64,000 nucleotides of DNA from Geosiphon pyriformis uo1 (Eukaryota; Fungi; Glomeromycota): contig JAAOMT010000134.1 of the NCBI GenBank assembly GCA_016748015.1, forward strand, positions 1,432,757-1,496,756. The letters run 5' to 3'. Below are positions 1 through 64,000 of this stretch, one piece after another; position 1 is the stretch's first letter; each line of letters opens with the position of its first letter. The notes beneath the pieces were generated by a model that saw nothing but the letters and a program-made list of their open reading frames with translations, was not told where the DNA came from and searched no databases. Both the position numbers and the translations under genes were made by a program.

Positions 1-605
1 TGAGATAGTCAAAAACTTTTCGGTACCAACAAACTTGACAGAACTACAGGCATTTTTGGAATTTGCTAAATACTATTGCTGCTTTATACAAAACTTCTCA
101 AAAATAGCTCAATCATTCTATCAGCTTTAAGCCAAGAATGTGAAATATAAATGGACTGAAAAGCAACAAGAAGCTTTCAACATTTTAAGAAAAAAGCTCA
201 TTTAAGCACCAGTATTGATCTATTCAGACCACAACAAACCATTCATCATTACCACCAATGTATCAGATCAAGTATTGAGAGCAGTATTATTGCAGAGAAG
301 ACCAGATAAAAGAGAATACCCAGTAGCATATGTTAGCTAAAGTTTAAGTCCAGCTAAAAAGAACTATGAAACACCAGCACTAGAACACTTAGCTATTTAT
401 TGGGATAGAAGAAATACTTAAGCCAGAAATTTGATATTTACACTAATCACAAAGGGTTGACATCAATTCAGAAGCAAGAATTTAGAGACAACTTTCATGC
501 TAAATAGAAAAAAAAAATGAAAATACTGATAGTTTGTTGCAAATAAAACAAATCTAAGAACATTTCAACCCAAAAATATAACAAAAGATAAATATACAAA
601 AATAT
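1..605 (+). pseudogene. Family-B Ty3/gypsy pol remnant (RT connection/RNase H to the start of integrase), truncated by the window edge and by element A1
   Basis: Translates with stops to NLTELQAFLE..YY..FIQNFSKIA..W..KQQEAF..PFIITT..YPVAY.S..L.PAKKNY; colinear with the reverse complement of 19960-20620. Confidence 0.85.
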
Positions 606-1353
606 TGTTACAGATTAGAGTAATAAGCTAACAGATAGCAAAAAAAAACAGAATTGTAGGATGATAAAAGAAATCAAAGAGAGTTCAACTTCAAAGAGTG
701 AATTGAATAAGTATGGATTTAATGTGCAAGATTAGTTTTATAAAATATCTCAGTTGCTGTACTTTTCAAAAGATAACCAGGAATCTGAAGGTAGAAAGAT
801 AGTCTGTACTGTCAACAAATGATCATGTCTGATATAATTCTATGCCTCACATCAGCACTCTTAGAATTCAATATCAGATATCAGATGTACTCTTCAGTTA
901 CATTTTATTCAATAATTTTCAAATACTGCAATTACACATTTCAGGAAAAGAGTAAAGAATAACTGACAAGTAATCCTTTATTCCAAGATGTTCAGATACT
1001 TGAAGGTAAGGAAAGAGAAATTAGCAATAAGAAAATGATTGAGATGAAAGTTGTTATTTTATTTATTTGATTCTTGATTTTTACATACATTTCTACAGCT
1101 AAGAAATTCATTACTTATATAGTTATCAAAAGTGGTTAATAATTAGGTTAACAACTAGGTCAATGATTAAGTTAATAATCAGGTTAACAGTCAGGTTATT
1201 GATCAGATCAATGATTAAGTCAATGATCAGGTCAATGGTTAAGTCATTGATTAGATTAATAATCACTTTCTAAAAATAGAATGGCTAATTTATATAACAT
1301 CAATGGCTAATACATGTGATAATTAATAAAAAGTATAAGTTTCAACCATAATA
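606..1353 (-). repeat. 3' LTR of A1
   Basis: TGTTACA...CCATAATA termini; adjacent purine tract GGAGAGGATAA on the minus strand at 1354-1364. Confidence 0.9.
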
Positions 1354-2050
1354 TTATCCTCTCCAAAGAGATTGAGCTCTGGCAAAATTAAGTTATTCAT
1401 GATGTAATCTATTTGAAGAGTTTTATCTAACTCAAAGCTAACTAGTTTGTTGAAGTTTTTTGTGGATAGAATATATAATACTTGAGATAAAATGAGTTTT
1501 GTATTCAAGAGACAAAATCTTTGTATTAAAGTTTTGGTTCTTCTAGCATAATTAAAACTCTTGGAACATCTAATCATATAATGCCCAAAATTTCTGCCTG
1601 TATCTCTGAAGTTGTTTTCTTTATGAGTTTCATATTTTCTATGATTTTTCTGAAACAACCATAGAGTTTTAATTGTCTTTTATATGACAAGTTTTTGTCT
1701 ATGGATAAGATTTCTTGGAGTGTTTTTTCAATTGTGCTGAAAGATGGGAGTATAGCTGCTGTTATACTTTCCAACAGATATTTATCTATTTTGCTACCAA
1801 TTTTTTCTTTTTTGGTAGTAGTTTTCTTTGGTCTGATAATGGTATGTGTTCCACTGTTATCAGTTATGGTGATTTGTTTTCCAATAATCAGAGTAGCATT
1901 TGAATAGTTTTTGATCCAATACTCATGGAGAGTATAGAAGACATTTTGAATGTTTTGATCCAGAAAATAATTGTTTATGTTAATTGAAGATATCTCTGTT
2001 TTGGGAATAGTGCATTTATTTATACTTGATTTTGCTGATCATTTAAGTTG
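1323..2050 (-). pseudogene. Family-A ORF4 (uncharacterised ~240-aa ORF between integrase and 3' LTR), frameshifted
   Basis: ORFs 1323-1658 and 1574-1774 are homologous to 16405-16926, 22627-22830 and 22834-23127. Confidence 0.75.
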
Positions 2051-3331
2051 GTATTACCACAACAGACAACCAATCAGGTCGTTTATGATATTTCTTGAGT
2101 CATGTATCATGAACAGAATGATCATTGAAGATTGTTCCAGATTGATCTTGAAGAATATAAGAACCATTGTTCAAAACTTTGTTGATTATAAAGGGTCTTT
2201 TCCACTGGCTAGAGAATTTATTACCATAAACATTGTTTCTATCTGAACAGTATTTCAATACCAAGTCACTAACACTTAAAGAAAGTGTTTTATAAGTTTT
2301 TTTTCTTTTAAGCTTTTTTGGAACTGTTTTATTTTTTTAAAAGCAATTATTTATGCTTCTACCAAGAAGTCAAGAATAGTATCAAGTCTTCTTTACAAAA
2401 TGCCTTTGTAATTTTTTATTGTGATCTTTTCAAAGGGTATTGTCTCAATATCAGTTTCTATTGATAGTGTTGCCATACATCCATAGAACAGATAAAAAAG
2501 TTCATAACTTGTTATGTTATAATTTACAGTTCTATAAGCAAACAAAGTTGAAAGCAGTACTTTGTCTCATAAGTTTGTTTTTTTACTGGTTTTGGCTAGG
2601 ATTTCACATAATATTCTATTGAAATGTTTCACTAGGCCATTTGTTTGAAGGTGATAAAGGGAGAAAAGTTTATAACATATTCCCATTTTTCTACAAAGTT
2701 CTTCAACCAGTGTACTAAGAAACATTCTTCTTCTATCAGATAAAAGTTCTTTGGGGCAGTCATAATAGCAGATAATATTTTCATAAATGAAATTGGCTAT
2801 TGAGACTGCTGTTTGATCTGGAGTGGTTTTTGCTTCTACCCACTTTGTAAGATAGTCAGTAGCTGTGATAATGTATCTGTTGTCATCAGAAGTTATTATT
2901 AAAAGTCTAACAACATCTATACCAATTCTGTCAAATGATTGACCAATAAAGATTGGATAAATATATTCTCTGTGATTGGATTTGCCTTTTTTTTGGCAAA
3001 TGTTGCAAGTTTTAATGTATTCAGCAATGTCTTTTCCCAAGGTAGACAAATAATAATGAGCTAAGATTTTCTGAATTGTTTTTGTTTTTCTAAAGTGTTC
3101 AGCTAATGGGTCAGTATGTATGTTGTATATTACAATTTTTCTTATTTCAAATTTAATGACTCTCTGAGAGCAGTCAAGATCTTTTTTATTTCTTTTATAT
3201 AGCTGGTTCTGGCGAATTAAATAGAAATTTAATTATTTGCACAAATGTTCTCTTTGCTGTCAAGTGTATTCTGGTGGGTATTGTCCTTTACCCAAAAATT
3301 TCATTAAGGCAGAGTAGTTGTCCAAGTCCAT
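2020..3331 (-). pseudogene. A1 integrase (separate ORF, ATG at 3331)
   Basis: H-x-DPLA-x-H...CNICQ zinc motif; IGIDVV, TDYLTKWVEA, LLSD, YHLQTNGLV core; GPF motif near 2195. Confidence 0.85.
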
Positions 3332-3395
3332 TATTGTGTTTGTTTATAAAAGAGTTACTAATAATTAGGTTGGTTTGGTTTGAGAGATTGTAATA

Positions 3396-6085
3396 TTACT
3401 GAATAATAAGTCTAAAAAGAGTGTCAGTATTTTGATGATTTGCTTCTTTGCAGTATTGAATATTATAATCAAATTTATTCAAGTGGAGTATCCAGCAAGT
3501 TATTTGTTTGTATTCCAGCTTCATTTTATTGTGCAGCCAAATCAAGACTTGATGATCTGTTACTACTAGGAATTTTGCACCAAGAAGATATTAATTCCAG
3601 TAACTAGTAGCTTAAACTACTACTAAACATTTTTGTTCAATAACTAAATAGTTCTTTTCTGCTGGTGTAAGGGATCTACTGGCATAAGCTATGGCATATT
3701 CTCTGCCATTTTCATCTTTCTGTGAAAGAACAACACCAAGTCTATAACCAAATGCATCAGTGTGGAAGATGAAAGATTGGTCCAAATTAGATTGCTTGAG
3801 AATTGGTTCAATAATAAGTTTTTTCTTTAGAATTTCAAAAGCTTTTTGTTGATGAGTGTCCCAGTAATAATTGACATTTTTTCTGAGTAGCTGATTGAGA
3901 AGAAAGACAATTTTGGAGAAATTCTTAATAAATTTGCAATAGTAAGAGGCCAAACCAAGAAAAAAGCATAGTTCAGGAATATTTATTGGTTGTTTGATGT
4001 TCTAAACTTTTTCAACTTTAGCTGGGTCAGAGAAGATTCCATTTTTTGTAATAAAATACCAAGGAACTAGGTGGATTGGCATTCAAAGAAAGATTTGATT
4101 GGGTTAATCTTGAGGCCAGCATTTCTGAGCAGGTCAAAAATCTTTTGCAAATGTTCAAGATGTTTATTCCAGGTTTTTGAGTAAACCATTATATCATCTA
4201 AGTAGACCAAAACAAAGTTTTTTTTTACTGATTCAAATACTTTGTCTATTAGATGTTGAAAGATGAGAGAGACATTAGTAAGACCAAAAGACATAACTGT
4301 GAATTTATAGGTGTTATACTTGATAATAAAGGCAGTTTTTTTTCTGCTTTCTGAATCTATCTCTACTTGCCAGAATTCAGCAGTTAAGTCAATAGTTGAG
4401 AAGAAAACAGCACCATTGAATTTATCTAGCATTGTATCAATTTTAGGAAGTGGGTACATGTCTCTTATAGTGATAGTATTTAGTTGTCAATAGTCAACAC
4501 AGAAGTGTAGGGTTTCACCTTTCTTGAATACCACTACAACTGGGAAAGCCCATTTACTCTTGGTTTTTTGTATGAATCCAAGATTTTTTATCTGGTTTAT
4601 TTTTTTCTTAAAAAACTTATTATTGTGTCAATTAGATTGATAAGGCTTTAAATAGATGGGACAAGTTTCTTTTGTGATGATGGTGTGTTGTATCACATGG
4701 ATTTGTCTAGAAGTATTATCTTCTTTTGAGATAACTGGACTATTCTAGCCAACAGATTTTCAATGTTCACTTTTTTTTTTCAGGGGAAGGTTCTCTTTGT
4801 TCTACAACTAGTGATTAGATTTCAGGTGATTCACTTTCAAAAAACTTCTGTACTTCTTTTAGTTCTTCTCTGGGTATCAAATTAATTGGCTTCCAATCCT
4901 TGTAATAGATTAGACAAAACTTGCATTTGTTATTAGGGAAATACAAAGGTTTATCACACTAGCACCTGGCACAAGGACCATGTTACCAATAACTGTATTT
5001 TGCTTTCTTGCCAGGTTTTTTATTAAAGGTTCTTCTAAGAATATTATAGTAGGGCCAGCAGATCAGCTTGTCATTTATTATAATTCTTTTTTTGTCAGCT
5101 TTAACATTGTCCAATGGCTTGCCGTTGCTGGTGAAGATAATATAGGCAAGTTCAGCAGTTTTTTTTTGTTTTTTTTGATCTTCTTTTTCATTACTCTTAT
5201 CATTATCTGATTCATCTGATTGTTCTTTTTTTTGGTTCTGTTTGGCTACTAGAGGGGTTGTCCAATGATAACACTTAATCACAATGGATTTTTCACTACA
5301 TCTAATGGTCAGTTTACAAAGTTTATAATCAAGCAAGGCTTTTGTCTTCTTAAACCATTCATTGCTAACTATTATGATGTATTCTTTTGCTTCAGATACT
5401 TCCATGTTAGTTTTAATGCTGATGCCATTAATTCGAACAGGAACAGTTTTGACTATGCCCAGACCTTTTTTCTTGTCACTATGTATGTTAGTCATTGGTC
5501 TGTAGATAGTTCATCAATTTTTCTGTCAATTGCTTCTAAAAAATGTTTGGCAATAACGCTAACAGATAATCTACTGTTCAGGATTAGATCAATGAAGTAA
5601 CCAGCCACTTGGGCTTTACAAATGAAAGGAGTAACATTGCTGTTGTTAGCAAGTCCAGCTTGGTGTGGGCACTTGTTGGTTTTTAGTGTCTTTTTCTTAG
5701 GAATCAAAGATTTGTAAAGATCTTTTCTGAATTGGAGATGAGTTATTAACTGGCCAAAGGTAATATGTACAGGAGTTTCCATGAGATCTTTGACAATGGA
5801 ATAAAGACCAGATTTTTGCACTATTTCTGGGGGTTTCAACTTTGAAGGATTCTTGAAAACTTTGGCTTTTGGTGGTTCATTGTTATTAGCTGTTAATATG
5901 GAAGCTTTATTGGGATCCAGTATGAAATTAACCTTGGCTTTCTTCTTCTTTTTGGTTGATTCTGAGGTGTTGATTGCCAGTTTGTCCATGTTATGATCAT
6001 TATTAGTTAAGTTAAAAGCAAAAAAAGGGTTTTCTTCTGGTTGGCTTGTACTCTCACCCTTTGGAGGTGCACCTACCAGTTTAAA
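3396..6085 (-). pseudogene. A1 protease-RT-RNase H
   Basis: DLIL(D/N)S protease, YPLPKID, FWQV, YLDD, FHTDA..GLGVVL, IAYASRSL; TAA at 3396-3398. Confidence 0.9.
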
Positions 6086-7624
6086 GGCTGATAAACTGTG
6101 GCTTCCACTAGGGGATTCTCTCCAAAAAAATTGATGTTGGCATGATTAGGTCTTTGATTAGGAGCATTATTGTTGATAGATCTGTTGTTTTAATTGTCAT
6201 TATTTCTGAAAACTGGAGGGGACAATAAAAGATTGTTGCAATCTCTTGAGAAGTGTCCAGTTAATCCACAATGATAGCACACAGATGGGCTACAATTTTG
6301 CTGTCTTTGATATGGTGGTTGTTGAGACTAATTGAAACAGGTTTCAAATCTGGGTCTTTGGGGTTGTTAATTCTCTCTAACTGCTTGGGCCAATGGTTCT
6401 AATAGCCAGGCAAGATTAGCTGTAAGTCTATCTATTAACTGTTTATTTGGGTCTTGAGTTTGGGCAGTAAAAGAGATAGCAGTTATTTGGGGAGCAGAAG
6501 CCAAAATAAGAGCAGAAGCGAAGACTGAAAGTGTGGATCCCAAATGCATTCTTTGGTTATCTTCAATCCTTTGAGCTAATTCAATGGCCATATCTATTGT
6601 GAGATTGTCTTTGAAGGCCAAAAGAGACCAGAGAGCATATGATAGATCAGTTCTCAATTCTTTTGTGAAGGAGTGAATCTTTTGCTCTTCTGTCTAGTTT
6701 CTCCCAAAATCTACACATTTGATTAGCTTTCTGATAGCTTTGGCATATTCAGTCACTACTTCTCCAGAGTCTTGGGTTCTTTTTTCCAGTTCCATGTGCC
6801 ATTTGGATATTAATATTGGGGTTCTGAATTTTGTTTCAAACCAGATAGTGAAAAAGATGTTGTCTTCTCCAGCATTTGCTGGTGCCCATCTAATAATTTT
6901 TTGTTGAGCATTGGCATTGGTTTTTTGTAAGAACCAAGTAGCAGAAGAGCCTTGGAGGTAGCCACCAACAATTTAAAACTTGTATTTGTTATCATATTGG
7001 TTTGCTGTGACAGCTCTTTCAAAATCATCCAGCCATTCAATTGGATCTTAGACATCACCTCTGAATAATGGTAATAGAGTGTTGTTTCTTCACCCTAAAG
7101 CAGTCTGTATACCTTGGAGAGCGATCAAAATGTTTTGTTGCAGAGGGTTTTGAGCCATTGGTTCAGGTGTAACTGTTTGTGTAGTGTTCTGATTTATTTG
7201 AAAAGAGATCAAAAACAGGAGCAGTTTGATAGCTTTCTTTTTCTGTTTTAAGAGGAGTTTCAGTTGATTAATAAGCAGCAATCCAGATATAGATTTGATG
7301 ATTCAGATATTCAAAATCAGGGGGCTGTTGTTCAAAGATTGTGGAGTATAAAAGTTGATTGATGCTGTTATTTCTTTCTTCAAAGTTGTCTTCAAAATAA
7401 GCTTGATCAAAGTAATAAGTTGTATAGGCTGTGTAGGTTTCAGCTGAATGCTTATTCAGGAACCAGTTCCAAAAATCTTGGAATTGTCTATTGTATTGAT
7501 CTTCAATGAGAAAGCAAATCAAACAGGAAGGCAAAGGATTGAGTTCAATAAAGTCTAGATTGTTTTTGTTGTGTGCTTCAAAGTGTTCTTCTAATTGTTG
7601 TGACAGGTATGAATAATCACTCAT
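6073..7624 (-). pseudogene. A1 gag
   Basis: Starts just after the PBS; retrotransposon gag-like QDSGEVVTEY motif and a CCHC knuckle (CYHCGLTGHFSRDC) near 6235-6280. Confidence 0.85.
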
Positions 7625-7652
7625 ACAATAGGAAACAGAGTGAATTTTGACA

Positions 7653-7670
7653 ACCTCACAGAGAGCACCA
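7653..7670 (-). promoter_or_regulatory. Primer-binding site TGGTGCTCTCTGTGAGGT (probably elongator tRNA-Met)
   Basis: Begins TGG 6 nt inside the 5' LTR; the same site occurs at 28702-28719, 50647-50664 and, degenerate, 60171-60188. Confidence 0.8.
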
Positions 7671-7676
7671 CTTTTA

Positions 7677-8390
7677 TGTTATGGGTTGGAATAACAAGCT
7701 AATGGATAGCAAGAGAGAACAGAATTGTAGAGTGATGAAAGAAATCAAAAAGAATTCAACTTCAAAGAGCAAATTAAATAAGTATGGATTCAATGTGCGA
7801 GATTAGTCTCATAAAATATCTCAGTTGTTATACTTTTCAAAAATAACTGGAGAATCTGAAGGTAGAGGAATAGTCCGTACTGTCAACAAATGATCACACT
7901 TGGTATAATTCTATGTCTTACATCAGTACTCTTAAAATTTAATATCAAGTATTAGATGTGCTCTTTAATTATATTTTATTCAATAATCTCCAAATGTTGC
8001 AATTACACGTTTTAAGAAAAGGCAGGTAAACACCAACAAGTAATTTTTTATCCAAAAAATGTTCAAATACTTGAAAATAAGGAAAGGAAATTTAGCAATA
8101 AGAGAATGATTGAGATGAAAGTTGTTATTTTATTTATTTAATTTCTTGATTTTTGATATGCTTTTTTACATGTCAATGATCAGGTCAATGGTCAAGTCAA
8201 TAATCAGGTCAATAATCAGGTCAATGATCAGGTCATTGATCAGGTCAATGATCAAGTTAATAATCAGGTGAATGGTCAGGTCATTAATTAGGTCAATGAT
8301 CACTTTCTAAAAATAGAGTGGCTAATTTATATGACATTAGTAGCTAATACATATGATAATTAATAAGAAGTATAAGTTTCAACTGTAACA
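7677..8390 (-). repeat. 5' LTR of A1 (TATA segment deleted)
   Basis: TGTTATGG...CTGTAACA; 12-bp array at 8172-8300. Confidence 0.9.
8172..8300. repeat. 12-bp tandem array (CAGGTCAATGAT)n in family-A U3
   Basis: Also at ~1133-1265, 15348-15420, 22282-22317, 29253-29325 and 50020-50100, with variable copy number. Confidence 0.9.
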
Positions 8391-10501
8391 GTATTATCAT
8401 AAACTGAAAAGTTTTTATTGTTATCATCATTATTATCAACATCATCAACCATGTAATTAACATCTGATCCATTTTTCAAGCAGACCCATTCACATATTTT
8501 CTCAAAGTGTATCATTCTTTTTTGCATCATGGTAGCAACAGCAGCCAAGCCTTTGTTTTGCTTAGTCAACTCATCCACACATTCCTTAATTAACACATCT
8601 ATGGCAGATAGAATAGACAGCAATTTGGTAACCAATACAACTAGAGCACCAACAGGTTCAACTAAGGATTTTATCAACACAGATAGTTCACTAAAGTGGG
8701 ATTCTAAAGAAGCCAACCTAGATTCAACAGCAGAATTAGAAGCAGAAAAGACAGTAAACAACATGAGTATTACAGTTTTGGGAGAACCACCAAGATCCAA
8801 GTCCATATCAGCAGCAGCAGCACCAAGAGAAACCACAAAAGCAGCAGCCTTGGCATAAAATTTAGATCCAACAAATAAAGATTTGAAATTATTGGGGCCA
8901 CCAAAGATGTTGAAAGAGAGTTTGGGTGAAAGAAAAGGTAACTTCTTGCAGTTCACAGCCAAATGATTCAAGTCTTAACACCTATAACAGCAGCAATATC
9001 CAGAAGTTTCCCACCAGATATGACAACCATACAAGATACTAGTTTTGACACAACAATATTCAGAGATTCTAAAGAATCAAAGGTAACCACAGCAAAGTAT
9101 TGATATTGATAAGATTCAGGGGAGCAAGGAATGAAACATGTATAGCCACCAACTTGAGAAACCAAATCATTTATCTCAAAAGCAATACAGCCAAATAAAA
9201 GATTGACCAACTTAGCTTTAAATTCATCTTTTGAAGAAATAATCTTCTTTTGGTTAACAATGGGAAGAATCCTAACACTATCTTTTCTGACCAATACAAA
9301 CCAGTTAGAGAGACCAGCAACAGCAGAAAGAATGTCTTCAAAATTAACCACAGCATATTGCTATAAGCCAGCAGGCTTTAACTTAACAGAAGTGACAACA
9401 CTAAAAATCTCAAAAGCAGTTATAATGTTATCAGAAAAGGTACTCAAAGGTACATCATGCAGTACAACTGACAAAGAAGGGGAAGAAACAGAGGTCACAC
9501 CAGAAAACTGTGCAATCTTAAGAGTAGTCAATAAAACCTTATCACTGATGGCCACTTTGGTGGCACTATTTAGACTTTTCTAAGATGCAAATTCCACACA
9601 GAACAACTTAACAGCATCTCATGAAACTGACTTAAGCCCAATACAACCAGACAGTGACTGAAACAAGAAACTAAGCAGAGCCATCTTAATCTTAAATGTA
9701 GCACCAAGTATTAGATTGGAAGCCACCCAACCAGAGAATCTCTGACAACCATTTACATTCTCTCAAGCACCACTATCAACAGCACCAGAAACTAGGGGAG
9801 AGATAGTTGATTCCATTTCTATCTGATCAGCCCAATCTTTGAGATCATCTGGATTGATGGACTGTTTTGCTACTGGGATTGGTGATGATCTGCTGGAGAG
9901 TATCACATCAGGCAACACAGCCAGTAGTTGATCTTGGCTTATCTTGGGAGATGTGCCACTGCTGTTGCCATCCTTATTAGGAAGAGAGCTGGCTGCTGCT
10001 GTGAAGATCTTATCCAAGATCTTATTTGGAACCACAAAGAAATTTGGTGTAATTATAGCAGTTGTAACTATTTATTGCTGTTTTTTGGAATTTTTTGCTT
10101 TTGCAGCCATTTGTGAAGCAGTAGTAGTAGAAATAGTAGTGGGAGTAGTGAAAGCAGAAAAGACCAACTTGTTGACTAGTCTGTTATTAAAAATTTTTGG
10201 GCTCTTAGAAACAGTAAAGACAACACTGGGGCTAATTCAAGTGTGTTTTTTGGAAAGAACTTTGATTGGAGAAGAATTACTAATCAAAGGTAAAAAAAAT
10301 AAATCAGAAGCCACTAAAAACAGCTTTTTACTACTATTTTTTAAAAGAAATGTTGCCAGAATGTTTTGTCTAGCTGCTTCAATAACAAAGAAATCCTTTT
10401 GTGTTAAAACTTTATTAGTTACTATAGAAAAAGTAATGTTTACAACTTTTTTACTCTTAACTCTATTTATGGTCATGAAAATTAGAAGAGAAAGAGTTTT
10501 T
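8391..10501 (-). mobile_element. LINE 5' part (ORF1 with two RRM-like regions and a CCHC knuckle); ORF2 missing
   Basis: SVVLHDVPL..VKLKPAGL.QYAVVNF, GGYTCFIP..FAVVTFDS and RCQDLNHLAVNC parallel ORF1 at 40369-41733; putative ATG at 10476. Confidence 0.75.
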
Positions 10502-12045
10502 AGTACAATGAATACTAGTCCAATCAGATGAGATTCCACAAGATCTAAAACTAATTATAATCATTAATTCAAACATGTCAAATTGATTGACCAAAAGAGT
10601 ATATAAAAACATAGTATACATGACAAAAGAACCAAAGAAAATGGAAATACCAGATCATATTTACACCTTAGCTCAACAATTATTTCAGGCTTTAAATCAA
10701 CAACAATTGGACATGAAAATTACCATTAACCACCAAAAAATTTGCTATTGAAATACCAAACAAAAAAAAAGTACACCATATTAGTGACTATAGAACCAAA
10801 CAAGAAACTGGTCAAATAAAATAATAGAAAAAGTGAAACCCACTTTTGGGAAAATACTCATTATAGTTCTAACAGAAAAACTTTTAAAAAAAAATTGGAA
10901 ACAGTGATTAAAACAACTTCCAATACCATATTGTTACTATCAGTTGAGACAAAAGTTGAATATTCAGAAGTTATATCTCGATAAAGCCAAAAGAATATTC
11001 AACTAAGAGATAATACAGAATATTGAAGACATTATTGGAAAGAAAACAAATTTGACATTACACATTAGAACAATCTATCAATTACACACAATATTTCAAA
11101 ACTATCTGGAAATATTGTTATATCTTAACATAGAAACAATAACCTTTAATCAATGGGAAAGAATGAACAACTTACAAATCAAAGTTATAAGAACCAGAAT
11201 TAAATAAACAGTATTAGAAAAAAAAATTATGGACCTAATTCAAAATGAAAATTTTGATGAAGCTTAATATTAAAAAAAGAAGATAATGTTACTCATAGAA
11301 AAAACATACAAAAAAAATAGTAAAAAAAACAGATAGATTAATAGAAGAATAGTAACTAACACATGAGCATATTGCTTGAGAAAGTATAATACATTGCTCA
11401 AAAATGTGAGCAATCTTATAGAACTCAAATTATATATATATAGTAAGAGCATTAAAAGCAGAAAAAACAGAATTCCTAATTAAAACCAATACTATAATCT
11501 TCTAGTTACAACCTTTTAGTTAGAATTATCAATATTAATAAATAATTATTTATCATTTAAATTATCTTCTCTACTATCAACATAAAATATTGATAGTATT
11601 TACTACTTGATCATATTAGAACAATAGTTTTTGAATATGGCTATTAATGAGATACTAACATAAATTGCCTTGGCTTAAATTTTTTTATTTTTTTTATTTT
11701 TTTTATTTTTATTTTATTGTTGTATACTAATTGATTAAGAATTAAATGTTAATTTACTGATGTCAAGAATTGCTTGGTAAAAGACCTCAAGTAAGAAGAT
11801 AAAACATTGAAAATTAAGGATTACTTACCAAAAGATTGCTGGCCACCAAGCCAAGAAAAAAATTGATGGAATTGTGATTCCAAGAGGCTACTAAAAACAA
11901 TATTTGAATCTCTATCTATTATATAAAAAACTTAACCAAAACCTTTAGATACTAAAATCTTTAGATAATACTCATCATATTAGTTATTAAATACCAAGTT
12001 ACAAGTTGTTATTTGATTTAAGACCCCAAATAATCATCTGTAACA
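10502..12045 (+). mobile_element. Family-B 3' end: integrase tail, ORF4 remnant, PPT and 3' LTR (type D, 11287-12045)
   Basis: Reverse-complement colinear with 17123-18680; LTR TGTTACTCAT...CTGTAACA. Confidence 0.85.
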
Positions 12046-13237
12046 ATACCAATTATAAAACTTGAAAAATTCATTGGCAAAAAAAACAATACTTAAGCAT
12101 GACTAAATAACATAAAAAAAGTCATTACAGTCAATGAATAAAACAATGTCAAAGCTTTTTAAGTTATTTTATACTTTTTGCAAGATACTACAAATTTATA
12201 GTATTAAAGCTTTGTAAACAAACTCCAAGATTTTAACATATTTAAAACCATGTTTTTACAATATTTCAATAATTATAACAGCATCAATTATCTGTTAACT
12301 GGTTTTACTATTATTAAACAAGACAATAATAAAGCAATTATTACTTACTTAGAATGCTTTTACTAGAATTTGCACCAAATCCAAATCATAGATGCTAATT
12401 ACTTTATAATGCCACAAATCCTGAATCAATTTGTTTATAAATTGTATAACAATTTGTTATAATAAATCTGCTTATTATACCCAAACACACTTTAAAATAC
12501 AGTTATTCATGCCAAAAATTTTAAATTAGCTGAACTCAAAGCCAACCATATCCAAATTATAAATTTAGTAATAAAAAAATTATTTGAATTGAATACCAAA
12601 TTGAAACAATTTGATAAAGTAATTAATCAGAAAATTGAAAAATACTTAACTAATAATTAAGAAATTTATTAGTCTTTTAAATGTTATAACAATTTAAAAA
12701 ACTTTAATCAGTTTTAAAATCAGTCATATCTGTTAATATTCTTAGCAAATCAACCATAATAATAAAAAATACATATTTATCACTACTGTAATAATCAAAA
12801 ACACTATAAGACAAAAAAAAATAACCAATAATCAGAAAATTAATATTGAAATCTTAATTACAAGTTTCAAACTTCAAATTACACTAATAACTTGTTATTA
12901 AAACCATACCAATACCAAATTTATTATACACTAATAACACAACAACTAATATATTTATCTCTTATTTATCAGACTCCAATACCAGTAATCTATTAATCAT
13001 AGTCACAAGTAATTTATCAATTTCAACTAATTCAAACACTGTTTTAAAATACTGTGTCAATATCAAGTAAAATTTAAAGACCAAAAATTACTCACACTTA
13101 ACAAAATTAAAGATTGGCAATAGTAATATACCAACCAATTTTCAGTTTATTAAACCAGTCATCAAGATTATACCAAAAAAATTTAAGAAGTGAGTACATT
13201 TAAAATTTGAATTTTCAAAACTATTTAAGTCTTCTGG
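12046..13237 (+). pseudogene. Older, strongly decayed family-B gag remnant
   Basis: Colinear with 61250-63435 (PI.KLEKF, YF.N.NSIN.L, QNYLSLL) once the solo LTR there is removed. Confidence 0.75.
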
Positions 13238-13891
13238 TGTTATAAATAATTATTTGGAATATTAAAACAAATAACAAACCTGTAACTTGGTGCTCAATAG
13301 CAGTTGATAATAGTGATTTCTAAAGATTTTGAAATTTGAAAGTTTTGGTTGAGTTCTTTATATAATAAACAGAAATTTAATTAATAGATTCTTTTGTAAA
13401 TTTTTTTTTAGCATAATAGCCAGTTTATTTTGGCAGTCATGCATTTCTAATAAGCTATTTTTAAGTTTTTTACTCTTGTTTTTAGGTTTTTTACTAGGCT
13501 ATTTTTAACATAAATTATTTAACACTTAATTTTTTTTAATCAATTAGTAAACAACAAAAAAACAAACAAAAAAAAAATAAAAAAAAATAAAAGAAAATAA
13601 GAAAATAAAATAAAAAATTAGTATTTTATTAATAGCTATAATTAGAAATTATTGGTCCAATATAATTAAGTATTAAATTTTATTAACATAAATAGTTAAT
13701 AATACAGATATAATTAATTTTTTTAATTAGATAATAACAATATAAATTAGATAGTAATAGATATTTTATTGAGATATATGTAATTTTACTTTAAGTTATA
13801 GAAAACTATCTTTTGAAAAAAAAGGTATTGAATAATTAATTCTGAACTTAATTATTTTTTTCTGCTTTTAACACTCTTTCTATATATATAT
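13238..13891 (-). repeat. Decayed D/E-type LTR (U5/R side), interrupted at its TATA run
   Basis: Starts TGTTATAAATAATTATTTGG like 17123; ends at TATATATATAT where the next LTR inserted. Confidence 0.7.
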
Positions 13892-14819
13892 TATTACAAG
13901 TGATTATTTGGGATTTGGAAACAAATAACAAACCCATAACTTAATGCTTAATTGATCTGATAATATTGGTAATATTTGAAAGATTTTAGTGAAATCTTTT
14001 GTATAATAGACAAAAATTTAATAATAATATTTTTTAGTGATGTTTCTAGTTTCTTCTTAACCTTTAAATTAATGTGCTTTGTCGTCCATCATTTTTTAGA
14101 ATATCTATATTCTGTCAATTTTTTTCTCAGCTTGATGGCTGGTAATTTCCTGGTAAGCTATCCTCAATTTTAAGTATTTACTCTTATTTCTGGATCTTTT
14201 ACCAATGCTATATTCTGATGTTAGTATCCTGTACATTAATCTTTTAATTAATTAGTAAATCCACAATAAAACAAAACAAAAGAATAAAAATAATAAAAAT
14301 AATAAAAATAATAAAAATAATAAAAATAATAAAAAAAGAAATAAAAAGATAAGCCAAGGCAAAAAAAAGTTGGTATTCTATTAATAGTCATAATTAAGAG
14401 TTATTGGTTCAGTAGAGTTAAGTATCAACAATTATTAACATGAATTGTTGATAATAAAAAGATAGATTGTGATATGTAATAAGTATTTTATTGATATTCA
14501 ATATTTTCATTTCAAGTCATAAAATACTATTGTATAAAGAGATAGATAAGAAATTGAAACTGAAGGTTTTAAAACTAAGAATTCTGTCTTTTCTGCTTTT
14601 AATGCTATCACTATATATAGCATAAATTTTGTTATATGAGATTCCTTAAATTTTTTAATTCTCTAGCCAGAAATCCTGGAATTCCTAGAATTCTGTAATT
14701 TTTTGAGAAAAATCCTGGAATTCTGGAATTCTGAAATCCTGCAATTTCTCTGAAAAGAATCTTGGAATTCTACTTTTATTATGTTTTATTCTAATTGGCT
14801 AATTTGTGTACTAATATAT
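13892..14819 (-). repeat. E-type LTR, interrupted about 25 nt from its end by A2
   Basis: Colinear with solo LTR 31173-32034, including the GGAATTCC(T) array at 14660-14770. Confidence 0.8.
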
Positions 14820-15732
14820 TGTTACAGTTTGAAGTAACAAGCTAACAGATAGCAAGAGAGAACAGGATTGTAGGGTGATAGAAATAATCAAAAGAAATTC
14901 AACTTTAAAAAGCAAATTGAATAAGTATGGATTCAATGTGCGAGATCAGTCTCATAAAATATCTCAGTTGCTATTCTTTTCAAAAGGTAACAAGAGAATC
15001 TGAAGATAGAGGGATAGTCCGTACTGTCAACAATTGATAACTGCTGGTATAATTCTATGCCTCACATTGGTGCTTTTAGAATTTAATATCAGGTATCAAC
15101 TTGTGCTTTTCAATCACATTTATTCAAATAATCTTCAAATGCTACACTTATATGTTTTAGAAAAAAGGTAGGTAAATGCCAACAAGTAATCTTTTATCCC
15201 AAGATGTTCAGATACTTAAAGGTAGGGAAAAAAAAATTAGCAATAAGAAAATAATTGAGATGAAAGTTGTTATTTTATTTATTCTTAATTATTTTGAACA
15301 TATTTTCTATAGCTAAGAGATTCATCACTTATATAGCTGTCAAAAGTGGTTAATAATTAGGTTAATAACTAGGTCAATGATCAGGTCAATAGTCAGGTTA
15401 TTGATCAGGTCAATGATCACTATCTAAAAATAGTGTAACTAATTTATATGACATTAGTAACTAATACATATGATAATTAATAAGAAATATAAGTTTCAAC
15501 TATAACATCATTCTTTTTAAAGAGATTAAGCTCTGGCAAAATCAAGCTATTTATGAGGTAATTTATTTGAAAAGTTTTATTTAACTCAAAGCTAACTAGT
15601 TTGTTGAAGTCTTTTGTGGATAAAATATATAATACTTAAAGCAAAATGATTTTTGTATCCAAGAGACCAAATCTTTGTATTAGAGTTTTAGCTCTTTTAG
15701 CAATAGTTAAAACTCTTAGGACATTTAACCAT

Positions 15733-16425
15733 TGTTACAGGATGGTTTTCTTGTTATATTTAATTGCTGATATCCCGCTTTAATTGCAATCAGTCTTTCA
15801 TGAGTTCCTCAATTCTATTTGTGTGATAATGTTACTGTTACACTGAAGGCTTTCTTTTTACTGTTGCGATGTAAGTTATTCTTTAATTCTTGATTGTTGT
15901 GTGTGTTTATGTACTCCTTCTCAGAGGCTGAACTGAAATCTACCCACTGTTTGGGGTCTTCTCTGAGGCTATCCTTGCAATTGCCTGATGTGTTTCTCTA
16001 ATCTAGAAACACAGAATGTTAATGGTCTTTAGCACTTTTCTAATTCTCACAATAAAGCTTTTATCAATTAGTAACAACGTGAATAATCTTGATCAAGGAT
16101 TATTCTTCCAAGAGATTCAGTTGATGAATGATAGTTTCATTCAATNNNNNNNNNNNNNNNNNNNNNCCAATATTAAAACTACTGTATATATACATGTTTG
16201 TAGTTCTACGAGAAAATACTTTCTTTTTGATATTTCAACCTGGTGCTTGCTGCTATCACCAGTTGGTGTTGGCTGCTATTGTGAACTGGTGCTTGCCACT
16301 ATCGCGAGATGGTGTTTGCTACTATGTTAATCATTACCTTTCTAAGATTATTACTGTGCTATATTATGATTGAATAGTTTGTATTATTTTTATGATTCTT
16401 TTTGCTAAATTCTTAAACCATAACA
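15733..16425 (-). repeat. Apparent solo LTR of family C, TSD CCAT
   Basis: TGTTACAGG...CCATAACA flanked by CCAT/CCAT; homologous to 52912-53752; spans an N gap. Confidence 0.85.
16146..16166. other. Assembly gap (21 N)
   Basis: Run of n in the sequence. Confidence 1.
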
Positions 16426-17122
16426 CCATATAATGCCCAAAATTTTTGCTTGTATTTCTAAAGTTGTTTTCTTTATGAGTTTCATATCCTCTATGATTTC
16501 ATTAAGGCAACCATAGAGTTCTAATTGCCTTCCATATGACAAGTTTTTGTCTATGGGTAAGATTTTTTGGAGTGTTTTTCCAATTGTGTTAAAAGGTGAA
16601 AGTATAGCTGCTATTATACTTTTCAACAGATATTTATCCATTTTACTAACAATTTTTTCTCTTTTAGTAGTAGTTTTTTTTGGCCTAATAACAGTATGTA
16701 TTCTACTGTTATCAGTTATAGTAATTTGTTTTCCAATGGTTAGAGTAGCATTTGGATAGTTTTTAATCCAATACTCATAGAGAGTATAGAAGGCATTTTG
16801 AATGTTTTGATCCAGAAAATAATTGTTTATGTTAATTGAAGATATCTCTGTTTTAGGAATGATGCATTTATTTATACTTGATTTTTGCTGATCATTTGAG
16901 TCGGTATTACCACAACAGGCAGCCAATCAGATTGTTTATGATATTTTTTGAGTCATGTACCATGAATAAGATGATCATTGAAGATTGTTCTGGATTGATC
17001 TTGAAGAATATAAGAACCATTGTTCAAAACTTTGTTGACTATAAAGGGTCCTTTTCATCAGCTAGAGAATTTATTACTATAGACATTGTTTTTGTCTGAA
17101 CAATATTCCAATACCAAGTCAC

Positions 17123-17887
17123 TGTTACAGGTGATTATTTGGGGTCTCAAATCAAATAACAAATCCATAATTTGGTGCTCAATTGATATATAATGTGATT
17201 GGTAATATCTGAAGATATTGTTATCTGAAGGTTTTGGTTGAGTTTTTTGTATAATGAACAGAGATTCAATTGTAATAGTTTTATCTATAGCTTCCCAAAA
17301 TCACAGTTTTGTCAATTTCTTTTTCAGCTTGATGGCTGGTATTCCTCCTGGTAAGCTATCTTCAATCAAGTGTCCTACTCTTATTCTTAGGTCTTTTATC
17401 AGTGCTATATCCTGATGTCAGTACCCTACGTGTTAATCCTCAATAGAGTTAGTAATAATAACAAAATCAAAAATAAAATAAAAGAAAAATAAAATAAAGA
17501 AATAAGCCAAGGCAATATGCAAGTTAGTATTCGTCAATAGCCATGATCAAGAACTATTGTTCCAGTGTGGTTAAGTATCAATTGCTATCAACATGAAGTG
17601 TTGATAGTGAAGAGTGGATTTGGATGGTAAATAATTTATTTATTCAATAGTTGGGAATGAGAAATTTCTAACTAAAAGATTCTGCTTTTTCTATTTCTAA
17701 TGCTACCACTATATATACATAATTGATGTTCTACAAAATTGCTCACATTTCTGAGCAATGTGCTATAATTTCTTAAGCAATGTATCATGATTTCTGATAT
17801 TGCTCCACATTGCTGAGCAATGTGCTCACGTGCTAAATACTATTTTCTTATTGGTCTGCTATATTTGTTTTCTTTTTATGAGTAACA
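17123..17887 (-). repeat. 3' LTR type D
   Basis: TGTTACAGG...GAGTAACA; minus-strand purine tract AAAAAGAGGAAATAA adjacent; reverse complement of 59261-60168. Confidence 0.9.
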
Positions 17888-20005
17888 TTATTTCCTCTTT
17901 TTAATATTGAGCTTTGTCGAAATCTTCGTTTTGAATTAATTTTAATACTTTTTTTTCAAGTATTGTTTGTTCAATTCTGTTCTTCATGTCTTCTACTTGT
18001 GTATTGTTCATTCTTTCTTATTGGTTAATGGTTATGGTTTCCATGTCAAAGTATAATAGTATTTCTGGATAATTCTGAAATATGTTGTGTAGTTGATAAA
18101 TTGTTTTCACATGTAGTATTGAGTTTGTCTTTTTTCCAATGAATTTTTCAATTTGCTGTATTATGTTTTGGTTGAATACTCTCTTGGATTTGTCGATATA
18201 CAACTTCTGAATATTCAACTTTTGACCTAGCTGATAGTAACAGTATAATATTGGAAGTTGTTCTGTCCATTGTTTCCAATTCTCTTTTGTAAGTTTTTCT
18301 GTTGGTGCTATAATAGATATTTTCCCAAAAGTGTTTTTTACTTTTTCTATTATGTTGTCTGACCAGTTTTTATTATTCCTTAGTAACTGCTAATATGGTG
18401 TATTCTTTGTCTTTCTTTTGGTGTTTCAATAGCAAATTGTTTGGTTGTTAACAATAACTTCTATGTCTAAAGATTGTTGACTTAAAGCCTGGAATAATTG
18501 TTGAGCTATGACATAAATATGATCTGATATTTCTATTTTTTTTGGTTGCTTTTGTCACATATACTGTGTCTTTATATATTTTTTTATTGTTTGATTTTTT
18601 ACATGTTTGGTCTAATAATTATGATTGGTTCCAGATCTTGTGGAATCTCATCTGGTTGAACTAGTATTTATTGTATTCCTAATTGTAGAATATTATTGGT
18701 AGATGGTCACACTGTATGGTGATATGGTTTCAGTTGATCACTATGTGCTGCTTTGGCTAAGATTTTGTTGTCCCATCTTAATTTATAAGCTCCATTTCCA
18801 AGAATTTCTTCAATGTAAAATGGTCCATCCCATTTGGGGTCAAATTTCTCACTCCATTGTTTTTCCACTTTAGTATGATGTAGAAGTATTTTGTCTCCAA
18901 TCTTGAATTCAACTGGTTTGTCTGGTAGTTGATTATTGTGTCTCTCTTTTTGTTTTTCTTGTGACTTTTGAATGTTATCAGCTGCTCTTTATCACTTGTT
19001 TTCTAGAGTTTCTATCAAGTTATATGTTCTTCTTAGTAACATTTCCTGAAAATTGTCTTCAGTTATTAATTCTGTTGGATAAGTGTTGACTTCTATCTCA
19101 ACTAGTAATGTTGCTGTTCTACCATATACTAATTCAAATAATGTTGCTTGTGTAGTGTCTTGTTTTATTGTCCAATAAGCAAATAGTACTGACAGTATAA
19201 ACAAATCCCATTCATTCTGATTTTCTTGACTGATCTTGGTGATTGCTTCACACAATGTTTTGTTAAATCTTTTGACTAGTCCATTTGTTTATGGATAATA
19301 TGGTAACGATAATGGTCTTTTTATCTCAAATCTTTGACTTAATTTTGTTAATGTTCTGTTCACAAAGTGAGTTCTTTGATCTGATAATAGTTCTTTTGGA
19401 CATCCATGTCAACAAATCAAATCTTGATGAACAAATTTGGCAACGGATTCTGCATCTGCTTTTTGAATGGCTTTTGCTTCTGGTCATTTAGTGAGATAAT
19501 CCATAGCTACTGCAATATATCTGTTGCCTCTACTGGTAATTGTTAATGATCCAACTAAGTCAATTCCTATGTGATCGAATAGTTGTCCCACTTTAATTGG
19601 TCTTAATGATTCACTTGGTCTTGTTTCTCCTCTTCTTTGATAAACATTTTAATTTTGAACATATTGGATGATATCTCGATACATTGATGGCCAATAATAT
19701 CTTTTTCTGGTTCTTTTTATGGTCGTTTCTTTATGAAAATGTCCTGCTGTTAGATCTGAGTACATATTGAATAATACTGTCTCTTTTTCTGGTTCTGTGA
19801 TTACTCTAATTGATTGATCTGGATTTTTTCTGTTCTTCTGGTAGAGTGTATTTTGATGATTAATAAAATATTTTAATTGTTGTTTTATGTTGTTTTGTTC
19901 CTTTTGAGATAATTTTTCCTTGAATAATTGATTATTTATATAATACTGAAGTTGTTGGTATTTTTGTATGTTTATCTTTTGTTATATTTTTGGGTTAAAA
20001 TGTTT

Positions 20006-21361
20006 TTAGATTTGTCTTATTTGTGATAGTCTGTCAGTATTTCTATTGTCTTTTCCCTTTTTATAATGTACTGTATAATTAAATAGTAAAAGTTCTATTT
20101 TTCATCTGGCATGGTGATTGTCTGCAAATTTTTGTTTCTGGATTGAAGTCAATCCTTTGTGATTGGTGTATACTTTAAACTTTTGGCTCAAGTATTCCTT
20201 TCATTTGATAACAGCCCAATAGATAGCTAAGTGTTTTAGTGCTAGAGTTCTATAGTTCTTTTTAGCTGGGCTTAAGCTTCTACTGGTGTAAGCTACTAGA
20301 TGTTTTCTTCCATCTGATCTTTTCTGTAATAGTACTGCTCCCAATGCTTAACCTGATGCATTGGTGGTGATTATAAATAGTTTGCTATGGTCTGGATACA
20401 TCAATACTGGAGCTTGAATAAGTTTTTTTCTTAATGTGTCAAACACTTCTTGTTAAGCTTCAGTCCATTCATACTTCATATTCTTGGTCTGTAGATGGTG
20501 AAGTGGCTGAGCCAGTTTTGAGAAATCTTTGATAAAATGGCAATAATAGCCTGTAAAACCTAAAAATGCTCTTAGTTCTGTTAAGTTGATTGGTACTGGA
20601 AAGTTTTTAATTACTTCAATCTTGTCTGGGTCCGTTTTAATTCCATTTTTGCTTACTATATGTTTCAAAAACTTGAGTTCAGTTTTTCCAAAGAAACATT
20701 TGGTTGCATTTAGTTTCAATTCTGTTCTTTTCAACCTTTCAAACACTTGTTGGAGATGATGCAGATGATTATCAAATGTTTTTGAGAACACATTGGTGTT
20801 ATCCAAGTATACGACTACTGATTTCCATAGTAATCCAGTATAGATGATTTTTATGAGCTGTTGGAATGTTGCTGGAGTATTCATCAAGCCAAATAGCATA
20901 ACTTCAAACTCAAAATTTTTTTCTCTTGTAATGAACACTGTTTTCTCTTTGTTGGCTGGATCCATGGCTACTTGCCAGTAACCACTATCAAAATCTAGTG
21001 TTGAAAACCATTTATTTCCTCCAAAAGTGTCAAATAGTTCTTGGATCTTTGGAGTTGGATAGTTATTACCTTTTGTTACTTCATTCAGTTTCCGGTAGTC
21101 TACACAAAAACGGATTTTTCCATTTTTCTTATAGACCAGTACTACTGGTGATAACCATAGACTCATTGATAGCTGAATTAGTCCATTGTCAAGCATCCAG
21201 TTAATTTCTTGATGAATGATCTTATGGCTTGTTGGTGGTACTCTGTATGTTCTTTGTTTTATTGGCATTGTATCTCCAATCTTGATCTGATGTTGGATGA
21301 TGTTGGTTTGGCCAAATTCATTTTCGCTGGCAAAAATGTCATTGAAATTGTTGAGTAACAT
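20006..21361 (-). pseudogene. Family-B RT-RNase H
   Basis: RFCVDYRKLN, SGYWQV, YLD(N), TTNASG..LGAVL, VAYTSRSL; TAA at 20006-20008. Confidence 0.9.
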
Positions 21362-21754
21362 CTTGAGTTGTATCTGTTAAAGTGGATCTAGATTCCCCAT
21401 GTTTATCTGTTCCAATTGTTTTGGTTGGAGCAGATAACATTCACTTTTTCTGTAGATAGTTTGTAATGTAATGTCCACATATCCACAAAGCTGTGAAAAA
21501 TCAAGAATATGATCTGGTGGTTGATCCTCAACTTTAGTGGTTAAATATCCAATGATAGTTCCCTTTGGTATTTTGATGACATTTCCCATTGTGTTGTAGA
21601 TGAGAATTTTGATATTTTTGGGGCTTTTGGCTGATATGTAGAGATTAGTAAGTCCAATCTCTCCTGATTCACAAATGGTGGCTTCTGTTTCAAACAACTG
21701 AGTCTGATTCTTTACTTTTCTTTTTATGGCTAACCTATACTGGTCATATGGTGG

Positions 21755-24700
21755 TATTACAGGTTGGAGTAACAAGCTAATAGATAGCAAGGGAAAACAG
21801 GATTGTAGAGTGATAGAAATAATCAAAGAGAATTCAACTTCAATGAGTAAATTGAATGAGTATGGATTTAATGTGTGAGATCAGTTTCATAAAATATCTC
21901 AATCACTATTCTTTTCAAAAGGTAACAAGAGAATCTGAAGGTAGAGGGATAGTCTGTACTGTCAACAATTGATAACTGCTGGTATAATTCTATGTCTCAT
22001 GTCAGTGCTCTTAGAATTCAATATCAAATATCAACTTGTGCTCTTCAGTCACGTTTATTCAAATAATTTTCAAATACTGTAATTACACGTTTCAGGAAAG
22101 TGCCAACAAGTAATCTTTTATCCAAAAGATGTTCAGATACTTAAAGATAGGAAAAGGGAAATTAGCGATAAGAGAATGTTTGAGATAGAAGTTTGTTATT
22201 TTATTTCTTTGATTGTCTTGATTCCTTATATTGATATTTTTCTACAGCTAAGAGACTCATCATTTATATATCTATTGAAAGTGGTCAATGACCAGATCAA
22301 TGATCAGATCAATGATTACTATTTAAAAATAGGGTGGCTAATTATATGACATCAGTGGCTAATACATGTGATAACTAATAAAAACTATGAATTTCAACTG
22401 TAACATTATCCTCTCCAAAGAGATTGAGCTTCAGCAAAATCAAACTATTTAGGGGATACTCTATTTGAAGAATTTTATCTAACTCAAAACTAACTAATTT
22501 GTTGAAGTCTTTTGTGGATAAGGTATATAAAACTTAAGGCAAAATGAGCTTTGTGTTCAAGAAACCAAATCTTTGTATAAAAGTTTTGACTCTTCTTGCA
22601 ATGGTCAAAACTCTTAGAACATCTAATCATACAATGTCCAAAATTTCCACTTGTATTTCAGAAGTTGTTTTCTTCATGAGCTTTATGTCTTCTATGATTT
22701 TACCAAGGTGCCCATAGAGTTTTAATTGTCTTTTATATGACAAGTTTTTGTCTATAGACAAGATTTCTTTAATTGTTTTTCCAATTGTGATGGAAGGTGC
22801 AAGTATTGCTGCTGTTATACTTTCTAGCAAATACTAATCCATTTTGCTACCAATTCTTTCTCTTTTGGTAGTTGTTTTCTTTGGTTTGATAACAGTATGT
22901 ATTCCATTGTTGTCAGTTATTGTAGTTTGTTTTTCAATGGTCAGAGTAGCATTTGGATAGTTTTTAATCCAATATTCATAAATAGTATAGAAAGTGTTTT
23001 GAATGTTTTGATCCAGAAAATAATTGTTTATGTCAATTGAAGATACCTCTGTTTTGGGAGTGATGCATTTATTTATATCTGATTTTTGCTGATCATTTGG
23101 GTCAGTATTATCACAACAGATAACCAATCAGATTGTTTGTAATATTTCTTAAGTCACATGCCATGAACAGGACGATCATTAAAGATTGTTCCAGATTGAT
23201 CTTGAAGAATATAAGAACCATTGTTCAGAACTTTTTTGACTATAAAGGGTTCTTTCCATCAGCTAGAGAATTTATTACCATAGACATTGTCTTTGTCTGA
23301 ACAGTATTCCAAAACCAAGTTACCAATACTTAAGAAAAGTGTTTTATAGGTTTTCTTTTTCTTAAGCTTCTCTTGGAACTGTTTTATCTTTTCAAAGACA
23401 ATTATCCGTGCCTCTACCAATGAGTCAAGAATAGTACCAAGTTTTTTTTGCAAAATGTCTTTGTAATTCCCTATTGTGATTTCTTCAAAGAGTATTGTTT
23501 CAATATCAGTTTCTATTGGTAGTATTGCTATTTGTCCATAGAGCAGGTAAAAGAGTTCATAACTTGTTATGTCATGATTCACAGTTCTATAAGCAAACAA
23601 AGCTAAAGACAGTACTTTGTCTCATAAATTTGTTTTTTCACTTGTTTTGGCTAAGGTTTCATACAGTGTTCTATTGAAATGTTCCACTAGGCCATTTGTT
23701 TGGGGATGATAAGGGGAGAAAAGTTTGTGACGTATTCCTATTTTTCTACAAAGTTCTTCAACCAGTGTACTAAGAAAAGCTTTTTCTCTATCAGATAAAA
23801 GTTTTTTGAAGCAGCCATAATGACAAATGATATCTTCATAAATGAAATTAACAATGGAAACTGCTGTTTGATCTGGGGTGGCTCTTGCTTCTATCCACTT
23901 TGTAAGATAATTAGTAGCTGTGATAATATATTTGTTGCCATCAGAAGTTACTGTTAATGGTTCAACAACATCTGTACCAATTCTGTTAAAGGGTTGGCCA
24001 ATAAAAATTGGATAGATGTTTTCTTTGCGATTGAGTTTTTCTCTTTTTTGGCAGGTATTACAGGTTTTGATGTACTCAGCAATGTCTTTTCCCAAAGTAG
24101 GCCAATAATAGTAAGGTAAAGTTTTCTGAATTGTTTTTGTTTTTTTAAAGTGTCCAGCTAATGGATCAGTGTGCATGTTGTAGATCACAATTTCTCTTTT
24201 TTCAAATCTTATGACTCTCTGGAAGCAGTTAGAATTTTTTCTATTTCTTTTATATAATTGGTTCTGGCAGATCAAATAAAAATTTGATTGTTTGTGCAAA
24301 TGTTCTCTTTGCTGTCAAGTGTATTCTGGTGAGTATTGTTCTTTACCCAAAAATTCCATTAAGACAGAGTAGTTGTCCAAGTCTATTATCATGTTTGGTT
24401 GTAAGAAAATTACTAATAATTAGGTTGGTTTGGTTTGGGAGGTTGTACTGTTACTTGGTGGTAAGTCTGGAGAGAGCATCAGCATTTTGATGATTAGCTT
24501 CTTTATGGTGTTGAATATTATAGTTGAATTCATCCAAGTGGAGTATCTAGCGGGCTATTTGTTTATGTTCTAGCTTTTTCTTGTTACACAGCCAAACCAA
24601 AGCTTGGTGATCTGTTACTACCAAAAACTTCACACCAAGAAGATACTTATCCCAGTAGCTGGTAGCCCAAACTACTGCTAAGCATTCCTGCTCAGTAACT

Positions 24701-27700
24701 GAATAGTTTTTTTCTGCTGGTGTAAGGGTTCTACTGGTATAGGCTATTGCATGTTTTCTGCCATCTTCATCTTTTGTATGAGAACAGCACCAAGTCTATA
24801 GCCAGATGTATCAGTATAAAGGATGAAAGGTTGATCTAGATTAGGTTGCTTGAGAATAGATTTTGTAACCAATTTTTCTTTGAGGATTTCAAATGTTTTC
24901 TGCTGATATGTGCTTCAATGATAGTTGACATTTTTCCTGAGTAGCTAATTGAGTGGAGAGACAATTTTAGAGAAATCCTTAACAAATTTGCAATAATAGG
25001 AGGCCAAACCAAGAAAAAAACATAACTCATGAACATTCATTGGTTGTCTTATGTTTTGAACTTTTTCCACTTTGGCTGGATCAGAGAAGATTCCATCTTT
25101 TGTAATAAGATGGCCAAGAAATTGGGTGGATTGTCTTCCAAAGAAAAATTTGATTGGGTTGATTTTGAGACCTGCATTTCTGAGAAGATTAAAAACCTTT
25201 TGCAAATGTTTAAGGTGTTCATTCCAGGTTTTTGAGTACACTATTATATCATCCAGATAGACCAGAACAAAGTTTTTTTTCACTGATTCAAATACTTTAT
25301 CCATTAAGCATTGAAAGATGGGAGAGGCATTGGTAAGACCAAAAAACATGACTGTGAATTCATAGGTGCCATACTTGGTAATGAAGGCGGTTTTTTTCCA
25401 GCTTTCTGGATCCATCTTTACTTGCCAGAATCCAGCAGTTAGATCAATGATTGAAAAGAAAGCAGCATCTTTGAATTGATTCAGCATTGTATCAATCTTG
25501 AGAAGTGGGTACATGTCTCTTTCAGTAATGGCATTTAATTGGCGGTAATTAACACAAAAGCATAGGGTTCCACCTTTCTTGAATACCATTACAACTGGGA
25601 AAGCCCATTCACTCTTGGTTTCTTGTATAAATCCAAGTTCTTTTATCTGGTTTATTTCTTTCTTGATAAACTCATTATTTCGGCAATTGGATTGGTAAGG
25701 CTTCAAATGGATGGGACGAGTTTCTCTGGTGGTGATGATGTATTGTATCACATGGGTTCGTCCTGGAATATCACCTTCTTTTAAGATAACTAAGCTGTTT
25801 CTTGTCAACAGATTTTCAATGTCTATCTTTCTTTCTTCTGGGGAGGGTTCTCTTTGTTTTACTACTAATGATTGGATCTCAGGTGGTTCATTCTCAAAGA
25901 ACTTCTGTACTTCTTTTAATTCATCTCTTGGTATTAGGCTAATTGGTTCCCAATCTTTGTAATAGATCAGGCATGATTTGCATTTATCACTTGGAGAATA
26001 CAAAGGTTTATTGCACCAGCACCAGACACAAGGGCCATGCCACCAATAACTGTATTTGGCTTTCTTGCCAGGCTTTTGGTCAAAGGTTCTTCTTAGAATA
26101 TCATAGTAGGGCCAGCAGATCAGCTTACTATTTACAATGATTCCCTTTCTATCAGCTTTAACATTGTCTAGTGGCTTGCCATTGCTGATAAAGGTGGTGT
26201 AGGTGAGTTCAACAGTTTCTTTTTGTTCTTCTTGTTCATCTTCTTCATTACTCTCTTCATCATCTGATTCCTTTGATTGCTCATCTTCATGATTTTGTTT
26301 GATTGCTAAAAGAGTTGTCCAATGGTGACATTTAACCACAATGGGTTTTTTATCACATCTTATAGTTAGCTCACAAAGTTTATAGTCGAGTAAGACTTTT
26401 GCTTTCTTAAGCCACTCATTGCCAACAATAATAGTGTATTCTTTAGCTTTAGAAACTTTCATGTTAGTTTCAATACTGATGCCATTGATGCAAACAGGAA
26501 TAGCTTTGGCAATGCCCAGATCTTTCTTCTTGTCACCATGTACGTTAGTCATTGGTCAGGTGGAAGGTTCATTAATTTTTCTGCCAATTGCTTCAAGGAA
26601 GTGTTTGGCAATTACACTAACAGATGATTCACTGTCTAGGATCAAGTCAATAAAGTAACCAGTCACTTGTGCTTTGCAAATTAGAGGAGTGATATTGCTG
26701 TTGTCAGCAAATCCAGCTTGGCGATGGCATTTATTGGTCTTTGGTGTTTTCTTCTTGGGGATTAGAAATTTGCGGAGATCTTTTCTGAACTGTAAATGGG
26801 TCATTAATTGACCAAAGGTAATGTGTGCTGAGGTTTCCATGAGATCTTTGACAACAGAATAGGGTTCAGATTTTTGTACAATTTCTGGGAGTTCCAACTT
26901 TGGAGAGTTCTTAAAAACTTTGGCTTTTGGTGGCTCATTGTTATCAGCAGTGGAAGTTGAGGCTTTGTTAAGATCTAGAACGAAATCAACCTTGACTTTT
27001 TTCTTTTTTCTGGTTGATTCAGAAGTGTTGATTGCTAATTCATCCATGTCATGGTCATTATCAGTTAAGTTAAAAGCAAAAAAGGGGTTTTCTTCTAGTT
27101 GGCTTGCACTCTCACCCTTTGGAGGTGCACCTACCAGTTTAAAGGCTGATAGACTGTGGCTTCAACTAGAGAATTCTTTCCAAAGAAATTGATGTTGGCA
27201 TGGTTGGGTCTTTGATTGGGAGCATTATTGTTAATGGGTCTATTGTTTTGATTGTCATTATTTCTGGAGACTGGAGGAGGTAAAGGAGAATTGTTGCAAT
27301 CTTTTGAGAAATGTCCAGTTAATCCACATCTATAACATACAAGAGAACCACAATTTTGCTGTCTTTGATAAGAAGATTGCTGGGGCTGATTAAAATGTGG
27401 TTTATATCTGGGTTTTTGTAGTTGTTGGTTATCTCTAACTGCTTGTGCCAAAGGTTCTAATAACTAGACAAGATTGGCTGTGAGTTTATCAATTAATTGT
27501 TCATTTGGATCTTGAGTTTGGGCAGCAAAAGAGGCAGCAGTCATTTGAGGAGCAGGAGCCATGATAGAAGCAAGAGCAAAAACTGGAAGTGTGTATTCTT
27601 TAGTTGTCTTTAATTTGTTGGGCAAGTTCAATGGCCATGTCCATTGTAGAATTGTCTTTTAGGGCCAAGAAAGGCCAAAGAGCATAAGATAAATTGGTTC

Positions 27701-29412
27701 TCAATCCTTTTGTGAAGAAATGAATCTTTTGTTCTTCTGTTCAATTTCTTTCAGAGTTTACATGCTTGATTAACTTTCTGATTGCTTTAGGATATTCAGT
27801 TACAATTTCACCAGGGCCTTGAGTTTTTCTTTCTAATTCCATGTGCCACTTGAATATCAAGATTGGGGTTCTGAACTTGTTTTCAAACTGGGTTGTAAAA
27901 GAGGTGTTGTTTTCTCCAGCATTTGCTGGCATCCATCTAATGATTCTTTGATGAGCATTAGCATCAGTTTTCTGTGAAAACCAGGTAGCAAGAGAGCCTT
28001 GAAGGTAGCCACCAACAATTTAAAACTTGTATTTATCATCGTATTGGTTAACTGTAGCAGCTCTTTCAAAGTCATCCAACCATTCAATTAGATCTTGTGC
28101 ATTGCCTTTGAATAATAGTAGTGGAGTGTTGTTTCTTCATCCCAAAGCAGTTTGTATGTCTTGGAGAGCAGCCAAGATGTTTGCTTGTATTGGATCTTGG
28201 ACCATTGGTTTAGGAGTTACTGTTTGTGTGAAGTGCTCCAATTCACTTAAGAAGAGATCAAAAATAGAGGCTGTTTGGTAGCTTTCTTTTTCTGTTTCAA
28301 GAGGAGTTACTGTTGATTAATAAGCAGCAATCCAAATGTGGATTTGATGATTCAGATTTTCGAAATCAGGGGGCTGTTGTTCAAAGTTTGTAGAATATAA
28401 GAGCTGATTGATACTGTTGTTTTTTTTTTCAAAGTTGTCTTCAAAATAAGTTTGATCAAAGTAATAAGTTGTATAAGTCGTGTAGGTTTCAGCTGAATGC
28501 TCATTCAGAAACCAGTTCCAAAAATTTTGGAATTGTCTGCTGAATTGTTTTTCAATGGGGAAGCAAATCAAGCAGGAGGGCAAAGGATTGAGTTCAATAA
28601 AATCTAAATCATTTTTGTTGTGTGCTTTAAAATGTTCTTCTGATTGTTGTGACAGGTATGAATAATCACCTATACAATAGAAAACAAGGTGGATTTTGAC
28701 AACCTCACAGGGAGCACCACTTTTATGTTATGGGTTGGAGTAACAAGCTAACAGATAACAAGAGAGAACAGGATTGTAGAGTAATAGAAATAATCAAAGG
28801 GGATTCAACTTCAATGAGCAAATTGAATGAATATGAATTCAATGTACAAGATCAGTCTTATAAAATATCTCAGTTGCTATTCTTTTCAAAAAATAACAAG
28901 GGAATCTGAAGGTAGAAGGATAGTCTATACTGTCAACAATTAATAACTGCTGGTATAATTCTATGCCTTATGTCAGTGCTCTTAGAATTCAATATCAGAT
29001 ATTAACTTGTGCTCTTTAGTCACATTTATTTAAATAATCTTCAAATACTGCAATTACACGTTTCAGAAAAGTGTCAACAAGTAATCTTTTATCCAAAAGA
29101 TGCTCAGATACTTGAAGGTAGGAAAAGAGAAATTAGCAATAAGAGAATGTTTGAGATAGAAGTTTGTTATTTTATTTCTTTGATTGTCTTGATTTCTTAC
29201 ATTGATATTTTTCTACAGCTAAAAGACTCATCATTTATATATCTATTGAAAGTGGTAAATGACCAGATCAATGATCAGGTTAATGATCAGGTCAACAGTC
29301 AAATCATTGATCAGATCAATGATCACTATTTAAAAATAGAGTGGCTAATTATATGACATTAGTGGCTAATATATGTGATAACTAATAAAAACTATGAGTT
29401 TTAATTATAACA
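21755..29412 (-). mobile_element. Family-A copy A3, complete insertion, TSD GTGG/GTAG
   Basis: LTRs 21755-22405 and 28726-29412; PBS 28702-28719; gag 27131-28673; PR-RT-RH 24451-27143 (535-aa ORF with YLDD); IN 23073-24386; ORF4 22375-23100; the host B frame rejoins across it (..TISI|PPYDQY). Confidence 0.95.
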
Positions 29413-29428
29413 GTAGAATGGAAATTGT

Positions 29429-30469
29429 TTAACAGATTAAGATAATTTCTCCTTTGCCAACAATTTTTTCCTCTGCCATATTAACTGATATATCTATTCT
29501 ATCTGTTGATCCAAATCTCTGTATTCCTCTAGCTATTATCTTTAATTCTTCCCTTTTTCTCACTGACACTAACTGAGCTATTTTCACCAGAGGTAGAAAT
29601 ATTGCTTGTGCTATCTTTTCATTTGGCTTTATAATATAGGCCTTTTCCAAATCATTTTGTAACATAGCAATGATATTTTCTATGTATCTTGTATCAATTA
29701 TTCCTCCTCTGATGTTGATTCCTTTTTTGGCTAGGCTACTCTTAGATGCCAACTGAACCATTGTTGTTGCTGAAATTTCCAATGCTATTTTGAAATCAAT
29801 GCAGATGCACGAATGGGGTTCCAATTTTATAGCATCTTTTCCAGGATATCTCAGATCAAACCCTATATTAGTATCATGCACACACTTTGAAATGATACCT
29901 TTATTATTGTCACTGAACCATTTTAGTTCCTGCTCCTTGGTGAGATCAGAGAGTGCTATAAATGTTTCAGAGTTTGGATCTGAGTCCAAATCACTATTAT
30001 CTTTGTTGCCATATTGAACAGAGCTGGAACCATTGTTTTTGTCATCATCATTGTTGGAGTTTGAATCAGGATTGAAAATTGATTCCAATTCTGATGTGCA
30101 GTTGCTTATTGGTTTATCTTCTTCTGGAATTGTGTAAATCATGTGTGGTGGTAGATTGTAAATGAGGTCACACTCATTACAATACTGAAAGTTACAGAGG
30201 ATTAAGCAATGTTGACATAATCGAGTGTTCAACTGTTCTAAATGCTGCTCTTGTTCTTTTCTAGTAGGTGCCAAATGCTGGTAATGTTTATGAAACTCTT
30301 TTAGGTCATCTTCAATGTTGCCAAAGATGTCAAAAGTTTGTATGTATTCAGGTTCAGAAAGAGATAGAGGGTTGTTTTTGATCTCTAGTAGTTTGCTGGT
30401 TGTCATACCTTCTGCTTTCACATATGCCATTCTCCATAGTTCATCTTTGTTGTAGGGATATCCTTCCAA
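29429..30469 (-). pseudogene. Family-B Cys-rich domain plus trimeric dUTPase within pol
   Basis: dUTPase motifs GFDL, ASKSSLA, GGIIDTRY, EKIAQAI, RG..RFGST; upstream CQHC..C..QYCNEC. Confidence 0.88.
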
Positions 30470-31172
30470 TTGTCACAATGCTTGTTTCCAGGTGTTATCA
30501 ATTGGTATTCCTTTGCTTATCCAATCATTTATCAGTATGGTATACTGGCATGTTTCATCACATGTTCTTCCATGCCCAGGAATGTTATTCCACATTTTTT
30601 TGTCAGATAGGATAGTTTCACATACAAGACATGGTTGGTTATCCCACTTTCCTTGTTGTTTTGGTCATCCAAAGTGTTCTACAACACATGAGTGGCAGTA
30701 GAATCTTGTGGCTGTGGAGTATTTCTTGTCATTATCACAACATGTGTCCATTGATGACAATTTCTTGCTGCAATTGACGCATTCCAATTTTGGTCGACGA
30801 TAATTGGATGGTGGTAATGAAGTGTAAGTGTATAAACTATAAGTGCTGCTGGTGAGATTGGTTTCTTCTTCTTTCTCCTTTTCCTTTCTCTTATTAATTT
30901 TTTCTTACTCCCAGTTTGCTGGTTCGTCTTAGTCATTATCAGTTTCCCAGTTTTGGTCAGTATTTCAGGTAAGTTCTTTGTTTTCTTTCCTTTTTCTCTT
31001 GTTATTCCATAAAAGTATCAGTAGTAGCTTGTTGTGGTTTTTATCAGCCCAAAAGACTTGGTACACTTTCCAGATAGGTTTCTCTTTTTCTTTTTTGAAT
31101 TCAATAAGTGGAGCTGATGGCGTGGTAATGAGTTTGAAATGGCCACACATGGCTGATACACATGTGTGTTGT

Positions 31173-32034
31173 TGTTACAAGTAACTACTACTGGTATTAG
31201 ATTAGATAACAAACTCATAACTTGGTACTCAAATCTAGTTGCAGTTGATAGTGATCTGAAGGTTTGTGTCTAAAAAGTTTGTATCTGAAGGGTTTGGTTG
31301 AGTTCTTTGTATAATGGACAGAGATTCAATGGTAATAGTTTTATCCATAGCTTTCTGAAACCGCAGTTTTGTCAATTTCTTTTTCAGCTTGATGGCTGGT
31401 ATTTCTTCTGGTAAGCTATTCTTAATTGAGTGTTCTATCCTTATTTCTGGGTCTTTTACCAGTTACGTTTATCCTGATATCAGCACCCTGCACATTAATT
31501 CTCAATAGAGTTAGTAAATAACAATAAAATCAAAGCAAGAAATAAAGAAAAGAAAAGAAAGAAAAGAAATAAGCCAAGGCGATTTACAAGTTAGTATTCC
31601 ATCAATAGCCATGATTAAGAGCTATTGTTCCAGTGTGGTTAAGTATCAATTACTATTAATATAAAGTGTTGATAGTAGCAGTGGGTTTGAGATAACAAAC
31701 AGTTATTTATTTGTGGTTTGGAAAGTTGTCTAGATAAAATCTAAACTGAGAGATCTGTTTTTTTAGCTTCTAATCCTACTGCTATATATACATAATTGAG
31801 ATTTCTCAATTTCTCAATTCTTCACAACAGGAATTCTGGGATTCCTGGAATCCTGTGATTTCTTTAAAAAGAATTCTGAAATTCTGGAATCCTGCAATTC
31901 CTTATGAAAATCCTGTAATTCCTGGAATTCTGCAATTCCTGAGAGGAATCCTGGAATTCCACATTTTACTATGTCTACTTCTAATTGGTTAATAACTATA
32001 CTAATATATATTTTCTATATTTCTATGAGTAACA
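31173..32034 (-). repeat. Solo LTR type E, TSD TTGT
   Basis: TGTTACA...GAGTAACA with exact TTGT/TTGT flanks; host protease-downstream sequence rejoins. Confidence 0.92.
31828..31962. repeat. GGAATTCC(TG)-type dyad array in type-E U3
   Basis: Visible directly; also at 14660-14770. Confidence 0.85.
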
Positions 32035-33645
32035 TTGTCCATTTTGGTTGAGCTGGAGCTCTTGGGTGTTTCAATCGAGTGTTGTGTTGATTTTGGACAG
32101 CCAGTCATTACTCACTAGTGCTTGGTATTGAGTGGCTTCCATGACTAATACCTTGATTGGTATGGTGATGCCATTGATTTCTATGGGCAAGTTATCTATT
32201 TTACCAATTGGAGTCTTGGTGGTTCTATCAGCGGTAATTATCCTTGCACTGGCAGTTCGATCAACTCAGTGACCTAATTGGTCCATGAGCTGTTTTGTAA
32301 TAATGCTGCCAGCTGATCCACTATCTAGAATCAGTTTGATAAACTGACCATCAATTTTGTCATCTGTGTACATCACCGTAATAGGTTTTTCCTTAAATGC
32401 AGCTCCACCAAACAAAGAGGTTTTTGTCAGTTCCTTGATTTTGAAAGGAAATATAGCTGCTAGAGACTTGTCTTCCATAATAGTGGCTGGTGGAATATTG
32501 GTAAGTGATTGCTTCTGTTTGAGTTCCCGAATGTTGGGTAAGGTGTCTTCTGAGGTAGCCAGAAGACTTAAATAGTTTTGGGAACTCGGGTTTTGAGTAT
32601 ACCTGGTTCCTGAACTCCATTGTTGTGATCTTAACAGCTGGTTAAATAAACTGGGGATTGGTTAGTGAACAACCATCACTAATCTCCAGTTTTGGGTGAC
32701 TCTTGATCTGGGGTTTTCTGATGTCATTTGAGCTGAGTTTGATGGTAGTGTTTAAACTGTGAGTGTCTGATAAATTATTTGTGGCTGTAGTAGTTGATAT
32801 ATTATTGGTGGCTACAGTTGATAAACTGGAGATTGATATACGGGTGGTTGATATATTGACTGTTGTATTATTGGCAGGTAAGTCAGTTAATATGGGGCTG
32901 GGTTGGATTGGTAATTTGGAGTTGGGAACCAGCGATTGGGGTTTCGATATTGATTTCCCAATCATTGGTTATTATTATAAAATTGGCAGTCAGCTCTAAT
33001 GTGGTCTTGTTTATCACAGTTATGGCAGACATGTGTCTCTTGTTGCCATGGCTGATTTGGAGATAATGATGGATGCATCTGATTTTGGAAACAATTCATG
33101 TTTCCTGAATTATTGCGTCATTGTGGTGGTTGATAAATTGCATGATTGTCAGCTAAGTATCCTTCCAATTTCTGATTAATTGAATTACTGAATTGTTTCA
33201 ATTTGGAATCCAATTCAGATGATCTATTCATCACTAGATTAACAGCTTGGGCATGGCTTGCTTTGAGTTTTGCCAATTCAAAATCTCTGGTATTTGTAAC
33301 GGCATTTTAGAGAGTTTGTGAGTGCATTAGACATACATGTTGGAGAAGACTACTATGCAATCCACAGATGAACTGGTTTAGAATCTGAGGTGTGGTAAAA
33401 TAGTTAGCTTGAATTGCTTAAATTTGGCATAAATTCCTGTGGAAATGTCCCAAGTAAGTAGTAACTGCTTCAGTTTTTTTTTGTTTAATTGTGGTGAAGG
33501 TGTTGGCTAAGCAATAAATACTGTTATTATTACTGAAATATTCCAAAAATGCAGTTTTGAATTTCTGGAATGTTTAAGGTTTAATGGCTAAACTCTGATA
33601 CTATGAGTCGGCAGTATCTTGTAGAAAATAGAGAATTACTTGAAG

Positions 33646-36077
33646 AATTATTTTTTGAACTTCTTTTTTGAGTATTACTTGTGTTATTTTAATTTGTAGT
33701 TTTTCAAATTAAGCGTTGGTTATTTTTCCCAATTGATTACTCATAACTATATCCATTGCTGTGTTGAGTAAGATTTCTGGTTGGTTTTGAAATCTCATAT
33801 ATAGCCAGTAAATGGCTCGAGCTTGTGTGGTTAGATTGTTTTTTCCCACAAATTGTTTCAGTTGTCTCAGTATTGTTGTGTTGAATAACTGTTTTGTTTT
33901 ATCAGTATACAAATTCTGGATATTTACATGTTGTCCCAAGTGGAAATGACAATAGTTTTTTGGAAATTGTTGCATCCACCAAGTCCAAGTTTCTCTGGTA
34001 AGTTCTAGGTGTAATCCGACTATTTGTTGTTCTTTTATGGCCAATTTTATCTTGGTCATGATCTTGTCAACAACATTTTCAAGTTTTTTCTGTGCTTTGT
34101 TTTGTGGTATCTTTGCTGTATTTTTGTAACAAATAATTTGTTGATTGATTGTAATTTTTATTTCCTGGTGTTGTATTAATTGAAAAATTTGTTGGGCTAG
34201 TAAATGGATATTGTCTGTAATTTCCATTTTTCTGATCTTTTCTGTCACATCAACCATGTTCTTATATATTCTTTTGTCAATCAATTGGATGTGTTGTTGT
34301 TAATAATAATGATTGGTTCCAGATCTTGTGGAATCTTATTTGGTTGGACTAGTATTCTCTGTACTCTTAATTGTGGAATATTATTGGTGGATAATACTGC
34401 TATATGGTGGTATGGTTTCAGTCAATCTCCATGTGCTACTTTGGTCAAGATTTTGTTATTCAATCTTAATTTGTAAGCTCTATTTCCTAGAATTTCTTCT
34501 ATGTAAAATGGTCCGTCCCATTTGGGGTCAAATTTTTCACTCCATTGTTTTTCCACTTTGGTATAATGTAGTAGTACTTTGTCTCCAATCTTGAATTCAA
34601 CTGGTTTATCTAGTAGTTGGTTATCATGTCTTTTTTTTTGTTTCTCTTATAACCTTTGTATGTTATCAGTTGCTCTTCTTCATTTATTTTCTAATGTTTC
34701 TATTAAGTCATATGTTCTTCTCAACAATGTGTTTTTGAAATTCTTTTTTGTTATTGGTTTGGTTGGGTATGTGCTGACTTCTATTTCCACTAGTAGTGTT
34801 GTTGTTCTACCATATACTAATTCAAATAGTGTTGTTTGTGTGATATCTTGCTTCATTGTCTAATAAGCAAATAGTACTGATGGTATCAACAAATCCCAAT
34901 CATTCTGGTTTTCTTGGCTGAGCTTAGCTATTGCTTTACACAATGTTCTGTTGAATTTTTCGACTAATTTGTTGGTTTGTGGATGGTATGGTAATGATAG
35001 TAGTCTCTTAATTCCGAATCTTTGGCTCAATTCTGTTAATGTTCTGTTCACAAAATGAGTTCCTTGGTCTAATAATAATTTCTTTAGACATCCGTGTCGA
35101 CAAATTAAATCTTGATGAACAAATTTGGCAGCAGATTCTGCATCCACTCTTTGAATTGCTTTTGTCTCTGGCTATTTAGTGAGATAGTCCATGGCTACTG
35201 CTATGTACCTGTTTTTTCTACTGGTAATTGTTAATGGTCCAACTAAATCAATTCCAATACAATCAAATAATTGTCCCACTTTAATTGGTCTTAATGGTTC
35301 ACTGGGTTTTGTACCTCCTTTTCACTGACAAGCATCACAATTTTGAACATATTGGATGATGTCTGAATACATTGATGGCCAATAGTATCTTTTTCTGGTT
35401 CTTTCCATGGTTGCTTCTTTGTGAAAATGTCCTGCTGTTGGATTTGAATGCATGTTGAATAATATTGTCTCTTTTTCTGGCTCTGTAATTACTTTAGTTG
35501 GTTGCTCTAGATCTTTTCTATTTTTCTGATAAAGTATATTTTGGTGAGTGATAAAATATTTTGATTGTTGTTTGATACTCTTTCATTTCGTTTGAGATAA
35601 ATTCTCCTTGAACTGTTGAGTGTTTATATAATATTGCAATTGTTGATATTTTTGTATGTTCATCTTTTTGTTATATTTTTCATTGGTATTGTTCTGGTTT
35701 TGTTATATTTTTGGGTTGAAATGTTCTTAAATTTGTCTCATTTATGACAAACTGTCAACATTTTCATTGTCTTTTCCCTTTTTATAATGTATAGTATAAT
35801 TATATGGTATGAGTGCCATTTTCCATCTTAACTGTCTTCCATCTCCAAATTCTTGTTTTTGAAGTGATGTTAGTTCTTTGTGATCTGTGTATACTTCAAA
35901 CTTCTGGCTCAAGTATTCTTTTCATTTCATGACTGCCCAGTATATCACTAAGTGTTCTTGTTCCGGTGTTCCATAGTTCTTTTCAGCTGGTGTTAAACCT
36001 CTGCTGGCATATGTTACTGGATGTTCTCTGCCGTCCGGTCCTCTCTGAAATAGTATCACTCCCAATGCTTGGCCTGC
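33646..36077 (-). mobile_element. LTR-less internal fragment of a B-like element (RNase H tail, integrase, ORF4 33709-34284)
   Basis: Colinear with 17930-20355; abrupt ends on both sides. Confidence 0.85.
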
Positions 36078-36262
36078 TTTGAAAGTAGATTTTGAACTAT
36101 ATTTTTAGCCATTTTATAAACTTTTTTTCTTTTCCATGGTCAAGAATAATGAAAATCTTTTTCTCTTAGAATAATACAAATTTATTCAGGATTAACCATA
36201 TTGAACTTAGGAATTTTCTTTCATTATTTCGAGGCGTCTGTTTGGGCGATATAATTAATGAT

Positions 36263-37883
36263 TTAGTCAAGCAGCCCGAATGTATCAATAAAACGCTTTG
36301 CTTCACGTTCAAAAGTTCCCTGATTAATGTTTTCACGAATATTATCAAAAAACAAGGCGTATTGAAATAAATTGTGACTACAAAACAAGTATTATTGGTA
36401 ATTAGATCAAAATTAAAATAACATGTACAACCTCAGTTGAGAACTACTTACCATATTAACAAAACTGAACCAAGCATTTCACGGGCGACCAGCAAATGAT
36501 GAACGTATGCCCGCGAATGATTTTGGCAAGAAAAACATTTACAGGAAGACACAAAAGGTCGGTAATCTTTTACATAGTTCTCATCCCATAAGTTAATAGA
36601 ACGCGATAGGCTTTCTTCTAGATTAGTCTCTGGTCTATAACTCCCGAATGAAAAGGTTATGGCATGTCCATCATCTGCCATTTTTGAAGGGTAACTCGTA
36701 TCAAATAAATCAATGCCTTCGGCAATACCTAAAAGAATCCCCTCTTGTTTCATAAAAATGAATAAATAAGTATTATGACTCTTTTATTTTATCCACCTTC
36801 TTGTCTTACCTGGTGTCCCAATATTATGGGCGAGGCGGGGTTTGTTCGGAGGTAAACATTTGAGCGATATTTTAAAAAGATCCAGTCGTTCTCGCAACGT
36901 CACACCAAGTCCAAGGCCATTAAGTGCAAATCCTAATATAAGATGTAATTGGAAGATCCTTGAAGTAAAAAAAAAATTATAGCTGAAGGAAGCAAACCTG
37001 ATACAGCTCGTTTGATGGTCTCCTCGGCCGATTTTGATCGTGCAGCTGGCAAATGATGTCCAACTAGCATTCCAAACACATGAATTCCCTCCTAGAATTT
37101 AAAGTAATTTTATTGACCCACCCGCAGTAGAGAATAACCAAGATCCGTGGATTTCAACCCACCTTGACCTTGGATAAACATTCATCTAACCAATTTAGAG
37201 TTCTATCAACTGATTTATCTACCCGTTTTTGACTTGGTTTTTCATTTTCATACACATGATCTGCCAAACTTGTCAAAATATCAGGACAATATGAGTTCAT
37301 GTACTCAATATAGGATTCGGGTGCGATCTAAATTTGATTTGAAAAAAAATAACTTCATCAGGTATATTACAAGCAATTCATTACTAGCTTTTGAAAGAGC
37401 CTTTGGTCATAAAGATTCACCTTCCGAGATCCTTGACTCGTATAAACAGATACGTACTTTTCAGTGTTGGTGGCTAAAGGTCTTAGAGTTCCAGGATCAC
37501 GAGCATCAAAAAATAGGATATATTCTTCTAGATTCAAGAATTTGTGAACTCCATAAGGGTACAACGATGAGGGTGGGGGTTGGGTGTCTAGACTTTAAAG
37601 CAAGCAAATTAAAGACGAATTGAATTTTTTTTAAAAAAAAAAGGCTTTGTGAATCATATCATTCTACCCCATACAACTCTTCCAGGCTGAGTTGGGCAGC
37701 TGTATAAGGTAAAAGACGTAAAAGATCTGGGGTCAAATGCGGGACGGAACCACGAACAGTATAAAGAATACAGTTAGGGGTATTTATTGTCTTCATGGTT
37801 GATTGGCTGTTTCGTAAAGTTACTCTTCCCAAACGAAGAGAGTTTTCGGTAGTTTTCAATAAATTAAATGAAAAAGTAGTCAT
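36263..37883 (-). CDS. QTRT2: Queuine tRNA-ribosyltransferase accessory subunit, 389 aa, 7 exons: 37883-37675, 37592-37421, 37327-37163, 37091-36998, 36932-36810, 36743-36452, 36377-36263
   Basis: Six GT-AG introns give one open frame. TGT-family motifs: RLG..TPN.ILYT.RGSVPHLTPD, KSVDRTL.WLDEC, LPPNKPRL, GIDLFDTSYP, and the Zn site CKCFSC..HSRAYVHHLL..EML..VLL..HN. The QTRT1 catalytic DSGGFQ motif is absent. CpGs are retained. Confidence 0.92.
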
Positions 37884-37912
37884 TGTGGTGAAAAGAAAGT
37901 TTAGATTATAAA

Positions 37913-38076
37913 CATGTGACTATTAAATTGTGAAAACAATTTTAAAAATATTAGGCTTAAAAAAATAATGTTATTTAAATGCATTTTATAAACACATATT
38001 TAAACTTTTCATTACTTTTACAAAGTGTAGCCCAATCACTAACTACGATCTCAAATACGTTTTTGCTACATGTGAC
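37913..38076 (-). promoter_or_regulatory. Putative QTRT2 promoter: GTCACATG E-boxes (37913-37920, 38069-38076), TATAAAA (37984-37990), CCAAT (38032-38036)
   Basis: Motif matches within 200 bp upstream of the ATG; function is inferred. Confidence 0.4.
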
Positions 38077-40045
38077 TAACCACCTAAGCCAGTCAAGACT
38101 ACACTTAATTTATCAACAAGTAAATAATGATCAGCAAAATCAGTTACATAAAAATTTTTTTCAAACACATAAGACAAATGTTCAAACACATAAAAACCTA
38201 CATCAAAAAGAGAAATAATTTATTCAAAACAAGTAATCACAATATTAATAAGTAATATATTAATCTTTTTACATTTAATTTACAGTTTAATCTTGAGTAA
38301 TTACACCAAATTATAATGTAAAACAGCCAATAAGCAAACAAATTAAATGATTTTTAATTTTTTAATTTTAGTTAATCTAAATATAAACATAAATTTTTTA
38401 ATCATAAATATTATTGTTTAAAATCAGAACCAAAAAATCTAATTTTAAAGCCAAAATACAGAGATTTTATAAAATTCCAAATCTAAGCACAATTAATTCA
38501 ACCCAATTATATTATAATATAATATTAAACAAAATTACTTTTTTTTTTAATAAATTATTTTTAATATATACAAATACATAATTCAAAAATTCAAATTTTT
38601 AAATTTTGAGCAAATAATACTTATATAAATATTATTATAAATTTTTTATGCTTAATAACATACAATTTTTTATAAAATAAGTTTTTAACTTAATTATTTT
38701 GGTTTTAATAAAATCAAAACATTGATTTAAATATTACATAAAAATTTTTTTATTCTAATTTATATTATTTATTAAATTAATATCTAAAAATATTTAATAA
38801 ATTTGATTTTTTACTTAGTATATTTAAACATATTACATAATTTATATACATAATATTTAATATTATTAAAAATAATAATTTTATTATAATTATAAAAAAA
38901 ACAATTAAAAATTTTAAAGTTTAATTTATAAATTAATATATAAGTTTTATTAGCTAAATAATTTATAATCTTATTATTTAATATATTAAAATAGTTTTTA
39001 ATTTTAAACTAAATTATTACCAATTTTTTACATTAAATAAACAAATCAATTTTTTTTTAATTTAATATTTATTTTTAAAATCAAATATAATTAAACTAAT
39101 ATTTTAACAGATAATAATTACAGCCAAATTATTTGTATAAATTATATACAAATATTATAATAAAACATATTTTAAAGTTAAAATAATTACTATAAACTTA
39201 ATTAATATAGAAAATATTATTTTACAAATTTTAATTTTAAGATTTATGTTTTTAAAATACATGATTGTATTATTAACACAAAAAAATTAATAAAGTTATT
39301 GATAAATATTGTTAAAACATTCAAAATATATTATAATAAATAGTTAAAAAAATCAGAAATAATTATAAACAAAAAAATAATAGTATTAATAAGTATAAAT
39401 ATTATAATATTATTTATTATATATATAATAAATATTAAATTTAACAGAAATTAATATAAAACTTAAACCAAAATTTCTAATATTTTTTTTTATAGAATTA
39501 TTTTATTATATCTATTATATAATTGTTTAATAAAAACATTATTTAGTTTTTTAAGATTCTTAACCAATTTAGAAATTTAAATCTGTTTAAAACAAAAAAT
39601 ACAAATATATTATAGTTTAAGATAAAAAAAATACATAAACATAATTTATTATAATTTTAAATTAATAACAATAAATACTAATAACAAAAAAATTAATAAT
39701 TGTTTATTTAAAAATATGTAGATTTGTAAACTTATATAAAAAAAGTTTCTTAAACAGATTAAAATTATTTGCAAAATTCAATATTAAAACAGACTTATTT
39801 TAATTTGTATTTAAAAAAAACTTGATATTATATAATAAAAAATAATATTAATATTAATTAAAAATTTACTAAATAAGTTAATTTTTAGTTTAAAACATTT
39901 ACAAATTAATTTATCTTATTTTTTTAAAAATTTGTTACTTATAAAATTAAATTGTATATAATAATAAATTATTAATAATATTATTATATTAATTAAATTA
40001 ATTAATTATATATTTAAAATAGTTTTTTAAAAAACCAAAAAAAAA
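37960..40045 (-). mobile_element. Extremely eroded LINE 3' fragment
   Basis: Reverse complement of 38054-38105 matches the LINE 3' UTR at 46652-46705; the rest is nearly pure AT, so its extent is uncertain. Confidence 0.6.
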
Positions 40046-40169
40046 CTTTTTTTCTTTCCTTTGTTCCAAATTCTCAAAAAGAGTCAAAAAAGTTTTTTGA
40101 AAGAAGTTTTTTACAATTCAGTATGATAAATTTAAACCATTTATTCTTGACTACAAGACTATTGTTGGC

Positions 40170-41985
40170 TGTAGTATTGTTGTTATAAAAAAAACAGTCA
40201 AAGTTTCTGGTTTTAATAATAACTTCAAATTTTGTTGTTCCAAGGAAGAAGAGAAGATATGGCTTCTTAAAGGATGGTTTTGGCAGTAAAAAGAATGTTC
40301 CTGATGTTTAAAATGGTCATTTATAGGGTTTTAAGACTAGTAATACCACTGAGTCTAATAATATTGATATGAAGGAAGAGTGTTGGGTTAAGAAACTCAG
40401 CTTTAATTATGGCAAAGATGGTGTTCATACTGGTGAAGATCCTGATCAGATACCTAAAAGTTTGCAGATTAAAACAAAAAAGACATTGGGTAAACCATTA
40501 GGAAAGATTGATTTTTTAATCATTAATAATAATAATGATATTCTTTTGGATGCTTTACTGAAACTTCCCTTTTCTTTGAAAAATTTGATCAATGTTTTTG
40601 TTTGGAAATTTTTTGCTTTGAACATTGGGTTGAATAAAGTGTCTGGAAAATTCTCTCAGGAAAAGTTGGTAATAGTCAGAAAATTATTTTCAAAAGTCAA
40701 TGGTTTTGGAGGGGTCTCTATCCTTTCAAAATTTGTTGGAATTATCCATGCCACTTTCACATCTGAATCTAATCTGGCACAGACTACTGAAAAGACAAGA
40801 GTGGCAAATGTTTTGGTAAACACTAATCTGAAAAAACCCATAGTGCATTTAAATCAGACTGTGGTAGTAAAAAAAATTCCAGTTGGAACTTTAACTAAGG
40901 CTGTACGTGTAGTACTATCTGAGTTTGGAATGATTATGTTGATTAAGATGCAGTTGGTGGAATTATGGCAAAAGGCTGTAGTTGAGTTTAACTAGTCAAA
41001 TCATGCTGATTTGGTTGTAGTCAGATGATCTATTCTGATTGAAAAAAATGCAGTGTGTGTGACTAAATTAGATTTAGACAAAAAGACATAGGACATAAGA
41101 GATTATCATAAAGCACTGCTTTATACTTTGCCAATAAGAATAAATGCTTATGACATCTGAGATTTTATTGGTTTTTTGGATGAGAAAACTTGTACAATTG
41201 ATTGTCATCCTGTTACTTATGCTTGAGCCAAATGTGCTGTTGTTTGTTTTGACTCAGCTAAATCATTGGATGCTGTCATAGATACCACTCCAGTATTAAA
41301 AGACTTCTATCTTTATTGGTCTCATCTGGTTTTAGCTATGTGTGCCAAGTATGGGAATTCAGGTCATACATCATTAAACTGTGCCACTGGTAAGAAAATT
41401 TTCTCCAATAATCACACACACAAAGTTTTTTCTAATGCTAATAAAAGCAGACTGGCTGCTATTTATGCCAAACATTTGGCTTCTATTGTTTACTCAGTCT
41501 CTTTTGATGGTATTTCTTGGATGAAAATTGTTGGTAAATCTTCTGCCCCTCTTCTCTCTGTACACAATAGTTCTTTGGTCTCTGGCTCCTCTTTGAAAAT
41601 AAAGCCTATTCCTTTGGTTATGAATAACATTGAAAAAAAATTTATGATTTTGGAATGCAGTCTTGCTAGCCTCATAGGACAAATTAATGAATTGGCTAAG
41701 AGGTTGAATTCACTCATGCCAGCAGTTTCTTAGTCTAGTCCTGGATGTCAGCTGCCAGTAACCCTCCTATTGCAGAATTATGTGGATAATATAGTGATGG
41801 AAGAGAGTTTGGGTAAGGCCACTAGTGACAAGACTGCAGCGTTTTTGGGTTTATTTACTTCTCCTAAAGTTGCCAAGTTTGAAGCTATACTGGAAGATCT
41901 CTTTGCATTAATGCTAAGTTTGTTAGCTCATCTTGATAACTTGGTTTTGGCTGGTGGTATAATCTCTCAACCCACTTCTCAATAA
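40170..41985 (+). pseudogene. LINE ORF1 (RRM-like regions, CCHC knuckle, coiled coil)
   Basis: VVVKKIPVGT..WQKAVVEF; CAKYGNSGHTSLNC; start position approximate. Confidence 0.8.
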
Positions 41986-44900
41986 GTAATCTAATTTAAA
42001 AAGTTGCTATTTGCAATATTAGAGGAATGAACAATCCTGCAAAACAGAATGATATCATCTATTGGCACAAAGACATAGACAATTTAATCTCTATTTTTAC
42101 AAAATTGAAGCTGAAAGAGAAAATTCATTTCTGAATTGTCAACAAATTTGATGGCATTTGGGTATTTACTTCTGGTTTGAAATCTGGGTATTTTGGTGCT
42201 GAAGTGGTGATTGTTATGAACTCTTTTTTGGCAAGACATGTGTGCAAAATTTCTGAGGTGCCAGATTGGCTTCTATCTATTAAATTGCTTTTCAAAAATA
42301 AACTTTCTGTGTCAATTTTGGGGCTTTATGTTGGTGCTTTTTTGGTGGTTTGGTTTTCTCAGACTGGTAATATTTCTCTTATTGCAAAGGCTGTAAATAA
42401 GTCTTCTTTTATTATCTTTGGTGGAGATTTCAATAAAGATGGTTATCATAAGTGTGCAAGTTTTAAGAAGTGTCTTGATTTGGAACTAATCAATTCTCTG
42501 ATTGGGAGCTTAGCAATAAAAGCACCTACTTGGGAAAATTCTAGAGACATCATGAAAACAATTGATTACATGTTTGTTTCTCCAAATTTGGTTAATATGA
42601 TAGTTTATCATGGTGTTTTGGGTGTTGATAAGCATTTTGACATTAATTATTAGACTGTTTTTGTGTCAGTGGGCTTGGGTGGTTTGTTGGATGTACAATT
42701 GAATTCTCTTCACAAGCAAGCAAACAAAGATCATTGGAAATTTGATTTTAAGAATGCTGATAATACAAAATAGAGCAAATTTAAGGATGTTACAGCAGCC
42801 AATAATGCCATGTTCTCTGATAATTTTGTTGCTTCCAAGTAATTCTTGGATTTAGATGTAATATGAGATGTTGTTTACAAAATTTTTATATTTTTGGCTA
42901 ATGAAATATTCAAAAAAAAATGATATAAGGGCTTCAGTAGTGTTTTTACCAAGGAATCTTCTAGATTTTATAGGCTGGAGCTTTTGGTCTTGAAGATTGT
43001 TAAGACTTCTTATAAGAAAAATGTTGATAGGTTTGTTCTTCTTATAAAGTGCTGGAATTTTTTAGACAATGTTAAGACCTCAATTGTTCAAGATCTTGTG
43101 GATTCTAATGCAAAGTTTGATCATATCCACTCTGTTTTTTTTGGTATAAGGAAGTTTTATCATACTTTCAAGCTTGCTGAATCAAGAAGGGTAAAAGAGT
43201 CTAATATCAGACCTGCTATAAATAAAAGAATGAAAAGTTTTGTGGTTAATAAAAGCCATATGATCAGAAGTATATTGGAATGCCCTTTTTAGAGGGTGGT
43301 GTTGAATCATTTAGTTTCTGATAGCGAGTTGGTTCTGGAACCTGTTGAGATCAAGGCCAAAGTTAATACAATTATGGAGAGCTAGACAAAGAAGAGGGTT
43401 GTGTCTAATTGTATTCCTAATATGTGGCAGCATCAATATTTGCCTTTACTGTATGTTAACAATAATGTATTTTTTAAAGTCATGGTTCCTGTTAGTTTCA
43501 AAAAATTGGTTTGTATGGTTATCTGATGAAAAGGCTGCTGGCTTGTCTGAAATCACAAATAAATTGTGAAAACATGTTAATGATTTAGTGTTTGTTATGC
43601 TCTTGAACATTTTTAATCTTTGTTTGATACATGAGTCAGTTTTGCAGTCTTGAAAAGAAGCTTGAGTGTTGATGATCCCTAAGCCTTATAAATGAAAAAA
43701 TGTCTTGACTAATACTAAGCTGATTGCATTGATAGAAATCACTCGTAAGATTCTCTCTAAGTTGTTTTTTAATAGAATTTTCTTGGTTTGTAGTGAGTTT
43801 GATGTTTTCTGTGGTGATAATTTTTCTGTGTTGAAAGGTATTATAATCCAGTCTTCTATTTTTGTTGTTGGATTGGTGGTTGGAGATATTCTAGAAAAAA
43901 ATTGTGAACTGTAGTTGGTCTTATAGAATATGCAGAAGGCTTATAATTTGGTGGAGTGGCATCATTTAAAGAATAGTTTGGCTTGGATTAAGATGTGTAA
44001 ATGGTTTACCCAGTTCTTTGGAAGCATTTATGGCAATAAAACCAACCATGTTATAACCAATTTTGGTTTGACAAAAAGATATCATGTACATAATAGTCTG
44101 AACTAAAGTAAGATTTTTTCTCTTCTGCTTTAAAAAATTTTTTATGATCTCTTGTTGTGTAAGATTAAATGGCAGAAGAGTTTGTGTAGATATTATATTA
44201 ATATTAGGTTTGTTTCCAAAACAGGCAGGGTGAAGTCTCAGAGTAAATTAATTTTATTTTTTGCTGCTAGTACATTTGTTAATGATACAATTTAGATTGG
44301 AAGCAGTCAGGTGGCCATTCAGTATATTTTGAATATTGTTAATAGTTTTTTTGAGATCAATAATATTTCAATTAATAATAAGAAGATGGTTGCCATCTCA
44401 ATTAATCAAAGAGTTAAAAATGTGTCATTGTCAATAAGTGATTTGTCAATATCTGTTGCTCATAAGGAGAAGTGTCATAGGTACCTTGGTATTTTTTTGT
44501 TTTCTAAGAGCTTGTTCAAGCTTAGTTTGATAAAAACTTATTTGGATATCAGGTTTTTTGTTAATTTGGTTTTGAAAAAAACTATCTTAGATAAGTAGTT
44601 TCTCTATTTAGTCTTGGCAATGCTGCAGTCTATTGTTAGTTATAAAACTCAGTTTAGCTTTGTTTCCAAAAATATATGTGTTAAGTAGAATGCCTTAATT
44701 AAGAAAAGATTGAAGTTAAAGGCTAATCTGCTGAGAGACTTTTCCAATAAGGCTTTTTATTACCTCTTATTGTATAGTTTGAGGTTGTTTGAACAGTTGC
44801 AAACAGAATGCAAGTTGGTTTCTTTGTTAAGTTTTTTAAATGCTAATGGGCTTATTGGTTGTTTGTTTGATCATAAGTCTTTGGATTTGCAGATTTTGAG

Positions 44901-46652
44901 CTGGTTGCTGATTTATCTTTTGCATCACCCTGTAAAATTGTGTGTTAGTTTTGTTGATAATTTTTTGGCAGGCATAATTAAACTTCTACTAAATTGTAAC
45001 ATGTCTCTTGACAATTTTTTTCTGTTTGTGTTCCATTTTTTTAGTGGCACTTTAATGTTTTCTGTTTTGAGAGATTCGGTGTTTTATAATGTTTTACATT
45101 CACTCAAAAGGTTTGGGATCACATTTGTTGATCAGTTATATGATAAAAAAGGTTCAATTTTTGATTGGAAGAGTTTTTGTCATTGGAAGAGACTTGATCT
45201 AAGAAGTCCTATTTTTCACTGATTTGGTTTGGCATGTGATTTCTTAGTCAGGTCTCCTCTCTTTGCCAATTCTCCTATTGCTAACTCACAGCTTTTGGAT
45301 GTTTGTGGTTTTAAGAGTGTTTTTGGTTTAAAGCAATGTCTTTCTATTACCAATCTTGATATTATTAATGTCTACATGAATGGATCTTTGAGAAATTTGG
45401 GTATGTGTGAGATGAAATGTGATGCAGCTGTCTACTTTTCTGATTTAGATTTGGGTGTTGGTGTTGGTATTAATAAGTTGGTGTCTTTTACATTGGCAGA
45501 GTTGCAGACAGTTGTTCTAGCTCTAGAGTGCATTTCTTTTAGTAGTTTTGTGGTGGTGTATTCAGACAATTAAGCTGTTTTGGATGCTTATGTTGTTGAA
45601 TTGTTGTTGGCTTTGCTGGACTTTTGCAATTGTTGTTGAATAGAGTAGTGTGGTATAGTAGCACTTATTAAAAATAAAGGGCTCAATGTTTTTTGGTGTA
45701 AAGTTAAAGGAGATTTAGGTGTATTAGGCAACAAGCGAGCTAATAAACTGGCTGGTTTGGCTGCTGGCTTAGACTTTGTGCTTTCTGTTTTGATTAAGAA
45801 TAAGTTTGTTAGAACTGGTAAAGTGGTGGTGTCTGGAAATGTTTGTTACTTTGCTTATAAGATTTTTGGAGCTGTTTATTGTGTCTATTGAAAGGTTAGA
45901 CCTGGCTCAAATATTATTAACAAGATCTTGGTTAAAAATATGGATTGAATTCATACTGCTTCAGTTTGGCACTTTAATTCACACATGGCTGCCGGCTTCA
46001 TTAGTAAGTTTACAGCCAGTTTGTGTTTGTATTTCATAAAGACTTTGTACCATTGTCTGCCAGTTGCCATTTGAAAGTAAATTTATAATAGGAGATATCC
46101 TAGTGTTTTGTGTCTTTATTGTGGAAATATGGAGGGTTCTGATCATTTTTTTGTGTGTTTATTTGATGCTGGAGTTTGTGAGAACCTACTCATGTCTTTC
46201 TTAGCTTGGTAGAGTGTCTTATTGGATTTGGATTTGCTATTATTTTGGGTTATGTAGATGCTTTCCTTGTGTGCTTCAGACAATAATATTTATTTGGCTT
46301 TGTGTAAAGATTTTTTGTTCAAAGATTGGTATGCAGAGGCCCTGTCTGTTTTTGGTAGTGCTAAAATTACTGGTGAAATTATTGTGAAATTTGTTTGAAA
46401 CTTGGGGACAGTTCACCATAATGATGTATAATTGGTTTGAACCAAGTATAAAGCATTTATAAAAAAGAGGAGCCTAATTGTATGTGATAATTTTTTATTG
46501 TCTGAAGTCTGTAGTTTGTCATTTGTGCTTTCTGTTGGAGTTGTTAGATTGCTAGGGATGGCTAAGACACTTGGTGTCAGCTTTGGTTTTCATAAGTTCT
46601 ATTGTTTTTTTTCTGGTGTAAATGTTGCAGTGTCTGTTAAGATAGTTTTATA
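41982..46652 (+). pseudogene. LINE ORF2: APE endonuclease, RT, RNase H, C-terminal CCHC
   Basis: CNIRG, GGDFN, TIDYMF; IALIE..RKI, MQKAY, FV(D)D, YLG; VY.(D)GS, AELQ, VYSD, KVKG..GN; CLYCG..E..DHFFVC. Confidence 0.9.
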
Positions 46653-47469
46653 GTGTTGCTCTGATTGGTTTGAGTAGCTGGTCACATGTAGAAAATACAT
46701 AATTTGCATCTAATTTAGATTATTTAGTTTGATGTATTGTGCTAAGTAGCATTTGGGCTTCATTCATAAAAGTGTTAAAAAAAAAAAAAACTAAATTAAA
46801 AAAAAAATAATATTTAAATTTATTTTATTCAAATTAAAAATGCTTAAATTTTTTATAAAAAAAATAGTATTTAAATATTTATATAATTTATTTGTCTTAA
46901 TAATACTTATAAAATTTTTAAAATAAATAAATTAGTTATATTAATTTTAAACTTAATAAAAATAATAACAGTTTTTTTATTATTTATAAAAATATTATTA
47001 ATTACAAAAAACTAATTTATAAGATTTAAGATTTTTTAAGTAATAGCATAATAATTATTCACAAAAACACTAATTATAAAATATGTAATTAGATTTTAAT
47101 TATAATATAATGTATTTATTTTGTATTCACATAAATTTATATTATTTTTAACTTTGTATAATAAATGTTTTTAAAAAATTAAATAAATTTATTATATATT
47201 TTAATTTTAATTAAATTGTTTTTTAAGTATATTTAATTTACTAAGTTATAAATCTTATATATGTTTTATAAAACCAATTATAGTTTTTGATTTTTTTTAA
47301 AGTATTTTAATTAAAAAACCCATAACAAAAATAAAAAACTAAATTAAAATGCTTTTTTTAATACCAAAAAATTGTTTTTATAAAGAACATTAAACTTATT
47401 ACAAGCAAAAAAATTCAATTAGAAAATTTTTTGAAAAATATTATTATAAGAGTGTTTTCTTAATATATT

Positions 47470-49927
47470 TTTTTTATTATATTTTACAAGTACAGTCCAA
47501 TTATTATTTAAAAAAATACAATCATACAAAATTCTAAATTAAGTATAATTCATGCTTTTTTTACATGTAATCAGTTATTTAGACCAATTAAAACAGTATT
47601 ATATACTTAAATTACTAAGTACAAAAAAGTCTCACAAAAAACCAAAATACATTTTGAACAAACATAAATATAATTTAAAGCAAATATGTATATCTAAACT
47701 GATACCAAAACTACAAACCAGTTTAAAAAATTATAAAAATAACAAACCAGATAATAATAGAATAAAAAATTCATTTTATATTAAGAGATTATATTTCTTA
47801 TAATATGCTTTTAGCTTAATAACTGGCAATCATATAGTAAATTTGTAATTTTTAGCAAATCTACATACCAATTTGACAATTAATATATTATTATCAAACT
47901 TTTTACTTAACAAATATGTTTTAGCTATTTATTTTTTTAGCATAAAATTTTTATTCAGTAATATAAACAGATAATTAAAAAACTTAATTTTATAAAAAAT
48001 CAAATTATCTTATAATCAACAGTAAACACATCTAATAATTCAATTTATTTTTAAATAGTGTATAAAATCAGTTTTTTTTAACATAATTATTGTGAATACA
48101 AGAAAGTATATGATTAAAATTCTTAATTATCTCATATTAAATACAGGCTATACTAAAATAACTTGGACTATACAACTTTTTTTTCTTAGTTATAGACAAG
48201 CAATAGTGTAAAATCTTCATAAAATAAGATCAAAGTATTATAAATAACAAATTTATAAAGTTAGAACAAACTTAATTATTAAGATATTATATGCTAAAAG
48301 CTTTTTACATATCAAAAAAATTATAAAAGTTTATATTCACAATATTATTAACATATTTAGTTTTTTAGTTTACAAAATTAATAACATCAAATAACTGTTT
48401 AACAAAATAACAAATATTCTTAGAGATAAGTTTGTCTTTAATATTAAAAAAATGACAGAGCATCTAAACAGATAATATAAATACAAATATACTAGTAATA
48501 TTAATAAAAAAATTGGCACATTTGTTACCAATAATACCAAAATAACTCTTAATTTTTTTTAAGCAATTGAAAATTTTTTACAACAATGATATAATAAATA
48601 TGTTCTTTTTCAATTTAGTATTTATTATAAAAATTAAGACCAATATTATTTATATTAAAATTATACATATTTAATAAAGTTTGATTGTTTATAAACAATA
48701 TAATTAAACTAAAGACCAGCATATATTTCAAAGCAAAAATAATAGTTTATAGTTCTATTAAAATTAAAGAAAATAAACCAAGTATTTTAACTCTAATACT
48801 TATATTAATATCTAAAAAGCACACAGTAGCATTTCTATAAACACTTACTAATTCTAAATACTTAACAAATCTATTTAAATAAACATTTATATTATCTAAC
48901 TTAAACTTTAACAAGTAATTACTAATGTAACCAAAATTACAAAAACAGTTAAAAGAAAAAAGACAAAAAGCCAAAATGCTAATATTAATTAAATTACTAT
49001 TTTTAATAAACTTAGTTAATAAACCAAACTAACTAGAAATCAGACCTTTAGGATTCAGTTTTTTCTATTTGTAAAATATGTTCTATATAAAGCATATGTC
49101 ATAATAGTTTAAAAGCTAATTTATAAAATAATACCAAATTTTTTTAAAAACTTTATTATATCTATATAACATTTTATATTTAAAATATCTATAATAACAA
49201 CATTATTGTTATCTTAAAAAATATTAAGTAAAATGTTATTTAATAATAAATTACATAATACAAAAATACATATTATATTTACCAGAAAACAATTTATAGG
49301 ATCTATTAGCAATTTAACTAAAAATTAAAAAGGATGTCGAATTATCTAGCTAATAATCTGCAAATTTATAGTTTTATGTTTGAACAAACTGCCAAAAATA
49401 TTATTTGAATTGGCAAAAACAACCAAACTAGTCATTAAATTTTTAGTTTGTATCTAACCAAATATCTTTAAACTATACAAATCAGAATAAAAGACTGTTT
49501 CATTAAGAAAGTTTTTAGACAAGTTAATCTTAAGTTTCAGTCTCTTTCTTAATATCTTGACTCATTTTTAACATACATTTACTAAAATATAACTAAATTG
49601 TATCCTATATCCAATTATAAATTGGAAAACTACAAATACTAAATACAAAAACTGTTTGTTAAAAACAGTTTTTCTTAAAACCAAATTTGTAAAAAATTTC
49701 ATATTTGAATAAATCTTAATTAAATTCGACTTAAACAAACTATTTGTAAATAAAAAAATATCTAGGTACTTATAAAATTCATTTTTTTTAGCCATTAAAA
49801 TATTTGAGCTACTTATTAAAAAAGAAAAAGCTTTTGTTTTTAATTAATAAGTATAATAACTATTTCATTTATATTAATTAAAATATTATTGATCTGAAAA
49901 AATTTACTGATAATGTTCAAAATATAC
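47470..49927 (-). mobile_element. Strongly eroded LINE 3' half of the same family, tail-to-tail with 40046-46790
   Basis: ORF 49568-49795 (YKYLDIFL..FFTNLVLRK) matches 44311-44598; RNase H remnant at 48747-48974; 3' UTR motif at 47551-47598. Confidence 0.8.
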
Positions 49928-52911
49928 TATTACAGTTGAAACCCATACTTTTTATTAGCTATTATATGTATTAGCCATTGATGTCATATAATTAGCCATC
50001 CTATTTTTAGATAATAATTATTGACCTGATTAATGATCTGATTATTGACTTAATTATTAACCTAATTATTAATCTAATTATTAATCTGATTGTTGACCAT
50101 TTTTAATAGCTATATAAGTGATGAGTTTTTTAACTGTAAAAAGACATAATCAAAATAATAAAATAAAATCTACTATTAATTACTTTCTTTTATATTGCTT
50201 ATTCTCTTTTCCTTATTTTCAAGTATCTAAACATCTTGAAATAAAGAATTATTTGTTGGTATTCACAAATCTTATCTTTTCTCTTTCTTGATTTGTATTA
50301 TTAGAATTAGCCTGAGAAGCAATTGCTTGCTTTTGTGATTTATTGAATAAAAAAATGATTAAAAAGCACAATAATATCTGTTATTAATTTTAAGAATTGC
50401 TAAGTTGAGACATAAAATAATAACAGTAGTATTATCTTGTTAACAATTACAGACTATTTCTCTATCTTCAGATTTCCAGAAAAGATTTGCAATTGTAATT
50501 TTTATAAAACTAATTACACACATTGAATTCTTATTCATTCAATTTACTTCTTTATTGTAATTCTCTCTTTGATTATTTTCATTACTCTATAATCTTGTTT
50601 TTTTTTGCTATCTATTAACTTGTTACTCCAACTCATAACATAAAAGTGGTGCTTTCTGTAAGGTTGTCAAAATTTACTTTGTTTTTTATTGTATGGGTGA
50701 TTATTCATATTTGCCACAATAATTAGAAAAACACTTTAAAGTACACAACAAAAACAATCTAGACTTTATTGAACTTAATTTTTTGCCCTCTTGCTTGATT
50801 TGCTTCTCCATTAAAGAACAATTCAGTAGACAATTCTAAACTTTTGGAACTGGTTCTTGAATAAGCATTCAGCTGAAACCTATACAATTTATACAATCTA
50901 TTACTTTGACCAAGCTTATTTTAAAGACAACTTTAAAGAAAGAAACAACAGTATTAACCAGCTTTTATATTCTACAACCTTTAAACAACAGTCTCCTAAT
51001 TTCAAATATTTGAATTACCAAATCTATATTTGGATTGCTGCCTGCCAGTTAGCTGAAATCTTTTTTGAAACAGAAGAAGAAAGTTATTAAACTGCTCTTG
51101 TTTTTAATCTCTTCTCAAGTAAATCAAAACATTCTATTCAAACAGCTATTCTTAAACCAATGGCTAATAATTTCATGCAACAAAACATTCTGGCCACCCT
51201 CCATGATATACAAACTGCTTTAAGGTGAAGAAATAATACTCCACTATTACTATTTAAAAATAATGTCCAAGACCCAATTAAATGATTAGATAATTTTAAA
51301 AGAACAGTTACTGCAAATTAGTATGATGCAGAATACAAGTTCTAAATTGTTAGTGGCTATTTTTAAGGCTATTCTGCTACTTGGTTTTTACAAAAAACCA
51401 ATGTCAATGTCTAGCAAAGAATTATTAAATAGATACCAGCAAATGCTGAAGAAAACAACATCTCTTTCACCACCTGGTTTAAAAACAAATTTAGAACTTT
51501 CATCTTAATTTTAAAATGGCATATAGAATTAGAAAAAAAAATTCAAAGTCCTGGTAAAGTTGTGATTGAATATATCAAAGTAATCAAAAAACCAATTAAA
51601 TAATTAGACTTTGAAAAAAATTGAACAGAAAAGCAAAAGATTTATTCTTTTACAAAAAGATTAAAAACTGATTTTTTCTATGCTCTTTGGTTCCTTTTGG
51701 CTCTAAAAAATAATTCTACAATGGATATAATAATTAAATTTGCTCAAAGAATAAAAAACAATTAAAAAATGCATTTAAGATTCACACTTTCAGTTTTTGC
51801 TTTTGTTTCTGTTATGACTTTTATTCTACAAATGGTTGCTACTTCTTTTGCTGTCCAAATTCAAGACTCAAATAAACAATTAATAGATAGACTTATAGCA
51901 AATCTAACTTAACTATTAGAATTATTAGCCCAAACAGTTAAAGACAACTAGCAATCACAAATATTCAAATTTGAATTATGTTTTAATCAGCCCTAGCAAC
52001 AATCATATTAAAAACAGCAAAATTGTGGTCCACCTGTGTGCTATCAATATGGATTGACTAGACACTTTTTCAAAAATTGCAACAATTCTCCTCTGCTTTT
52101 TCCAGCTCCTAGAAATAATGATAACCAAAACAACAGAACCAACAACAACAATGCTCTCAATCAAAAATCCAATCATGCCAACATTAATTTCTTTAAAGAG
52201 GGTCTCTTAGTTGAAGCCATTACTTATTAGTCTTTAAACTAGTAGGTGCACTTTCAAAGAATAAGAATACAAGTCAATTAAAAGAAAACCCCTTTTTTGC
52301 TTTTAACTTAACTAATAATCACTATAACATGGATAAACTAGCAATTAATACCTCTGAATCAACAAAAAAAAAAAAAAACCAAGATTGATTTCATTTTAAA
52401 CTTAAATAAAACATCTACATTAATTGCTAATAATAATAAGCCACCAAAGACTAAAGTTTTTAAGAATTTTCCAAAGTTAAAACTCCTAAAAATAATACAA
52501 AAATCTGGTTTCTATTCTATTGTTAAAGATCTTATGAAAACTCCAACTTATATTATCTTTGGCCAATTAATAATCTATTCACAGTTCAGAAAAAATTTCT
52601 GCAAATCTTTAATTTTAAAAAAAAAACACCAAAAACCAATAAGCACTTTTGTCAAACTAAACTCACTAACAATAGTAATATTACCCTTCTAATCTGCAAA
52701 ACACAAGTAGCTGGCTATTTTATTGACTTAATTCTTAACAATAGATTATCTGTTAGTGTTATTGCTAAACATTTTTTGGAGGCTATTAATAAAAAAATTG
52801 ATGAATCCTTAACCAGACCTATAACTAATATGCATAATAACAAAAAAAAAGACTTGGTATTGCCAAAACTGTTCCTGTTTGTATTAATAACATTAGCATT
52901 AAAACTGACAT
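49928..52911 (+). mobile_element. Family-A copy A4, 5' part (5' LTR 49928-50640, PBS, gag, protease), interrupted by the C element
   Basis: Reverse-complement colinear with 5400-8390; slippery TTTAAAC at 52233-52239. Confidence 0.9.
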
Positions 52912-55900
52912 TGTTATGAGAGTGTTTTCTTGGTATATTTTAATTGTTGATCTCCTATTTTAATTGCAATCAGTCTTTCATGAGTTCTTTTATTTTATGT
53001 GTTAGATATTAATGATAATGTACTGAAGGTTTTCTCTTAATGTTGTGATATAAGTCTTTTCTTTAATTCTAATTGTCTTTATATGTTGTATACTTCTTTC
53101 CAGAGATTAATCTGAAATCTATTCACTGTTTGAGGTCTTCTCTGAGACTATCCTTGCAATTGCCTAATGTGTTTCTCTAATCTAGAAACATGGAATGTTA
53201 ATGGCTTTTTTGCAATTTCCCTAAGTATATAATAAAGCTTTTTCAATTTAATTAGTAATTACGTGAATAATCTTGATTAGAGATTATTCTTTCAAAGGAT
53301 TTAGAGATAGAATGATAGTTTCATTTGCTAGAGAGGGTATGTGAATTCTATTGTTAATCTCATAATTGTGATGTTTATTAAATTTTTTTTTTTTTTATTA
53401 ATTCTTTTTGAATAAGATTTTATTTAGATATTTGTTGCTTCTAGTTGAAGCTGTTTTATTTTTCATCATTAAAAACTATTTTATATATATATAATTATTG
53501 TTTTACAAAATAACGTCTTGTAATACTCTATTTCTATTATTTTTAAATAGTGCTTGCTGCTATTGTGAAATAGTGCTTGCTGCTTTTGCATGATAGTGCT
53601 TGCTGCTATTGTATAATAGTGCTTGTTGCTATTATAAAATAGTGCTTGCTGTTATTTGTAAATTATTTCTTTTTATAAATTATTGCTGTGCTATTTCATG
53701 ATTGGCTAATTTATATTATTTATAATTCCTATTAAATTTTTGAACTGTAACATTATTTCCTCCTTTCAAGATTGAGTTTTGTTGAAATCAAAGTTAATTT
53801 CTTCATTGAATTCTAAGTTGTTATAGTAGTCCAATACTGTATTATTAACTTGTTGTTGTAATTCTTGAAATTATGAGTTGGTAAGTCGTTCAATACTATT
53901 GGTTGTTATTATGTTTATGGTTGGATCCAGTAATACTTTGTGACAATTTTCAAATGCTTTGAAAATTCTGTAAACTGCTTTTTAAATTGAATGTACTGTT
54001 GGTTTTTCCAATAAAACTTTCTAATTGTTGAATTGTTGTTTTGTCAAATACTTTAATTGATGGGTGGGTTCATGATTTTTTTATGTGTGTCTTATTCTTA
54101 ACAAACAGTCAGCATTGGCATTTTTGGTACCTTCTTTGTATTTGATAATATAATTGTATGGTGCTAATATTTGTGACCATCTGGCATATTTTTCTTTCAG
54201 CACTTTCTTGTTATTTAACCAGACCAGACTTCTATAATCTGTGGTAATATCAAAGAATTTGTACTGTAAATATGTGTCAAAGTGAATGCAACTTTAGACT
54301 ACTGCTAAGCATTTAAGTTCATGTGCTGCATAGTTTTGCTCTATCATACTGAGACTTCTACTGATATAAGCAATTACATGTTCTTTTCCATTATTATTTT
54401 TTTGTGAAAAAATGACTCCAAGTCCAGTTTTAGAGACATCTGTGGCCAAAATAAATTTCTTGTTGAAATCCAGAATGATCATTATTGGTGATTCAATGAG
54501 CTTTTGCCTAAGATACTCAAAAGCTTTTTGCTGTGTTTTAGTCCATTCAAATTTCACATTTTTGAATAGTAGATAATTAAGAAGTTTGGCAATGTTTGAA
54601 AAGTTTTCTACAAAGTGGCGGTAGTAAAATACAAGTCCTAAAAAGCTTCTAACTTCTAAAATATTTCGATGTACTGGAAAATTTTTCACTTTGTTTATTT
54701 TTGATGGATCTGGTTTTATTCCATCTTTTTCAACTACATGTCCTAGAAATGCTAGCTCATTTTTCCCAAAGAAACATTTTTCTAAATTTAATTTAAGTCC
54801 AGCATGTCTCAATCTTTTAAAAACTTGTTGTAAATGTTGGAGATGATCTACGAATTTTGGTGAAAAAACATTTGTATCATCCAAGTAGACAACAACGAAT
54901 TGCCACAGAATTCCAGAATAAATTACATCTATTAGTCTTTAGAATGTCGTGGAAGTGTTAATCCAAATAGCATTACATTGAATTCATAATTGCCATTTTG
55001 TGTTGTGAATACTGTTTTATGCTTGTCTTTTGGGTCCATTTCTACTTGCCAATATCCACTGGTCAAGTCAAGTGTAGAAAACCATTTTGCTCCTCCAAAA
55101 ATGTTGAAGATTTTGTTAATTAACAGTATTGGGTATAAGACTTTAGTTGTTTTACTGTTTAGTTTGCAATAGTCAATGCAAAATCTAATTTTTCTATTCT
55201 TTTTCCTTATTAAAACAACTGGTGAGGACCATAGGCTCATTGATGATTGAATTATTCTTTTTTCTAACATGTTTTGGACTTCTTCTCTGATAAAATTATG
55301 CTCCATTGGTGAGACATGGTAAGTGCATTGTTTTTCAGGTCTGGCATCCCCAGTGAAAATTTGGTGTTGAACCAAGTTGGTTCTTTCAAATTTGCCATTT
55401 CATGAAAATATATTAGAGTATTTTAAAATTAATGCTTTTAATTGTCACTGTTGGTTTAGATCCATTGTTCCAATGTTTAATTTGGCCAATTTTTCTGGCG
55501 TAAATTGATAGCATTTCAATGGTTGTTGCCAATTTATTGAAGTGAGTTTACAGTAAAGAGCGATTTCTGGGAAATTTAGAATTTCTTGTGGTGTTGACGT
55601 GTTTTCTAGCTTTGTTCCAAGGTATCTCATAATAGTGTTTTCTGGAATGTATATGAGCTCTTTTGTGGTATTCATGATAGAAATTTTTATCCATTGTGTT
55701 TTGTCAGCTGGAATAAAAAGGTTAGTAAGTTCTATGGAAAACTGTTGACAAGTTTCTGGGTGGGACTCAAATATTAGATTTATATCTTTTATTGTCTTTT
55801 TTATTTTAATTTCTGATTTTCCATAAGGTGTGAGCATGATTGACTGCTCATTTCTGATTAATTTATTTTTCTCCTCTGGCATTTCAATAAAATTTGCTTC

Positions 55901-58900
55901 AATTTCTTTTCCTGTTGATCCAAAACCATAAATTCTTCTCATTGTTTGTGTCAATTCCTCTTGATTTTCCACTGGTACAAATTTTTCAACTTTTACTAAT
56001 GATAGGAAAATTGCTTGTGCAATCTTCTCTTTAGATTCAATGGTATAAGATTTTTCTGAATTGTTTTGTAGTAAAATCATCAAATTTTCAGTGTAGCTAA
56101 AGTCAATTACTTTTCTTTAAATACTTATTCCTTTTTTTGCGAGGCTTGATTGTGACACTATTTGAACTATTATTCTTGGTAGAATTTCAACTGCTATTTT
56201 TAGGTTGATTTTGGTGATGCTCCTGAGTGGTAATGTTGTGGATTGGTCTTCTGGATAATGTAGATTGAATTTGGTGTCAGTTGGATGGGCTCTTTTGGGT
56301 ACTATTCCTAAGTGCTTATTGTCATAATACTGGATGCTGATCTTCTGATCTAGATTGGTATAGACTAAAATATTTTCTGACTCAGGACTGTCAGATGAGT
56401 TTTGTTGATTTATTGATTGATTTTGGTACTGCTGATTTTCAATTTCCATTTTTCTTGCCAAGTCTCTTTCATATTGATACTCTTCACAACGCTAACTTTG
56501 GCACAGGATAAAACAGTCTTCGCAAAGATAAGTGTTAATCTGGGTAAGATACTGTTCTTGTTCTTGGCGAGTGGGACACAATTGTTGATAATTTTTCTGG
56601 AATTCATCCACTAGATTGAACATGTTGTAGTTGGCAACTTTGTCGGCTATTTTGGCTAATACTTTTCAATGTTGTATTTCTTTGGTGGTTCCTTCTCTTA
56701 CTTTGGCTTATGTGGTGTTGTATAATTCATCCTTGTCATGTAGGTAGTGCTGCAGTTTTCTTAATGCTCTGTTGAATACAGCTTCAAACAGCATTCCTTT
56801 TCTTACCCAGTCATAGATGAGGATCATGTATTGGCAAGTTGTATTACACGTTCCTCCTCTGCCTGACATGTCAATCCAGTTATACCCTTTTGGCAATGGT
56901 TCTTCACAAGCAAGACACGGTTCTTCATCCCATTTTCCATGTCTTTCTGGATAACCGTATTTTTCTTTGTTATAATGGTTACAATAGTAGTGGATGAGAT
57001 TTCTTGGGTCTTCGTCCAGTGTGTTGTATACAGTCATGGATGAAAGTTTCTTATTGCAAACCAAACATTCTAGTTTTGGTCTGCATTGCTGGCAGTTTCT
57101 TCATGGACTTGTCTGGTTCCATTTAGATCTTTTTTCACTCCTCCAAGTTGGTACGGCCAGTAGTCCTGTTCTTTGGTCATCAGCCCATGAGAGCTGATAA
57201 GTTTTGATGGCTGGTAGGGCTGGATTTTTCTCAAATTCAAAGGTGAGTTTTTGGTTGGTGCTGGGTTTTTGGAAGTGGTCACATGTGGCTGGAATTCTGG
57301 TATGGTGGTCATTATAGCTGATAAGAAGTTCTTAAGTGGTCTAGTCTAGTGTGGTGTTGGCTTTTGTTAGCTAGTCATTCTTTATTAACACTTGATATTG
57401 TGTAGCATCCATTATTAATACTTTTGTAGGTATTATTATGCTGTTAATTTCAAAAAGAAATGAGTCAATTTTGCCATGAGGCAGTTTGGTACTTCTATTG
57501 GCTGTTATAATTTGGAACATCGTGGTGCAATCAACTTTGAAATCCAGTTGGTTTACTAGTTAAAGTGTCACAATGCTTCCAGTGGATCTACTGTCTAAGA
57601 TAAGTTTAATTGGCATGTTGTTTACTTTTGTTTCTGTATACATAGCAGTAATTGGGCATTCCTCATCCAATGCTGTTTTATTAAATATAGCCTCTTTTTT
57701 CTCTAATTCAAAAGGAAAAATAGCTGCAAGACTGCTATCTTCTATAACAATGGCTGGTGGTATTGTTTGGATCAAGTTCTGACTATTGGTGATATTTTTG
57801 GTTCCAGGTACATTACCATTAATATTTCCAAGATTTAAGTTTTCCAATATATTAAGATAAGTTGGCTGGAAATTTGGATAGTTTGGGTAATTTGTATTTG
57901 TTTGCTGATTAGGTCTTACACAGTTTGGGTTTCATTGAACCAACACATTTTGATTCTACATGGGCTGATTTTAGAGCTCGAGACACCAATTTTAGTTGGC
58001 TACCATGGGCTGTTGTTGGTAAGTTCCTTGATTTTGGTACATGGTAGGGTATTGATGTGGTATTGGCATGTATTGATTTCTGAGCATTTGGAGGGGAACG
58101 CATAATAATTATTTTTGCATGCCTTTTGTATCATTCACATTTGACATTGGCCAATCAAATGTCCTATGCATTTGCAAAAATGGCAGGCATGTGTTTCTGT
58201 TCTGAAGTTCTGACACAACAAGTGATTATTTTGGCTGCTACTAAATTCCTGGTTGTGTCTTTGAGGTGGTTGGTATGTATTACTTCTTCCTGGGTCTGAG
58301 GTGAGATAACTTTCTATTTTCTTAAAGAGTTCCTCTCTTAATTGTGTTACTTTCTTTTCTAACATTTCTGTTTTGTTTTCCTCCATTACTATATTAATCA
58401 TTTGACTATAATTAGCTTCTTTCTCAGCCAATTCAAGAGCTTTGGCGAGCATAATGGCTTCTAGTAAGAAATTAGGGTAAGCAGGGCATATTCTTTCTAA
58501 AATACTGCATTTTAATTCTTTAATAAATTGATTTAAAACCTGAGGATTGGTATAGTATCCTTGCTCAATTGCTTCAATCTAATGACGAATTCAATTGAAT
58601 TAAACAAGGTATTGGGTAACAGTTTCACTTGTACCTTGCTTGATAGTATTGAATTCATTCTGCAGTTAGATTATGGCTAAAATACTCCAAGAGTGCATCT
58701 TTGAATTTGGCAAAGGTCATGGATTTTGTTTCCAAGCTTTGATACCATAAGTCAGTAGTGTCTTTTAAAAAGAAAAATAATGTTTGAATTGCTCTTTGAT
58801 TATTCCAGTTATTTGCCTAGATGGTTTTTTGTGCTTCTCTGAGCCATGTGTACACATCTGTTTCTTTTTCTTCTTCTGAGAAATCTGTTAATTGCATGAT

Positions 58901-59260
58901 GTATGGTGTGGCCATTTTGTTGTTGTTTTCTGCTGGTGAGTTTATTGGTCTAAGAGGAGGTGAGATGATATTTCCTTGAGCGTCCCTAAAAGTGGCTTCA
59001 CTTATATCTGGTTTTTCCTCTTGATCATGAGTTTTTTGGTTTCTGGACTGGCTGCTTGTTTTAGTGACTGGTTTTGTGCTTGTTTTTTCACTGGTTTTTT
59101 TAGATTCCAATTCAGACTCCTCTTTGCAGTTTTCAAATTCCACTCCGAATTTTGGTTGAAAAAGAGGTTTTTGGAATAGTAATGAATATCTTCCTGTAAT
59201 TGGTATATTTTCTCAATTGCATTGTTTGAGCTTCTCAGTGTAATTAGGAGTTCTCGGCAT
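52912..59260 (-). mobile_element. Family-C LTR retrotransposon (dUTPase-bearing, integrase deleted), interrupted in gag by a B element
   Basis: 3' LTR 52912-53752, PPT GAAAGGAGGAAATAA, ORF4 tail, RT-RH 54081-55400 (YLDD), dUTPase ~55900-56330, Cys-rich 56400-57100, protease LILDS 57300-57850, gag with CHFCKCIGHLIGQC. Confidence 0.9.
53546..53660. repeat. ~23-bp tandem array (ATAGTGCTTGCTGCTATTGT..) in family-C U3
   Basis: About five units; related units at 16240-16325. Confidence 0.85.
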
Positions 59261-59329
59261 TGTTACTCATAAAAAAAGAAAACAGATATAGAAAATAGCA
59301 GACCAATAAGAGAATAGTATTTAACACAT

Positions 59330-59520
59330 GAGCACATTGCTTAGCAATGTGAAGCAATGTCAAAAATCATGGCACATTGCTCAGCAATGTAGAGCAATGT
59401 TAGAAAACACAGCACATTGCTCAGCAATGTAGAGCAATGTTAGAAAATTAGAGCACATTGCTCAACAATGTGAGCATTGCTCAAGAAATTATAGCACATT
59501 GCTCAGAAATGTAAGCAATC
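59330..59520. repeat. ~40-bp tandem array of the palindrome ACATTGCTCAGCAATGT in type-D U3
   Basis: Visible directly; shorter versions at 11365-11415 and 17735-17830. Confidence 0.9.
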
Positions 59521-61669
59521 TCATAGAACATCAATTATATATATATAATGGTAGCATTAGAAGTAGAAAAAAAAAATCCTTAGTTGAAAGACCTCTCTGT
59601 TTAGATTTTATCTAAAGCAACTTTCCAAATCACAAATATCAATAAATAATTATTTATTATCTTAATCCACTCTCTACTATCAACATGAAGTGTTGATAGT
59701 AATTGATACTTAACCATACTAGAACAATAGCTCTTGATCACAGCTATTAACAGGATACTAACTTGCAATTGCTTTTGTTATTTTCTTTATTTTTTTTTAT
59801 TTTCTTTTATTTCTTTTGTTATTTCTTTGGTGTTATTAAAAATGATTAAGGATTAAGTGCTGAGATACAGACATCATAGGGACTGGTAAAAGACCTGTGA
59901 AACAAGAGTAGAACACTCATAGATTTGAAGATAGCTTACCAGGAGAATTACCAGCCACCACGCTAAGAAAGAAATTTGACAAAACTGCAGTTTTGGAAAG
60001 CTATGGATAAAACCATCAATTAAAATCTCTGTCTATTATACAAAGGACTCAACTCTAAAAACCTTCAGATATAATCAACATACCAGTGTCACCAGCCTTG
60101 TCAAGATATTGAGCACCAAGTTATGGATTTGTTATTTGATTTGAGACCCCAAATAATTATCTGTAATATTTGGTGCTTTTTGTAAAATATAATCTTACAG
60201 AAAACCAACATCAACAACTAATCAACAGTGGCAGAATCAGAAAGTATAGGAGCAAACCATTTAGGATTTGTGAAATCCTTATTTCAACACTATTGTCAAC
60301 ACTTGGGATTAAATCACAATCAAATATTAGCAGAATCAGCCTTCAATTTCTATGTCAACGAGAGAATTGCCTATTTGTTAGAGACACCAGTAAACACTGA
60401 ATCAGTGAGAGAAACTTTCTATCATGAATTAATACAAAACACCAGTTTACCAACAAATCATAATTTTGCATCCATTATTACCAAGATTAACAAAGAAATT
60501 GAACATCACACACATAAAAGATATCCAATCATCTACTCAAGTAAAGGCAAAGAAAAACTACAAACATCAGCAGTAACATCTCAATAGATTCAACCACCCA
60601 CTTGGAAGAAACACAGAGTTGAATCACCCACAAATTTATTATATCATTATACTCTGGAAAGTGCCATCTATATCACATCACCAAATGCATCTACATTAAA
60701 TGTGACACTAACATTTAGATGATTCACATTTCAAAGTAAACAAAGGAAAACAGAACTACTAGAACCATATGGTGAATATTTTAAAGGATTTAAATTGTGA
60801 TTGCCAACACCATTAGGAATCTGATCACTACTACCTCCACCAGATTTTGGAATAGCCAATCTGTGGAAACCAACCAAATTGGAAAAAGAACAAAAAGAAG
60901 AAGAGGAAAAAGAATCTGAAGATCAAAAATTCACTTACCAGAACCCAATTACTAAAAATCCAGATATTGAAACCCTGAAATTTCAGGCTCAGCAAGATCA
61001 AAATCTAAAAAATCCGGAAATTAAAACTCTGAATATTCAGACACCATTAATTCAGGATAATCAAAACCCCGAAACAATCAATCAGCAAAACTTACCTCCA
61101 GAAATTGTCATCAATCAGCCACCAATTGAACCAATTATTGAACTGATTCAACAGCAGTCACTCTAGCAACCAATTCAATATCCACAACAATCAATTCAAC
61201 AGTTATCAGTACTATCTCTATAGCAACAACAACAACCCATGGTGTTTGCACCAATTGTGAAACTTGAGAAGTTCACCAGCAAAGAGAACAACACCCAGGC
61301 ATAGATCAATAATGTTGCCAAAGCAATTATGGTGAATAACTGGGATGATCAAAGAGCCCTCCAAGCAATCACATACTTTCTTTAGGATACCACTGATTCC
61401 TATTATCAAAGTTTAGCAGCCAGACTACAAACCTTTCAGGAATTCAAACTGGAGTTCTTGAGATATTTCAGTAATAATAATAGTATCAATCACTTGGCCA
61501 ACACTTTTATTACTATCAAACAAGGGAAAACTAAAGCAGTCACCACTTACCTGGGATGATTTTATAGAAGTTTGCAACAGATCCAAGCAATCAATACTAA
61601 CTATTTTACAGTGCCACAAATTCTCAACCAATTTATCCATGGTCTGTACAGTAGCATCTTGCAGCATGT

Positions 61670-62654
61670 TGTTACCAGAGGTTTTTAGTCTCTTTTCTTC
61701 AATGTTGTTGATGCCTGTTTGCTGTGAATTTACGTTTTTTGGATGTGGTTGAACCTCCAGTAACTGAATTTATCTTCAAATTATCTCTTATAATTTGAAC
61801 TGCTGGGCTTATAAGTGGAATGGCCAATTCCATGCCAGTTACTTTGTATAGTTACATTGTAGTAAACGTCAACTCTTTTCCAAGAATTGCTCATCTGAAA
61901 GCTCACTAAAAATGTGTAGTTACTTTGCTGTGAAAGTCAACTCTTCTACAGGAATTCTTGTCTGTAGGCTACCCAAATGATTTATAATAAGAAAAAAAAG
62001 AGAATAAAAGAAATGTAAAAAAAAAAGTAAAACTGATGATTTATGGAAGTCATTTCAGATCCAGGCCTGAAAGTGCTTTAACAGTCTAGTGAAATTGGTA
62101 GCTAATCAATTTCAACTGTTAGTAAGGTTTGGTTAATTTCAAGGGAAATAATTAAGAATTTGATTTTTCGAATTATTTGATATTTATTTTGTTTTTGTAT
62201 GTAAAGGATGATTCTAATTATTAAATCTAAAGTAAGATACATTTTCTCGAAGAGAAAAGCTCTTCTTTTATACAACTTGTCATAACACTATTCTATAAAC
62301 TTGAACTTTGCTATTTTCTATAATTTTACTGAACTAAAGATACATTTCGGCAAACTACAAGTTATTTCTGTAAACTATTAGATATTTCAGCGAACTATCA
62401 ATTATTTCGGCAAATTTTTTACAAATTTTGGCAAACTTTTTGAATGTTACATAGTTTGGGGTATTGCATAATTGATCATCACAATTAGGTTACATTTGTG
62501 TTATGTACAAATTGGGTTATTAATTAAATAATAATTTCAGATATTTTGCTAATGTAATATGTGATAATTTGAAACGATGATATATGCTAATTGATAATAA
62601 GATTTATAAGGGTAATTTCATGCTAAACAATATCTCTAATTTTGTCTGATAACA
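61670..62654 (-). repeat. Solo LTR type F (985 bp), TSD ATGT
   Basis: TGTTACC...GATAACA with exact ATGT/ATGT flanks; host gag rejoins; orientation inferred from the TATA and array positions. Confidence 0.88.
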
Positions 62655-64000
62655 ATGTACACATATTGTATCTCAACACCCTTCAAGACACAGTTACACA
62701 CACCAGAGATTTCGAGTCAGCAGAGTTAGAGGCCAATCATACTCAAGCCATAAACCTAGTAATGAACAGATTATCTGAATTGAATTCTAAGTTGAAACAA
62801 TTTAGTAATTCCATCAACCAAAAATTAAAGGGATACTTAGGTAACAATTAGGCAATCTATCAACCTCTACAATGATGCAATAATCAAGGAAATGTAAATC
62901 ATTTCCAGAATCAGTCGTGCCCATCATCCTCAACCAATCAGCAGTGGCAGTAGGAAATGCATGTTTGTCACTACTGTGGTAAACAAGGGCATTTAAGGGT
63001 TAACTGTAGGTTAAGAATAGATAACCAACAATTGGAAAATCAATATTGAAACTCCAATCACCAGTTCTTAACTCTGAATTACCAATTCAACCCAACACCA
63101 TATCAACTGACTTATTTGCTGATGACACAACAGCCAATATATTAACCACCCATATATTAATCTTCAGTCTATTAACCACAGCCACCAGTAATGTATCAAT
63201 CATTGCAGCCACAAATAATTTATCAGGCACCCACAATTCAAACACCACCATTTAACCCAGCTCAAATAACATTAGGAAATCTCAGATCCAGAGTAATCCA
63301 AAACTGGAGATCGGCAATGGTGATTCACCAACCAATTTCTATTTCATCAAATCAACCATCAAGATCACACCAGCAGAGTTTAGGAACCGGGTATAACCAA
63401 AATCCGAGTTCTCAAAACTACTTAAGTCTTCTGGTTAGCCCAGAAGATGCTGCACCCAGCATACAGGAAACCAACCAAAGGACACTTACCAACAACATTC
63501 TACCCACAACTATCTTCCACAACAAATCATTAGCCGTGATCTTTCCATTTAAACTTAAAGAACCATCAGTAACCCCTCTATTTAATGAAGCTGTCCTCGA
63601 AGAGAAACTCATCACTGCCATGTACACAGATGTCAAAGTTGATGATCAGTTCATCAAATTGATATTAAATAGTAGATCAGTTGGCAGTATCATTACAAAA
63701 CAACTCATGGACCAATTAGATCATCGAGTTGATCGAACTGCCAGCACATGTATTATCACAGCTGATGAAGCAACTAAAATTCCAATTGGCGAAATTGACA
63801 ATTTACCAATTGAAATCAATGGCATTATCATGTCCATTAAAGTTTTTGTGATAAAAGCAACACAATATCAAGCACTCATTGGCAATGACTGGTTGTCCAA
63901 AACCAATGTTGTACTGGACTGAACAACTCAAGAACTGGCACTCAGTTAGAACAGTTGACACACGTAAGTACCAGCCACATGTGACCACTTCAAGATGACC

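What the first reader, a model, noticed from the sequence alone, without database searches (positions are those of the whole stretch)
16405..16926. Uncharacterised ORF4 in the env position, with homologues in all three LTR families
Seen: a sense ORF of about 220-245 aa lies between the integrase stop and the 3' LTR. It occurs in A (1323-2050, 15478-16926, 22375-23100) and B (10580-11272, 17900-18590, 33650-34284), and as a tail in C (53765-54030). B and C align clearly: IQQIEKFIGK / IQQLESFIGK, and RAIYWLYMRFQNQPEILL / KAVYRIFKAFENCHKVLL. A shows a weaker parallel (RAKTLIQRF..IIL..LSTKDFNKL). No signal peptide or long transmembrane stretch is evident, so it is not Env-like, and it is not a chromodomain. 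Inference: an ancient, retained soluble helical accessory protein, possibly a transactivator of the U3 arrays, a targeting factor or an anti-silencing factor.
Basis: partly seen in the sequence, partly recalled or inferred. Interest (0 to 1): 0.8.

Follow-up and report, generated by a model that had tools for sequence, protein, structure and literature searches.

The report
Ancient fourth gene in fungal retrotransposons
Several distantly related Gypsy-type jumping genes, most likely of the soil fungus Geosiphon, carry the same unnamed, non-envelope protein gene at their tail end, behind a TATA-like box; it likely makes a DNA-binding regulator that would switch the element on, but this is untested and every copy in this window is broken.

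Summary
Real gene, dead copies, function inferred. The given interval (16405-16926, - strand) holds only the first 134 codons of family-A ORF4, cut by a solo family-C LTR (15733-16425, CCAT duplication); the rest lies at 15480-15728. Intact database copies show a 218-aa protein. At least ten ORF4 lineages exist: A, B1, B2, C, D, D2, E in Geosiphon pyriformis and three from metagenomes; one of these (L001) is intact, in the same slot. B1, B2, C and D are clearly homologous (23-43% identity); A is linked only weakly (end-to-end, z up to 6). No signal peptide, membrane helix or Pfam family. AlphaFold (pLDDT 81) gives a mostly helical protein; a basic linker and a basic helix after a GKTN turn recur across lineages. 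Helix-turn-helix likeness (ParB/KorB, DUF3102) is only a faint lead. A TATA box lies 41-46 nt before the start in 6 of 6 window copies that keep the start; LTRs carry family-specific arrays just before their own TATA. Best guess (0.4): an internally promoted DNA-binding activator, working like foamy-virus Tas. Extra ORFs in this slot are a known kind, and the scan noted similar cases on other DNA; I found no description of this family.

The parts
16429..16830 (-). ORF4 of family-A copy A2, codons 1-134 (the finding proper); start codon reads ATA
   Evidence: 81% identical to intact 218-aa P0036 residues 1-134
15480..15728 (-). ORF4 of copy A2, codons 136-218; the last nine codons lie inside the 3' LTR
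   Evidence: 73% identical to P0036 136-218; LTR start at 15507
15733..16425 (-). Solo family-C LTR (with a 21-N gap) inserted into A2 ORF4, 4-bp duplication CCAT
   Evidence: matches 52909-53752 at 72-80%; TG...CA ends and CCAT flanks
16869..16876 (-). TATAAATA, 46 nt before the ORF4 start; putative internal promoter; overlaps the integrase stop codon
   Evidence: same spacing in A1 and A3
14820..15507 (-). 3' LTR of A2 with 12-bp U3 array (15348-15419) directly before a TATA box
1326..1978 (-). ORF4 of copy A1 (one stop, one frameshift near 1540); TATA at 2017-2024
22378..23031 (-). ORF4 of copy A3, full length in one frame, 3 stops; TATA at 23070-23077
10641..11272 (+). ORF4 of family-B1 copy B1a (7 stops); TATA 41 nt before the start
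17904..18536 (-). ORF4 of family-B1 copy B1b (3 stops); TATA 42 nt before the start; stops just before the purine tract
   Evidence: 74% identical to intact P0210
33640..34227 (-). ORF4 of family B2 (1 stop, 3' end cut off by other sequence); TATA 41 nt before the start
53766..54060 (-). 3' part of family-C ORF4 (from residue 126, frameshifted), joined by a deletion to the RNase H end
   Evidence: 63-80% identical to P0266 126-219
17123..17887 (-). 3' LTR of B1b with ~20/40-bp U3 repeats before a TATA box
52912..53752 (-). 3' LTR of family C with 23-bp U3 array (53538-53662) before a TATA run
606..8390 (-). Full-length family-A element A1: LTRs 606-1351 and 7677-8390 (80% identical), gag, PR-RT-RH, separate integrase, ORF4
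21757..29412 (-). Full-length family-A element A3, LTRs 87% identical

Best explanation
ORF4 is a real, conserved accessory gene of a Ty3/Gypsy lineage, most likely of Geosiphon pyriformis and related organisms, which likely is transcribed from its own internal TATA promoter and likely makes a soluble DNA-binding regulator that would act on the repeat arrays in the element's LTR. Shown: position between integrase and 3' LTR; 209-239 aa, no membrane or signal segment; at least ten lineages at about 20-43% identity; an intact copy in the same slot in metagenome locus L001; TATA box at -41 to -46 in six window copies; arrays directly before the LTR TATA box. Predicted: N-terminal helix plus beta-hairpin, basic linker, helical core (80-200). 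Inferred: short mRNA from the internal TATA to the 3' LTR; nuclear entry through the basic linker; DNA contact by the basic helix after the GKTN turn; activation of the LTR promoter, as foamy-virus Tas does. All window copies are dead.
For: Homology B1/B2/C/D global z 7.6-30.6, 0 of 300 shuffles; metagenome lineage H z 4.0-8.6 to seven others. A: 20 proteins score median 13.75 bits on a non-A profile without the tail, 0 of 1000 shuffles reach that; A vs G z 6.1; hhalign end to end, 203 columns, P 0.015. 20 of 65 family-A gene models that begin at the conserved start are exactly 218 aa. L001: RT-RH, integrase, intact 230-aa ORF4, purine tract, TGTTAC. 28 of 359 gene models carry an integrase piece N-terminal of ORF4, in A, B2, C, D, D2, E. 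dN/dS 0.30-0.53 (0.44-0.76 with transition weight 4) for A pairs, like integrase 0.34 (0.50); B1 vs B2 identity by codon position 0.53-0.59/0.71/0.43-0.47; third-position excess p 0.003 (A), 0.011 (B1). TATAWAWR at -46 in 3 of 3 A copies, -41/-42 in 3 of 3 B copies; only 6 other such loci in 18.4 kb of internal sense strand. Model pLDDT 81, pTM 0.65. Helix 143-160 net +2 to +4 in 11 of 11 rows; linker 39-53 net +3 to +6 in 9 of 11. Faint leads in the expected register: KorB 1r71 Z 3.2 rmsd 4.7 90 aligned, Spo0J 1vz0 Z 3.1 rmsd 5.2 95 aligned, ParB 6s6h Z 3.2, Raf1 6kkn Z 3.8; DUF1016_N E 0.037; DUF3102 0.89 and HTH_3 0.87. Foamy-virus logic from PMC7390438 passages.
Against: No DNA binding, expression or localisation is shown. 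The helix-turn-helix leads are at noise level: Z 3.1-3.8 among 50 tied rows; hhalign to ParB, DUF3102, DUF1016_N not significant (25 of 40, 3 of 40, 3 of 60 shuffles as high), though the positive controls were also weak. The Atlas ranks two RNA binders (closterovirus coat 0.93, RegA 0.91) above DUF3102. U3 array units are not enriched near the internal TATA. In A the TATA box overlaps the integrase stop codon, and in L001 the only TATAWAWR is at -126. A and B count as about two independent cases only. Within-family selection is modest: the A1/A2 interval reaches 0.95-1.28, the C-terminal part of A2 shows none (p 0.72), C-tail intervals include 1, and a non-coding LTR control gave a synonymous share of 0.43 in one frame. 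A vs B2, C and H is not significant (z 0.3-1.5) and three earlier profile tests of A failed.
Confidence: 0.4

Rival explanations
1. ORF4 is an RNA-binding accessory protein that exports, protects or packages the element's RNA, like CERV of Cer1 or Rev; in the extreme form it derives from a filamentous RNA-virus coat protein.
For: Basic helix and linker fit RNA as well as DNA. ESM Atlas top hits for H: closterovirus coat 0.92-0.93 and RegA translation repressor 0.90-0.91. These elements have a separate integrase ORF, so RNA processing may need help. CERV precedent (PMC10309623 abstract).
Against: Atlas hits share only 132-140 of 256 features (under the 170 typical of true family members) and come from one divergent member; no Closter_coat Pfam match in 53 members. 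Does not explain the arrays before the LTR TATA.
Confidence: 0.2
2. ORF4 is a sequence-specific anti-silencing factor that binds the element's repeats and shields them from DNA methylation, like VANC proteins of VANDAL transposons (recalled, no call).
For: Window CpG observed/expected 0.14, L001 0.21: strong methylation pressure. Fast divergence of ORF4 (22-40%) against integrase (35-78%) in the same elements and family-specific arrays fit an arms race.
Against: No enzyme or chromatin-reader motif; arrays sit in the enhancer position before the TATA box rather than across the element. Cannot be told from activation by sequence alone.
Confidence: 0.15
3. ORF4 is an integrase cofactor or targeting/nuclear-import factor that replaces the missing chromodomain.
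For: Integrases end after the GPF/Y region with no chromodomain; ORF4 lies next to integrase; heavy nesting into other elements.
Against: It is a separate ORF behind its own TATA-like box, in varying frames relative to integrase; no reader domain.
Confidence: 0.12
4. ORF4 is an Env-like protein.
For: Position in the env slot only.
Against: No hydrophobic N-terminus or 19-residue membrane segment in 10 of 10 proteins, 0-3 cysteines; soluble helical model.
Confidence: 0.02
5. The ORF is a chance frame or functionless relic kept by DNA-level constraint.
For: The last ~15 residues are DNA-driven: a CTCAAT motif and purine tract before the LTR are read in different frames in A, B1, C and L001. All window copies are broken.
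Against: Homology over ~200 residues across lineages at 20-43% identity with second-position conservation, intact copies, a confident fold from co-variation.
Confidence: 0.02

Closest known systems
Sense additional ORFs between pol and 3' LTR (aORF-3S) of LTR retrotransposons; 'add. ORF' of fungal Gypsy elements
   Same: Same slot and sense, in most copies of a family, unknown function (PMC7264820 parts 1-2 of 3; PMC2864245 passages).
   Different: No membrane segment; shared across at least ten lineages; TATA-like box of its own; in A, D and two metagenome lineages it runs over the purine tract into the LTR.
Foamy-virus Tas (Bel-1) with its internal promoter
   Same: Works-like model: 3' accessory gene under an internal promoter, binds DNA, activates the LTR; Pol also expressed apart from Gag (PMC7390438 passages).
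   Different: No sequence relation found (no such Pfam match); no env; binding and activation untested here.
Maize Grande gene23; Oikopleura Tor env
   Same: Accessory ORF near the 3' end with its own promoter (Grande: nuclear protein, PMC7264820; Tor: abstract of PMC4402516).
   Different: Grande gene23 is antisense; Tor Env is a membrane glycoprotein.
CERV of C. elegans Cer1
   Same: Non-Env, element-specific nuclear accessory protein (abstract of PMC10309623).
   Different: Made from a spliced mRNA and acts in RNA export; no similarity tested positive here.
ParB/KorB-type helix-turn-helix domains (HTH_ParB, DUF3102, DUF1016_N)
   Same: Helix, G-K turn, basic helix; faint structural and profile hints in the same register.
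   Different: None of the hints is significant; extra N-terminal helix-hairpin module and long C-terminal helix.

Membership tests
Ty3/Gypsy LTR retrotransposon (host elements) | LTRs with TG...CA ends, target-site duplication, purine tract, order PR-RT-RH-IN | tested here: met
   4-bp duplications
Sense additional ORF between pol and 3' LTR (aORF-3S) | Sense ORF between integrase and 3' LTR | tested here: met
   7 window copies and L001
Sense additional ORF between pol and 3' LTR (aORF-3S) | Present in most copies and conserved like gag-pol | tested here: met
   359 database gene models; dN/dS like integrase; no whole genome was held, so the share of copies was not counted
Env / env-like | Signal peptide | tested here: not met
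   N-terminal 9-residue hydropathy 0.02-1.68 in 10 proteins; a simple window test, not SignalP
Env / env-like | Transmembrane helix | tested here: not met
   highest 19-residue mean 1.33
Env / env-like | Spliced subgenomic mRNA from the 5' LTR | not testable with these tools
   no reads could be laid
Chromodomain of chromoviruses | Beta-rich chromo domain fused to integrase | tested here: not met
   separate ORF, helical model, no Pfam chromo match
Foamy-virus Tas | Sequence homology | tested here: not met
   no Pfam match to any viral transactivator among 53 members
Foamy-virus Tas | Internal promoter | tested here: inconclusive
   TATA at -41 to -46 in 6 of 6 window copies, -126 in L001; no transcript data
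Foamy-virus Tas | Binds and activates the LTR | not testable with these tools
   needs bench work
ParB/KorB-type HTH (PF17762, PF11300, PF17761) | Profile similarity | tested here: inconclusive
   hhalign not significant, positive controls also weak; DUF1016_N E 0.037 in 1 protein; DUF3102 profile had only 4 sequences
ParB/KorB-type HTH (PF17762, PF11300, PF17761) | Fold similarity | tested here: inconclusive
   Z 3.1-3.8, rmsd 3.1-5.2, 59-95 aligned
Closterovirus coat protein (PF01785) | Profile or fold similarity | tested here: inconclusive
   Atlas 0.92-0.93 with 139-140 shared features; no Pfam match

The most novel reading that the evidence does not exclude
A fungal Ty3/Gypsy clade is organised like a complex retrovirus: it carries its own sequence-specific transcription factor, from a helix-turn-helix-like domain not yet described, made from an internal promoter, each family's factor co-evolving with its own U3 array; this switch would help explain why LTR elements fill about 41% of the Geosiphon genome despite heavy methylation.
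Probability: 0.3. Interest if true: 0.8.

Novelty: new variant of a known kind. Interest (0 to 1): 0.52.

Why it matters
LTR sequences cover 41.2% of the G. pyriformis genome and Geosiphonaceae and Ambisporaceae share LTR bursts (PMC11952901 passages). A conserved accessory gene in these elements is a candidate driver of that success. Most extra ORFs of retrotransposons have no assigned function; here there are intact natural copies from several lineages, each with its own short U3 repeat, so a cognate-versus-non-cognate binding and reporter test is directly possible. If it works like Tas, it would be a convergent complex-retrovirus design in fungi and a set of orthogonal activator/operator pairs. 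Practical side result: hundreds of 'hypothetical proteins' in the Geosiphon annotation are pieces of this transposon gene.

Tried and rejected
Fold searches of the pLDDT-81 model gave no clear match: Foldseek PDB and BFVD none at E <= 0.001, VIA-align best Z 4.5 of 48,161 chains and 4.0; the N-terminal module was barely tested and the core was not folded alone, so this shows neither a new fold nor a different one. First model from family A alone was useless (pLDDT 41). Homodimer job: no answer (score 0.01, alignment not used). No RNA holder was listed for 21757-24400. Pfam, PHROGs, NCBIfam and PDB-sequence scans: nothing near a curated cut-off; Glypican (5 of 53, best E 3e-5) covers the N-terminal helices of one subfamily against a 555-position extracellular model and was set aside; FtsQ E 5e-4 set aside (20 bits against a cut-off of 366). 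No relative in IMG/VR or GenBank phages with P0310. Shared cis-element between U3 arrays and the ORF4 promoter: not supported in A or B1; in L001 a 12-mer shared with the spacer was the top of 20 windows, a single case. The acidic C-terminal tail shared by A, D, F, G was rejected as evidence of protein homology because it is coded by the purine tract and was cut before the test. My recollection that similar helical domains occur in host genes of other Glomeromycota comes from no call and was not confirmed: the one deep profile search was run before the metagenome lineages were known and could not be repeated. The ORF4 tree is too poorly supported, with A and H on long branches, to test co-divergence. 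No whole genome was held, so genome-wide dN/dS was not run. Seven literature searches listed no description of this ORF; the Geosiphon genome paper was not in the listings, and the supplements of PMC2864245 and PMC11952901 (element tables, TE library) were not opened and may bear on novelty.

Full report
Setting. The window is 30% G+C, strongly CpG-depleted (observed/expected 0.14) and consists mostly of nested, decayed Ty3/Gypsy elements plus LINE pieces. All 116 of 116 and 86 of 86 protein hits to two ORF4 queries, and the 120 listed of 340 hits to a third, are Geosiphon pyriformis gene models, so the window most likely comes from that fungus or a close relative (inference). No whole genome was held.

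The observation. The stop-free frame 16408-16926 is a fragment. Against an intact 218-aa database copy, the gene starts at 16830 on the minus strand, runs 134 codons, and continues at 15728-15480. Between lies a solo LTR of family C, 15733-16425, with TG...CA ends and CCAT on both sides. Other copies: A1 1326-1978, A3 22378-23031, B1a from 10641, B1b 17904-18536, B2 33640-34227, and a C tail 53766-54060 that a deletion has joined to the RNase H end. All are broken by stops, frameshifts, insertion or truncation. LTR pairs of A1 and A3 are only 80% and 87% identical: old, dead insertions.

It is a real gene. Of 65 family-A gene models beginning at the conserved start, 20 are exactly 218 aa. Searches brought in further lineages: B1 (P0210), B2 (P0126), C (P0219, P0266), D (P0230), D2 (P0260), E (P0280) and, from a profile search of 1.84 billion representatives (121 hits), three lineages known only from metagenome assemblies: F (P0293), G (P0310, P0366), H (P0365). 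I looked up sources for 10 of the 121: 7 Geosiphon, 3 unnamed metagenome proteins; the rest were classed by similarity. B1, B2, C, D and D2 are homologous end to end (23-43% identity between families, z 7.6-30.6, 0 of 300 shuffles). The locus of G (L001, 3.7 kb) has RT-RH, a stop, integrase, a 316-nt spacer, an intact 230-aa ORF4, a purine tract and TGTTAC: the same architecture in another organism of unknown identity. 28 of 359 gene models have an integrase piece N-terminal of ORF4, covering A, B2, C, D, D2 and E; the context of F and H was not seen, though F ends in the purine-tract-coded tail.

Family A is the weak link. Direct profile tests against B, C and D failed. With F, G and H added, hhalign aligned 203 columns end to end (P 0.015, probability 2.9%), 20 A proteins without their tail scored a median 13.75 bits (range 3.4-18.4, no composition correction) against a shuffled maximum of 12.0 in 1000, and A versus G gave z 6.1, versus D 4.2, but versus B2, C and H only 0.3-1.5. 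A's integrase is also the most distant (35-40%). I judge A a probable divergent member (about 85%).

Selection. Pairwise dN/dS of window copies: A 0.30, 0.35, 0.53 (0.44, 0.51, 0.76 with transitions weighted 4), B1a/B1b 0.31 (0.51), against integrase 0.34 (0.50) and gag 0.14-0.24; intervals for A1/A2 and for the C tail reach or include 1. DNA-guided counts show third-position excess for A3/A1 (p 0.003), the finding's N-part (0.028) and B1 (0.011) but not the A2 C-part (0.72); integrase gave 0.11 and LTR controls 0.13 and 0.84. The signal within families is modest, as expected for dead copies; the deep conservation between families is the stronger proof.

Protein. No signal or membrane segment in 10 of 10 representatives, no Pfam, PHROG or NCBIfam family near a cut-off. 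AlphaFold on G with 53 sequences gave pLDDT 81, pTM 0.65: helix 7-21, beta-hairpin 25-38, low-confidence linker 41-52, helices 54-66, 82-95, 100-119, 126-141, 146-160, short helices, long helix 185-220. The linker is basic in 9 of 11 rows and helix 143-160, after a G-K-T-N turn, in 11 of 11. I had guessed a ParB/DUF3102/DUF1016_N-type helix-turn-helix before testing (notes; from recall). Hints came in the expected register: KorB, ParB, Spo0J and Raf1 among the VIA-align rows at Z 3.1-3.8, DUF1016_N E 0.037, DUF3102 0.89 in the Atlas. None is significant, profile-profile tests were negative with weak positive controls, and the Atlas put closterovirus coat, DUF6192 and RegA higher. The fair reading is a nucleic-acid-binding helical protein, DNA or RNA undecided.

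Expression signals. TATAWAWR lies 46 nt before the ORF4 start in A1, A2, A3 and 41-42 nt before it in B1a, B1b, B2; only six other such loci occur in 18.4 kb of internal sense strand. Caveats: in A the box overlaps the integrase stop, A and B are about two independent cases, L001 has it at -126, and an earlier scan note on another genome (e1-9917451) had mentioned a promoter-like box before I looked. In the LTRs, family-specific arrays (A 12 bp, B1 about 20/40 bp, C 23 bp) lie directly before the LTR TATA box. The array units are not enriched near the internal TATA. In A and G (and by protein ends D and F) ORF4 crosses the purine tract and ends inside U3; in B1 and C it stops just before. A CTCAAT motif 22-24 nt before the LTR is shared as DNA and read in different frames, so the acidic tail is not evidence of protein homology.

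Mechanism. Best supported: an internally promoted nuclear regulator that binds the U3 arrays and activates the LTR, working like foamy-virus Tas, which is made from an internal promoter and binds both LTR and internal promoter despite little sequence relatedness (PMC7390438 passages). Shown are the gene, its conservation, its solubility by sequence, the TATA placement and the arrays; promoter activity, nuclear entry, DNA binding and activation are inferred (0.4). Rivals: RNA export or packaging factor like CERV (PMC10309623 abstract; 0.2), anti-silencing factor (0.15; VANC recalled), integrase cofactor (0.12), Env (0.02), relic (0.02).

Novelty. Extra sense ORFs in this slot are known from plants (PMC7264820, parts 1-2 of 3), fungal Gypsy elements (PMC2864245 passages) and rotifers (PMC5408684 abstract), and internal promoters from Grande gene23 and Tor env. 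The scan itself noted similar extra genes in other genomes, with no sequence look-alike to this one. Seven literature searches listed no description of this protein family; PMC11952901 (passages) reports the LTR expansion in Geosiphon only. Verdict: new variant of a known kind, interest 0.52.

Noticed in passing
window 3331-3410, 19960-20012, 24371-24463, 35648-35745; L001 772-800: Integrase is a separate reading frame after a stop at the end of RNase H in A, B1, B2 and L001 (in frame in L001, out of frame in the window copies); how it is expressed is unexplained.
   Followed up: partly
window 29432-30472 and 55448-56116: dUTPase domains upstream of RT in the C element and probably the B1b element; known from other fungal Gypsy elements (PMC2864245).
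   Followed up: partly
just inside the 3' LTR junctions at 22405, 53752, 17887; L001 3116: CTCAAT motif 22-24 nt before the 3' LTR, conserved as DNA across A, B1, C and L001 and read in different frames: a likely cis-element of plus-strand priming.
   Followed up: partly
window 606, 8390, 15733/16425, 21757/29412: Target-site duplications are 4 bp (CCAT; ATAT/GTAT; GTGG/GTAG), not the 5 bp usual for chromoviruses (recalled).
   Followed up: no
window 7660-7676 and 28709-28725 (- strand): Primer-binding-like sequence starting TGG 6 nt after the 5' LTR of A1 and A3; tRNA not identified.
   Followed up: no
window 8363-10528, 40327-45219: LINE-like pieces (endonuclease match at 42135-42650); one sits beside the A1 5' LTR.
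   Followed up: no
window 36001-38000: Only CpG-rich stretch (50 CpG in 2 kb against 0-17 elsewhere) with a 151-codon frame at 37168-37620 without Pfam match, next to a 12% G+C stretch: possibly a host gene or young insertion.
   Followed up: no
window 14572-14819 and 31743-32009: A further repeat with 38-47-bp tandem units, probably another LTR family.
   Followed up: no
database proteins P0002-P0365: Hundreds of Geosiphon 'hypothetical proteins' are pieces or gene-caller chimeras of ORF4, integrase and LTR arrays (for example IIDL runs from the 12-bp array).
   Followed up: partly
L001 2148-2160 region and 3148-3160: A 12-mer shared between the spacer before ORF4 and U3 in L001, the top of 20 windows; single case.
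   Followed up: partly
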